The translations under genes and the position numbers were made by a program. Below, piece after piece: positions 1-64,000 of a stretch of 64,000 nt of DNA (within the stretch, counting starts at the first letter, position 1; each line of letters opens with the position of its first letter). This stretch comes from Leucoraja ocellata (Eukaryota): assembly GCA_036785375.1 (NCBI GenBank), contig JAWMAR010000006.1, forward strand, positions 19,344,001-19,408,000, given 5' to 3'. The notes beneath the pieces were generated by a model. It made no database searches and was not told the DNA's origin. It was given only the letters and a program-made list of their open reading frames with translations.

Positions 1-716
1 GAATAAATTCACGCACCACATACTCCCAGAAGAATCCCTCTCACCGAATGCGCTGTATGATCCATCCTCCCTCTTGTATGTTAGTTGACGTTGATATCCT
101 GGGGGGGGGGGGGGGGAGAGAAAACGCACAGGAGAATCTGTCCACAATTTGTTCCATTTGTTTCATTTCAAAAAGAAAAACATCATTAAACCAAGCTCAA
201 CCTTGGAGGAGGTTTACCAGAATGAGTCTTGGGGGGGGGGGGGGGAGATACCGCGGGGGAACAGGCCCCTCGTCCCCACCGGGTCCGCGCCGACCAGCGA
301 TCCCCGCACACTAACGCTATCCTACACACACACTAGGGACAATTTACAATTATACCAAGCCATTTAACTTACAAACCTGTGCGTCTGTGGTGCGTGGGAG
401 GAAGTCCAGAGCACCCACGAAGGTCACGGGGAGAAGGTACGAACTCTGCACAGACTGCGGCCGTCGTCTGCGCGGAGTTTGCACGTTCTCCCCGTGACCA
501 CGTGGGTTTTCTCCGGGTGCTCCGGTTTCCACCCACACTCATCCGTACTCCAGGTTTGTAGGTTAGCCGCCTTGTGGAGAATGTGTAAATTGTCCTTAGT
601 TGTGTGGGATAGTGCTGGTGTACGGGGTGATCACTGGTCGGCACAAGGGCCCGCTCGGTGGGCCGAAGGGCCTGCTTCCACGCTGTATCTCTAAAGCCTA
701 GTGTCTAAAGACTCAC

Positions 717-893
717 CTTGCAGGAGGTAGTCAGTGGCCTCGCTCTCCACCTCAGTGAACAGCTGCTTAGTCTTCTGTAGATATCTCAACACAAAGACAT
801 TCGGGGCAAAATGGATCATGTTCTGTTCTCCACAGCCAAATGGGAGGCGTAGGAGGTTGTCCAGATTATTGAGGGTGGGGCCCATCACATCCC
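717..893 (-). CDS. CPAMD8: CPAMD8 exon, thioester region ([42 protein letters not shown]...LLQG)
   Basis: ccag|GG acceptor, CAAG|gtgag donor, 177 nt, phase 1-1; GCGEQ motif. Confidence 0.95.
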
Positions 894-3800
894 CTGGTAA
901 CAGAGAGGTAACATTGAGGGATAGCAGACACAGAAAAGTTATCAGAATCACACGCACACAGTGTGTGGCAGCAGCCTATGGCTCACTCTACCCCACCTCC
1001 GCCCCTCCACCCTAGTCATCCTGTTAATCCACTGTTCACACCCCTGTATCCCTTCATTATCACCTCTTCCCCAGCCAACAATGGACCATTGTGAGCTCCA
1101 ACATTCCTTGGTCCTCTGTTGCCGGCCCAAAACATCACCCAGCCTTTTTCTCCAGAGATGCTGTCTGTCCCGCTGAGTCACTCCAGCATTTCTTTTGTCT
1201 ATCTTCATTGTATAACCAGCACCTGCACTTCCCTCCTGGACATCTTGAATGATGGTTTCCCACTTTACTTTGATCTACCTTCCCCCCTCGCCCCCCTCCC
1301 CCCCCCCCCCCCCCCACCCAGCCTGAACTCAATTCTTCTAGAGATGTTGCCATATAGAAAATAGGTGCAGGAGGAGGCCATTTGGCCCTTTGAGCCAGCA
1401 CTGCCATTCATTGTGATCATGGTTGATCATCGACAATCAGTAAACCCATGCCAGCCTTCTCCCCATAGCCCTTGATATGTTGATATCCGGTTCAGTGAGA
1501 ATGGTAACTTCCCAGTACTCCAGCAGTCACTCGCAGCAAACGCCCATCTCCCTCCAGCCTAACCCAACCCAACCCTTCTGCCCTGTCCGCCTGCATTTCA
1601 GGGTTGATTGGGAGAGGTTAGCGGATTCTGCGCCACACGGGACCGGCGCAGCTTTTACCTATCATGGAGGCCATGGCTCGCTCCGACCCAGGAACCACGT
1701 TGTGAGGGACGCCAAGAGTGAAGGCCTCGTTGTGGTTCTCCTCCGATTCCTCTTTCCTCCAGATCTTGAACTCGCCGACCGAGCCCCAGCCGGTCGAGAA
1801 GCCGATGTACTTGATGTCCGGAACCTTGGCCACTGCCCACTCCACAATAAGCGACTCGTTAGATGGTGCCACGCCATGCCCCACCTAGCAACGACACAAC
1901 GGAACAACAAAACCAGTCTGTAGAAGGGTCCCGACCTGAAACGTCACCTGTCCATGCCTTCCAGGGAAGCTGAAGATAGACACAAAATGCTGGAGTAACT
2001 CATTTGTTACCCGAAACGTCACCCATTCCTTCTCGCCAGAGATGCTGCCTGTCCCGTTGAGTTACTCCAGCATTTTGTGTCCATCTTCAGTGTAAACCAG
2101 CATCTGCGGTTCCTTCCTACACATCTTCTGGCCTGCTGAGTTACTCCAGCACTTTGTGTCCTGTGGGCAAAATCTTTCCAAGACCAGCATCAGATTGCAC
2201 ATTCAGTATCAAACACAACATGGAGGTTGATAGCTATTGACTGTTCCATCCGTTTGAGAGGAATAGGTCGGGTAGACGCACAGAGTCCTTTGCCCAGAGG
2301 AGGGGAATCGAGAACCAGAGGACATAGATTTCAGGTGAAGGGGGAAAGATTAACTACCAAGGGGTAACATTTTCACACAAAGGGTGGTGGGTATATGGAA
2401 TTGATTCAGGTACTATTGCAGCATTTAAGAATATTTAGACAGGTACATGGATAGAATAGGTTTAGAGGGTTAGGGGCCAAATGCGGGCAGGTGGGACTAG
2501 TGTAGATGGGACATGTTGGTCGGTGTGGGCAACTTAGGCCGATGGGCCTGTTTCCAGGCTGCATTACCCTTTGTCTAATTCAAACGTGAATACTAGGCAG
2601 AAAATACTTCAGAATTAGATACAATAGGAAGTCCCATCCCATGGAAGTACCCCTTCGGGCGCAGGAACATATGAAAGCACCTCTTTGTTGAACATCCCAT
2701 CTGTTGCCAGGCAACTGAACCATCCTACCAACAAATGGAGAGCCGTCCTGAACTACTATCCACCTCATTGGAAACCCTCGGACTATCTTTGATTGGCTTT
2801 ATCTCGCACTAAATGTTATTCAAGTTGACGGCTCGATTGTAATCATGTATAGTCTTTCCGCTGACGGGTTAGCATGAAACAATAGCTGTGCCTCGGTACA
2901 TGTGACAATAAACTAGACTCAAAACAGACACAAAAAGCTGGAGTAACTCAGCCTGCAGACGGTAGCCTGGACAGACAACATCTCTGGAGAAAAGAGGGTG
3001 GGGGGGGTGGTGGGGGTGCACGGTGACACAGCGGTAGAGTTGCTGCCTGCAGCATCGGAGATCCGGGTTCGATTCTGACTAAGGGAGCTGTCAGTACGGA
3101 GTTGGTACGTTCTCCCCGTGACCTGCGTGGGTTTTCTCCGAGATCACCAAAGGCCAACAGGTATGTAGGTTAACGGGCTTGGTGTGCGTGCAAATTGTCC
3201 CGAGTGTGCGTAGGATAGTGTTAATGTGCGGGGATCGCTGGTCAGCGGGCCAAAGGGCCTGTTACCGCGCCGCCCGTCTCTGAACGAAACTAAAATGACG
3301 CACTCATCTCAACCCGCTCACACCATGGGAACCACCGCAAACTCACCTGGACCAAGCCAGCCTTCCAGCGAATCCAGAAGCTTCGGAACTCGTCCCAGGA
3401 CAGGATGTGCGGCGTGTGGGCACTGCCCACCGGCTCACCCATCTTGCTCACTGCGATCCACGTCCTCGTGTTCTGCTGCCCTCCGATCACTATCTCCACC
3501 ATTTCGGCCGTGTCGCGAGGGCCCGTTGATAAGGCCAAGTGGGCGTCGTTGTGTGCCTTGACCGTCACGTCAAACTGTGTCATCCAGGCCGGTTTCTGAA
3601 TGTACTGATACTCGTACTTGTTGGGTGTGGAGATGTGAATCTTTTCTGAGAAGACGAAGGAAATAATTTGGCCACAGTGTAAAATGGGCATCATGGCTTC
3701 AGAGAGTGATATAGTGTGGAAACAGGCCCTTCGGCCCAACTTGCCCACACTGGCCAACAATGTCCCAGCTACATTAGTCCCATCGGCCCGAGTTTGGTCC

Positions 3801-6800
3801 ATATCCCTCCAAACTTGTCCTATCCATGCTTTGGAGAGGAGAGGGATGGGAGGAGTTTCACTGGAAGGATCTTGATGTCGAGGTTTAGAGGATAGGAGGG
3901 TTTCAATGGATTCTACTGTCAGAAGGCATTAGATAAAGACACTCATCAGAAACTGGCGAATGCTGAAGCTAAGTGGCTGGCAGACAGGAAGCAAAGAGTA
4001 GGAGTAAACGGGTCCTTTTCAGAATGGCAGGCAGTGACTAGTGGGGTACCGCAAGGCTCAGTGCTGGGACCCCAGCTACTTACAATATATATTAATGATT
4101 TGGACGAGGGAATTGAATGCAACATCTCCAAGTTTGCGGATGACACGAAGCTGGGAGGCATTGTTAGCTGTGAGGAGGATGCTAGGAGGCTGCAAGGTGA
4201 CTTGGATAGGTTGGGTGAATGGGCAAATGCATGGTAGATGCAGTGTAATGTGGATAAATGTGAGGTTATCCATTTTGGTGGCAAAAACAGGAAAGTAGGC
4301 TATTATCTGAATGGTGGTCGATTAGGAAAAGGGGAAATTCAACGAGACCTGGGTGTCATGGTACACCAGTCATTGAAAGTAGGCATGCGGGTGCAGCAGG
4401 CAGTGAAGAAAGCGAATGGTATGTTAGCATTCATTGCAAAAGGATTTGCGTATAGGAGCAGGGAGGTTCTACTGCAGTTATACAGGGTCTTGGTGAGACC
4501 ACACCAGGAGTATTGCGTACAGTTTTGGTCTCCTAATCTGAGGAAAGACATTCTTGCCATAGAGGGAGTACAGAGAAGGTTCACCAGACTGATTCCTGGG
4601 ATGTCAGGACTTTCATATGAAGAAAGACTGGATAGACTCGGCTTGTACTCGCTAGAATTTAGAAGATTGAGGGGGGATCTTATAAAAACTTACAAAATTC
4701 TTAATGGGTTGGACAGGCTAGATGCAGGAAGATTGTTCCCGATGTTGGGGAAGTCCAGAACAAGGGGTCACAGTTTAAGGATAAGGGGGAGGTCTTTTAG
4801 GACCGAGATGAGAGGAACATTTTTCACACAGAGAGTGGCGAATCTGTGGAATTCTCTGCCACAGAAGGTAGTAGTTGAGGCCAGTTCATTGGCTATATTT
4901 AAGAGGTAATTAGATGTGGCCCTTGTGGCTTAAGGGAATCAGGGTGTATGGAGAGAAGGCAGGTACTGAGTTGGATGATCAGTCATGATCATATTGAATG
5001 GCGGTGCATGCTCGAAGGGCCGAATGGCCTACTCCTGCACCTATTTTCTATGTTTCTATGTACACCTCCATATTCAGGGACGGTTTCTTCCCAGCTGTTA
5101 TTAGCCAACTGAACCACCCTATGACCAATTAAGAGAGCAGTGTGGACCTACCATCCACAGTACCTCATTGGAGACTCTCAGACTATCTTCAATCGGACTT
5201 TACCTTGTACTAAACATTATTCCCCTTTATCCTATATCTGTACACTGTGACAGCTCGATTGTAACCACGCACAGTCTTTCCGCTAACTTTATAGCAGGAA
5301 ACAAAAAGCTTTTCACTCGACCTGGGCACATGTGACAATAGACTAAACCAATTTAAACTAAACTGAAGCAAGTACCACTTGCATGATGGCGTGGGCAGGA
5401 TTTGGAGGTGTGAGGCAGACGTCTGGAAGCAGTGTACACTCCACCATTCGCTGTCACAGATACAATGAGCACGCGCGCGTTTCTATCATGAAGTCACCGT
5501 CATCAGTCTAATTGCACGTACCGTTGGGACAGAAGAAGATGCTGTAAGTGTAGTCTCTGGGCAATCCCTCAGGCTGCGGAACACAGAGGAAAAGAGGATA
5601 AGAGAATGATCCGAGTAACAAAACCCCCTCCACATTATTATCAATGGGGGGGGGAGATTGCAACCTTCACGTGGTCACCGTTTCGACTAATGCCATCAAC
5701 CCGACGTGCACAAACAAGGTCAAATAGGACAAGTTGACCTCCAACTGTAGGCTGTGCACGGCATACACAAGAGGAAGAAGATATTGTCAATTTCTGCTGA
5801 GTTTGCAGGCTCCCTCCCGGCAACAGCAAATACCCCAGGATTTTTTTATTTATACCAACTGAGCTGAGCTGTCCCCTCATGGCGCCATAGCCCCTGCTTT
5901 GATCCCGACTCAGATGCTATGTGTGTGTTGTTTGCACGTTCTCCCTGTGACCACGTGGTTTCCTCCGGGTGCTCCGGTTTCCTCCCACATTCCAAAGACA
6001 TGTAGTTTTACAGTTTACAGTTTTACTGGCTACTATATCTTGTCCTAAGTGTGTAGGAGAGAATTAGTGAACGGGCGATCGCTGGTCGGCACGGACCCCG
6101 TGGGCCAGCGTTTCTACGCGGTATCTTTAAACTAAATGAAACTTTTGCATTTGTGTGCAAAATGTTTCTTTGTGTGGTGTAAGGGCCTCCCTCACCTCTA
6201 CCAACACTCGTCTCTTCACGTAGTCCATGCCTGCCGGCTTCTCCTGTCCAGGTAGCTTTCGTCCAGGTACCTGCCATTCTTCAGAGCCTGGAGCCCACCC
6301 TGGCAGCAGCTGCTCCCACTGTAGGCAAACCCTTTGGCTGTGGAGATAAAGCGATTGGGGGCTTTCAATACCTTCTGACACTCACGGTACATGACTGCCA
6401 GGAGGCCCGGGACACGCTCACAGCACGGGTCCAGGAGATGCTGCACTCCGTACTGTCGCTGGAAACAACTGACCGTCTGCCTCCTGGGTGGGCGGGACCA
6501 CGCCCGAAGGCACGTTGGTCAACGGGACCGGGAACCTACCCAAAGGCTTGTCCATCCGTGGGACCTGCCCAAAGACTCATGGATTGGCGGGACCACGCCT
6601 AAAGCTCGTCGGTCAGCGGGACCCCGCCCGATGGCTCATCAGACGGTGAAACCGTGAAGGCTCGTCGCATCGCGGACCCGACCGAAGGCTTATTGAACCG
6701 TGGAGAAGTCAGACGTGAGGAGCAAGGGCCGGTAGGAGAGTAAACTGGGGTCATGCCTCAAGGTCGGCTGAAAGAGGCGCCGCCCCGCACACAAAGGTGA

Positions 6801-9800
6801 CCTGGCGAGGAGAGGGATGTCGGTTGGCGGGAACTGCTCCAGTACATCAGGTACGTGGGCCAACCCGACTTTGGAAAGGGTGCCAAAACATGGCGGCGCA
6901 TGCCTGTGTGGCTATACAGAAGGAATTTTGCAGTGCAGTTGCACATGTGGGAACTAAAACACCATTGAGCCAACACTCCCCTCCACCCCCCCCCCAAGCC
7001 ATTGCTCCCCCCCACCCCACTCCCCCCCCACCCCCTCTCCTCTCCCCCACCCCCGCTCCTCCCCCCCACCCCACCCCTCTCCTCCCCCCCACCTCACTCC
7101 TCCCCCCCACCTCACTCCTCCCCCCCACCCCACCCCTCTCCTCCGCCCCAACCCACTCCTCCGCCCCCGGGAGTTTGGATTTGCCCCTTACCTGTGATGT
7201 TGGCAGGGCCCAATTCACTGAACAGGAGGACAATGGAGGTGGGTTTGGCTTCATCCGAGTCGATGCACATCTTACGCGTCAGATGCCTCTTCCCGGGTGG
7301 CCAATAAACTTGATTCCTTTCGGAACTGTAATTTTAACATGAACCTGGAACATCGAGGAGACCAGCGTCACTCAGCACGGCGCATTAACTCTGCAGTCAC
7401 AAGAATGTCCATCACCCATCGCCACTCCCAACGGATGGAACCTAATCTCACGTTCCACATCTATTCCCAATCCCTCAATACCCTGGACCAAAACATGTAT
7501 TAATTTGAGTTTTCAACACAGACATTGATAGATTTTTAAATGAAAACAGAAAATGGCAGAAACATTCAGCTGGTTCGGCAGTATCTGTGGGAAAGCAAAC
7601 ACGTCATCCAGGGATAGACGTTACTGGCTTTATCTAGCACTAAATGTTATTCCCTTTATCATGTGTTTGTACTCTGTGGATCACTGGATTGTGATCATGT
7701 GATCAGGTCTTTCCGCTGACTGGTTAGCAGGCAACAAACAGGTTTTCACTGTAGCTCGGCACACGTGACAACAAGCTGAACTCTACGCAACCTCCACCCA
7801 CCCGTTTCGTCCTGTGACGGCCGCGTTTCCCACGTACCTCTGCGCAGCTCTGGAGGTAGTTGTAGACCATGAGAGGGATCTTGGTTTGCTCCCCGCGGAT
7901 CACAAAGCTGGGCAGGGTGAAATCCACAAAGAAGGCCTTGAAGGTGCGGAGCTCGGTGGGCCGGGCGAGTCCCAGGCCCGTCTCCTGGGATAGGCCGACT
8001 GCCTCCGTTACCCAAGTGGTGATGGAGTCCGGAATCTCCACGTGCAGTCGGGCCTCGCCCGTGGAATCGCTGTCAGCGGGTGAATAAAGGCGAGAGGCAT
8101 GCAAGTTTTTAATTAGAGATACAACTGCGCGGAAACAGGCCCTTCAGCCCACCGAGTCCATGCCGACCAGGGTTTGATTCTGACTATGGGTGCCATCTGT
8201 ACTGAGTTTTACGTTCTCCCCGTGACCTGCGTGGGTTTTCTCCGGGTGCTCCGGTTTCCGCCCACACTCCAAAAACATATAGGTTTGTAGGTTGTCGAAG
8301 TGTTCAAGAAGGAATTGCAGATGCTGGAAGATCGAAGGTACACAAAATTGCTGGAGAAACTCAGCGGGTGCAGCAGCATCTATGGAGCGAAGGAAATAGG
8401 CGACGTTTCGGGCCGAAACCTTTCTTCAGACTCGTAAGATCCTTGAGTCTGAGTCCGAGTCTTCAGACTTGAGTCTGAAGAAGGGTTTCGGCCCGAAACG
8501 TCGCCTATTTCCTTCGCTCCATAGATGCTGCTGCACCCGCTGAGTTTCTCCAGCAATTTTGTGTACCTAGGTTTGTAGGTTAATTAGCTTTGGTAAGATT
8601 GTAAATAGTCGGAGAGTGCTAGCGTACAGGGATCGTTGGTTGGCCCGGACTTGGTGAGCCAAAGGGCCTGATTCCGTGCTGTATCTGCAAACTAAACTAA
8701 ACTATTTGTGGCTTCAGGGAGCTGTGTGTTGAGTAGACCATGTGCTGCACAAAGTGTTAAACTGAGTTCTGTGTATTGAGTGGCAAAAACTATTTTGACC
8801 GGTTTTAATCGGAGAGAGCATCAAGCTGAAGCTGTGCTGTGTTGAATGTTAGGTGCAGAGGATTCCTCAATGGGACAATTCCCCTCAATCCTCCCATCCC
8901 TTTACTCAGTGCGGCAAACATGCCTTTCCACTCTAATGCATGCTGCACTCTCTCCAAGCTTTGCAAGGAATTAAGATCAGAATTCCTTTCACCCTTTGGC
9001 TCCAAAGCTGGTAATGTTTTAAATTCTCACATGGGAACACTTAGGCGAGGAATGCAGCAATGTAAAGTGTTGGGAGATATTTTGGCAACGTGTTAAGTGC
9101 TTTGAAGCAATTTACAGTTTTTGAATGATACAAGGCCCACCACATGCTTCGGTTTGTCTTGCAGCATGCACTGGCAGCCGCAGTGATAACATCCTCCTTA
9201 TTGCTTAAGCTGTACTCGGCACTGCTCCCGATACTGCCTGACATAGATACAAACTGCTGGAGTCACTCAGTGGCTCAGGCGACATCTCTGGAGAAAAGGG
9301 GTAGGTGGCCGGGATCCTTCTTCAGGCTTGTGCTTCGGATCGTGAATGAAGTCCAAAGAAGGGTCCCAAAACAAAAACGTCACCCACCCACTTTCTCCAG
9401 AGATGCTGCCTGGCCCGCTGAGTTGCTCCAGCACTTTTGTGTATTAAACCAGCATCCGCAGTTCCTTCTTATTACAACCCGATGTTGCCTGCTCATCTGA
9501 TTTAAACATGGATCTGCGATATTGAGCTGCACAGTCCTTCTAACGCCTTCACCCCCAATCCCTAATGCCCATATTTGTCTCAGCCCACAGATGGACACAA
9601 ACTGCTCAGCGACTCAGCCAGCACCTGTGGAGAAAAAGGACGGGTGATGTTTCGGATCGAGACCCATCTTCAGGAAGCGTGTAGGGAATGAACTGCAGAT
9701 GCTGGTTTAGACACAAAAAGCGGGAGTAACTCAGCGGGTCAGGCAGCATCTCTGGAGAACAGGTGAAGTTTCGGGTCGAGCCCCTTCTTCAGAATTCAGG

Positions 9801-12800
9801 TCTGAAGAAGTGACTCGACCCAAAACATGACCTACTCCTTATCTCCAAAGATGCTGCCTGGCCCGCTGAGTTCTTCCAGCTTTTTGTGTTTTGTTTGCCC
9901 TTCTTCAGGAATAAAGAAGGGTCCCACCCCGAAACATCACCCAGCCTTTTTCTCCAGAGATGCCGACTGCCCCACTGAGTTACACCAGCCATTTGTGTCT
10001 ATATTTGGTATGAACCAGCATCTGCAGTTCCTCGTTTCTATATTTTGGTTCAGTCCAGCCAGCAGCCTCTAAGCCTTTAAGCCTGACATTCTGCAAACTA
10101 GTCTTCAATATCCTGCGGAGTAGCTGGATTCTCAAGTTCAGTTATAGCTCATCGGGAGCCCCGGTATTCCGATTCCCACCATGGGCATTGCTACCAGGAA
10201 CGGGATTTGCATCTACCCCGACCGACTGCCGTACGCCAACGTAAATCCCGACTTCAGTGCTTCTACCTGATGTTGAGACAATGCCAGATCCAGGTTTCTG
10301 GAAAGAAAGTCCTTTTCTTCTTCTCAGCTCTAAGTAGAAAGAAATCAGTTGTGTGTTAGAGGAGAACAGAACATCAAAGGCATCTCACAGGACAGAATCT
10401 CTCCCAGCCATCCCCAAGGTACCCAATCTAGACTTCAGACTTCACTTTAGACTTTGGAGATACAGCGTGGGAACAGGCCCTACGGCCCAGCGAGTCCACG
10501 TGGGTTTTCTCCGGGTGCTCCGGTTTCCTCCCACATTCCAAAGGAGTACAGGTTTGTAGGTTCATTTGGTTTTGGGTAGAAATTGTAAATGGTCCCTAGA
10601 CAGCACTAGTGTACGCGGTTAGTCGTTGGCCGGCACGGACTCGGTGGGCCGAAGGGCCCGTTTCCGCACTGTATCTCTAAACTAAACTAAACTAAAGATG
10701 GACACAAAAAGCTGGAGCTGAAAAAAAGCTGGAGCGCTGTCTGCGGAGGGCGCTCAGCATCGCCAAGGACTGCTCTCACCCCAACCATGGACTGTTTACC
10801 CTCCTACCATCCGGGAGGCGCTACAGGTCTCTCCGTTGCTGAACCAGCAGGTCGAGGAACAGCTTATTTCCGGCGGCTGTCACTCTACTCAACAACGTAC
10901 CTCGGTGACTGCCAATCACCACCCCCCCCCCCCCCCCCCCCCTGAATCTGAATCTGAATCTGAGTAATTCAGCGGGACAGGCAGCATCTCTGGAGAGGAG
11001 GTGACGTTTCGAGACAAGACCGTTCTTCAGACTAGGTCAGGGAAAAGGAAAACTCAACTAAACTGCACAGAGGCACGGCCAGAGAATGACACTGCACAGG
11101 ATCCATCCTGTCCCTACTGCACCTCACTCATTCTACTCCCTTCTACGCCTGGTTTTCTTAAGCCCATTCCCAACCACTAGGCACAGTAGAGGAGACATTT
11201 GACTAATGCTGCTTGTTTTAAATCTATTGATGTTTCTCGGCCGCTGTCCGAGTTCATTCTGATCCATTACCGAGCCAAACAGGCAGGCGGATCACCCAGC
11301 AGCTAAACGTACGGAATTAAACATTTCCATGCGACAGAGGAGGAGGATCACCCGTCAAATCTCTGACAAAAAACATTCCTTCACAAACTTCCCCAGTAAA
11401 TCCATTTTGATTTAGTCCCAGTGTTAGTTTTAGAGATACAGCGTGGAAACAGGCCCCTCGGTCCACAAGTCTCTGACAATCCCATTCCTCGGCAAACATT
11501 TTCTCCCACATTTCCATCCATTCGCACGGCCGATTAATGTACCAACCCACATGACTTGAGGATTTAAGAAGGAACTGCAGATCGAAGGCAGACAAAAATG
11601 CTGGAGAAACTCAGCAGGTACAGCAGCATCTATGGAGCGAAGGAAATAGGCAACGTTTCGGGACGAAACGTTGCCTATTTCCTTCGCTCCATAGATGCTG
11701 CTGCACCCGCTGAGTTTCTCCAGCATTTTTGTGTACCTACCAGTTTAAATTGTTACACTAGTGACAATTTATAGAAGCCAATTATCTGACAAACCTGCAC
11801 GTCTTTGGAACGCAGGAGGATACCGGAGCACCCGGAGAAAATCCAAGGGGTCACAGGGACGGCACCCGAGGTTGCAGGTGGTTCCCGGAGGTTGCAGGTA
11901 GTGGAAGCAGGTAGGGAGACTGACGAAAACCTCCGGGAACCGAACGGAAACCTTGGGTGGGGCGCGAAGTCTCCAGAGGGTTCCGTTCAGGTTTCCTAAG
12001 TGGGACAGGGGCATAACTCTCACCGAGTCCCATCTACCTGCACTCAGACCAGAATGACTTTGGTGGGTAACATAGAAACATAGAAAATAGGTGCAGGAGT
12101 AGAGGCCATTTGGCCCTTCGAGCCTGCACCGCCGTTCAATATGATCATGGCTGATCATCCAACTCAGTATCCTGTACCTGCCTTCTCTCCATAACCCCTG
12201 ATCCCTTTAGCCACAAGGGCCACATCTAACTCCCTCTTAAATATAGCCAACGAACTGGCCTCAACTACCTTCTGTGGCAGAGAATTCCAGAGATTCACCA
12301 CTCTCTGTGTGAAAAATGTTTTCCTCATCTCGGTCCTAAAAGATTTCCCCCTTATCCTTAAATTGTGACCCCTTGTCCTGGACTTCCCCAACATCGGAAA
12401 CAATCTTCCTGCATCTAGCCTGTCCAACCCCTTAAGAATTTTGTAAGTTTCTATAAAATACCCCCTCAATCTTCTAAATTCTAGCGAGTACAAGCCGAGT
12501 CTATCCAGTCTTTCTTCATATGAAAGTCCTGCCAACCCAGGAATCAGTCTGGAGAACCTTCTCTGTACTCCCTCTATGGCAAGAATGTCCTTCCTCAGAT
12601 TAGGAGACCAAAACTGTACGCAATTCTCCAGGTGTGGTCTCTCCAACTGCAGTAGAACCTCCCTGCTCCTATACTCAAATCCTTTTGCTATGAAGAATGA
12701 AAGACAAGGTAAACTAAATGTACAATTCTAAAATGGGGCCAAGGATAGATAGATTATCAACGCCTTTTAGTGAAGACAGTTCAGGTTGAGAATGCTGAAT

Positions 12801-15800
12801 AAAAAAACCACCTTGCGTGAGGCAGAGTTACAGCAAGGAAGTTATGTTAAAACTTCTTGAAATATTAGATAGGATGGAGCCAAAGAATTGTTGTCAATTC
12901 TGGCAACACACCACGGGAATGGTTTCAAAGCCTTGAAGAGGATGCAGAGGGGATTAACCTGATGTTCTCTGGAACGAGAGCCAGTTAAGGTTGAAAAACT
13001 GCTCTGTTCTCTTGAGAACATCGAAACATACGTACAGGGAGTGCCAGTGGTCAGGATCGAACCGGCGTCTCTGGAGCTGTGAGGCAGCAACTCGACTGCT
13101 GCTGCCACGGTGCCTCCCTCAGAGCTTGTGCAGTACTCCGCGTTTCCATGCGACCGAGAAGGCCCTTCGGCCCATCAAGTCTCTGACAATCCCATTCCTC
13201 GGCAAACATTTTCTCCCACATTTCCATCCATTCGCACGGCCGATTAATGTACCAACCCACATGACTTGAGGATTTAAGAAGGAACTGCAGATCGAAGGCA
13301 GACAAAAATGCTGGAGAAACTCAGCGGGTACAGCAGCATCTATGGAGCGAAGGAAATAGGCAACGTTTCGGGACGAAACGTTGCCTATTTCCTTCGCTCC
13401 ATAGATGCTGCTGCACCCGCTGAGTTTCTCCAGCATTTTTGTGTACCTTCAGGTTTGTAGGTTAATTAGCTTTTGTAAAGTGTCCCTAGTGATGGGATTC
13501 AATGGGCCGAAGTGCCCATTTCTATGCTGTATCTCAAAACTAAACTATCTGCTCCCTATACCTCTCTGCAGCCTTTCTCCCTTTAGCCCTGTAAACAGGG
13601 CCTGTTTCCACGCTGTATTGCTAAAAACTAAAACAAAGGGTGAAACACAGGCGGTTTTCTCTCACCTGGGAGTGATCCTTGGCTGGAGAGCTGCGACGAG
13701 GGTCCCGGTGTGGGGCTGGAAGCCAGGCACGGCCTCGTCAGTGTACATCCCGCCATTCTGTCTGTGATTCAGGCTCACTACGTCCGTCATGACCACCAGG
13801 CCCGTTTCCTAGGTAACCGGGGAAGCAGGCGCAGGTCAAAGGGTAGAAGAGCGAAAACAGCTGCCAAATGTCGCTGAGCAACAACATCTGTGGGAACCTG
13901 TACCCCAGTGAGACTCCGCATCTCGAGAACCTATCCCAACCCCATCGGGCAAAAGATATGGAAGTGTGAAAATGCACACCTCCAGAATCAGGGGCAGTTT
14001 TTCCCCCAGCTGCTATCAGGCAACTGAACCATTCTACCAACACCTAGAGAGCTGTCCAGAACTAACAGCTACCTCATTGAAGACACTCAAGACTGCCTTT
14101 GGTCGGACTGACTTAATCTTGCACTAAACGTTATTCCCTATATTATGTATCTGTACACTGCGGATGGCTCGATTGTAATCATGTGTTGTCTTTCCGCTGA
14201 CTGGTTAGCACGCAACAAAAGCTTTTCACTGCGCCTTGGTGCTCGTTACAATAAACTAAACTCAAACTTAATGGGAGTTAATATCTGGAGGTAGCAAAGA
14301 GTCAGTGTCTGCATCACCCCATGACATCCTTATTAATCAAAAATCTGACCACCTCCGCCAGATTCACCACCCTCTGACTAAAGAAATATCTTCTCATCCC
14401 CTTTCTAAAGGAACGTCCTTTTATTCTGAAGCTATGGTTTTTTGGTCCTCGACTCTTGCACTAGTGGAAGCATGGTCACCGCATCCACTCCATCCAGGCT
14501 GTTCTCTATTCGGTTCTGTTGTGCTGCTGCAAGAGAGGATCTCATTGTTCTGTTTCGGTGCGTAGGAGAATAAAACGCTCTCGGCTCTCGAGGCGAGAGT
14601 CAGTGTCTGGCGGGGAGGAGGATGCAGCTGATAACGGAGGTGCGATGCGGGAGGTGGTGCTTACACTGAAGGCAAAGTGGGCGTCCTTGGTGATGTCCCA
14701 GTGCCACGGGAACACGGACGATCTCCGTCTCCGTGACGACAGCCCCGGCCACCAGAAGTGACCATCCTCCTTCGGGATTCCAAAGGCGTCGGAAACGTCG
14801 TAGTCGGCCAGTTCCTGGAAGATCTGGAGAAAGAGCGGACAGGGTTAAAGGTCAGCAGGCAATCAGGCGATGTTCCCTGACCCGGCACTGATTCCAGTGT
14901 CTCCACACCAGGTAGCTCCCACCTACAGGATTCACTGGGGAGACCTGGAGCTTGATGTAGTCGTGGAGTTAATAAGAGTTGGGCGGCACAGTGGCGCAGC
15001 GGTAGAGTTGCTGCCTCACAGCGCCAGAGACCTGGGTTCGATCCTGACCACGGAGCTTCTACTTTCACCCCGTGACCTGCGTGGGTTTTCTCCAGGTGCT
15101 CCAGTTTCCTCCCATACTTCGATGACGTACAAGTTTGTAGGCTAATTGGCTTGGTAAAATTATAAATTCACCCTTGCGCACGTGTGTGGGATGGTGCTAG
15201 TATGCGGGGATCGCTGGTCGACATGGACTCGGGGGGTCAAAGAGCCTGTTTCCTCATTGTATCTCTAAACTCAACTAAAGCAACTAGGTTATATGGTACA
15301 GAAACAGGCCCTTCTGCCCAACTCTTCCATGCTGACCCAAAAGTGTCTTCCTGAGCTCGTCTTATTTGACCCGATTTGGCGCATCTCCATCCAAACCTTT
15401 GTTATCTATGCACTTGAACAAATGTCTTTTAAACATTGTAATTAATATCACATCCACCACATGCTCATTTATCATGCCCACCACCCTCTGCGTCTCTTCC
15501 AACCCTAAGGGAAGAAAAGATTGTGACCATCCACATTATCTATGGCCCCTCATGATTTTATCCACCTCGATTCGGTCACTCCTCAGCAACCTGACCCCCC
15601 TGTCATGGTGCGGTCTCACCGACACCTTGTTCAATTGTAACATGAAGTCCCAACTCTTGTGCCCAGAGCCCCGTGGATCTTCATGGTTGAGGGGTTGAAT
15701 CGTCACAGAACTGAAGGAAGTTAAAATACAGAAAACCCCAACCTAAATAAATAAATGATCAGTCTGGATGGGTGGAATGCCCATTTGCTGTTGCTGTGGC

Positions 15801-18800
15801 CCATGGAGGAATGGCTTCATAAGCACCCAAGTCATTGGAGCGGAATCAGGCCATTCGGCCCATTGAGTCTACTCCACCATTCATTCATGGCTGATCTATC
15901 TCTCCCTCACAACCCCATTCATAGAAACATAGAAATTAGGTGCAGGAGTAGGCCATTCGGCCCTTCGAGCCTGCACCGCCATTCAATATGATCATGGCTG
16001 ATCATCCAACTCAGTATCCCGTACCTGCCTTCTCTCCATACCCTCTGATCCCCTTAGCCACAAGGGCCACATCTAACTCCCTCTTAAATATAGCCAATGA
16101 ACTGTACTCGACTACCCTGTGGCAGAGAGTTCCAGAGATTCACCACTCTCTGTGTGAAAAAAGTTCTTCTCATCTCTACTGCCTTCTCCTCCCATCTCCC
16201 CATAACCCCTGACGCCCGTACTAATCAACAACCTATCCATCTCCAGTTTAAAAATACCTAATGACCGCCTCAACAGCCGTCTGTGGCAATGAATTCCACA
16301 GATTCACCACCCTCTGGCTAAAGAAATGACTCCTCATCTCCTTCCTAAAGGTACAAAAACTTCAAAGCGTCTCCTTGGCGCTGGTGTGTAATTGAGACTT
16401 GAGTTTAGGTTTATAACGGACACATATGAGGGTGGGCACAGTGCTGCAGCTGTAGCCAGAGACACGGTTTTGATCCTGACTACGGATGCTGCCTGTGCGG
16501 AGTTTGCACGTTCCCCCTGTGACCGTGTAGGTTTACTCCGGGTGCTCTGGTTTCCTCTCACAGTCCAAAGACGTGCAGGTTTGTAGGTCAATCGCCATTG
16601 GTAACAAATTGGAAATTGTCAATAGACAGTAGACAACAGGTGCAGGAGTAGGCCATTCGGCCCTTCGAGCCAGCACCGCCATTCAATGTGATCATGGCTG
16701 ATCATCCCCAATCAGTACCCCGTTCCTGCCTTCTCCCCATATCCCCTGACTCCGCTATTTGTCCCAAGTGCGTTGGGTAGAACTAGGATATGCCGCGGAC
16801 TCTGTGGACCGAAGGGCCTGCCTCCACGCTGTATCGCTAACGTCTAGAGAGGACAGGCTGTGACTACCTTGTCCGTGGTGAGCTGGAAGCCGGGTTTGAG
16901 CAGATACACGCTCTTGTCCACGGTTGCCACGCAAACGCACGTCCGTGGCTCGCCCTTCACTGCCACGCTGATGAGGTCGCCAGGCTTTGTCTTGTTGGAG
17001 GAGAGTGAGATCGAGATCTGCACATTGAATCACAAAAAAATAACAGGTACAATTCATAAATCCGGCACAGTTACCTCACCCCCCCCCCCACCCTCCAAAC
17101 CTCACGGCACCCCCCAAGCCATGTGAGGATTTTCCCAGCCCAGGTGACCAGGCAGGTTCCTGGGCCATCACTTGGCCAGTTTCAAATGTTATAAATTAGT
17201 TCCAATCCGAAACGTCAAGAATGTTTCATTGCCATATAAACTCCACATATCCTCATCTTCGCCATCTCTGTATTCCCGACAGTTTTTACAGCTCCCAGAT
17301 CTTTGTGCTTCTCCCAATACTGGACATTGCTGTATCTCCTCTTCCCTTCCCCATAGCTAACTGATCCATTCTACATTTTCCTTGACCTTTGTCTCCTTTA
17401 AACCGTCGTTTTCACACCTTCACCTTCCATATCTCTACGTCCCCCTCTCCCCTGACTTGGTCTGAAGAAGGGTCTCGACCCGAAACGTCACCCATTCCTC
17501 TCCGGAGATGCTGCCTGTCCCGCTGAGTTACTGCAGCATTTTGTGTCTAACCCTTATTGCTGTCTGTATATTGGAGGCATCTGGATCCCAGATTGTAGAA
17601 CTTTCCTTTCATAAACCTCTGCATCTCACCACCTTGAACCCCCTTTCAAACCCTTGTTTTAATCCACCCTTCCCCACCAACCATGCAGTTGATTCACAGA
17701 GTCAGTCGACACAGAGACGGGGCCCTTGTACTCAGCTGCCCTCATGTGCGAGATGCAGGAAGATTGTTCCCGATGTTGGGGAAGTCCAGGACAAGGGGTC
17801 ACAGCTTAAGGATAAGGGGGAAATCCTTGAAATCCTTTAAAACCGAGATGAGAAGAACTTTTTTCACACAGAGAGTGGTGAATCTCTGAAACTCTCTGCC
17901 ACAGAGGGTAGTTGAGGCCAGTTCATTGGCTATATTTAAGAGGGAGTTAGATGTGGCCCTTGTGGCTAAGGGGATCAGGGGGTATGGAGAGAAGGCAGGT
18001 ACGGGATACTGAGTTGGATGATCAGCCATGATCATATTGAATGGCGGTGCAGGCTCGAAGGGCCGAATGGCCTACTCCTGCACGTAATTTCTATGTTTCT
18101 ATGTGTAGCTCAGTGTCAGAGTTAGTTTGCCGACACTCTATGCAAGTTTAAGAAAGAACTGCAGATGCTGGAAAAATCGAAGGTAGACAAAAATGCTGGA
18201 GAAACTCAGTGGGTTAGTTAGTTTGTTTAGTTTATTGTCACGTGTACAGTGAAAAGCTTGTGTTGCTTGATAACCAATCAGCAGAAAGACAAACACACAA
18301 TTACAATCGAGCCAATTACAGTGTATAGATAGATACATGATTAGGAATAACGTTTAGAGCAAGGTTGTGTCGAAGTAGAGATATAAGAGCGTGGAGCGAT
18401 TGTAATATGTGATTGCAGATCTGCTTTTATATTATTGTAGGTGATAGATATTTGCAGGCTGCTGTTGTTGCAAACGCACCTTGTTCTCGTAGGACGGCTG
18501 GACTGGAACTTGGATGCTGTCGGTGATGCCCTCGCCATTGTCTCGCACGTAGTACAGGAGCAGGCGGCTGACGGGGCTCATGTTGTGCGTGACCGTGAAG
18601 TGGATGTAGGTGGTGCACACGCCAACCTCGCTGGCTGGAGACGCAGGCCGCTCTGAGAAGGAAGAGAGAGGTACAACTCCATTCATCTGCCTGACCACAC
18701 TGTCTCCCGCTCCCTCCCTCCCTCCCTCCACCTGACCACACTGTCTCCCACTGCACCTCTGCCCCATCTCCGTTCTGTCCATCTCAGCCTCCCTCAGTCC

Positions 18801-21800
18801 AATGACCGCTCCGCCCAAATCTCCATTCCTTCTTCCGACTCTCCCTCCCTCCGTCTGATCATCCACCTCTCTGTCTGACCTCCCCTTAGTGCAAGCCTCC
18901 CTCCCTATCCCAACCTCCCTCCTCTTCCCTCTCTGTCCAACCCACTCTCTCTGACCCTCCCTCCCTCTGCCTAACCCTCCATCTCCAGCCTTCCCTCTCT
19001 CCTTTGGACCCTCTGTCCCTTCTGTTCTCCATTCTATCTGGCCCTCCCTCCCTCCTTGACCACTTGGTCCCCTCCGGCCGATCCTCCGTCCCTCCCTTCC
19101 ATCCGCCCCTGGCCCTGATGCTCACTGTGCCTGATCCACTCTACCACTTCCTTTCACGGGTCCATTCCTTCCCACTGACCCTCTCTATCTGACTCTCCCT
19201 CTCTCAACAATCCTCTCTTCCTCCTTCCACCTCCATCTGACCCCCCCCCCCTCCACCCTCGTGCCCGACCTTCAGCCCACCCGGTCGGACTCACGGTTCA
19301 GTGGGCTCTGCGACGATTGTTTCTTCTTGTCGAAGATGACGGTGGCCCTCCTGCTGCGCTGCTGGGTGGCGCTGGCCGGCTGCATGCCTGTCCTCACAAT
19401 GTTGCCCCGCGAGGCTATCTCGTAGTGCAAGGCAAAGTCACAGGGGCAGGTGGATTTCACTGGGATCCAAGCCTCTTCCCCCACCTGGAGCAGTCAAGAG
19501 GTGAGAGAGCTTCATGAGACTCGGGGACTGAGGCTGCCACTGACTCCAGCCACACGGGGGCAGCAGGGGTAACGAGCGGCCGGCCTTGGCGGGGTTTATA
19601 GCGGCTTTGGGCGGCACAGTGGCGCAGCGATAGAGTTGCTGCCTCACAGCTGCAGAGACCCAGCTTCAAACCTGACTACGGGTTTGCACATTCTCCCCGT
19701 GACCGCGTGGGTTTTCTCCGGGTGCTCCGGTTTCCTCCCACACTCCAAAGATCCACAGGTTTGTACTTTAATTGGCTTTGGTAAAAATTGTAAATTGTTT
19801 GTCGCGGGTAGGATAGAACTAGTGTATAGGGTGATCGCTGGTCAGTGCGGACTCGGTGGGCCGAAGGGCCTGTTTTCACACAGTATCTCTAACGTCTAAA
19901 GCAGCAAGACAGGCCAGGAGGTGACTCCCAGAACTGAGCTCCAGAGGGAAATGTCAGCGATGTCCCATAGTCTACGGTGGGGAAAGGCTGCAGGGAGGAC
20001 CCAGCTCACTTGTACAATGCCGGAGTGGGTCCTGGAATATTCACCAATGGCCTGGTTGGTATACAGGCATTGCTTCCGAGTTTGTAGATAAACCAAAACT
20101 CGGAAATATAATGAACAATGACAAGAATACTAACAGAATGCAGGTGAACAGAGATTGCTGTAGGATTGGACCACCACAGGGATCAGTTTACTTTAGATTT
20201 CAGGGGTACAACGTGGAAACACGACCTTCAGCCCATCGAGTCTGCGCCAACCAGCGATCACCCCGTATACTAGCATTATCCTACGTACCTGGGGCAGTGT
20301 ACAATTTACAGAAGCCAATTAACCTTCAAATGTGGGGCGTCTTTGGAGTGTGGGAGGAAGCCAGAGCGCCCGGAGAAAACCCACGCGGTCACAGGGGGAA
20401 CGTGCAAACTCCGTACTGACAGCACCCCGTAGTCAGGATCGAACCTGGGTCTCTTTCACTGTAAGGCAGCAACTCTACCGCTGTGCTGGCCCAAAATTAG
20501 TAATATGGAGTGAATCATTTTGGTTGGAAGGATGAAAGGCAAGAATGTATAAATGTACAATTTTAAAATGGGGCCAAGAATAGATAGATTATCAACGTCT
20601 TTGAAGGTTCAGCCTGAGAATGCTGATTAAATAAGAATCCCTGACCTCGCGTGAGGCAGAGCTACAGCGAGGAAGTTATGTTAAAACCTCATGAAATAGG
20701 CTGCAGCCAAAGAATTGTGTTCAACTTTGGCAACACACCTCGGGAACGATTTCAAAGCCTTGAAGAGGATTAACCTGAAGTTGACTGGAACGAGGAACGT
20801 CCGATGACTTCGGAGAGACCTGTTAAAACTCCTCTGTTCCCTTCAGAAGAGAGAGGCTTAAGAGGGCATTTAACAAGGTGTCGAAAGTAACGAGAGGTTT
20901 TGGCAGAGAAACAAAACGAGATATGGCTTCCAGGGGCAGGGGGGGTTTGATGGCCAGCGGACACAGATTATGACGATCAGATAACAAGAGTTGTTGTGAT
21001 CACGAACCTGCCTGTCGCAAAAGGGCAGAGGGATTTTCAAAGGAAACCGAGCAAGTATTTTACAGGCAAACGAACCTCAGAGTTCAAGGGAAAGAACAAG
21101 GGAGTGGGACAAGCAGAAACGTTCACTGAGAGATGGAGAACAGATTCACTAGGATGAATAAATCACTCACGGTTTGAGCATTATAAGGACCGCGTCTGTG
21201 GTGTTGGTGATCAGGAGTAAAATTTGGTCGTTCGGCCCATCGAGTCTACTCCGCCATTCAATCATAGCTGATCTCTTTCTCCCTCCTAACCCCATTTTCA
21301 CGCCTTCCCCCCATAACCCCGTACTAATCAAGAATCTATCTATAGGTACACAAAAATGCTGGAGAACTCAGCGGGTGCAGCGGCATCTATGGAGTGAAGG
21401 GAATAGCAACGTTTCAGGCCGAAACGTTGCCTATTTCCTTCCCTGAGTTTCTCCAGCATTTTTGTCTACCTTTGATTTTCCAGCATCTGCAGTTCCTTCT
21501 TAAACACAAGAATCTATCTATCTCTGCCTTAAAAATATCCATTGACTTGGCCTCCACAGCCTTCGGTGGCAAGGAATACCACAGATTCACCACCCTCTGA
21601 CTAAAGAGATTCCTCTTCATCTCCTTCCTATGACTTCTGGTCCTAGACTCTCCCACTGGTGGAAGCATCCTCTCCACATCCACTCCATCCAGTTATTTGC
21701 AAGTTTTAATCCCTGACTGAACCTTCGCTGGAGAATCAAGCCTTAGTTTCCAAATATCTTGCAATGTTTCCTTTTATTGTTTAGAAATACAGCATGGAAA

Positions 21801-22674
21801 CTGCCCTTCGGCCCATCTAGTCCATGCCGACCATCGATCACTCGTTGAAACTAGTTCTATGTTATCCCACTTTCTCATTCACTCCCTACACACTGGGAGC
21901 AGTTGACAGAGGACAATTAACCTGCACGTCTTTGGATTGTGGGAGGAAACCGGAGCACCCGGAGGATCCCATGCAGTCACAGGGAGGACGTGCAAACTCC
22001 ACCCAGACAGCACCCGAGGTCAGGATTGAACCCCAGGACTCTGGTGCTGAGAGGCAGCAGCTCCACCAGCTGCATCACTGCACTTCCCTTCCGTGAGACT
22101 GGCAAGGAGGGAACGGAAGAGGAGGCGGTGTAGAGAGTAACAGCTCACCTGAGTGGTCGCTCAGGCCCCTGCAGCTGAATATGGCATTTGCTCGGTGAAT
22201 ACCAGCTGCTGATGGAGAGGTAGCTGGGGAGATCTGGTCGCCCGCCGGGGTTCCATTGATGGCCGTCACCTTAGTCTGAAACAGAGCAAGAATGTTATTA
22301 GTACAGGTCCACCACTGATCCTCCAGCACCCGGCTCCAGAGTCTTTCTGGATTCTCCATTTTGCCAGATCAACAGAGGTCTTGGCCTCCAACAGTATGTC
22401 AACGCAAAGGTTTGGTGAACATTAATGCATTGAAACATAGAAAATAGGTGCAGGAGTAGGCCATTCGGCCCTTCGAGCCTGCACCGCCATTCAATATGAT
22501 CATGGCTGAGGGTGTGAGAGATAGTGAGAGCATGTATGGGGGGTGTGAGAGAGAGAGTGTGAGAGAGAGTGTGAGAGAGAGAGTGTGAGAGAGACTGTGA
22601 GAGAGAGAGTGTGAGGGGAGAGAGTGTGAGAGAGAGTGAGAGAGAGAGAGGAGAGAGTGAGAGAGAGTGTGAGA

Positions 22675-22708
<34 letters not shown>

Positions 22709-22945
22709 TGTGAGTGTTTGAGAGAGAATGAGAGAGGATAGTGAAACATAGAAACATAGACAATAGGTGCAGGAGTAGGCCATTTGGCCCTTCGAGCCTG
22801 CACCGCCATTCAATATGATCATGGCTGATCATCCAACTCAGTATCCTGTACCTGCCTTCTCTCCATACCCCCTGATCCCTTTAGCCACAAGGGCCACATC
22901 TAACTCCCTCTTAAATATAGCCAATGAACTGGCCACAACTACAGG

Positions 22946-22976
<31 letters not shown>

Positions 22977-25443
22977 TGTGAGCCAGAGATAGAGGGAGAG
23001 TGTGTATGGTGTGAGTGTACACACGTGCACCACAATGTTTCTCGGTCTCCCCAGTCCCGTGTGTCTGTGCTCACCTCCAGCCAGACGTACTGTGCAGCGG
23101 TTGGGATGGAGGGAATCTCAAACTGCACCTTGCTGTCCTCCGACACCAGCTCACTCGTGTAGACGTTGTCCTTCGGGGTGAGCTCGGCTTTGATCCGCAC
23201 CGTGATGCCATTTGCCGGGCTCCCATCGGGATAGGTCACCTCCACCTGAGTAAACAAGGAGCATGGGGAAGGGCAACGTTGGAACCTCAGGCACGGACAC
23301 ATCCGGGAGGGATATCCCGAGAGTGTGCCTGTCACGGCTGCAGGACCCACCTTGTACACAGTACAACAACTTAGCAGTGGAGCAGGTGAAAAGCATCAAG
23401 TTCCTGGGGGTGCATATAACAACGGATACCTTAACTTGGACTACAAACATCACATCTCTGGTAAAACGGGCTGAGAAGATCACACCTCCACCCTCCCATC
23501 CTCACCACATTCTACAGAAGCACCATTGAATCAGTCATGACCAGCTGCATCTCTATGTGGTGCAGCGGCTGTGCAGCTGCGGGCTGGAAGTGCCTTCAGA
23601 GAGTGGTGAGGACAGCGGAAAAAAACATTGGGACTTCTCTTCCTTCCATCATGGACATTGGTTACAAACGCTGTCTGATTAGAGCTAAGGGCATTACCAG
23701 AGCCCCCACACACCCACAATATGGACTGTTTACACTGCCGAACTCTGGGAGGAGGTACCGCAGCATGAAGAGCGGGACAACCAGGTTCTGCAACAGCTTC
23801 ATCCCCCAGGCCATAAGACTATTGAACTCACAATCAAACCGATGCTAGAACTTTCTTATACATTGCCACTTGTAAAAACGTTCCAATATATCTATTTTAC
23901 AGAACTATGCACATGAAGCACTTTGACTGATCGCCTGATATAAATGTTATATTCTGCTGCTACTTTGAAGAGTCAATGCGACGAAATTCCGTTCAATGTG
24001 CACTGTGTCTATGTGTATACCTGAATGACAATTAAAGTTATATTATTATATTATAAACTAACCCAAGAGAAATCCTTACATGAAGACGGCACAGGCCATC
24101 ACTTCATAGTCATGAACTTATCAGATCATAAGAGCAGAATTGTCACGTCTAATCCACCATTCAATCCTGGCTGATCCATCTCTCTTTTCTAACCCATTCT
24201 CCTGCCGTCCCTGACACCCGGACTAAGAACAAGGAGGGAAGAGACAAAGACTTTAATCACATTGAGGAGGTGCCTGGTGAACTCACTGTGGTGGATGTTA
24301 AATTTGTGTTTATTGTGTCTTTTTGTCATTTTTATCTATGTATGACTGCAAGGCAACAACATTTCGTTCAGACCGAAAGGTCTGAATGACAATGAAGGAT
24401 ACTTTGACTTTGACATTATCAAGAATATATCTATCTCTGCCTTAAAATTGACGTGGCCGCCACTGCCTTGTGTGGCAGGTTCACCACCCGCTGACCAAAG
24501 AAATTCCTCCTCATCTCCTTCCTAAAGGAACTTCCTGTAATTCTGAGGCTATGACCTTGGTCCTAGATTCTCACAAAGGTACAGCTGGTAGAGCTGCTGC
24601 CTCACACCTTCAGAAACCCAGGTTCAACAGGTGATGTCTGTTTGCAGTTTGCACGATCTCCCTGTGACCACGTGGGTCCACTCTGGGTGTTTGGAAAGAG
24701 ATGCCGGAGGAGGTCGTTGACACAGGTACTAAAGCAACGTTTAAGAAACATTTGGACAGGTAACGTGGATAGGACAGGTTTCGAGGGATACGGACCAAAT
24801 GCGGACAGGCGGGACTAGTGTAGGTGGGGCATGTTGGTCGGTGTTGTGCCAAAGGGCCTGTCTCTACACTGTATGACTCCAAGATAGTTCTCCATACTTT
24901 GGAGGCTCCCAGTTTCACAGCCCCAACATTGCGGTGGTGCAGCGGTAGAGTTGCTGCTTTACAGCGCCAGAGACCCTGGTTCGATCCTGACTACGGGTGC
25001 TGCCCGTATGGAGTTTTGCACGTTCTCCCCGTGACCGCGTGGGTTTTCTCCAGGCTCTCCGGTCTCCTCCCACACTCCAGAGACGTGCAGGTCTGTAGGT
25101 TAATTGGCTTGGCATCATCGTAAATTGTCCCCAGTGTGTGTTTGTGTCGATCGCTGGTGGGCTGGGGGGGCCTGTTTCCGCAGGGGTATCTCTAAAACTA
25201 AACTGAACAGCATTACCTTTCCTTTGTAGGGCAGGCCGGGCTTGAACTGCTTGCGAGTGTCCTTGGAGTACTTGATGTCGATCAGCTGCTTGTGGACGGG
25301 GGTTGAATCGTCGAAGGTGATCTGCGTGCTGCCGTCACCGCTCAACACCGAGGCCCAGATGTTGAGCGAGCCGCGGAATGTTCGGCGACGTCCACCGGCA
25401 TCATCTCCTTGACACAGATGGGAAAGGAGGCGGTGCCTTCAAG
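717..25443 (-). CDS. CPAMD8: CPAMD8 (C3 and PZP-like alpha-2-macroglobulin domain-containing 8), partial multi-exon gene span: 16 internal exons; 5' exons absent, 3' exons continue beyond the window start
   Basis: All exons have GT-AG boundaries. Their translations are colinear with vertebrate CPAMD8 (KQFKPGL..., [28 protein letters not shown], FAMeT-like domain, [18 protein letters not shown]). Five 1-nt deletions interrupt the frame. Confidence 0.95.
1659..1884 (-). CDS. CPAMD8: CPAMD8 exon ([11 protein letters not shown]...[17 protein letters not shown]...SERAMASMI)
   Basis: tag|GTG acceptor, ATAG|gtaaa donor, 226 nt, phase 0-1. Confidence 0.93.
3015..3295 (+). mobile_element. HE1-type SINE
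   Basis: same consensus. Confidence 0.82.
3347..3645 (-). CDS. CPAMD8: CPAMD8 exon, farnesoic acid O-methyltransferase-like domain ([14 protein letters not shown]...AHNDAHLAL...[15 protein letters not shown])
   Basis: cag|AA acceptor, CAG|gtgagt donor, 299 nt, phase 1-0. Confidence 0.93.
3970..5062 (+). mobile_element. CR1-clade LINE (HER1-like), 5'-truncated: RT C-terminal region + 3'UTR
   Basis: [32 protein letters not shown] motifs; (TTTCTATG)n tail. Confidence 0.93.
5522..5573 (-). CDS. CPAMD8: CPAMD8 small exon ([17 protein letters not shown])
   Basis: cag|CCT acceptor, ACG|gtacgt donor, 52 nt, phase 0-1; links the neighbouring exons in frame. Confidence 0.9.
6196..6337 (-). CDS. CPAMD8: CPAMD8 exon ([12 protein letters not shown]...[18 protein letters not shown]) with a 1-nt deletion near 6238-6241
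   Basis: cag|CC acceptor, GAG|gtgagg donor; 142 nt where 143 is needed for phase 1-0. Confidence 0.85.
6494..6702. repeat. Degenerate ~29-bp minisatellite (~7 units beginning GGGACC...AAGGCT)
   Basis: units such as GGGACCACGCCCGAAGGCACGTTGGTCAAC and GGGACCACGCCTAAAGCTCGTCGGTCAGC. Confidence 0.7.
6975..7170. repeat. C-rich low-complexity tract (G-rich on the CPAMD8 sense strand)
   Basis: direct reading. Confidence 0.9.
7192..7344 (-). CDS. CPAMD8: CPAMD8 exon ([27 protein letters not shown]...LGPANIT) with a 1-nt deletion near 7290-7294
   Basis: cag|GTT acceptor, CAG|gtaagg donor; 153 nt where 154 is needed. Confidence 0.87.
7838..8069 (-). CDS. CPAMD8: CPAMD8 exon, A2M domain ([27 protein letters not shown]...FFVDFTLP...YNYLQSCAE)
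   Basis: cag|C acceptor, GAG|gtacgt donor, 232 nt, phase 2-0. Confidence 0.95.
8294..8568. mobile_element. Inverted pair of PLE terminal repeats inserted in an HE1 SINE, flanked by a 13-14 bp direct repeat
   Basis: arms 8336-8433 and 8471-8568; AGGTTTGTAGGTT at 8281-8293 and 8569-8581. Confidence 0.8.
8471..8506 (+). ncRNA. Minimal hammerhead ribozyme motif (UUCG-capped stem II); inverted partner at 8401-8433 (-)
   Basis: CTGAAGA-A-GGGT(TTCG)GCCC-GAAA-CGTC. Confidence 0.62.
10267..10329 (-). CDS. CPAMD8: CPAMD8 small exon ([20 protein letters not shown])
   Basis: tag|A acceptor, CAG|gtaga donor, 63 nt, phase 2-2; FPETW motif of the A2M family. Confidence 0.93.
12068..12692 (-). mobile_element. 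CR1 (HER1-like) LINE 3' fragment
   Basis: [16 protein letters not shown]...LWNSLPQ; CATAGAAA tail on the + strand. Confidence 0.92.
13666..13808 (-). CDS. CPAMD8: CPAMD8 exon ([38 protein letters not shown]...)
   Basis: tag|GAA acceptor, CAG|gtgag donor, 143 nt, phase 0-2. Confidence 0.92.
14665..14823 (-). CDS. CPAMD8: CPAMD8 exon with furin-type site ([15 protein letters not shown]...[27 protein letters not shown])
   Basis: cag|ATC acceptor, AGT|gtaagc donor, 159 nt, phase 0-0. Confidence 0.93.
14980..15278 (+). mobile_element. HE1-type tRNA-derived V-SINE, full length
   Basis: GGGCGGCACAGTGGCGCAGCGG (A box), GGTTCGATCC (B box), V-domain, (CTAAA)n-type tail. Confidence 0.88.
16868..17017 (-). 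CDS. CPAMD8: CPAMD8 exon ([14 protein letters not shown]...[24 protein letters not shown])
   Basis: cag|ATC acceptor, AAG|gtagt donor, 150 nt, phase 0-0. Confidence 0.92.
17459..17492 (+). ncRNA. Minimal type I hammerhead ribozyme motif in a PLE terminal repeat
   Basis: GGT-CTGAAGA-A-GGGT(CTCG)ACCC-GAAA-CG-TC-ACC: intact core, stem II, palindromic ACGT stem III, 3-bp stem I. Confidence 0.7.
17750..18102 (+). mobile_element. CR1 LINE 3' fragment
   Basis: [19 protein letters not shown] and 3'UTR/tail. Confidence 0.88.
18480..18652 (-). CDS. CPAMD8: CPAMD8 exon ([45 protein letters not shown]...YENK)
   Basis: cag|AG acceptor, AAG|gtgcgt donor, 173 nt, phase 1-0. Confidence 0.92.
18690..19260. 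repeat. CT-rich low-complexity tract
   Basis: direct reading. Confidence 0.85.
19295..19484 (-). CDS. CPAMD8: CPAMD8 exon ([30 protein letters not shown]...QQRSRRA...)
   Basis: cag|GTG acceptor, ACC|gtgagt donor, 190 nt, phase 0-1. Confidence 0.9.
19608..19900 (+). mobile_element. HE1-type SINE
   Basis: same consensus. Confidence 0.85.
20205..20485 (-). mobile_element. HE1-type SINE
   Basis: reverse complement of consensus. Confidence 0.82.
22149..22275 (-). CDS. CPAMD8: CPAMD8 exon ([43 protein letters not shown]) with two 1-nt deletions
   Basis: cag|ACT acceptor, CAG|gtgagc donor; 127 nt where 129 is needed. Confidence 0.87.
22510..22740. repeat. (GA)n/(GT) compound microsatellite
   Basis: direct reading. 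Confidence 0.95.
23075..23245 (-). CDS. CPAMD8: CPAMD8 exon ([32 protein letters not shown]...AQYVWLE)
   Basis: cag|GTG acceptor, GAG|gtgagc donor, 171 nt, phase 0-0. Confidence 0.93.
23370..24055 (+). mobile_element. Rex1/Babar-clade LINE 3' fragment
   Basis: [25 protein letters not shown]...[14 protein letters not shown]; 3' AATGACAAT(T)AAA end. Confidence 0.85.
24928..25207 (+). mobile_element. HE1-type SINE ending about 10 nt from a CPAMD8 splice donor
   Basis: consensus match; tail abuts the donor at 25216. Confidence 0.82.
25217..25443 (-). CDS. CPAMD8: CPAMD8 exon ([33 protein letters not shown]...[32 protein letters not shown]) with a 1-nt deletion at 25377-25378
   Basis: cag|CTT acceptor, AAG|gtaatg donor; 227 nt where 228 is needed. 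Confidence 0.88.
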
Positions 25444-25954
25444 CTGCAGGGTTGGAAGAGAAGGAATGTGTGGGAACGTCAACGGCACCTTCATAAGGTC
25501 ATAGGAGCAGAATTTGGCCCTTCAGCCCATCAAGTCTACTACCACCACTCAATCATGGCTGATCTTTCCCTCCCTTCTAACCCAATTCTCCCGCCTTTTC
25601 CTCATAACCCCTGACACCCGTACTAATCAAGAATCTGTCTATCTCTGCCTTAAAAATATCCACTGACTTGGCCTCCACAACCTCCTGTGGCAAAGAATTC
25701 CACAGATTCACCACCCTCTGACCAAAGAAGGGTTCTCTGACATTTCATAGAGTCACACTGCATAGAAACAGGCCCTTCGGTCCAACTTGTCCACAGCGAC
25801 CAACATGTCCCATCTATACAAGTCCCACAAGCCTGCGTTTGGCCCATATCCCTCTAAACCTGTCCGACCCATGTACCTGCCCAAATGTGTCTTAAACTTT
25901 GCAATAGTCCCTGCCTCGACTACCTTCTCCGGCAACTTGTCCCGTACACCTAAG

Positions 25955-26405
25955 ATAGATGCAAAATGCTGGAGTAACTCAACAGGACAGGCAGCATCTC
26001 AGCCGAGGAGGAAAGGGTGATGTTTTGGGTTGAGACCATTCTGCACACTGAGAGTCGGGGAGGGAAGACACAGAGATAAGGAAGTGCAAGGTGTGGGAAT
26101 GAGACATCAAAGGTAATGGAGATCAAGGAAAATGTAGATCATTGTTAGCTGGGAGAAGGTAACAACAAAGCAGAGATAAAATGTAATCCGGGACAGTCAG
26201 GCTGGTCGGAAAACTGGGAAGGGGGAGGGATGGAGTGAGGGGGAAAGCAAGGATTACTTGAAGTTAGAGAAGTCAAATATTCATGCCGCTGGGGTGCAAG
26301 CTGCCAAACGAAATATTAGGTGCTGTTCGTCCAATTTGCAGTGGGCCTCACTCCGACAATGGAGGGGGCCCAGGACAGAAAGATCAGCGTGAGAATGGGA
26401 GGGGG
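25955..26405 (-). mobile_element. Penelope-like element 3' remnant: GIY-YIG C-terminus + 3'UTR + terminal repeat
   Basis: Minus strand reads DLSVLGPLHCRSEAHCKLDEQHLIFRL/GSLHPSGMNI/DFSNFK*, then a pyrimidine-rich UTR, a degenerate hammerhead and the GAGATGCTGCC...GAGTTACTCCAGCA repeat. Confidence 0.78.
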
Positions 26406-26611
26406 AGTTAAAGTAGACTCAAAATGCTGGAGTAACTCAGCTGGTGAGGCAGCATCTCTGGAGAGTAGGAATGGCCGAGTGTTTAGTAAATGGGAGATCA
26501 GGTAGGTTCAGGTGGACTGAGCGGACTCTGTGGAGGGAAATGAACAGATGACATCTCGGATCGGGATCCTTCTTCAGCTGCAATGCATTTAACCTACACT
26601 GTCCCTCCCTG

Positions 26612-26811
26612 NNNNNNNNNNNNNNNNNNNNNNNNNNNNNNNNNNNNNNNNNNNNNNNNNNNNNNNNNNNNNNNNNNNNNNNNNNNNNNNNNNNNNNNNN
26701 NNNNNNNNNNNNNNNNNNNNNNNNNNNNNNNNNNNNNNNNNNNNNNNNNNNNNNNNNNNNNNNNNNNNNNNNNNNNNNNNNNNNNNNNNNNNNNNNNNNN
26801 NNNNNNNNNNN
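26612..26811. other. Assembly gap (200 N)
   Basis: run of N. Confidence 0.99.
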
Positions 26812-27375
26812 GAAACAGGCCCTTCGGCCCACTCCGCGCATTGATACTACCCCACACACACACTAGGGTCAGTTTTACATTTATACCCAGCCAGTTAAAC
26901 CTACAAGCCTGTCGGTCTATGCAGTGCGGGAGGAAACCGACGATGTCTGACAAAACCTAGCCAGTCGGCATGGACTCAGGGGGCCGAAGGGCCTGTTTCC
27001 GCACTGTATCTCTAAACTAAACAGCTTCCCATAGACGTATGCCCCTGTCCCACTTAGGTAAACCTGGACGGAAACCTCTGGAGACTTTGCACCCTACCCA
27101 AGGTTCCCAGAGGTTTTAGTCTCAGTCTCTCTACCACCTCCCGCAACCACCTGCAACCTCCGGGGACCGCACGGAAACCTTTGGTGGGCGGGTCACCGGG
27201 AGGACGCACAAACTCCGTTGCCCTGCCCATCCCGCGCTGTATAGCCAGCGGGGTTATGGCAGGGTCGGCCCAGACCGGTGGCGGGGGGGGGGGGGGCGGG
27301 CTTCACGGTGGAACGCTGTATCGAGGGCTCGAAGCAGGGAACGTAATCATGCCCCTTTGTTCCTCCCGTCTCCAG

Positions 27376-27555
27376 AACGGGCAAACCCACGTGGGCTACC
27401 GAGACCTGATGCAGAACTACCAGCAGCTCCTGGCCCGGCTGGTGGTGGGAGAGAGGCAGAAGGCAGAGGTACAGTTCGTGCTCAACCTCTTCCAGTCCCT
27501 CCTGGACGAGTTTGCCCGCGGGTACTCCAGGAAGGAGGAGATGGAGGCGTTGAAG
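27376..27555 (+). CDS. MYO9B: MYO9B exon ([16 protein letters not shown]...[16 protein letters not shown]...LK)
   Basis: cag|AAC acceptor, AAG|gtgaat donor, 180 nt. Confidence 0.92.
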
Positions 27556-30500
27556 GTGAATCTGCCCACCGTGCTCTGGGGTGGAGTGGGGGTGGAGTGG
27601 GGGGGTTGGGTGGGTGGATGTGGTGTGGAGGGGTTGTATTGTGGGGGGGGTGGGTTGGGCTGGGGAGAGTGAATGGGGAGTGGGTGGGGTGGGGGGAGTG
27701 AGGGAGCAGTGAGGTGTATTGGGGGAGTGGGGTTGTATTGGGTGGGGCATGGATGGGTAGGGTGGGGTGGGAGTATTGGGGTTGAGTGGGTGGGTGGGGT
27801 GTGGGGGTGTTGGATTGGGGGGTGTGGGGTGGGTGTATCGGGTGTGGGGGGGTTAGGCTGGGGAGGTTGGGGTGGGGGGAGTGAGGGGCGATGAGACGTG
27901 TTGGGTGGGTGGAGTGTATTGGGTGTGGGGGGTTGTATTAGAGGGGGGTGGGGTGTATGTATGGGGGGGTTGTATTGGGGGGAGGGTGTGGGACATGATA
28001 CTATATGGATGGGAACAGTGGGACTGGCTGGGCGACTAGGTGTGAACTACATATGGGGAGTGAGGTGGGTGAGCTATTTTCACCGTTCACCTATTTCCAT
28101 CCTCTCCACCAGCCAACAAAATCCCAGAAGAAGAGGCGGAAACGCAATCGAAACGTAAGTTCTCACTCAGCGTTCCTCCCCGCCTTGAGATTGCCAACCT
28201 GCCTGCCCAATCAATTCAGGTCAATTCAATGGCAACAGATAACAATCCACCCAGTGGCAGTGGTAACCGGATAACACTGTTGTGGTGTGGGATTTGGAAA
28301 CGGGATGGCTGCAGGCCTGTTTGGTGGGTGCGTCTGGAGGATATTAACCCAGCCTCCGGCACGCTGGTGGGGGGGGGAGTGGGTGCTGGTCACGCTGATG
28401 AAGGTCAAGGCAGATTTGTTTGACTTCTTTTCAAATGCTGCCACACGTGAGTGGGTTTGGGGAGGGGGGAGGGGGGGTGCATTTGTGCTTCAGTTTTGTT
28501 GCGTGGAGGGGAAGGTGCCCCCCCCCCCCGTGGGCATGGTGTGGAGGTGCCCTGTGTAGCCATGGAAGGTGGCACGGTGGTAGATTTGCTTCCTCACAGT
28601 GCCAGGGACCCAGTGTTTGATCCTGACTACGGGTGCTGCCGGTACGGAGTTTGCACGTTCTCCCCGTGACCTGCGTGGGTTTTCTCCGGGTGCTCCGGTT
28701 TTCTCCCACTCTACAGACGTACAGGTTTGTAGGTTGATTGGCTTGGTGTAAGTGTACAACTTGTCTCTGGTGTGTGTAGGATAGGATTGGTGTGCGGGGA
28801 TCGCTGGTCGGCGCGGACTCGGTGGGCCGAAGGGCCTGTTTCCGCGCTGTATCTCTAAACTAAACTAAACTTTGAAGAGCGGCAACTGTTGCGAATCTGT
28901 GGAACTCTTTGCCAGAGAAGGCCAAACCAATGGATATTTTTAAGGCAGGGATAGATAGATTCTTGATTACTACGGGTGTCAGGGGTTAGGAGGGAGACGG
29001 ATTGAATGTGTGTAGTAGATTTTATTTTAATTTTAATTTTTTTTAATTCTATATTTCGAACAGAATAAAAGAATAAAAAGCAAGTGTGAAACAGCGTACA
29101 CAAAACAAAACAACAGTGTCATAAACAATATCTGTAAATAAATGACATTGTATGTGTCCAACTTGATGGGCCAAATGGCCTAATTCTGCTCCTATAACCT
29201 ATGAGCTTACGAAGTGTTTCCCTGATGGAGGGGTTGTGACTTTGGTGCATTCACTCTTTCAGAAGGAGGTTTACGGGCACATGTTCAGCAACTACCAGGT
29301 GAACATCCGCCAGTCGTGTGAGCAGTGTTCGTCCTACATCTGGCCCATGGAGAAGGCTCTGCTCTGCTGCAGTAAGTCCTCGCACCATCAGGGTTGGCCT
29401 TGGCTGTGAATCACAGTGGTGGGACCCAATGGTGGGGGTTTGGTTGAAAGGAAGAACTGGAGGAACTCAGCGGGCCAGGCAGCATCGGGATAGCTGATGT
29501 TTGGGTCGTGGTTCTTCTTCAGACTGATTGGGGGGGGGCAGTTCCACAGTTCACAAGGGAGGGGCAGGGAGAGGTGAAAACTGGGAGGCCAGTTCTTTAA
29601 CCCTGGTTGATTCAATAGACAATGGACAATAGGTGCAGGAGGAGGCCATTCGGCCCTTCGAGCCAGCACCGCCATTCAATGTGACCATGGCTGATCATCC
29701 ACAATCAGTACCCCGTTCCTGCCTTCTCCCCATATCCTCTGACTCCGCTATCTTTAAGAGCCCTATCTAGCTCTCTCTTGAAAGCATCCAGAGAACCTGC
29801 CTCCACCGCCCTCTGAGGCAGAGAATTCCACAGACTCACCACTCTTTGTGAGAAAAAGTGTTTCCTCGTCTCCGTTCTAAATGGCTTACCCCTTATTATT
29901 AAACTGTGGCCCCTGGTTCTGGACTCCCAACATTGGGTGCCAAATATATATTGCCTAAATTAGGACTGATTCTCCCACTGACCTCCCCCTTCGTTGATCC
30001 ATATGATTGAGAGGGAGTTAACACATGGTGCTTCTCTTCTGTACTCTGAATTTTCCTTTGAAAGTCACCGTCAGACCTGCTCCCATTCAACTCCCATTCA
30101 GATTATGACAGTCCCGCCATCCCGGGAATTAACCTTGTAAACCTACGCTGCACCCCCTCAATAGCAAGAATGTCCCTCCTCAAATTAGGACTCTCTTCTC
30201 AATCAGTCTAGTTTAAAGGTGAGAGGGGCAAAGTTTAAAGGGGATGTACGGGGGTAAGTGCACGTGCTGCCGGGGGGTGGTGGTGGCGGAGGCAAGAGTC
30301 AAAGAGTGTTTTATTGTCATATGCCCGGATGGGACAATGAAATCCTTACTTGCTGCAGCACAACAGAATATGTGAACATAGAACATAATGGGGTGTAAGA
30401 GAAAAAAATATTCAAAAAGTTAAATTAATACAAATATATATTGCAATAATAATAATAGTATTTTGCAGTTCAGAGCTCAGAGCTTATCCGATGTTGTGTT

Positions 30501-33500
30501 TAATAGCCTGATGGCTGTCATGAAGATACGTTAGTGACATTTAAGAGGCATTTAGTGGGCACATTGTGTAAGGAATGGGTGGGTATACATCATGCGCAGG
30601 CAGATGAAATTAGTTTCCCTTGGCATCATGTTTGGCACAGAGATTGCATTTCGTTGTCTCTGTACTGTACACTGACAATGACAATTAAAATTGAATCTGA
30701 ATCTGAATCTGATCAGAGATTGTGGGCCGAATGGCCTGCCCCTGCGCGGCACCGTTCTGTGTTCTACCTCGAGCTGTGCAGGATTTAGCGGGGAGATTGG
30801 TTTTGTTTGTGGGAGCCCAGCTGGGGGGGTGATGACGACCTGTTTGCTTTCTGCCCTCAGCCTGCAAGATGACGTGTCACAAGAAATGCCTGGTGAAGAT
30901 TCAACATGCCTGCCAGTCCGGCTGCAACAAGGTGCGTGCGCGCTTTCGCAGGGCCCCCCGCGAGGCCGACATAGACGGCCCAGGATCCCGCGCGGTGCTC
31001 GTGCCGTGAGACGCTGCGCCGCCGCGCCGGAGCCTCGCACAGCGCACGCCGGTCGCAACTCGGCTCTCCACGCCCCACAACATCCCTAAATACACCCACC
31101 CCCTCGTAACTTGGTGCTTCCCTCCTTCGCTGGGAGGATTCACTCCTCCATCCTTGCATGTGTCACAGAAACATGGAAAATAGGAGCAGGAGGAGGCCAT
31201 TCGGCCCTTCGAGCCAGCACCGCCATTCAATACGATCATGGCTGATCATCCGTCTGGCTGATTCTATTCCTGCTCTCTCCCCTCCTGCCCCTCGGCTGTG
31301 GCTCCTGGCTGATTCTCCACCCCCCACCCCCCCATGCCGACCACTCTGCCCGTTCACAGTGATATTACCCCAACTCACCTCTTAGACAATAGACAATAGT
31401 CCAGGAGTAGGCCATTCGGCCCCTCGAGCCAGCACCGCCATTCAATGTGACCATGGCTGATCATCCACAATCATTACCCCGTTCCTGCCTTCTCTTGTCT
31501 GGGTTTTGTTGGAACTGACTGCTTGTGTCCCCTCCCCCCCCCCCCCCCTTTTAAATTTTGTATAAAACAGAACACACAGCTCTGCCGCAGTTGACCAGGC
31601 CAGCAGTCCAGGCCACTATGTAGATGCAGCCACCTCACCTATTGTTCAAGAAGGAACTACTGATGCTAGAGAATCGAAGGTAGACAAAATTGCTGGAGGA
31701 ACTCAGCGGGTGCGGCAGCATCTATGGAGCAGAGGAAATAGGCGACGTTTCATAGAAACATAGAAAATAGGTGCAGGAGTAGAGGCCATTCGGCCCTTCG
31801 AGCCTGCACCGCCATTCAATATGATCATGGCTGATCATCCAACTCGGTATCCCATCCCTGCCTTCTCTCCATACCCCCTGATGCTTTTAGCCACAAGGGC
31901 CACATCTAACTCCATCTTAAATATAGCCAATGAACTGGCCCCAACTACCTTCTGTGGCAGAGAATTCCACAGATTCACCACTCTCTGTGTGAAAAATGAT
32001 TTTCTCATTTTGGTTGTAAAAGATTTCCCCTTATCCTTAAACTGTGACCCCTTGTTCTGGACTTGCCCAACATCGGGAACAATCTTCCTGCATCTAGCCT
32101 GTCCAACCCTTAAGAATGTTGTAAGTTTCTATAAGATCCCCCCTCAATCTTCTAAATTCTAGCGCGTACAAGCCGAGTCTATCCAGTCTTTCTTCATATG
32201 AGAGTGAAGATTGCTTTCCTTCCCGTCGACAGAACGACACGGATGGGGCGCTGCGGCATTTCGGGGTGGAGGTGTCGCGGCTGACGGACGAGAACCAGAC
32301 GGTGCCCCTGGTGCTGGAGAAGCTGCTGGAGTTTGTGGAAATGCACGGACTCTACGCCGAGGGCATTTACCGCAAGTCGGGGGCGGCCAACAAGATGAAG
32401 GAACTGCGGCAACTGCTGGATGACGGTGGGTTCAGGAGCACGGAGTGAACCCTCGTGTCGGGCCTCGGTGTTGTTTAGTTCTGCTTTCCTTTCGTCAAGT
32501 CAATTTTATTTATATAGCACATTTAATAAAACAACCCTCGTTGGCCAACGGGCTTTACATTGGTATAAGGAAAATATCACAAACAACAGTGGTTGGTAGA
32601 TTAAATACAAACATCACTACATTAGGAGGTGCAACTCCAGAGCCAATAAAATCATGGGAGACCCCTTCCACCCCTGCAACGGACTGTTCCAGCTGCTACG
32701 GTCAGGCAAACGCCTCCGTTGCCATGCTGTGAGAACGGAGAGGTTGAGAAGGAGTTCTTCCCGGAGACCATTCGGACTGTAAACTCCGATCTCACCAGGG
32801 ACTAATGTTTACTGGACCACTCTACTGCTTTTTTTTTTTAAATTGCTGTGGGTTTTTTTCCCTTTTTCCTTCCGCCCACAATATTTAATATGTAAAAGAA
32901 TATGTGATTCTGTTCCATTCTGTTTGTAGTTTGTTTGTCTTTTTGAACAAAGTCCGCGAGCATTGCCACTTTTCATTCCACTGCACATCTCGTATGTGTA
33001 TGCGAAGAATAAACTTGACTTGACTTGACACTACATACATATAGTCCTCGCTCAGAGGACTTCAAGAAAGGCTTGGGAGTACAGATGAGTTTTAAGTCTC
33101 GACTTAAAGGAGTTGATGGAGGGGGCAGTTCTGATGGGAAGGGGGATGCTGCTGTTCCACAGTCTAGGAGCTGCAACCGCAAAGGCGCGGTCGCCCTGAG
33201 CTTATGCCTAGACCGCGGGATATTCAGCAGCTCCAAGTCGGCCGATCTGAGGGACCTGGAGATTGTGTGGTGGGTGAGCAGACTTTTAATGAAGGTGGGG
33301 ACAAGCCCATTGAGGGCTTTGTAGACAGTTTAGCTGGGAAGAAGATAAGACTTTATTGCCTTCCAGCACAGTGTGCTGCGGTGGATGTCCATGTTAAATT
33401 CTAGGTAGTTGTGTGTCTTGTTCCTTTTTCTTGGTTTGACTGAAAATGGCAAATCTAATTCTTTGCACGTTCCTCTGACATACTTGGCTAGTAAATTTCC

Positions 33501-34877
33501 TTGTTCCCGATGTTGGGGGAGTCCAGAACCAGGGGCCACAGTTTAAGAATAAGGTGCAAGCCATTTAGAACGGAGACGAGGAAACACCTTTTCACAGAGA
33601 GAGTGGTGAGTCTGTGGTATTCTCTACCTCAGAGGGCGGTGGAGGCCGGTTCTCTGGATACTTTCGAGATAGGGCTCTTAAAGATAGCAGAGTCCGGGTA
33701 TATGGGGAGAAGGCAGGAACGGGGTACAGATTGGGGATGATCAGCCATGATCACATTGGATGGCGGTGCTGGCTCGAAGGGCCAGATGGCCTACTCCTGC
33801 ACCTATTGTCTATTGTCATCCTTGTAAATTAGTTGTAGTTTGGTTGCGGTTTTGCGTTCAGTTTTAGATTTGTTTTAGCTTCATGTTTTAGTTCCAGTTC
33901 ACTGTCATGGGGACTCTACTGTAAGAGGCTGCTTTTGTTGCTTGCGTACTATCCCATCAGCGGAAAGACCAGACTTGATTACCATCAAGCCGTCCACACT
34001 GTGCAGTTTAATGGTAGAAACTGGTAGAACTTCAGGCAACCTTTGCTTTCCCTCTCCCTCTCTCTCCCTCTCCTTCCCTCCCTCGCCCTGGTTCTCCCAC
34101 CATCATCACTGTCCTCATTAATGTTACTGGTCGTGTACCTCGTGGTAACCTTCCCCTCTGCCACCTCTGCCTACATTTCCTTGACCATCTTCTGCTTTGA
34201 TCTGTCCTTTTCACACCTTGCACCTTTCCACATCTCTAGTTTCCCTCTCCCCTGAATGGTGGTCTGAAACATGGAAAATAGGTGCAGGAGGAGGCCATTC
34301 GGCCCTTCGAGCCAGCACCGCCATTCATTGTGATCATGGCTGATCGTCCCCTATCAATAACCCGTGCCTGCCTTCTGCTCATATCCCTTGACTCCACTAG
34401 CCCCTACAGCTCTATTTAACTCGCTTAAATCCATCCAGTGACTTGGCCTCCACTACCCTCTGTGGCAGGGAATTCCACAAATTCACAACTCTCTGGGTGA
34501 AAAAGTTTTTTCTCACCTCAGTCTTAAATGACCTCCCCTTTATTCTAAGACTGTGGCCCCTACTTTACTTGACTTTGTCTTGCACGGAATGCTCCTGTAC
34601 CGAGGTATAGTGAAAATCTTTTGTGCTGCGTGCTATCCAGTCAGCGGAAAGACTAGACTCGGTGACAAACAAACCCGTCCACAGTGTACAGATGCAGGAT
34701 AAAGGGAACAGCAGCCGAGTATAGTCCGATTACAGATAGCCCGAGGGTCTCCACTGAGGTGGATGGGAGGCCAGGACCGCTCTCTGGTTGGGTGATAGGA
34801 TGCTTCAGTTGGCTGATAACAGCTGGGAAGAAACTGTCCCTGAACCTGTACTCGCGGGTCTTTTGAAGGTTGAGTGG

Positions 34878-34908
<31 letters not shown>

Positions 34909-37900
34909 TCATTGAAACTTTCCAGCCTGGATAGTATTGATGTGCAGAGGGTGTTTCCACTAGTGGGAGAGTCTAGGACCAGAGGTCACAGCCTCAGAAT
35001 CAAAGGACTTTCCTTTAGGAAGGAGATGAGGAGGAATTTCTTTAGCCAGGGGGCGGTGAATCTGTGGAATTCATTGACGCAGAAGGCTGTGGAGGCCAAG
35101 TCAATGGATATTTCAAAGACAGAGATAGATAGGTTCTTGATTTGTGCGGGTGTCAGGGGTTATGGGGAGAAGGCAGGAGAATGGGGTTAGGAGGAGGGAG
35201 AGATATCAGCCATGAATGAATGGTGGCGTAGACTTGATGGGCCGAATGGCCTAATTCTGCTCCAGTCACTAATGAACTCGTGAACTCTTAGCTGCAGATT
35301 GCTGACGTTGAATGTAATGCGTTGTGCTATTGTGTCACTCAGATCCAGGCGTGGTTCTACTGGAGAAGTACCACATTCACGCCATCACGGGAGTGCTGAA
35401 ACTCTGGCTGAGGGAGCTCCCTGTTCCGCTCATGTCCTTCTGCCTGTATGCTGACTTCCTGCGTGCTATTGGTGAGTCGCCAAACGTTGCCTCCGGTCAA
35501 GTCACAAGCTCGAGACGTGAATCATTGAAGGAGGCCGTTTGGCCCGACATACCCATGCAATCCCCCTTCTTGCCCCCACACTCTCTGTATCTGCAAATTC
35601 TTTCCTCCTCAACTATGTCTTATTACCTTTCAAAAATTCATATTTAGTCTATTTCCGTTACCTTTTCAGGTAAAGTCCGTAGTCCAAACTCGGAAAGTGT
35701 ACAAGAAAATGTTTCCTCCTTATCCATGATGTTCCACTGAGCCTATCGCTGTAAATGGCCGGCCTCTCATCCCTACTGTATCCACTCAATCCTGGTCTCC
35801 ATTCAGTGAACCCCGTTTATTGTTACATGGTCCTTGCCAGAGTTAGCCCAGTGCCCCATGTGGGGCATAATCAATGATTGCAGGGAGGTATCTCCATTGA
35901 TGCACACCATTACCTGAGCACACAAGGACGCCATTCAGCCCATCAAGTCCTTTGCTTGAAAGGGTTGGCACAGCAACTTCAATGGTAACCTGCCTGGGAA
36001 CAGAAAGCCCAGAGATCCAATGTTCTCAGTGTGGGCTCTTCTATATTGGCAAGACCAACAGACACGTACATACACACACACACAGACGGACACACACACA
36101 TGGACACACAGACAGACACACACACTCAGACACACGCACACACAGATAGACGCGCACACACACACGGACTCAGACGTGCACACACACACACGGACACAGA
36201 CACAGCCACGCAGACAGACACACATACACGNNNNNNNNNNNNNNNNNNNNNNNNNNNNNNNNNNNNNNNNNNNNNNNNNNNNNNNNNNNNNNNNNNNNNN
36301 NNNNNNNNNNNNNNNNNNNNNNNNNNNNNNNNNNNNNNNNNNNNNNNNNNNNNNNNNNNNNNNNNNNNNNNNNNNNNNNNNNNNNNNNNNNNNNNNNNNN
36401 NNNNNNNNNNNNNNNNNNNNNNNNNNNNNNNNNNNNNNNNNNNNNNNNNNNAACTCTTTATTCCTTGCAACTGAGTGAATGATCTGCCACTCCTGCATTT
36501 GTTGTCAGAACACCCGGGAAGGCAAGAGCAAGTGCAAGCGGTGTACAGCATCCTTGAGCAGCTGCCTGGCAATGTCTTCTACACCCTGGAACGTCTATTC
36601 TTCCACCTGATCAAGTAAGTTGGACACTTGAGAAAGGGGAGGTGTCAGGGGAACACATCCGCGAATGTTTCAAACCACTGGGCTTAAAGTTTGCAAACGC
36701 CGCATCGTGGTTCGAGAGAACGTTGTCTCATGGTTCCCGAGGTACAGTGAAAAGCTTTTGTCTGCATTCTCCCCATTCATATCCGATACCACACATGGAT
36801 AGCATCAGGCCCAACACAAGTACAAAGGGCAGAGTGAAGGTAAAGATGCCAGATGGCAGAATATAATTCTCAGCATTGTAACGTAACGGGTCCCGAGGTA
36901 AAATCCAGTGATCTCCATGAGGTCGGGTGATGAATTGGGACCTTAACCAAACTTAGTTTCCACTAGTGAGAGAGTCAAGGACTAGAGGTCAAAGCCTCTG
37001 AATTAAAGGACGTTCTTTTAGGAAGGAGATGAGGAGACATTTCTTTAGTCCGAGGGTGGTGAATCTGTGGAACTCTTTGCCACAGAAAGCTGCGGAGGCC
37101 CAGTCAGTGGATATTTTTAAGGCAGAGATAGATAGATTCTTGATTAGTACGGGTGTCAGAGGCTACGGGGAGAAGGCAGGAGAATGGGGTTCGGAGTTCA
37201 AGTTCAAGTGAGTTTATTGTCATGTGTCCCTGATAGGACAATGAAATTCTTGCTTTGCTTCAGCACACAGAACATAGTAGGCATTTACTACTAGGGAGAG
37301 ACAACTGGAGGACATAGGTTCAAGGTGAGGGAGGAATGATGTAATAGGAACCTGAGGGGCAACTTTTTATTGGGTGGTTGGTATATGGAACGAGCCGCCA
37401 GATGGGGTAGCTAAGGCAGATACTATCACAATGTTAAAAAAAGACATGTAGCCAGATACATGCATTGGATATTGGACATTCTTGCTATTGAGGGAGTGCA
37501 GCGTAGGTTCACAAGGTTAATTGCTCTCTGGTTATGGTAGGATGATTCAGTTGCCTGATAACAGCTGGGAAGAAACTGTCCCTGAGTCTAGAGGTGTGCT
37601 TTTTCACACTTCTATACCTGTCCGTACTAGGAGTTGTGAATCTGTGGAATTCTCTGCCACAGAAGGCTGTGGAGGCCAATTCACTGGAGGTTTTCAGGAG
37701 AGAGTTAGATATAGCGCTTAGGGCTAAAGGAATCAAGGGGGTACGGGGAGAAAGCAGGAACGGTGTACTGATTCTGGATGATCAACCATGATCATATTGA
37801 AATGCGGGTTCTGACTCGAAGGGCCGAATGGCCTGCTCCTGCACCTATTTTCTATTTCTACCCATGACGCGATCTATTCAGGATATCCAGGCCCAGATCC

Positions 37901-40900
37901 TCCACTGTGTCAGGCTGGCTTGGGCAACTCGGGTAACGTTTTCTATATACTGTAAGAGGGAGAGTGTAAATGGAGGTGGTGATTGTACTGAACCCCAGTA
38001 AACACAGACGTAGGGGTCTGAACTCTTCCGTCGCCGATGTTGTGCTTTTGGGATTGTGGACCCCGTGTGATGAAGATGCTCTTGGTTTCAGGGTAGCCGA
38101 GCTGGAGGAGATGAATCGCATGTCTCCCAACGCACTGGCCATTGTGTTCGCTCCATGTATCCTCCGCTCTCCCGACACCTCGGACCCACTGATGAGCATG
38201 AAGGACGTCTCGAAAACAACCATGTGAGTCTTCGCTCTCCTTGTTCCGTCAGGGAATCAACTCCGGCAGCTGTTCCCAGTGTTACGGGGAATAGTACAAA
38301 TCTTCCCACGAACTGACGGTGAGACTTGAGGAGGCTCAGGCGGTGAGAATTTGCCTATCCTCGCCCGCCCGCTCACACAAACGATGTGGGAGAAGGCAGG
38401 AGAATGGGGTTAGGAGGGAGGGATTGATCAGCCCTGATTGAATGGTGGAGTCGACTTAATGGGCCGAATGGCCTAATTCCACTCCGATCATTTATGACCT
38501 CATGGCCTAAACCGTTGACGCGGCCACCATCTTCCCCCTCCAACGCCGCCATCTTGTGACAGCGCTAAAGCAGATTAGTGGCGGTATCTTGTGTACAAAT
38601 TGGACATTGGGATTCTCTGCCCATTACAACAATTGACATTTACTTTAACGGCCATGAAGAGTGGCCTCTGGTACAGTCTGCTGCCTCGCTGCGCAGGGAC
38701 CCAGGTTCATTCACGACCTCGGGTGCTGTCTGTGTGGAGTTTGCACGTTCTCCATGGGTTTCCTCCAGGATCTCCGGTTTCCTCCCACATCTCGGTGGCG
38801 TGCGGGCTTGCAGCTTAATTTCCCGCTGTCAACTGCGCTGCGTGTAGGGCGTGGATGTGAACGTGGGGGTCACGTGGAACTGGCGTGAGTGGGTGGGTGG
38901 TTGACGGTGGGCACGGACTTGCTGGGCCAAAGGTCTAGTTTCCATGCTGTTTCTTTCAGCGCGGATTGTCTTGAGGGGTGGATAGGTGACGTAAAGAAGG
39001 TAATTTAGACAATAGACAATAGGTGCAGTAGTAGGCCATTCGGCCCTTCGAGCCAGCACCGCCATTCAATGTGATCATGGCTGATCATCCCCAATCAGTA
39101 CCCCGTTCCTGCCTTCTCCCCATATCCCCTGACTCCGCTACCTTTAAGCTCCCTCTTGAAAGCATCCAGAGAACCTGCCTCCACCGCCCTCTGAGGCAGA
39201 GAATTCCACAGACTCACCACTCTCTGTGAGAAAAAGTGTTTCCTCGTCTCCGTTCTAACTGGCTTGCTCCTTATTCCTAAACTGTGTGGCCCCTGGTTCT
39301 GGACTCCCCCAACATCAGGAACATGTTTCCTGCCTCTAGCGTGTCCAAGTACTTAGCAATCTTATATGTTTCAATGAGATACCCTCTCATCCTTCTAAAC
39401 TCCAGAGTGTACAAGCCCAGCTGCTCCATTCTCTCAGCACATGACAGTCCCGCCATCCCGGGAATTAACCTTGTTTCCTTCTGAACGGCGCTGTGTGTGT
39501 GTGTGTGTGTGTGTTGAGGTCTTATTGACTTGCTCGTTTGCAGGTGCGTGGAGTTGCTGATTAATGAGCAGATGCGGAAATACAAAATGAAAATGGCTGA
39601 AATCACCCAACTGGAGACGGCGGAGCAGCTTGCCGTCCGGCGCCTCTCCCTCCTCCGCGTAAGTTGCTCAACGCACAACAACAAAGACCCTCAGAAAGTG
39701 CTGAAGTAACTCAGCGGCTCAGGCAGCTCAGTCCCTGCAGTAAAGCAGCAGGTGACGTTTCCGGTCGAGATCCTTCTTCAGACTGAGTCAGAGGGGAAAG
39801 GGGAACGAGAGATATAGACGGTACTTGGGGCAAATGAATGGAAGATATGCAAAAGGCTACGATAATCAAGGAAATGTGGAGCCCACAATGGTCTGTTGTT
39901 GGCTGTGTGATTGTTGATAATGAGATAGTGGAACTCAACAGGGCGACAGTGAAACTAGTACGACGACTAGGATGGGTGAGGGAGGGGGGATGCTTGAAGT
40001 TCAAGTGATACTTGAATCTTTAGAAATCAATAAGGCCTGTAAGCTGCCCAAGCAAAATATGAGGTGCTTCTTAACCGAGTTCCTTCTTAAAACAAGCAAA
40101 ATATGAGGTGCTTTTCCTCCAATATACATTTGGGTTCACTCTGGCAAAGGAGGTGGCCCAGGACAGAAAAGTCAGTGGGAATGTACCGGGGAATTGGCAA
40201 CCAGGAGATCACCTAGGCTGAGGCAGACTGAGCAAATCGATCACCGAGTTGGCGCTAGGTAGAACAATAACAATAACAAAGGTTTTGGAAAATAGAAAGC
40301 CATTCAGCCCCCAGGTCTATGTGGTGCCATTCAGAGGCCATTCGGTCCCTCTGCTGATTTCCCCATTATTTTTTGATTTTTGAAGTTGTGAAGGAATGTC
40401 ACATTTGGAGTGGAAGTGAGATCAGAGCGGGTCAAGGAAGACTTCCAGAGCTGATCATAAGTTCTAGGAGCAGAATAAGGCCATTCGGCCCATCAAGCCT
40501 TCTCTGCCATTCAACCATGGCTGATCTATCTTTCCCTCTCAATACCATTCTCTTGCCTTCTCCCCATAATGAGGCCAATAGCTGACAGTATGGTGTGTAG
40601 AAAGGAACTGCAGATGCTGGTTTATACCAAAGATCGACACAAAGCGCTGGAGTAACTCAGCGGGTCAGGCAGCATCTCTGGAGAAGAAGGATGCGTGTCG
40701 TTTCGGGTCGGGACCCTTCTTCCGTCTGACCCGAAACGTCGCCCATCCTTTTTCTCCAGAGATGCTGCCTGACCTGACCCGCTGAGTTACTCCAGCGCTT
40801 TGTGTCTACCTAACTGACAGCAGTCTGGGGTAGGATTGTGCTCTGGAGTGGAATGCAGAATTAAGGAGTAAGTCATTTAGAACGGAGACGAGGAAACACT

Positions 40901-43900
40901 TTTCCTCACAGAGAGTGGTGAGTCTGTGGCATTCTCTGCCTCAGAGGGCGGTGGAGGCAGGTTCTCTGGATGCTTTCAAGAGAGAGCTAGATAGGGCTCT
41001 TAAAGATAGCGGAGTCAGGAAATATGGGGAGAAGGCAGGAATGGGGTACTGATTGTGGATGATCAGCCATGATCACATTGAATGGCAGTGCTGGCTCGAA
41101 GGGCCGAATGGCCTACTCCTGCACCTATTGTCTATTGTCTAAGAAGAGTCACAGAGTTGACCATGCAGCCTTTTTAAATAATCTGCTCCCAAACTATCCC
41201 AGCCCTGCCGTGGGACCTGGGCTCGGACATGGATGGAAGGTTTGCTCCGCTGACATTTCTGCATCTGCTGTCCCTATTTGGGACGGTTTTTGGTGATTTT
41301 TTGGGGGGGTTTTTTCTCTTCATTTCCTACTCCTCTCCCTCACTCTTGCCCTTGTTCTCCAGCTGTGGCCTCTTGACGTCGGGGTTTCTGCTCCGCATGA
41401 CGGGGTACTGGTAGGTACTGGGCTAGTTTGGATGACCTTCCTCTCTGCATGTGTGCTCTCATCTTGCACTTGTTGCATGCATCACATCCCCCCCCGCCTT
41501 CACTGACCAACCTCCACCCACTGCAGTGCATGCAGTGCATGCATGCCGCCTCCCTGAGTGCCTTCGCCATCGCATGGCCACGCGCCTGGCACAGCCGGCG
41601 TTGGTCTACCTACTCAAGTGCCCCCCACCCCCACCCACCTTTCCCTCTGCAACTCCCGTCTGCCTGGCGTTGCCATGCTTGGTCGGAACCAACAGGTGGC
41701 GACGTGTACGTACTGCCTCGGGTGCATGTTAAACAAAGCATCTCACTGTACTGAAGTCTAGTAATACAGTCTAAATTCATGCATTCATTCCCTCTGGGAG
41801 TAACTGGGGCCTCAACATGTGACTCATTCATTGTCCACAGATGGTCTCGATTTCAGCTGTAAAATCTGAAGGGGGGGTGGGGGTTGGGGAAGGGCAACAT
41901 GCTTCAAAATTCCATTGAAGAGGAGCCAGAGGCTTCCCCCACCTACATACAGTAGCACCGTGGCACAGCGGTAGAGTTGCTGCCTCACAGTGCCAGAGAC
42001 CCTGGTTCAATCCTGGCCACGGGTGCTGTCTGTACGCAGTTTGAACTGTCTCCCCTGTGTCCTGCGTGGGTTTTCTCCAGGAAGCTCCGGTTTCCTCCCA
42101 CGCTCCAAAGACGTGCAGGTTTTGTAGGTTAACAGGCTTGCGTAGATCGCCCCTGGGGTGCAGGATAGTGGTGGTGTACGGGGGTGGTACGGACCCGGTG
42201 GGCCGAAGGGCCTGTTGCCGTGCTGTATCTCTTCAGATCCGATCGCACCCTCATCCACTCCTCAGCAAATGTTAGTTGAGTGAGCTTCATCCTAAATGCC
42301 TGGAGTTGGGAATCTCTGGGATAGTGAGAAGTTGAGCCGCATCACATTGTTTTCACATTGATCCAACCCCATTACCATGCAATTTTGTAGACTTTCCACA
42401 CTAGAAGTGAGTATTACAAAGGTGTTTCGCCCCTGGGAGTTGCCACAGTTACGCCCCATGTTGTGTATGTGTCCCCCCCCCCCCCCCCCTCCCCCCACCA
42501 CCACGGAGCCACCTGGTCAGGTGGGTCACTGGCTGATTTTTCTCCCCCCCTTTTAACATCCCAGCCCTGCAGTCGTCACCCTAACCGTGATCCGTTTGGT
42601 CCAAATGTCGGATGGAACCAGTCCACCAAGGTGATCATCACCTTCCCTCCTCCATTTTAGAGCAAGGTGCCTCGATCCCCAAAGGTCGCTGAGAAGCCTC
42701 CGCCCCTGGTGAACCTGGAGGAGGATGAGCCGTCCGACACCGACATGGAACACGAGGAGGAAATCCTGATTGAGCAGATCCAGTCGATAAAGGAGGAGAG
42801 GTCAGTGTGGGGGGGACGACTATCTCCCTCTTCGATTGTGTCTGGAGGGAGGGTTGGGAGGAGGGGGGGGCATTAAAATCTCCGGGCAGGGATCATTGGG
42901 AGAAGCACCAGCCTTCCCTCAATCCTCTCCTTACCCAATGTAAGCTCACAAGTTTACAGGTTCTAGGAGCAGGATTAGGCCATTCGGCCCATCGAGTCTC
43001 AACCCAAAACACCTCCAGATTCAGCCACAGTTCCTCACAGCTGTTATCAGGCAACTGGAAAGACCGGGCTTGTATTCACTGGAGTTTAGAAGGGATGAGG
43101 GGTGGGGATCTTATAGAAACATATAAAATTATAAAAGGACTGGACAAGCTAGATGCAGGAAAAATGTTCCCTATGTTGGGCGTCCAGAACCAGGGGCACA
43201 GTCTTAGAATAAAGGGGAGGTCATTTAAGACTGAGGTGAGAAAAAATATTTTTCACCCAGTGAGTTGCCAATTTATGGAATTCCCTGCAACAGAGGGCAG
43301 TGGAGGCCAGGTCACTGGATGGATTTAAGAGAGAGTACTAATGTCCCCTGTCCCACTTAGGAAACCTGAACGGAAACCTCTGGAGACTTTGCGCCTGCCC
43401 AAGGTTTCCGTGCGGTTCCCGGAGGTTGCAGGTAGTGGAAGCAGGTAGGGAGACTGACAAAAACCTCCGGGAACCGCACGGAAACCTTGGTGGGGCGCAA
43501 AGTCTCCAGAGGTTTCCGTTCAGGTTTCCTAAGTGGGACAGGGGCATTAGACAGGGGCATTAGACAGGGCCAGTGGAGTCGAGGGATATGGGGAGAAGAC
43601 AGGCACGGGTTATTGATAGGGGGAAGATCAGCCATGATCACAAGGGATGGCGGTGCTGGCTCGTAGGGCCGAATGGCCTCCTCCTGCACCCATTTTTATG
43701 TTTCTATGACTCATTTGCGCGTCAAGATGGTCAAGTGGTGGGTGCGTGCCAGGGCTCATTGGGTTCTCGCGAGGTGATGACCATATATTTTCCCGTCCGC
43801 AGGATCAGCTGACACTTGCACTCCCACAGTTGGAGCAGAGAGGCTCCGATGAGGAAAACCTGGATTCTGAGGCTTCCCTGAGTATGGAGAGCCTTCTCTA

Positions 43901-46900
43901 CGATCGGCCAGGGCAAGCGGAGCCCGGAGGTCAGTAAAAAGTAGGTTGCCATCTTGTGTACTTTTGGGTTTCTTTTCTCTCAGGCTCCCTTTAGTTCATT
44001 ATTGTCACATGTACCGAGGTACAGTGGAAAGCTTCATTCTTGTTGCATGCTATTCCAGTCAGTGAATAAGACTACTACACTTGTCTACCCTGCACTGGAG
44101 ACCCGACCTTTTCTCGTCGGGTTTCCGTTGTCATTGGGGCCGCAACGAGGAGCGGCCTCCAACAGGAAGAAGCCGGGGACTCTGGTGCTACGACTCACCG
44201 TCGCCGTCGCAGGGCTGGCCGAGTCCAGAGCGGGTGGAGCGGTGGAGGAGCGCTGCTGCTGCTGCTGCTGCGGCCCGACCGGAGAGTCGGAGGCCCCAAC
44301 GACAGGTCTGTGGACGGCGGCACCGGGAGCCCGCGGCTCCCTGGAGGGAGACCGCTTTTCGGGGCTCTCGCAGCGGCGACTTCCCCCGCCCGAGTTGCGG
44401 GGTCGAAGAGCTCCTGGAGCGGGGCCTTACAGCACTGCCCCGCGCGGCTTGGAATGGCCGCGGGACTCTGCTAGCGCACGCCGGGGCTCTAACAGCAAGA
44501 CCCGGTGTGCGACCTTGCATCACTCGGCGTGGCTTTAATGGCCGCGGGACAATTGCCATCGCCAGCCGGGGGCTTTGACTTTGACTCTGACATGGGGGGG
44601 GGAGAGTGCAGTGGAGAGATAAGTTTATTTGGCCTTCCATCACAGCGATGTGATGGATGTTTGTGTAAATTATGTTGTGTCTTGAGTCTATGTGTTTGTA
44701 ATGTATGGCTGCAGAAACGGCATTTCGTTTGGACCTCAAGGGTCCAAATGACAATTAAATGTATCTTGTATCTTGTATAATCAAGCCGTCCACAGTGATC
44801 AAGGGAATAACGGAGATACATGATCAAGGGAATAACGGTTAGTGAAAGATGAAGTCCAGTAACGTTCGATAAAACATATAGACAATAGATGTAGGAGTAG
44901 GCCATTCAGCCCTTCTAGCCAGCACCGCCACTCACTGTGATCATGGCTGATCATCCACAAATGTACCCCGTTCCTGCTTTCTCCCCATATCCCCTGACTC
45001 CGCTATCTTTAAGAGGTCTACCTAACTCTCGCTTGAAAGCATCCAGAGAATTGGCGTCCACTGCCTTCTGAGACAGAGAATTCCACAGATTCACAACTCT
45101 CTGAGTGAAAATTTTTTTCCTCATCTCTGTTCTAAATGGCCTAACTCTTATTCTTAAACTGTGGCCCCTGGTTCTGGACTCGCCTAACATCGGGAACATG
45201 TTTCCTGCCTCTAGCGTGTCCAATCCATTAATAATCTTATATGTTTCAATAAGATACCCTCTCATCCTTCTAAATTTCAGAGTGCACAAGCCCAGCTGCT
45301 CCATTCTCTCAGCATATGACAGGCCCGCCATCCCGGGAATTAACCTTGTGAACCTACGCTGCACTCCCTCAATAGCAAGAATGTCCTTCCTCAAATTTGG
45401 AGACCAAAACGGCACACAATAGTCCAGGTGTGGTCTCACCAGGACCCTGTACGACTCTTTGCTCCTATACTCAACTCCTCTTGTTATGAGGGCTTAACAT
45501 ACCATTAGCTTTCTTCACTGCCTGCTCTACTTGCATGCTTACTTTCAATGACTGATGAACAAGGACCCCCAGATCTCTTTTTATTTCCTCTTTTCCCAAT
45601 TTGACACCATTCAGATAATAATCTACCTTCCTGTTTTGGCCACCAAGGTGGATAACCTCACATTTATCCACATTATACAGTATCTGTCATGCATCTGCCC
45701 ACTCACCCATCCTGTCCAAGTCACCCTGCATCCCCCTCAGTTCACACCTAGCTTTGTGTCATCTGCAAATTAGCTAATGTTACCTTGAATGCCTTTATCT
45801 AAATCATTGATGTATATTGTAAATAGCTGCTGTTCCAGCACCGAGCCTTGCGGTGCCTCACTAGTCACTGCCTGCCATTCTGAAAGGGATCCGTTAATCC
45901 CTACTCTTTGTTTCCTGTCTGCCAACCAATTTTCTATCCATGTCAGTACCCTACCCCCAATACCATGTGCTCTAATTTTGCCCACTAATCTCCTATGTGG
46001 AACCTTATCAAATGCTTTCTGAAAGTCCAGGTACACTACATCCACTGCCTCTCCCTTGTCCATTTTCCTAGTTACATCCTCAAAAAATTCCAGAAGATGA
46101 GTTCCCCTTCGCAAATCCATGCTGACTAGGACAGCCGGACGATAGTCTGGGGGTCTTCAATTAAGTCGATGGGAGATCAGGCCCGCTCTCTAGTTGTTGG
46201 TAGATGGTTCAGTTGCCTGATAACAGATGGGAAGAATCTGCCCTGAATCTGGAAATTATACATTTTTAAACCTCTGCACCTGATGCTAACGTTCCCTACT
46301 TTGAACCCCTTTGTGCCCTCTATAACTGTCTAGTGCAAAATAAAGTACAATATATCCAAGTTTGAAGTGTAGGAAGGAACTGCAGATGCTGGTTTATTGT
46401 GAAGAAGGACACAAAAGTGCTGGAGTAACTCAGCGGGTCAGGCAGCATCTCGGAAGAAAAAGGAGGATGGGTGACGTTTTCGGGTTCTGACCCTCTGAGT
46501 TACTCCGGCATTTTGTGCTTGTACAGAGATTGAAGGCGTCGGATAGTCAGTGCAAGAAATGCTGCTGCTGCTGAAATAGAGATTTAATAGAGTGGAAGGA
46601 TTCTAATGTATGATTGCAGATCTGCTAATGGGACCAGCGAGCATAGAGTGGCCTGGTTTCAGCAGCATCTTGATGTTGCCAGCTTGTCCACCAGCCGTTC
46701 GATGCTGCAGGGGCGTTGGGCAATGCGCATCTCGGGCTGCACGTGGGATGGGACGGGACGGGACGGGACGGGCTGCAGAGCCGGTGTGACGGGTGAACCT
46801 TTCTCCCCGCAGGTTCGGCAGTGTTCCAGTTCACAGGACGAGGCGAGGCGAGGCCTGCCGTCCCGGAGCCCGCGGGCACCCCGGCTGAACCCGCGGTGGC

Positions 46901-47278
46901 GCCGACATGCCCGCCCGTGGCGCAGCGCCGCGCCTTCTCCATGCTGGCCAGCATCAGGCTGCCCCGGCGGACGCCCCTGCTGCCCACGCGGAACATCAAG
47001 CTGCCCCCCGGCATGGTCAGCGCGGTGGGTGGTGCCGGCCCCACTGCGGGCGCAGACGGCCAGTCCCACCCGCAGCCCGTCACCATGCGGCGTCGCAACC
47101 TGCCCTCCCAGCGCTCCGACAACATCCACTCCATGTACGTGGCCGTGCAGGACATCTTGCGCCAATCCAAGCCGGCGGCCACCCCAACGAGACCAAACCC
47201 TCCCCGGCCAAAGTCCAGAGGAGGTTCTCCGACCCTCTGGCCGACCTGCCCCACGGGGGGGACGGCCCTGCCCTGTAA
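27376..47278 (+). CDS. MYO9B: MYO9B (unconventional myosin IXb), partial multi-exon gene span: 13 3' exons (tail, C1 domain, RhoGAP, C-terminus); motor and IQ exons absent
   Basis: GT-AG exons translate to [13 protein letters not shown]1 zinc finger, RhoGAP (GIYRKSG), [26 protein letters not shown] and RRFSDP. These match MYO9B, and adjacency to CPAMD8 matches human 19p13 synteny. Confidence 0.93.
27576..28010 (+). repeat. G-rich low-complexity tract (GGGT/GGGGT runs)
   Basis: direct reading. Confidence 0.9.
28113..28154 (+). CDS. MYO9B: MYO9B microexon ([14 protein letters not shown])
   Basis: cag|CCA acceptor, AAC|gtaagt donor, 42 nt; resembles human QSKAQKKKRKQERA. Confidence 0.85.
28568..28870 (+). 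mobile_element. HE1-type SINE
   Basis: consensus match with (CTAAA)3 tail. Confidence 0.87.
29263..29371 (+). CDS. MYO9B: MYO9B exon, C1 domain first half ([36 protein letters not shown])
   Basis: cag|AAG acceptor, GCA|gtaagt donor, 109 nt. Confidence 0.92.
29612..30190 (-). mobile_element. CR1 LINE 3' fragments (second subfamily, (CTATTGT)n tail)
   Basis: shared CR1 3'UTR and RT C-terminus. Confidence 0.8.
30861..30931 (+). CDS. MYO9B: MYO9B exon, C1 domain second half ([23 protein letters not shown])
   Basis: cag|CC acceptor, AAG|gtgcgt donor, 71 nt. Confidence 0.92.
31751..32200 (-). mobile_element. CR1 LINE 3' fragment
   Basis: near-identical to the copy at 12068-12692. Confidence 0.88.
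32233..32425 (+). CDS. MYO9B: MYO9B exon, RhoGAP start with arginine finger (HFGVEVSRL...[35 protein letters not shown])
   Basis: cag|AAC acceptor, ACG|gtgggt donor, 193 nt. Confidence 0.95.
33040..33325 (-). mobile_element. L2-clade LINE ORF2 3' fragment
   Basis: [26 protein letters not shown]...[10 protein letters not shown]-type C-terminus across frames. Confidence 0.75.
35343..35471 (+). CDS. MYO9B: MYO9B RhoGAP exon ([31 protein letters not shown]...FLRAI)
   Basis: cag|AT acceptor, TTG|gtgagt donor, 129 nt. Confidence 0.94.
36012..36062 (+). mobile_element. Penelope-like GIY-YIG N-terminal motif fragment
   Basis: [16 protein letters not shown] (CxxC...YIGxT). Confidence 0.6.
36060..36230. 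repeat. (CA)n-type degenerate microsatellite
   Basis: direct reading. Confidence 0.95.
36231..36451. other. Assembly gap (221 N) next to a CA-type microsatellite
   Basis: run of N. Confidence 0.99.
36509..36614 (+). CDS. MYO9B: MYO9B RhoGAP exon ([20 protein letters not shown]...[11 protein letters not shown])
   Basis: cag|AA acceptor, CAA|gtaagt donor, 106 nt. Confidence 0.93.
38092..38223 (+). CDS. MYO9B: MYO9B RhoGAP exon ([43 protein letters not shown])
   Basis: cag|G acceptor, CAT|gtgagt donor, 132 nt. Confidence 0.95.
39005..39470 (-). mobile_element. CR1 LINE 3' fragment
   Basis: [10 protein letters not shown]...SRTRGH translation and 3'UTR. Confidence 0.87.
39544..39658 (+). CDS. 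MYO9B: MYO9B exon ([38 protein letters not shown])
   Basis: cag|G acceptor, CGC|gtaagt donor, 115 nt. Confidence 0.93.
39690..40190 (-). mobile_element. Penelope-like element 3' remnant (second copy)
   Basis: [25 protein letters not shown] followed by the same UTR and a hammerhead-type motif at 39751-39784. Confidence 0.72.
41363..41410 (+). CDS. MYO9B: MYO9B 48-nt (probably alternative) exon [16 protein letters not shown]
   Basis: polypyrimidine tract + cag|CTG acceptor, CTG|gtaggt donor, phase 0-0; resembles human PWPLKLGFSSPYEGVL. Confidence 0.8.
41950..42235 (+). mobile_element. HE1-type SINE
   Basis: consensus match. Confidence 0.82.
42661..42800 (+). CDS. MYO9B: MYO9B exon (SKVPRSPK...[15 protein letters not shown])
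   Basis: tag|AGC acceptor, GAG|gtcagt donor, 140 nt. Confidence 0.9.
43341..43547. mobile_element. Palindromic MITE (PIF/Harbinger-like) nested in a CR1 fragment
   Basis: long TIRs ATG(T)CCCCTGTCCCACTTAGGAAACC... / ...CCTAAGTGGGACAGGGGCAT; TA-containing flanks. Confidence 0.8.
43803..43929 (+). CDS. MYO9B: MYO9B exon ([32 protein letters not shown]...), apparently one G short at the acceptor
   Basis: cag|GAT acceptor, GAG|gtcagt donor; SDEENLDSE motif; phase mismatch of 1 nt with the upstream exon. Confidence 0.88.
44090..44778 (+). mobile_element. GC-rich non-coding element with a Rex1-like 3' end
   Basis: ends ATTTCGTTTGGACC..GGTCCAAATGACAATTAAA + (GTATCTT)n; related element at 59905-60410 (-). 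Confidence 0.6.
44873..46130 (-). mobile_element. CR1 LINE, 5'-truncated degenerate RT region
   Basis: [37 protein letters not shown]; frameshifted. Confidence 0.93.
46813..47278 (+). CDS. MYO9B: MYO9B last coding exon (...[17 protein letters not shown]...DNIHSMYV / ...KVQRRFSDP...AL*); as written the frame runs on to 47351
   Basis: cag|GT acceptor. The conserved RRFSDP motif lies in the shifted frame, which ends at TAA 47276-47278. Confidence 0.82.
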
Positions 47279-47680
47279 CGTTCTCTCCACCTGGCGGATG
47301 GAGGCCACGGATCGTCTCCATTTACACACTTACCTCGAGGAGCTGCTGTAAACTACCCCCCTCCCCCACCCCCCCTCGGCTTCACCCCCCACCCGCGACC
47401 GAGGGGGTGCAGTGACGGCTCGGGACCAAGTGCGAAAGAGAGTGGGAAGTGAATGTGAAGAGTGAATGAGCGAGCGTTGGCTGTGGGTGAGAGTGACCAA
47501 CAGGAGACTGAGTGAATGACCAGGGAGGTTCAAGTGCCTGAGTGACCTTCCCTTACACACCTTGCTCTGTAAGTACGTTTACCCCCCCCCACGCCTGGTA
47601 TGTTGAGAAGGTCAGTCTCCTTGCCTTTGTCCACCTGAAACTATTTTCTCCCATCTGTGTAAAAGTACCGTTTTTATATA

Positions 47681-47686
47681 AATAAA
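47681..47686 (+). promoter_or_regulatory. Candidate MYO9B polyadenylation signal AATAAA
   Basis: AATAAA about 400 nt after the stop, followed by T/GT-rich sequence. Confidence 0.6.
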
Positions 47687-47820
47687 TGTTCTCCTTTGTA
47701 TTTTTATTTGTCACGAAATTTGAAATGAACACGACACAGTCGGGCTGGGACTGATGCTCAGTATCTCGCATACAACACTGGGGCTTAAATTAGTCAAGAA
47801 CTCTTTTGCCTGAGGGGTTT

Positions 47821-48021
47821 ATGCCCCTGCCCCACTTAGGAAACCTGAACGGAAACCTCTGGAGACTTTGCGCCCCACCCAAGGTTTCCGTGCGGTTCCC
47901 GGAGGTGGTAGGGAAACTGACAAAAACCTCCGGGAACCTCTGGGAGCCGCACGGAAACCTTGGGTGGGGCGCAAAGTCTCCAGAGGTTTCCGTTCAGGTT
48001 TCCTAAGTGGGACAGGGGCAT
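47821..48021. mobile_element. Palindromic MITE, second complete copy (partial copies at ~11850-12014 and ~27039-27190)
   Basis: near-perfect self-complementary ~200 bp. Confidence 0.82.
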
Positions 48022-48380
48022 AAGTCTATGGAAAGCTGTTTAGTTTAGAGATACAGTGCGGAAATAGGCCCTTCGGCATACTGAGTCCACACCGACTAGC
48101 TATCCCCCGCACACTAAGACTAACACACACACACACACACACACACGGGACAATTTACATTTATACCAACCCAATTAACCTGCAAACCTGTGTGAGAGGA
48201 AACCGAAGATCTCGGAGAAAACCCACGCAGGTCACGGGGAGAATGTACACACAAGCATCCGTAGGCAGGATCAAACCCGGGTCTCCGGCACTGTAAGGCA
48301 GTAGCTCTACCGGTGGCTTCCATATTGTCACGTGTGCACGCCAGTGAGATACCCCGTGCATATATCAGACATGCACGAGT

Positions 48381-48580
48381 NNNNNNNNNNNNNNNNNNNN
48401 NNNNNNNNNNNNNNNNNNNNNNNNNNNNNNNNNNNNNNNNNNNNNNNNNNNNNNNNNNNNNNNNNNNNNNNNNNNNNNNNNNNNNNNNNNNNNNNNNNNN
48501 NNNNNNNNNNNNNNNNNNNNNNNNNNNNNNNNNNNNNNNNNNNNNNNNNNNNNNNNNNNNNNNNNNNNNNNNNNNNNNNN
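48381..48580. other. Assembly gap (200 N)
   Basis: run of N. Confidence 0.99.
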
Positions 48581-50238
48581 AAGACCTATATATACTTCTA
48601 GATATAAATTTCCGTGCAAATAAAAAGGATATGATGCATTTAGAAACTTCCTCTGATGGATTTGAAATGCTCTTCACCGACACTCTTGCTGGAATCCTAC
48701 AGAGATAAATCATGTTCATAACTGTGCCAAAACTTTGCGTCGTCGGAAATCTGCCATTCTCTTCTGAACGTTTTTTTTCCAGAAAAGGGGGGGAGGTGTC
48801 ATAGTTTTGGATTGTTTCTGGAAGAGACTGGTTGGTTATAAGTTGGCTGAATCCTGGCTTGTTGGAGTGTGGAGTCCTCCTGCATTCCACTCGTTGGATT
48901 TAATTTCCGCCGCGCTGTTTAATCCGAGGGGTTTGGAACAAGATTTCTGCAAAAGCTCACGATTTTTATCTTGTATTAGAACTGCTCAATTACACTCGAA
49001 TATATCTGTAAAGTGGAGAGGGGGTTAATATGTTGAAGGAGAATCGGGGAGGGGGTGGGTGCATCAAGAACATTCAATAATTCCCAAGTTTAGCAACGAG
49101 CATGACATAATTGTTTTTCTATTACCTTTGTGAAATGTTCTCAGCAGTCTACGAGTACTTGATAATAAACGGGTATTAATAAATGTGTTTTTGTGGATGC
49201 AGTGGCTCAGATTTGGACCTTCATGGATTAAAGGGTTCATGCTGCAACATTAATCCTCGCAGTGAATTGATTTTTCGCATCTGGTATAAAAAATCAGTAC
49301 ATTTGCATGGCTCTGAGTTCGTGGTCAAATAATAATACACTTGTATAGCATTTCCAACGTAATGAATTGACCCAAGGAATTTAAGAGTGTTCTCAAATGG
49401 AATAAAATGCTTCCTGGCCAGATGAAAGAGAGAAGGGTAAAGTTTTGGGATAGTATTCTAGAGCACAAGAGGCCAGAATCTGAGGGAAATGTTCATGTTC
49501 GTAAGCCCTAGGAGCAGAACTAGGCCATTCGGCCCATCGACCACTCCGCCATTCAATCATGGCTAGTCAATCTTTCAACCCTATGCTCCAACCTTCTCCC
49601 CATAACCCTTGACACCCTTACTAATCTAGAATTGTTCAATCTCCGCCTTAAAAATACTCAATGACTTGGCCTCCATAGCCGTCTGTGGCAAAGTACATTG
49701 CGAAGATTCATTTATTAATCAGTGCGTTTTCCAGGAGGATTCCATTGCTGTAGAATATTCTATATCAGAGCACATTGGGTGAAGAGCTTTGCTGATGATG
49801 GGGCACTTTTCCGAGTTTTGTACCAAATCTAACCATCACCACAAGGCACTATCTCAGATTTTCTTATCTAATTGATATTTAGTAATGAGCAATGTTACCT
49901 GCTGACATTTATTAGCCAAGGAATTTCGTCAGTCAGAGAGAGGGTAGTGAATCTCTGGAATTCATTGCCGTTGACAGCTGTGGAGGCCAAGTCAAGACGG
50001 AGATTGACCAATTCTTGATTAGTAATGGTGCCACGGGTTATGTGAAAAAGGCAGAAAAATGGGATTGAGAGGGAAAGATAGATCAGCCGCAATTGAATGG
50101 CGGAGAGTATACTCAATGGGCTGTTTCTGCTCCTATGATTTATGAATATCCGAAATGGCCACAGAAATACTTGCCACTAACATTTCTATCCTGAATAAAA
50201 GTTTTTTTTTAAATGGCTGTCCAAATCAGGAAATTACC

Positions 50239-50272
50239 GGTCTGAAGAAGGGTCTCGACCCGAAATGTCACC
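50239..50272 (+). ncRNA. Minimal hammerhead ribozyme motif copy
   Basis: GGT-CTGAAGA-A-GGGTCTCGACCC-GAAA-TGTC-ACC. Confidence 0.58.
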
Positions 50273-53200
50273 CATTCCTTCTCTCCAGAGATGCTGCCTG
50301 TAACGCTGAGTGATCCCAGCATTTTGTGTCTACCTTCTGGAAATTACCTAGTGGAGTAGGTTGACATGAGTTGAGTTGTGCATACAGTTAAACACCATTG
50401 TTGAACTCTCCTGAACCGATGATGACAGAATGTAATTGAAGTAGCTGGAGATAACTAGACAAAGGTAACTTTCCTGAGAAGCTCCTGTATAATATTACAT
50501 GTCTCTGGCTTTCTGTAACTACCAAAATCAACCTTTGTGTAAGGCCTGAGCTGTGGAGATTTTCCACGTTCACCCCCGAAACTCCTTGTTCTGGAGCTCC
50601 TTGTTTTCACACTTCACCCAATACAGTTGTGGTAGGCAAAAGTGCTGGAGAAACTCAGCGTGTGCAGCAGCATCTATTAAGCGAAGGAAATAGGCAACGT
50701 TTCGGCCCGAAATGTTGCCTATTTCCTTCGCTTCATAGATACTGCTGCACCCGCTGAGTTTCTCCAGCACTTTTGTCTACCTTCGATTTTCCAGCATCTG
50801 CAGTTACTTCTTAAACATAGTTGTGGTTTGTGGGCTCTTTCTTTTGTGTTCAAGATGAATTAATGGGTGCATACAGGGCTTTGAACCTTGGAGGCTGCTC
50901 CAACTTTCCTTTTGTGTCGAGAGCCTTCTTCAGACTAAGTCCAAACCGTGCACTGATTGGGTAGGTAGCGGGGGGTGGAGACACAGACTGGGATAGCTTT
51001 GGGCAGGGCTGGGGGTTGGAGCGACCAGCGATAACTCCAGCGCCCCTGCTCCTGTTTCTGCCACGATCCTTCCTCAGTCACAGTACAGCCTCACCCCAGC
51101 TCTGAAGAAGGGTCTCGACCAGAAACGTCACCCATTTCTTCTCTCCAGAGACGCTGCCTGTCCCGCTGAGTTACTCCAGCATTTTATGTCTATCTTTGAT
51201 TTAAACCAGCATCTGCAGTTCTTTCCTACAACCAAGTTCTTGAACTACCACGGGCCTTTCCACTTATTTCTCCCCATTCCACCTACATTCCTTCCCTTAG
51301 TTTCACAGTTTGCATCCCTTCATTGGTTTTGGCTCATACCTTCTGCCTTTTCATTTCTGGCCATTGTCCAACCATCTGCCTATCATCCCCCTCGCCCCAC
51401 CTCACCTGTTATCCATCTATTTCTTGCCACGATTTCTCCTACCCTCTCCATTCTTTCAACTTTCTCCCCCCACCCACCCCAAACAGTCAGAAAAAAGGGT
51501 CCCAATGTGAAATGTCACCTATCCATGATCTCCAGGGATGCTGCCTGACCCGCTGTGTCACTCCAGCACTTTGTGTCTTTTTTTGTAAACCAGCATCTGC
51601 AGTTCCTGATTTCTACTCTTTATTCTGAGACTGTATTCTGTTTCTACACCCCTGAACCAGGGGAAACCTTGCAGTTTCTACCCTGTCAAGTCAGAATTTT
51701 TTTTTTGATTCTCGAGACATCTGTGATGTTATTTCTCAATTTTCTAAATTATAAGAAAATGACGCACACTTTACTCATTCTCCATTTCCCCCATACCACA
51801 AATGCATATTCTTAGGAACCAGCCTGGTGCATCTTTATATTCTCTCACAGGCAAGTATACCCCTTTTTAGTTAAGGAATCCAAAAGTGCATACATTTTCA
51901 GTATCATTCTTTATTCTCCTTATTGTAAAACTAACATACCATTTTCTCTCCTCTTTGCTTGTTGAGTACATGTTAGCTGTCAGTAAGTTGTGGACCATTT
52001 CTCTCCTGCTGCTGCTGTCGGGCATCTGAATCATCCTATCACCAACTAGAGAGCCGTTCTGAACTACGATCTCCCTCATTGGAGGCCCTCGGATTATCTT
52101 TAATCGGACTTTACTGGACTTTATCTTTCACTACACGGTATTCCCATTATCCTATATCTGTAGACTGTGGACGGCTTCATTATAATCATGTATAGTCTTA
52201 CCACTGACTGGATAGCATGCAGCAAATGAGCTTTCCACTGTACCTCGGTACACGTGATAATAAATGAAACTAAAGGATACCCAAGTTCCTTTGAACGTTA
52301 AGGTTTCACCAACCAGTGCCAAGAGTGTTTATCCATCATATGCCCTGGATCTGTAACGGAACAACAAAATGCCTAGCTTTACTGACATATTAAAATCAAC
52401 AGCATGAAAATGAATATGCAATAATTTCAGTTATGCTTAGTAAACTAAGCTTTGATAATACACCAGCTGTAGCAGTGAAGTCTGTAGTGGTTCGATATTG
52501 AGGTATGGTTGTGATTTGGGTTGTGCATGGTAGTTCAAGAACTTGGTTGACGGGAGTAAGTTGTTCTTGAACCCAGAGGTTTGGTTCACAGGCTACTGCA
52601 GCTTCTTCTCAATGGTAGTAGCAAGAAGAGAGTGTGATGTGAGTGGCGTTGTGGATCTCTTTGATGTGGGAGAACAGTACCTGTGATGGACTGGGCAATG
52701 TCTTTCTGCAACCACCTCCATCTTGAGAGTATGTCCAATATGCAATGTCGTGCCTTCTCACTTAGTTGCCTGTGTCCCCTTGGAGCCTCTTCGTATCCTC
52801 CATTGTACTGATAGTTCCATTCAGTTTTGTATCATGGATGTACATTGTTAATTGTTTAAACCCAAGCTGTGATACCCATGTTGAGTTTGTTGCCATATGA
52901 GCCTTGGGTCCCCTTCGTTCGTGGCTGACCATGGGTGTCTCCAGGGCGCTATTCCCTATATGGAGGAGGCCTGTGCGTGACTTTATTTAACATGGGGAGA
53001 CTGGTGCACAGACGGCATATGAATACAGTGTGATACAGGTGCAATGAAAATCCTACTTGCAGCAGCACCAGGAGCATATAGACTCAGACAACAGAGGGCT
53101 GGAGTAGCTCAGTGGGTCAGGCTGCATCTCAGGACAACATGGATAGGTGACATTTCCGGCCAGGATCCTTTTCTGACTGAGCGCTGGGTGGAGTCTGAAG

Positions 53201-53509
53201 AAGGTCCCCGACCCAAAAACATCACCGGTCCATGTTCTCTTGAGATGCTGCCTGACCCACCGAGTTACTCCAGCACCCTGTCTTCTTTTGTCAACCAACA
53301 TCTGCAATGCCCTGTTGATCCATGAAAACATAAATTAATAAACAGTAAAAAGGAAAAGAAAACTATCGCAAACTCAAGATAACTGTGCAAAGATAATTAG
53401 AAAACAAATCCATGGTAGTGCAAGATTTTGGATGATCAGAATGGCCTACCTACTCCTGCACCTATTTTCTATGTTTCTAAGAGGTGGTCATACGTGTTCC
53501 ATGTATGTT

Positions 53510-54900
53510 TAGTCAAGTCAAATTAATTGTCACAGTGAAGTACAGATACAATGAAAAACTTGCAGCAGCATCACAATCAGAAAGATTCAGAAAACGTAGA
53601 AACATAAATTATGTATAAATTAGACACATTCTACAAGAAGGTTAAAAGTAAAAGATTGTACAAAAAAAACCATTGGCGTCAAAATACAAAATTGGAAAAC
53701 AAGTCCATGGTAGGATTAAGGTAAGGCAGGTTAGTTCACGAACCTGACAGTTGTAGGGAAGGAGCTGTTCCTGCCCCTGGTGTTGTGGTACTTCGGTCTT
53801 CTGTACCTCTGCCCAACAATAGCAACAAGAAGAGGTCACGGCCGTATGGTGGGGAACCCAGATGATAGATACCTCCTTCTCAGCACAGCGCCTCATGTAG
53901 ATGCTTTCAATGGTGGAGTCGGCAGATATATCGGGTTGAATCCACTACTCTCTGCAGCCTTTTCTATTGCTGTGTGTAGGAATTGGAGCACAGGGCCATG
54001 ATACACACTGTTAGGATACTTTTTTTGGTGTATCTGTAGATGTTTTCAGTGAAATACCAAATCCCTTTAAACCTCTCAGAAAGTAGTGGTGCTGGCACCC
54101 TCCCTTCATGATTATATTATTTATATATATATATATAGTGCTGGGCCCAGGACATGCAACCTGTGGTGATAACACCCAGGAATTTGCAGCTGATATCTCT
54201 GCACCCCTGACCTTCCCCTTTCTGAAGTTTGTCACGCTAGCTGGAAGAAATAGCTGCCCAACTCCCATAAACAAGTCGCCTTCAGCACCAGAGGATCCAA
54301 CACGTATTCAACCATAGCTATTCCACCATCAGAAATGCATTGCACAACACCCCTCGCCCGAACTTGGGAACATCTGATCCGCTGGGTGTTCCTGCCATTA
54401 GACAGAGATTGAACAGAGCCACACCAGCGGGGAGAACTACGACGTAATAGTTAGGGGATTCAGAGGAGTGATTAAGGGACTACTTTGAATCCGTGGACTG
54501 GCTGCATTCAAGGATTCATCAACACACCTGAATGAATAAACCACATTTGTCACAGACTACATAAAGAAATGCATGGGCAAGTGTGTACCTACAAAAACAT
54601 TCCCCAACCTGATGCCCTGGGTGAACCAGGATATTCTGCTGAGGGCTAGATCTGTGGTGTTTAATACTGGTAGTGTAATACGAAAAGTCCAGATTCGACC
54701 TTCTGAAGGCCACTAAGAGCGCAAAGAACAATTTGGAACTGAGGTGGAGTCGCAGACAGAAGCTTGACAGGTTTGGCAGGATTTGCACGCCGTCACCTCC
54801 AACAAGGCGAAACCAGGTAGCATAAGTGGCTTCTGGATGTGCTCAATATCTTTTATGCAGGCTTTGAAAGGGAAAGCTCCCTTACACGACCCTGCATAGC
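53510..54900. mobile_element. Degenerate Rex1/Babar LINE fragments (minus-strand 3' piece plus plus-strand internal piece)
   Basis: degenerate FESVDW / FPN..PWVN-like and RYRS..SFFPT-like codons. Confidence 0.55.
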
Positions 54901-55959
54901 CCTGACTGATAGTCCATGTGAAAGTTGCAAGATTCTTTCTCGAATTGTATGGTCGTTAGTTCAGGTTGATTGTTCTTTGCAAAAGTACAGTGAGGTTCAG
55001 GTACAATGTTTGTATCCGCATCACAAGAATATGGATAGATAAACACACAGAAACATAACATATGCATAATTAGACAAATTACAAAAAATCCAGTAAAAAC
55101 AAAAAGGGCCTGTGCCACTTTTGCAACATGTTGCGGGGTGACGCCTGTATGGTCATGTGTAGTGGCCTAAAGAGTCGTACCTTTTTCTGGTCGCCGCTGG
55201 ATTTTCAACATTTTGAAAATTTTCGGTGACCTGCTGTGACAATGGCGGGTGCCGGCAAGTCACTGAAAAAATTGCATGAGTGGGACACCTTTAAAGGTGT
55301 TTTAAACACAATTAGGAAGCAAAAGTCCATGCTCGTACAAAAGTTAATTTGTGGTGTTCGTTGTCAAGGTAAGATCAGGTTCAAGATTCCAATGGTAGTA
55401 GGAAACTAGCTGTTCCTGAACCAGGTGGTTTGTGACTCAAGCTTCTGTACCTCACACCTGACAAGTGGCACCGCAAAGTGGGCATGGCTCGGAGGGTGGA
55501 GATCGTTGATGATAGATGCAGCCTTGAGACAGGGCTCCATGTAGATATTTTCAGTGGTTGGGCAGGGCTGTGCTCGCGATGGTCCTGGTTGAGTCCATCA
55601 CTCCCTGCAGCAACATGTTCCTGAGACTTGTAATTGCATTACCAGGGCGTGCTGCAACCAGTCAGTATATTTTCTACAGAACCTTGTTGGAGTGCTCGAT
55701 GATATGTTCAATCTCTTTTAACTTGCATTTGTGCACTTTCTTTGTGTTCACATCTGTGCTGGCCTTGCATTGTGCTTTCTAATTCCATATTCACTCTGTG
55801 ATAACCTTACTTTATTGCATCCAATTTTCTCTCGAGTGTTTCAAGCTCCACAATGTTGTGAAAATAGTCTTTTGGATATATTTTACATCTTCAATGTAAA
55901 ATATTGCAAGATGCTTCATGTATATGATTGGTCAAAATATAGCTCGTAATAATGTCAAT

Positions 55960-56290
55960 TTAGTTTAGTTTAGAGATACAACGTGGAAGCAGGCCCTTCG
56001 GCCCACCGGGTCCGCTCCGACCAGCGATCCCCGCACATTAACACTATCCTACACCCACCTAGGGCCAATTTATTTATTTTTATACATTTACCAAGCCAAT
56101 TAACCTACAAACCTTTACGTCTTTGGAGTATGGGAGGAAACCGAAGATCTCGGAGAAAACCCAGGTAGTCACGGGAAGATCGTACAAACCCCGTACAGAC
56201 AGCACCCATTGTCAGGATTGAACCCGGGACTCCGGCGCTGCATTCTCTGTAAGGCAGCAACTCTACCGCTGCGCCACTGTGACCGCCCTG
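55960..56290 (-). mobile_element. HE1-type SINE, full length
   Basis: reverse complement of consensus. Confidence 0.87.
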
Positions 56291-58475
56291 GTCGTAGAAA
56301 TTAAATTAGAATCTTAAATGCGGTTAAGAGAAGTAAAGAAACGGAGTGTTTTGTGAGACCATTCCAGAGCTTTGAAGGCATTTGCCAATGATGGAGTGAT
56401 GGAATGTGTGCACCTCAAAGACCAAAATTGGAAGAGTGCATAGACTGTAGGTTGTGGAGATGGTTGGAGCAATATTGTGTAGGAAAGAACTGCAGATGCT
56501 GGTTTAAATCAAAGGTAGACACGAAATGCTGGAGTATCTTAGGCAGCATCTCTGGAGAGAAGGAATGGGTGTCGTTTCAGGTCGAGACCCTTCTCTGATG
56601 CTGCTTGTCCCGCCGAGTTACTCCAGCATTTTGTGTCTACCTTCGTTGGAGCAATATTGTTTGATCACGTACAAAACTAGGATATATTTGAAAATATGAA
56701 TGGAAAATTGTAGATTGAAGACATTTTGGTCTTGGCGCCAATGTACCGATGAGCTGCTTTTCTTAGTGAACATTTCATTCGTCGAGTCGTTAAAGCACAC
56801 AGGACGTTTACCTTGTTTTGTTCCTTATTCTATAAATAACTATTTTTGCGATTAGAAATTTTGCATCAACCTAGATTCCTATTTCTTGTGTGCGCTTGAA
56901 CGACATCAATTTGCATTAATATAGTGTCTTTAATGCAGAAAAACTTTCCAAGATGCCTGTGGGGAGTAATAGAGGAGGTGATAATATAGTTGTTATTAAG
57001 GAAGAGCCTGCCTCAGCCATTCCTGTCAGTCCCTGCACATGCACCCTCAATATTGATGAGCAGTCGAATCTTACTCTTTTTGCATTGACTACATTAGAGT
57101 AGCCTGCTATCAGATAAGTTCATTGTGTTTTTTCTGAATTCCTGAATGGTATTATGAGTTTTTGTTTCCGTAGCCAGTGGTATGGAGGTCAGTATGTTGA
57201 TGCTCGTTTAATTGAGACCAACACAATCAGCAGAATCTGATCTGGCAATGTTCCACTTCAAAGACAACTTTATTATCTCTCCCAGTGCAGTACAGCATCT
57301 TAAACCATCTGCACTTGACATGGTGGACATGAAAAATCTCATGTAAAACAAAAATTGATGGTAATACTGTGTAAGTCAACCTGCAATGTGGAGATAAATA
57401 GCTAACATTTAAGGCCAAAGAACATCAACTGTGGAGACAAAGTTTGTAGTTGTCTGCACCAATGCAGCCTGACTCGCTGAGTATTCTCAGCATTATCTAT
57501 TTTTATTTCACTGAAACCTTATTGCCTCATTGTGGAAGTGAACTTTTGTGAGCAGTTAGGCCTTTGCATTGACTACATTTAGAGTAGTATACTATTAAGA
57601 TAAGTTCATTGTTTTCTGAATTCATGAATAGTGTTTTGCAAATTATTTTGGATATAAATGCAAATCTATGTGTGGGCTTTGTAGGTTATTTCCATGCCAA
57701 ACACTGCCATACTTGATAACTGGTGTGATTATTTAAACAGCCGATTATTTTTAGTTTACAAACATAATGTGTACGTGTGTGGTGGTTTGGATATGTGCAT
57801 ATGTGAAGCAATGCGAAACAACACCCCCTCCACTTGTTAGATTAATGGTAACTAGTTCCATCTTCTGATTTCCCTAATAACTAATCTGCTGCATAAATTG
57901 AATCGGGGCAGATGCTAGATCTCTTGTCTCCTGATAGGATGCGTAAGGTTTTTGATTGGGGACGCGATGGTCGGAGGTAAGGCTTTGGCCTAAATTCAGT
58001 TTGAGGATTGTCTGTTGTCTAAGCACAGCTTGGAAGCTTTGACTGTCTAGTATTCTTGCTCATCCATCTGTGAACATTAACCTGTCAGCCCAGTAGCTCG
58101 AAAGCTTTGTTCGTTTGTCACCAAACCAGATAAGTGCCGGCCTCTAATTGGTCTGTGCGTCCTTTGGATAATAGTTGTGCTTCTACTCATTGTATGTCTA
58201 TAAATTATGAGTTTATGGCTGTCAATACATTGTCCGAGTCTGTTGTGAATTGCCACCTCTTTAAAGATAAATCTAATTATTATATTTTGGTCTTCAACCA
58301 AGGACTTCAATGTATAATTTTAGCTGACATTGTGGGAGATGAGGCGTTACATTTGCTCTCTCAAACCTCTGGACTTCTCACTCCTCCGAGATGCTTGTTA
58401 AAACCTACTCGGAACACTTTCCTCACTTGCTCTTAATGTCATCTTGGTCATCACTTTTGTTTGATACCCCTCCTT

Positions 58476-58750
58476 TAGTTTTAGAGAAACAGTGTTTAAA
58501 ACGGGCCCCTTGTGCCAACAATCGCCGTGTACACTAGTTCTATTATGCACTCTTGGGACAATTTACAGAAGTCGATTATCCTACAAGCCCATACATCTTT
58601 GGAATGTGGGAGGAAACCAGAGCACCCTGAGAAAACCCGAGTAGTCGGAGGGAGAACGTACAAACTCTGTACAGGCAGCACCCGTAGTCAGGATAGAACC
58701 TGGGTCTCCAGCACTGTAAAGCAGCGCCTCTGCTGCTGAGCCACTGTGTC
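58476..58750 (-). mobile_element. HE1-type SINE
   Basis: reverse complement of consensus. Confidence 0.8.
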
Positions 58751-59904
58751 ACCCCGTGACGCCTCCTCTTGTAGACCTTGATACATTTTATTGTAAAAGT
58801 GCTATTTAAATGTAAGTTTTGTGCTGCATTATTAGCTTGGATGAGCTGTTATACTGAGGACCTGTTCAGGTGAGTAATTGAAAATCCCAAAGTGCCATTC
58901 CAAGAAAATCACCAGGTTTCCCCATCACCCTGGTTAGCATTCTCCCGCGCTCATTGTTTGTGCAAAGAAAGGAACCACATCAGCTGTTTCTGTCAGGCTA
59001 TTGTAGGCAAATTGGCTGTTCTTTTTGCCCACATTAGTCACTTCATTACTAACTATGTCATTAATTATACTTGACACATTTCAGGATGTTTCAATGAGAG
59101 CAAGATAAAATGGAAGGTACAGTTAGTTGCTTACATTGGAGATTGTTGCTGTCACATTTTTAATTGTAATCCTAATTCTCCATCTTTTTATTCTCTTCTT
59201 CACCACCACAAATTCCCTGTGTGAATCGGTGCCAGGACTTATTGAATGGTGTGGAATGACATGTCCTTTCCACTCTGAGCAGTATCTTGACATGTACAGT
59301 AATTGGTACACTCGAGTATGAAGCTGTGACACAGCACCTTCCATCTACCACAAACCTGAGGTGGTAGTCACTGCATTGATGCTATCCCACACTTTATGGA
59401 CAGTGCAAGCTGTAGTGCTTCAATAGTTGTATAATTTGTAATTGGTGGGGCTTTGATTTCCTCCTTTTGAATACTTTTGTGAGCAAAAGCTGCGAGTTTG
59501 AACCAGTGTGTTCAGGATGCTTCCCAATTCTTCTGTTAAATAAAAACCGGCTGGCTTTCTGAATGTAAACCTATATACCCAGAATCTCTCATATCTGAAT
59601 TCCAAATTCAGAGTTTCTTCCCAGCAGTAATCAGGCAACTGAGCTACCCTGCCAACAGCTAGAGATCAGTCCTGAGGTACTATCTATCTCATTGTAGACC
59701 CTTGGACTATCTTTGACACATTTTACTGGACTTTATCTTGCACTAAGCGTTATTCATGTTATTCCTTTTATCCTGTATCTGTACGCTGTGGATGGCTCAA
59801 TTGTAATCATGTGTTGTCTTTCTGCTGACTAGTTAGCATGCAACAAAAGCTTTCCAATGTACCTCGATACACACAACAATAAACTAAACTCAAACTCAAA
59901 GTAC

Positions 59905-60410
59905 CCTATTACTGAACTTTGGTCTTGAAGGCACAGAGCCCCAACAAACAAGGAATTTGATTTGTCGTACAGTCATACCAAAAAAAGCAACAAGACACAC
60001 CACTGCATAAAAATTAACGTAAACATCCACCACAGCGCACTGTGATGGAAGGCAATTATCTTCTTCCCTCCTTTTCTCCCACGGTCGGGGCAGTCTAACC
60101 ATCCGCAGTCGGGGCGATCGAAACTCCCATGATCGGGGTGATTGAAGCTCCTGCGGTTGGAGCTCCCGAAGTTGACCCCCAGCAAAGGGACCGCCAGCTC
60201 CACGATGTTAGGCCGCAGTGCGGATGGAGATACGATATGGAAAAAGTTGCATCTCCGTCGAGGAAAGAGATTTTAAAAAGTTTCCCCCACATAATACTAA
60301 CTAAAGATACACTAAAATATACATTTAACAACAGACTAAAAACAACAAAAGAAGAAAAGGACGAGTCTGACTGTTGGCGAGGCTGCCATCGTTCCGCACA
60401 ACCCGGTGTG
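59905..60410 (-). mobile_element. Related non-coding element with ~23-bp internal repeats
   Basis: shares the GCCTTCCATCACAG..TGGATGTTT block and the GGAGA hairpin with 44090-44778. Confidence 0.55.
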
Positions 60411-61551
60411 TCTATCTCCAATCTATCTCCAATCTTGATCAAGTTGGACCAAAAAAAATGTCAGTGCCGAAGGAGTGAGTGATGTCAGCACAAAATAACT
60501 TGCAATTCTCAATCCACACTTGGAATTCTGAGTAGCTTCAACCAGAGTTTGCAAGCAGACAACTTTGGATTTATCTTAGAAGGGTGTCTCACATCAGTGT
60601 CGCAGGTATGTCTCGTACAATTATTGAACTCAATAACCTGATCCTGTGCCAGCTCATTGGAAGATCTATCCCAACTGTAGGTTGAGCACCAGTTTTCTAG
60701 CCCAACCCCTATAATCCCAGACAGAATTACGAGAGCTCGGTTGAAATTCCTTGAGTGGCCATAGATGGTCGTGGCCCTCCATTGTGAAACTATGCTCTCA
60801 ATCTTCACTCCTAGCTGTTTTGCAAAGAGAATACAATAAACCCTCACTTTAACAACCCCCTTCTACCAGACCTCCTTTGGATTCCGTGGTTGAATATGAT
60901 TTCACCACTTTTCAGGCAACAGATTCTGATCATAATTGTCTAAAGAAAATTCTCCTCATCTACTTGAACTGGGTCTTTATGAATGGCTGAGCTGTTTTGT
61001 CAATATTGAGCAAAGACGAAGAAGAGTGGAGCTTGAATTTCCATATTAACTTGCGGTGATACCCAGGGAATGTTTCTGTTGATGTATATCTTGGCTCCCA
61101 CTTTTTACAAATATGGTTTCCTATTAAACATTGAAATTCCAGATCAAACAATCTATCCAACTTGCCATAGACATCACGGCTCCATTCTCAGCTTGTGGGC
61201 TTGAGAAAAATAACAGCTTATATTTTAACTGTAACCGGTTTGGAAAATTGCATATCTGGAGTTTTACAGTATGAAACATGGCGGCTTACTGCATTCGTTT
61301 CTGTCAGCCTGCTATTGTGTCTTGGCATCAAGATAAAATCTCTCGGCTTTATCTATATCCTGAGCTTGACTTTTACAGATCTCCCATAGTGCTCTATCTC
61401 TATCCTGGCTGGTTTCCTGCTATCCTACAGCTCATTTACCAACCTGAAATTGATACCTGGCTGGCTCCAAAAAATAGCTCCTGGATTATCTCAACTTGGT
61501 TCTTCTCCAATGTTCAGGAGCACTATCATAACCTACATACATTGTAGTGTC

Positions 61552-61995
61552 ATAGAAACATAGAAAACATACAAAATAGGTGCCAGGAGTAGGCCATTCG
61601 GCCCTTCGAGCCTGCACCGCCATTCAATATGATCATGGCTGATCATCCAACTCGGTATCCTGTACCTGCCTTCTCTCCATACCCCCTGATCCCTTTAGCC
61701 ACAAGGGCCACATCTAACTCCCTCTTAAATATAGCCAATGAACTGTGGCCTCAACTACCTTCTGTGGCAGAGAGTTCCAGAGATTCACCACTCTCTGTGT
61801 GAATTTTTTTTTTGTCATCTCATTCTTAAAGGATTTCCCCTTTATCCTTAAACTGTGAACCCTTGTCCTGGACTTCCCCAACATCGGGAACAATCTTCCT
61901 GCATCTAGCCTGTCCAACCCCTTAAGAATTTTGTACGTTTCTATAAGATCCCCCCTCAATCTTCTAAATTCTAGCGAGTACAAGCCGAGTCTATC
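61552..61995 (-). mobile_element. CR1 LINE 3' fragment
   Basis: [19 protein letters not shown]...; tail. Confidence 0.9.
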
Positions 61996-62122
61996 AAATT
62001 CAAATCTGCTTCATCTCTCTTACCTCTGCACTGCTGCTGAGTTCATGGTGACATACAACGTGGAGATGGGGCCCACCAAGATTGTGACAACCATCCCCCA
62101 CCCATGTACACTAATAGCTCTG

Positions 62123-62405
62123 TTTAGTTTAGAGATACAGCGCGGAAACAGGCCCTACCAAGTCCACGCCGACCTGCACACTAACACTATACTACACACT
62201 CGGGACAATTTACAATTTTACCGAAGCTAATTAACCTACAAACCTGCACGTCTTTGGAGTGTGGGAGGAAACCGGAGCGCCCGGAGCAAACCCGCACAGG
62301 TAACAAGGAGAACGTACAAACTCCATACAACAACACCCGTGGTCGGGATCGAACCTGGATACCTGGCACTGTAAGGCAGCAACTCTACCGCTGCACCACC
62401 ATCCG
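62123..62405 (-). mobile_element. HE1-type SINE
   Basis: reverse complement of consensus. Confidence 0.83.
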
Positions 62406-63349
62406 TCTTGCATTCAACCTTACATTGATCCTATTTCTTATTCTCTTTGCATTCATATCAATTCCCCCCCCCCATCCTACTGTTATATACATGCTTGGAG
62501 ATACTTAGTGGCTAATTAACCTACTAATCACACATCTTTGGGATGTGGGAGGCAACTGGAGCATGTGGAGAAACCCATACTGTCAGTGGGAGACAATGCG
62601 AGGACCACATGCACAGCAGCTGGACCTTATCTTGCGCTAGACGTTATACCCATTATCTTGTATCTGTACACTCTGGATAACTTGATTGTAATCTTATATC
62701 GTTTTTACACTGGATAGCACGTAACAACGCTTTCCCATTGCACCTCAGTACATGTGACGATAATAATAACCTGAACTAAACTAAGCCGGTTTCAGGATTG
62801 AACCTGGTCCACTGGCATTGTGAAGCACAGCTCAATGAGCTGCACCACTGTGCCATCCCAAATGACCCAGACACCTGCTACTCTGAACCGACTGCTCCCA
62901 TGGAGTTTAAGGGTTGTTAGCCAAAATCTAGTCTAGGAAACAGTTACCATTTTTGAAGCCAAACATCAAAACCTTTTTGGAGCAGACAAGAAGAGTCTCG
63001 ACCTGAAACGTCATCCATTCCGTCCCTCCAGAGATGCTGCCTGTCCCGCTGAGTTTCTCCAGCATTTTTTGTCTATCTTTGATTTAAACCAGCATCTGCA
63101 GTTCTTTCCTACACATCAAAAGCTTTTTATTTGGTTCAACAGCAAACTTGATGGGTCACTATCAGAGGTTGATCTAGTCCGTGTGAAATTTCGATCTATT
63201 TGAACTTTATCAGCAAAATCGTTCATGCCTCGCTCAGTAACATGGCCAGACTCTGACCTTACCTCCTTTGATTGGAGGCTGTAACCCTTGCTTGTTGAGG
63301 GAGGAAGGGTGTGCTGTCTCTGGTGAGGGTCCAGAGGAAGTTTAGAAGA

Positions 63350-63800
63350 ATGATTCCAGGAATGAGTGGGTTACATATGATGAACGTTTGACAGCACTGG
63401 ACCTCAACTCACTGGCGTTTAGAGGGTTGAGGGGGACCTCATTGAAACTTACAGAATAATGAAAAGCATAGATAGATTGGATGTGGAAAGGATGTTTCCA
63501 GTAGTGGGAGTGTCTAGGACCACAGGTCATTGCCTCAGAATTAAGGGGCTCTCTTTCAGAAAGGATGTGTGGAGGAATTTCTTTAGTCAGAGTGTAGTTA
63601 ATCTGTGGAGCTCATTGTCACAGAGGGCTGTGGAGGCCAAGTCAGTGGATATTTTTACGGCAGAGATAGACAAATTCTTGATTAGAACGGGTGTCAAGGG
63701 TTATGGGAAGAAGGCAGGAAAATGGGATTAGGAGGCAGAGATAAGCCACGATTGAATGGTGGAGCACAGTCGAATGGCCTAATTCTACTCCTATAACTTG
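63350..63800 (+). mobile_element. CR1 LINE 3' fragment (older subfamily)
   Basis: DRLDVERMFPVVGVSRTTGH...FFSQSVVNLW. Confidence 0.85.
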
Positions 63801-64000
63801 TGAACTTGTTGCCTTTGCACCTGGGCTGTTCTGATGTTTTCCAGGCTGGCTTCCTGCCGCTATGAACTATGTAAATTCCTGTCCATCTATCACCCACATT
63901 GTCATGTTCACTCACCCCCTTAAACTCGTTAACGTATGTTGAGTCTGTGTTCAAATTCCTTCCTGGCAACATCCTTATTGCTCTAACTTCCCTCCTTTCA

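Follow-up and report, generated by a model that had tools for sequence, protein, structure and literature searches.

Minimal type I hammerhead ribozymes (min-HHRs) were described in the pLTRs of metazoan Penelope-like elements (PLEs) by Cervera & De la Peña in 2014 (PMC4209133). According to that paper they consist of a CUGANGA box followed by an extra H, a G10.1-C11.1 pair, GAAA, a palindromic 15.2/16.2, an NUH triplet and a short stem I, and they lie in pLTRs mostly as solo copies or opposite-strand pairs. All of these features recur in the family described below; the 56 motifs of its Fig. S3 include none from a cartilaginous fish. The same paper reports that metazoan min-HHRs cut weakly even as dimers, and the review PMC6765202 credits dimer cleavage to Lünse et al. 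For the element PAc (Poseidon, Anolis carolinensis), PMC11167929 describes a hammerhead in the pLTR that cuts only with the element's protein, with two tail-defining 3' end sites downstream, an arrangement that we also find; insertion in vitro was unaffected by hammerhead mutants, so cleavage was not needed for it.

Two further groups of elements are close to ours. Neptune-clade EN+ PLEs, as presented in PMC8557442 and PMC3846280, have a single ORF with a reverse transcriptase (RT) and, at the C-terminus, a GIY-YIG domain joined by a Zn-finger-like linker, and show partial tandems, an inverted 5' pLTR, an optional 30-40-bp tail, target-site duplications (TSDs) and an initiator (Inr)-like pLTR motif. 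Non-LTR retrozymes (PMC7229834; bioRxiv 10.64898/2026.07.22.740005) are described as PLE-related, very high in copy number and endowed with a type I hammerhead; they are small head-to-tail tandem units. We analysed a 64,000-nt stretch of the Leucoraja ocellata genome (the window), in which a sequence-only reading had placed a minimal hammerhead within an abundant repeat. The literature covered gave no description of this family in cartilaginous fish; the 2026 bioRxiv preprint includes one chondrichthyan genome.

A minimal hammerhead in an abundant repeat

The motif is real and lies where it had been placed (Table 1); on the plus strand it reads GGT CTGAAGA A GGGT CTCG ACCC GAAA CG TC ACC. It sits in a truncated insertion flanked by a candidate 8-bp TSD (17326-17333 and 17556-17563), short enough that chance may account for it. 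From 89 anchored copies we made a profile that has no match in reversed DNA; in the window it picks out 46 copies or fragments, 24 of them on the minus and 22 on the plus strand. The repeat unit measures ~95 nt from the CUGA box, or ~130 nt with its optional tail.

Table 1. Coordinates of the hammerhead, its copies and their surroundings (window positions unless a locus is named)
Feature	Position	Strand	Basis or comment
CPAMD8-type exons: MG4, A2M_BRD, A2M, Methyltransf_FA, TED, in order	694-23395	-	Pfam
Minimal type I hammerhead	17459-17492	+	fits min-HHR consensus of PMC4209133 Fig. S3
Stem I, 5' strand	17459-17461	+	
CUGAAGA	17462-17468	+	C3 = 17462
Extra A	17469	+	
Stem II	17470-17481	+	
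GAAA	17482-17485	+	
Palindromic CG	17486-17487	+	
U16.1	17488	+	
C17	17489	+	predicted cut after C17
Stem I, 3' strand	17490-17492	+	
5'-truncated PLE insertion, 3' UTR/pLTR end only, holding the hammerhead	17334-17555	+	homology, genomic copies (~17331-17549)
Pyrimidine-rich pLTR/3' UTR segment, ORF stop to hammerhead	17334-17458	+	
Conserved pLTR segment up to first 3' end site	17493-17551	+	17459 copy without tail
Second subfamily, motif intact	8470-8568	+	C3 = 8475; 2-bp stem I
Inverted partner in head-to-head pair	8336-8435	-	G10.1 changed to A
Decayed copy	9590-9674	-	palindrome and stem I lost
Head-to-head pair, both copies decayed	9707-9891		
Decayed copy	10962-11034	-	stem II broken
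Fold-back pair joined at palindrome inside stem II/GAAA	11587-11738		without CUGA box
Similar fold-back pairs	13297-13448, 21344-21471, 50632-50782		
PLE fragment: EN C-terminus (26526-26260), then decayed hammerhead end (26051-25953)	25953-26526	-	tblastn with P0001, E=5e-14
PLE fragment: GIY-YIG remnant (40293-40093), then UTR and hammerhead end (39787-39689)	39689-40293	-	stem II broken
Copy with core and stem II	50237-50335	+	palindrome CG changed to TG
Decayed copy	51101-51195	+	C11.1 changed
Young family of PLEs, ORFs intact (1221-aa class)	L061:4584-8282, L062, L063, L065, L066, L067		

All nine copies listed in the sequence-only reading were recovered. Every feature is kept only by those with C3 at 17462(+) and 8475(+); a U-G replaces the CG palindrome in copy 50242(+), and in the remaining six stem II, stem III or stem I is broken. 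The second-subfamily stem II, GGGT/TTCG/GCCC, is present at 8483-8494 as claimed. The 3-bp stem I reported for the 17459 copy is there as well, as a private change in a family that has A-C at that position (193/269 copies). The statement that the subfamilies differ while keeping their pairing did not survive as evidence of covariation, since in the genome they differ by one-sided U-A/U-G changes only. Four subfamily differences fall inside the motif (U-A/U-G twice, loop C/U, and C17/U17), all of them compatible with the fold.

The hammerhead models of Rfam miss the motif: no hammerhead family was among the 20 matches at E<=5, and only spurious miRNA-like matches appeared, on the fold-back pairs. 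A family-independent hammerhead descriptor gave 37 matches in 599 kb and none in reversed and complemented controls. Its 60 commonest matches in the sampled loci contained no other hammerhead family, a survey that rare families would escape. The window also holds a second very abundant repeat family, unrelated to the motif, at 12103-12402, 17830-18100 and other positions (D1-D4), which we take to resemble LINE 3' ends or SINEs.

The element that carries the motif

Some copies of the motif are preceded by the C-terminus of an ORF, two such remnants lying in the window itself, and genome searches led from there to frames encoding RT and GIY-YIG domains. In many subfamilies the motif lies 82-218 nt past the stop of such an ORF. 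Among 73 distinct ORF C-termini, from the loci and the window, 52 are followed within 230 nt by a motif matched by regular expression; among the remaining 21, several are truncated or carry a degenerate motif copy. One young family has intact 1221-aa ORFs in 3.95-kb head-to-tail units that are 97-99.7% identical and has probably been active recently. Each unit holds one motif, 119 nt after the ORF stop and 164 nt, counted from C3, before the next ATG, whereas the PAc ORF starts in stem II (PMC11167929). A short tandem repeat lies between the upstream pLTR end and the ORF of one young copy and is read in frame (L072:2556-3200).

Pfam found RVT_1 in the 1221-aa protein at E=1.4e-6 and GIY-YIG weakly, at E=0.012. 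The protein also has a DKG motif and a CxxxxCxxC linker (CGRSRCNTC at residues ~1089-1097 of P0001). Such a cysteine linker is a criterion for the Neptune clade (PMC8557442), and on this motif, not on a tree, we class the element as a putative Neptune-type PLE; Nematis also has the linker. The hallmarks of EN+ PLEs are present: a single RT ORF with C-terminal GIY-YIG, partial tandems, an inverted 5' copy, a tail and TSDs. Copies end at two 3' sites ~35 nt apart, a ~35-nt optional tail being present in 80 of 225, and 122 of 270 stand in head-to-head pairs. Compared with the Neptune-clade PLEs of PMC8557442 and PMC3846280, the ORF has a long proline-rich N-terminal insert, variable in length within the young family, and its start lies clear of the pLTR end.

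The proposal of a very high-copy PLE-derived hammerhead is thus borne out, the motif being tied to intact RT and GIY-YIG ORFs and to covarying relatives (see below). The companion label of a retrozyme-like system does not fit. The tandems that we found are 3.95-kb coding units and not the small units of retrozymes, and the short copies are dispersed, truncated PLE ends, solo or often head-to-head.

Copy number and decay

The 3.44-Gb genome contains 15,546 exact matches to a 31-mer from the repeat and none to the reversed control. The profile found 605 copies in 140 ten-kb stretches (1.4 Mb) taken at round coordinates, mostly on large contigs, a sample that is not strictly random; we estimate ~1.5 million end copies genome-wide, with a standard error of ~7%. 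The motif is spanned by 292 of the 605. Among these the core, CUGANGA...GAAA...UH, is intact in 123, 73 of which also keep stem II, 48 the palindrome as well and 37 a 2-bp stem I in addition, and hence every feature; 6 of these 37 close the cut site with 3 bp. The corresponding estimate is ~90,000 genome copies with every feature. Both estimates are far above the ~9,000 copies given for X. tropicalis in PMC4209133.

The palindromic 15.2/16.2 is CG in 244 of 501 copies, most of the others reflecting CpG decay. G12, which lies in a CpG of its own, carries a mutation in 32% of copies. CpG sites in the core are mutated as often as, or more often than, other CpG sites. Broadly, dispersed copies decay like dead insertions. 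Core and downstream positions did not differ in conservation in the first 599 kb (p=0.33), and in the larger sample the pooled core positions were somewhat better conserved (5.2% versus 7.5% changed, p=8e-5). Base-matched comparisons gave p=0.03 for G5/G8 and p=0.13 or 0.003 for GAAA, with U and C alike. Because these base-matched tests are mixed, weak selection may act on core bases in dispersed copies; the extra conservation may be explained by biased alignment and by differences among source elements.

Relatives and covariation

Searches with the PLE protein yielded 1,663 relatives among 7,985 scored candidates, and none in the viral contigs searched. From 80 metagenome loci, where the relatives in host DNA show 41-66% identity in the best segment, we examined the 31 with a match to or near the C-terminus, 30 of which had enough downstream DNA. 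In 12 of these 30 the motif follows 89-135 nt after the ORF match; 4 more have a near match and 14 none; the relaxed descriptor also matched 4 of 31 in-ORF control segments. One relative family, including L241 and L254, matches the Acropora digitifera Neptune motif of PMC4209133 Fig. S3, which is nearly the same as ours.

We aligned 16 motifs, 5 from the genome and 11 from relatives in about four families. Five of the ten pairs change on both sides, namely every one of the four pairs in stem I and a single pair in stem II, and the covariation score was 0.426 against 0.216 for shuffled alignments (0/500), with slid controls at or below 0.083. As the aligned sequences are related, these changes count few events, not many. 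The extra nucleotide before stem II and the G10.1-C11.1 pair are present throughout, the latter as G-C in 16/16. Covariation of the stems, which subfamilies within the genome do not show, is therefore seen across relatives.

Folding, RNA and the host gene

Folding predictions give a ground state other than the hammerhead, with P(stem II) at 0.01-0.18 and P(stem I) at <=0.03. Beyond the cut site lies an alternative predicted partner for the 3' bases of stem II, and a hairpin predicted for the young family, GUUUCG/CGAAAC, buries GAAA; some relatives are predicted to fold stem II much better. In 49-nt constructs the active dimer is predicted to lie 14-22 kcal/mol above the dimer minimum free energy (MFE). 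Since published metazoan min-HHRs cut weakly as dimers, and that of PAc needs the element's protein (PMC11167929), an active dimer or a protein-assisted fold is plausible here too.

The motif could be a vestigial hammerhead, kept only because its bases serve as a promoter or RT-binding sequence. The third stem I pair of the relatives has been lost from the genome's family, the young family has strengthened the hairpin that buries GAAA, and PAc inserted in vitro regardless of hammerhead mutations (PMC11167929), all of which suit a relic. Against this, every subfamily difference in the motif respects the fold, and a stem I of 2 bp falls within the min-HHR range of PMC4209133, which lists such versions for Culex, Oikopleura and D. 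virilis; the U-G or U-A closing and the absent third pair are points of difference from the min-HHRs described there. We consider the vestigial reading unlikely, with perhaps one chance in a few of being correct.

The motif is abundant and deeply covered in poly(A) and single-cell RNA of related or identical species. Read ends do not pile up at the cut site in poly(A)/oligo-dT and single-cell RNA, libraries that are ill-suited to cleavage mapping. Stranded single-cell reads around the motif are 4-8 times more often antisense than sense (L061:4438-4557; L047:600-790), and over parts of the ORF end the two are about equal; the antisense excess likely stems from internal oligo-dT priming on the purine-rich antisense tract.

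The domain order found by Pfam, in a scan that took in 144 of 382 candidate frames, fits the assignment of a CPAMD8 gene to the minus strand. The sequence-only reading had suggested that minus-strand copies, being in the sense of its pre-mRNA, could cut introns. More generally, intact dispersed copies that pair by way of the ACGU palindrome might work as ribozymes on host pre-mRNA. The pool of copies with all features is large (37/605 in 1.4 Mb), another copy on the same strand lies no more than 400 nt away for 88 of 270, and the motif is plentiful in RNA with its antisense bias. Yet the four listed copies in the sense of CPAMD8 are broken, the 17459 copy is antisense to the gene, and copies within the gene are split evenly (12 sense, 12 antisense). 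The lack of a read-end pile-up, albeit in unsuitable libraries, the energetic cost predicted for the active dimer, the poor dimer cutting in PMC4209133, the protein requirement in PMC11167929 and the possible priming origin of the antisense reads point the same way, and we regard intron cutting as very improbable.

The four fold-back pairs of the window (Table 1) would give long double-stranded RNA in introns. On the opposite strand, MYO9B-like C1 and RhoGAP exons (29167-38224(+); best PDB match myosin-IXb, E=6e-19) begin only ~6 kb from the CPAMD8 MG4 exon, and an N stretch separates the two. Both genes seem to lack their 5' parts, which makes a large gap or a misjoin likely.

The 5' boundary of short copies

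Among 228 sampled copies with a CUGA box, 166 lack the upstream UTR. We mapped 504 copy 5' ends relative to C3: 166 fall at -7 to +1, 9 at -19 to -8, and only 4, with no pile-up, at the cut site (+28). The missing boundary at the cut site argues against linear cleaved RNA as the template. The pile-up at the hammerhead edge is several nucleotides wide and coincides also with the near-palindrome TCAGTCTGA. Conservation among short copies holds at -1, -2 and -3 and falls off beyond. A TSD of at least 9 nt flanks 21 of 102 short copies and none of 102 controls; the first base after it lies at -5 to 0 in 14 of the 21, most often at -3 (6/21).

The base at -3 is the A of an initiator-like YCAGTCT. 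The initiator consensus is YYANWYY; of 64 ORF-linked copies, 49 match it with the A placed at -3, against at most 8 at any other offset; GC/CACCC-like boxes lie upstream in 42 of the 64. Four relatives (L229, L230, L241 and L254) have a TATA-like box at about -37, ~30 nt before an initiator-like motif at -7 from C3. An Inr-like TCACT with a TATA box in a PLE pLTR has a precedent in PMC3846280. Against a start at -3 stands D. virilis Penelope, whose start site can be placed ~125 nt upstream of the hammerhead from PMC2377424 together with Table S1 of PMC4209133, and so does the finding that all intact ORFs examined are preceded by an upstream partial unit and not by a 5' end at -3. The simplest reading, and a likely one, is that transcription starts at the ribozyme's edge and that short copies arise by internal priming on the 5' pLTR.

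The main rival is that short copies begin at this edge through fold-back of the cDNA or a template switch at TCAGTCTGA, or through a stall at the C-rich tract. Head-to-head junctions in the genome sample do peak at other internal palindromes (+15 and +40/41), and self-priming at palindromes has been proposed for PLEs (PMC3846280). The same boundary, however, is found in non-inverted copies with clean TSDs, and relatives that lack the palindrome keep the initiator-like motif at -3 or -7, some with a TATA-like box. We consider this origin possible but rather doubtful.

A third explanation treats the AG before CUGA as a splice acceptor, as PMC4209133 describes for D. virilis Penelope, with splicing remodelling stem I. 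In its favour, most subfamilies have a GT at the ORF stop, and the polypyrimidine tract ends with CAG. One subfamily has no such GT, however, short copies keep the AG, and no GT..AG joint is found among the RNA joints listed (15 of 114 and 15 of 24), the 4-read joint near the site in X23 not starting with GT. With one donor-side pattern, the genome gave 0 spliced DNA copies, and we judge splicing here improbable.

Two narrower candidates were rejected. An extra G at -4, such as a cap might leave, was seen in 4 of 14 non-inverted copies, which is not significant (p=0.46), and in 9 of 14 inverted ones (p=0.048). Cleavage at an AUC just upstream of A(-3) as the source of the 5' ends would break the pairing rules at 15.2 and 2.2.

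A model for the repeat and its meaning

We consider it probable that the repeat is the pLTR end of a Neptune-type PLE with the known minimal type I hammerhead, and that its dispersed copies are inert products of insertion and not ribozymes of host RNA. The element protein would nick DNA and begin cDNA synthesis within the RNA, at either of the two end sites, steps shown for the anole PLE (PMC11167929). If transcription starts 3 nt ahead of CUGA, at the A of YCAGTCT, then RT primed on the 5' pLTR would run off after 100-135 nt, giving the abundant short copies. The ribozyme would matter only for the element's own RNA. Because of the 2-bp stem I and the predicted hairpin that buries GAAA, it would cleave this RNA poorly, either through dimerisation of tandem units or with the element protein.

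A bolder version, which we put forward tentatively and think less likely than not to hold in full, is that capped RNA starts at the first base of stem I and that short copies are strong-stop-like cDNAs inserted alone. The ribozyme would then be a cap-proximal switch that the competing hairpin holds off; on binding of a second unit or of the element protein, it would decap the mRNA by a cut 31 nt from the start.

As a feature of PLEs the motif has been published before; our finding adds a lineage and a scale, not a new system. Its use lies in the sample size, since more than a million insertions in this genome record where PLE reverse transcription starts and stops. Their boundaries suggest that transcription starts at the edge of the ribozyme, and a young family with intact ORFs makes the questions of transcription start and template testable in vitro.
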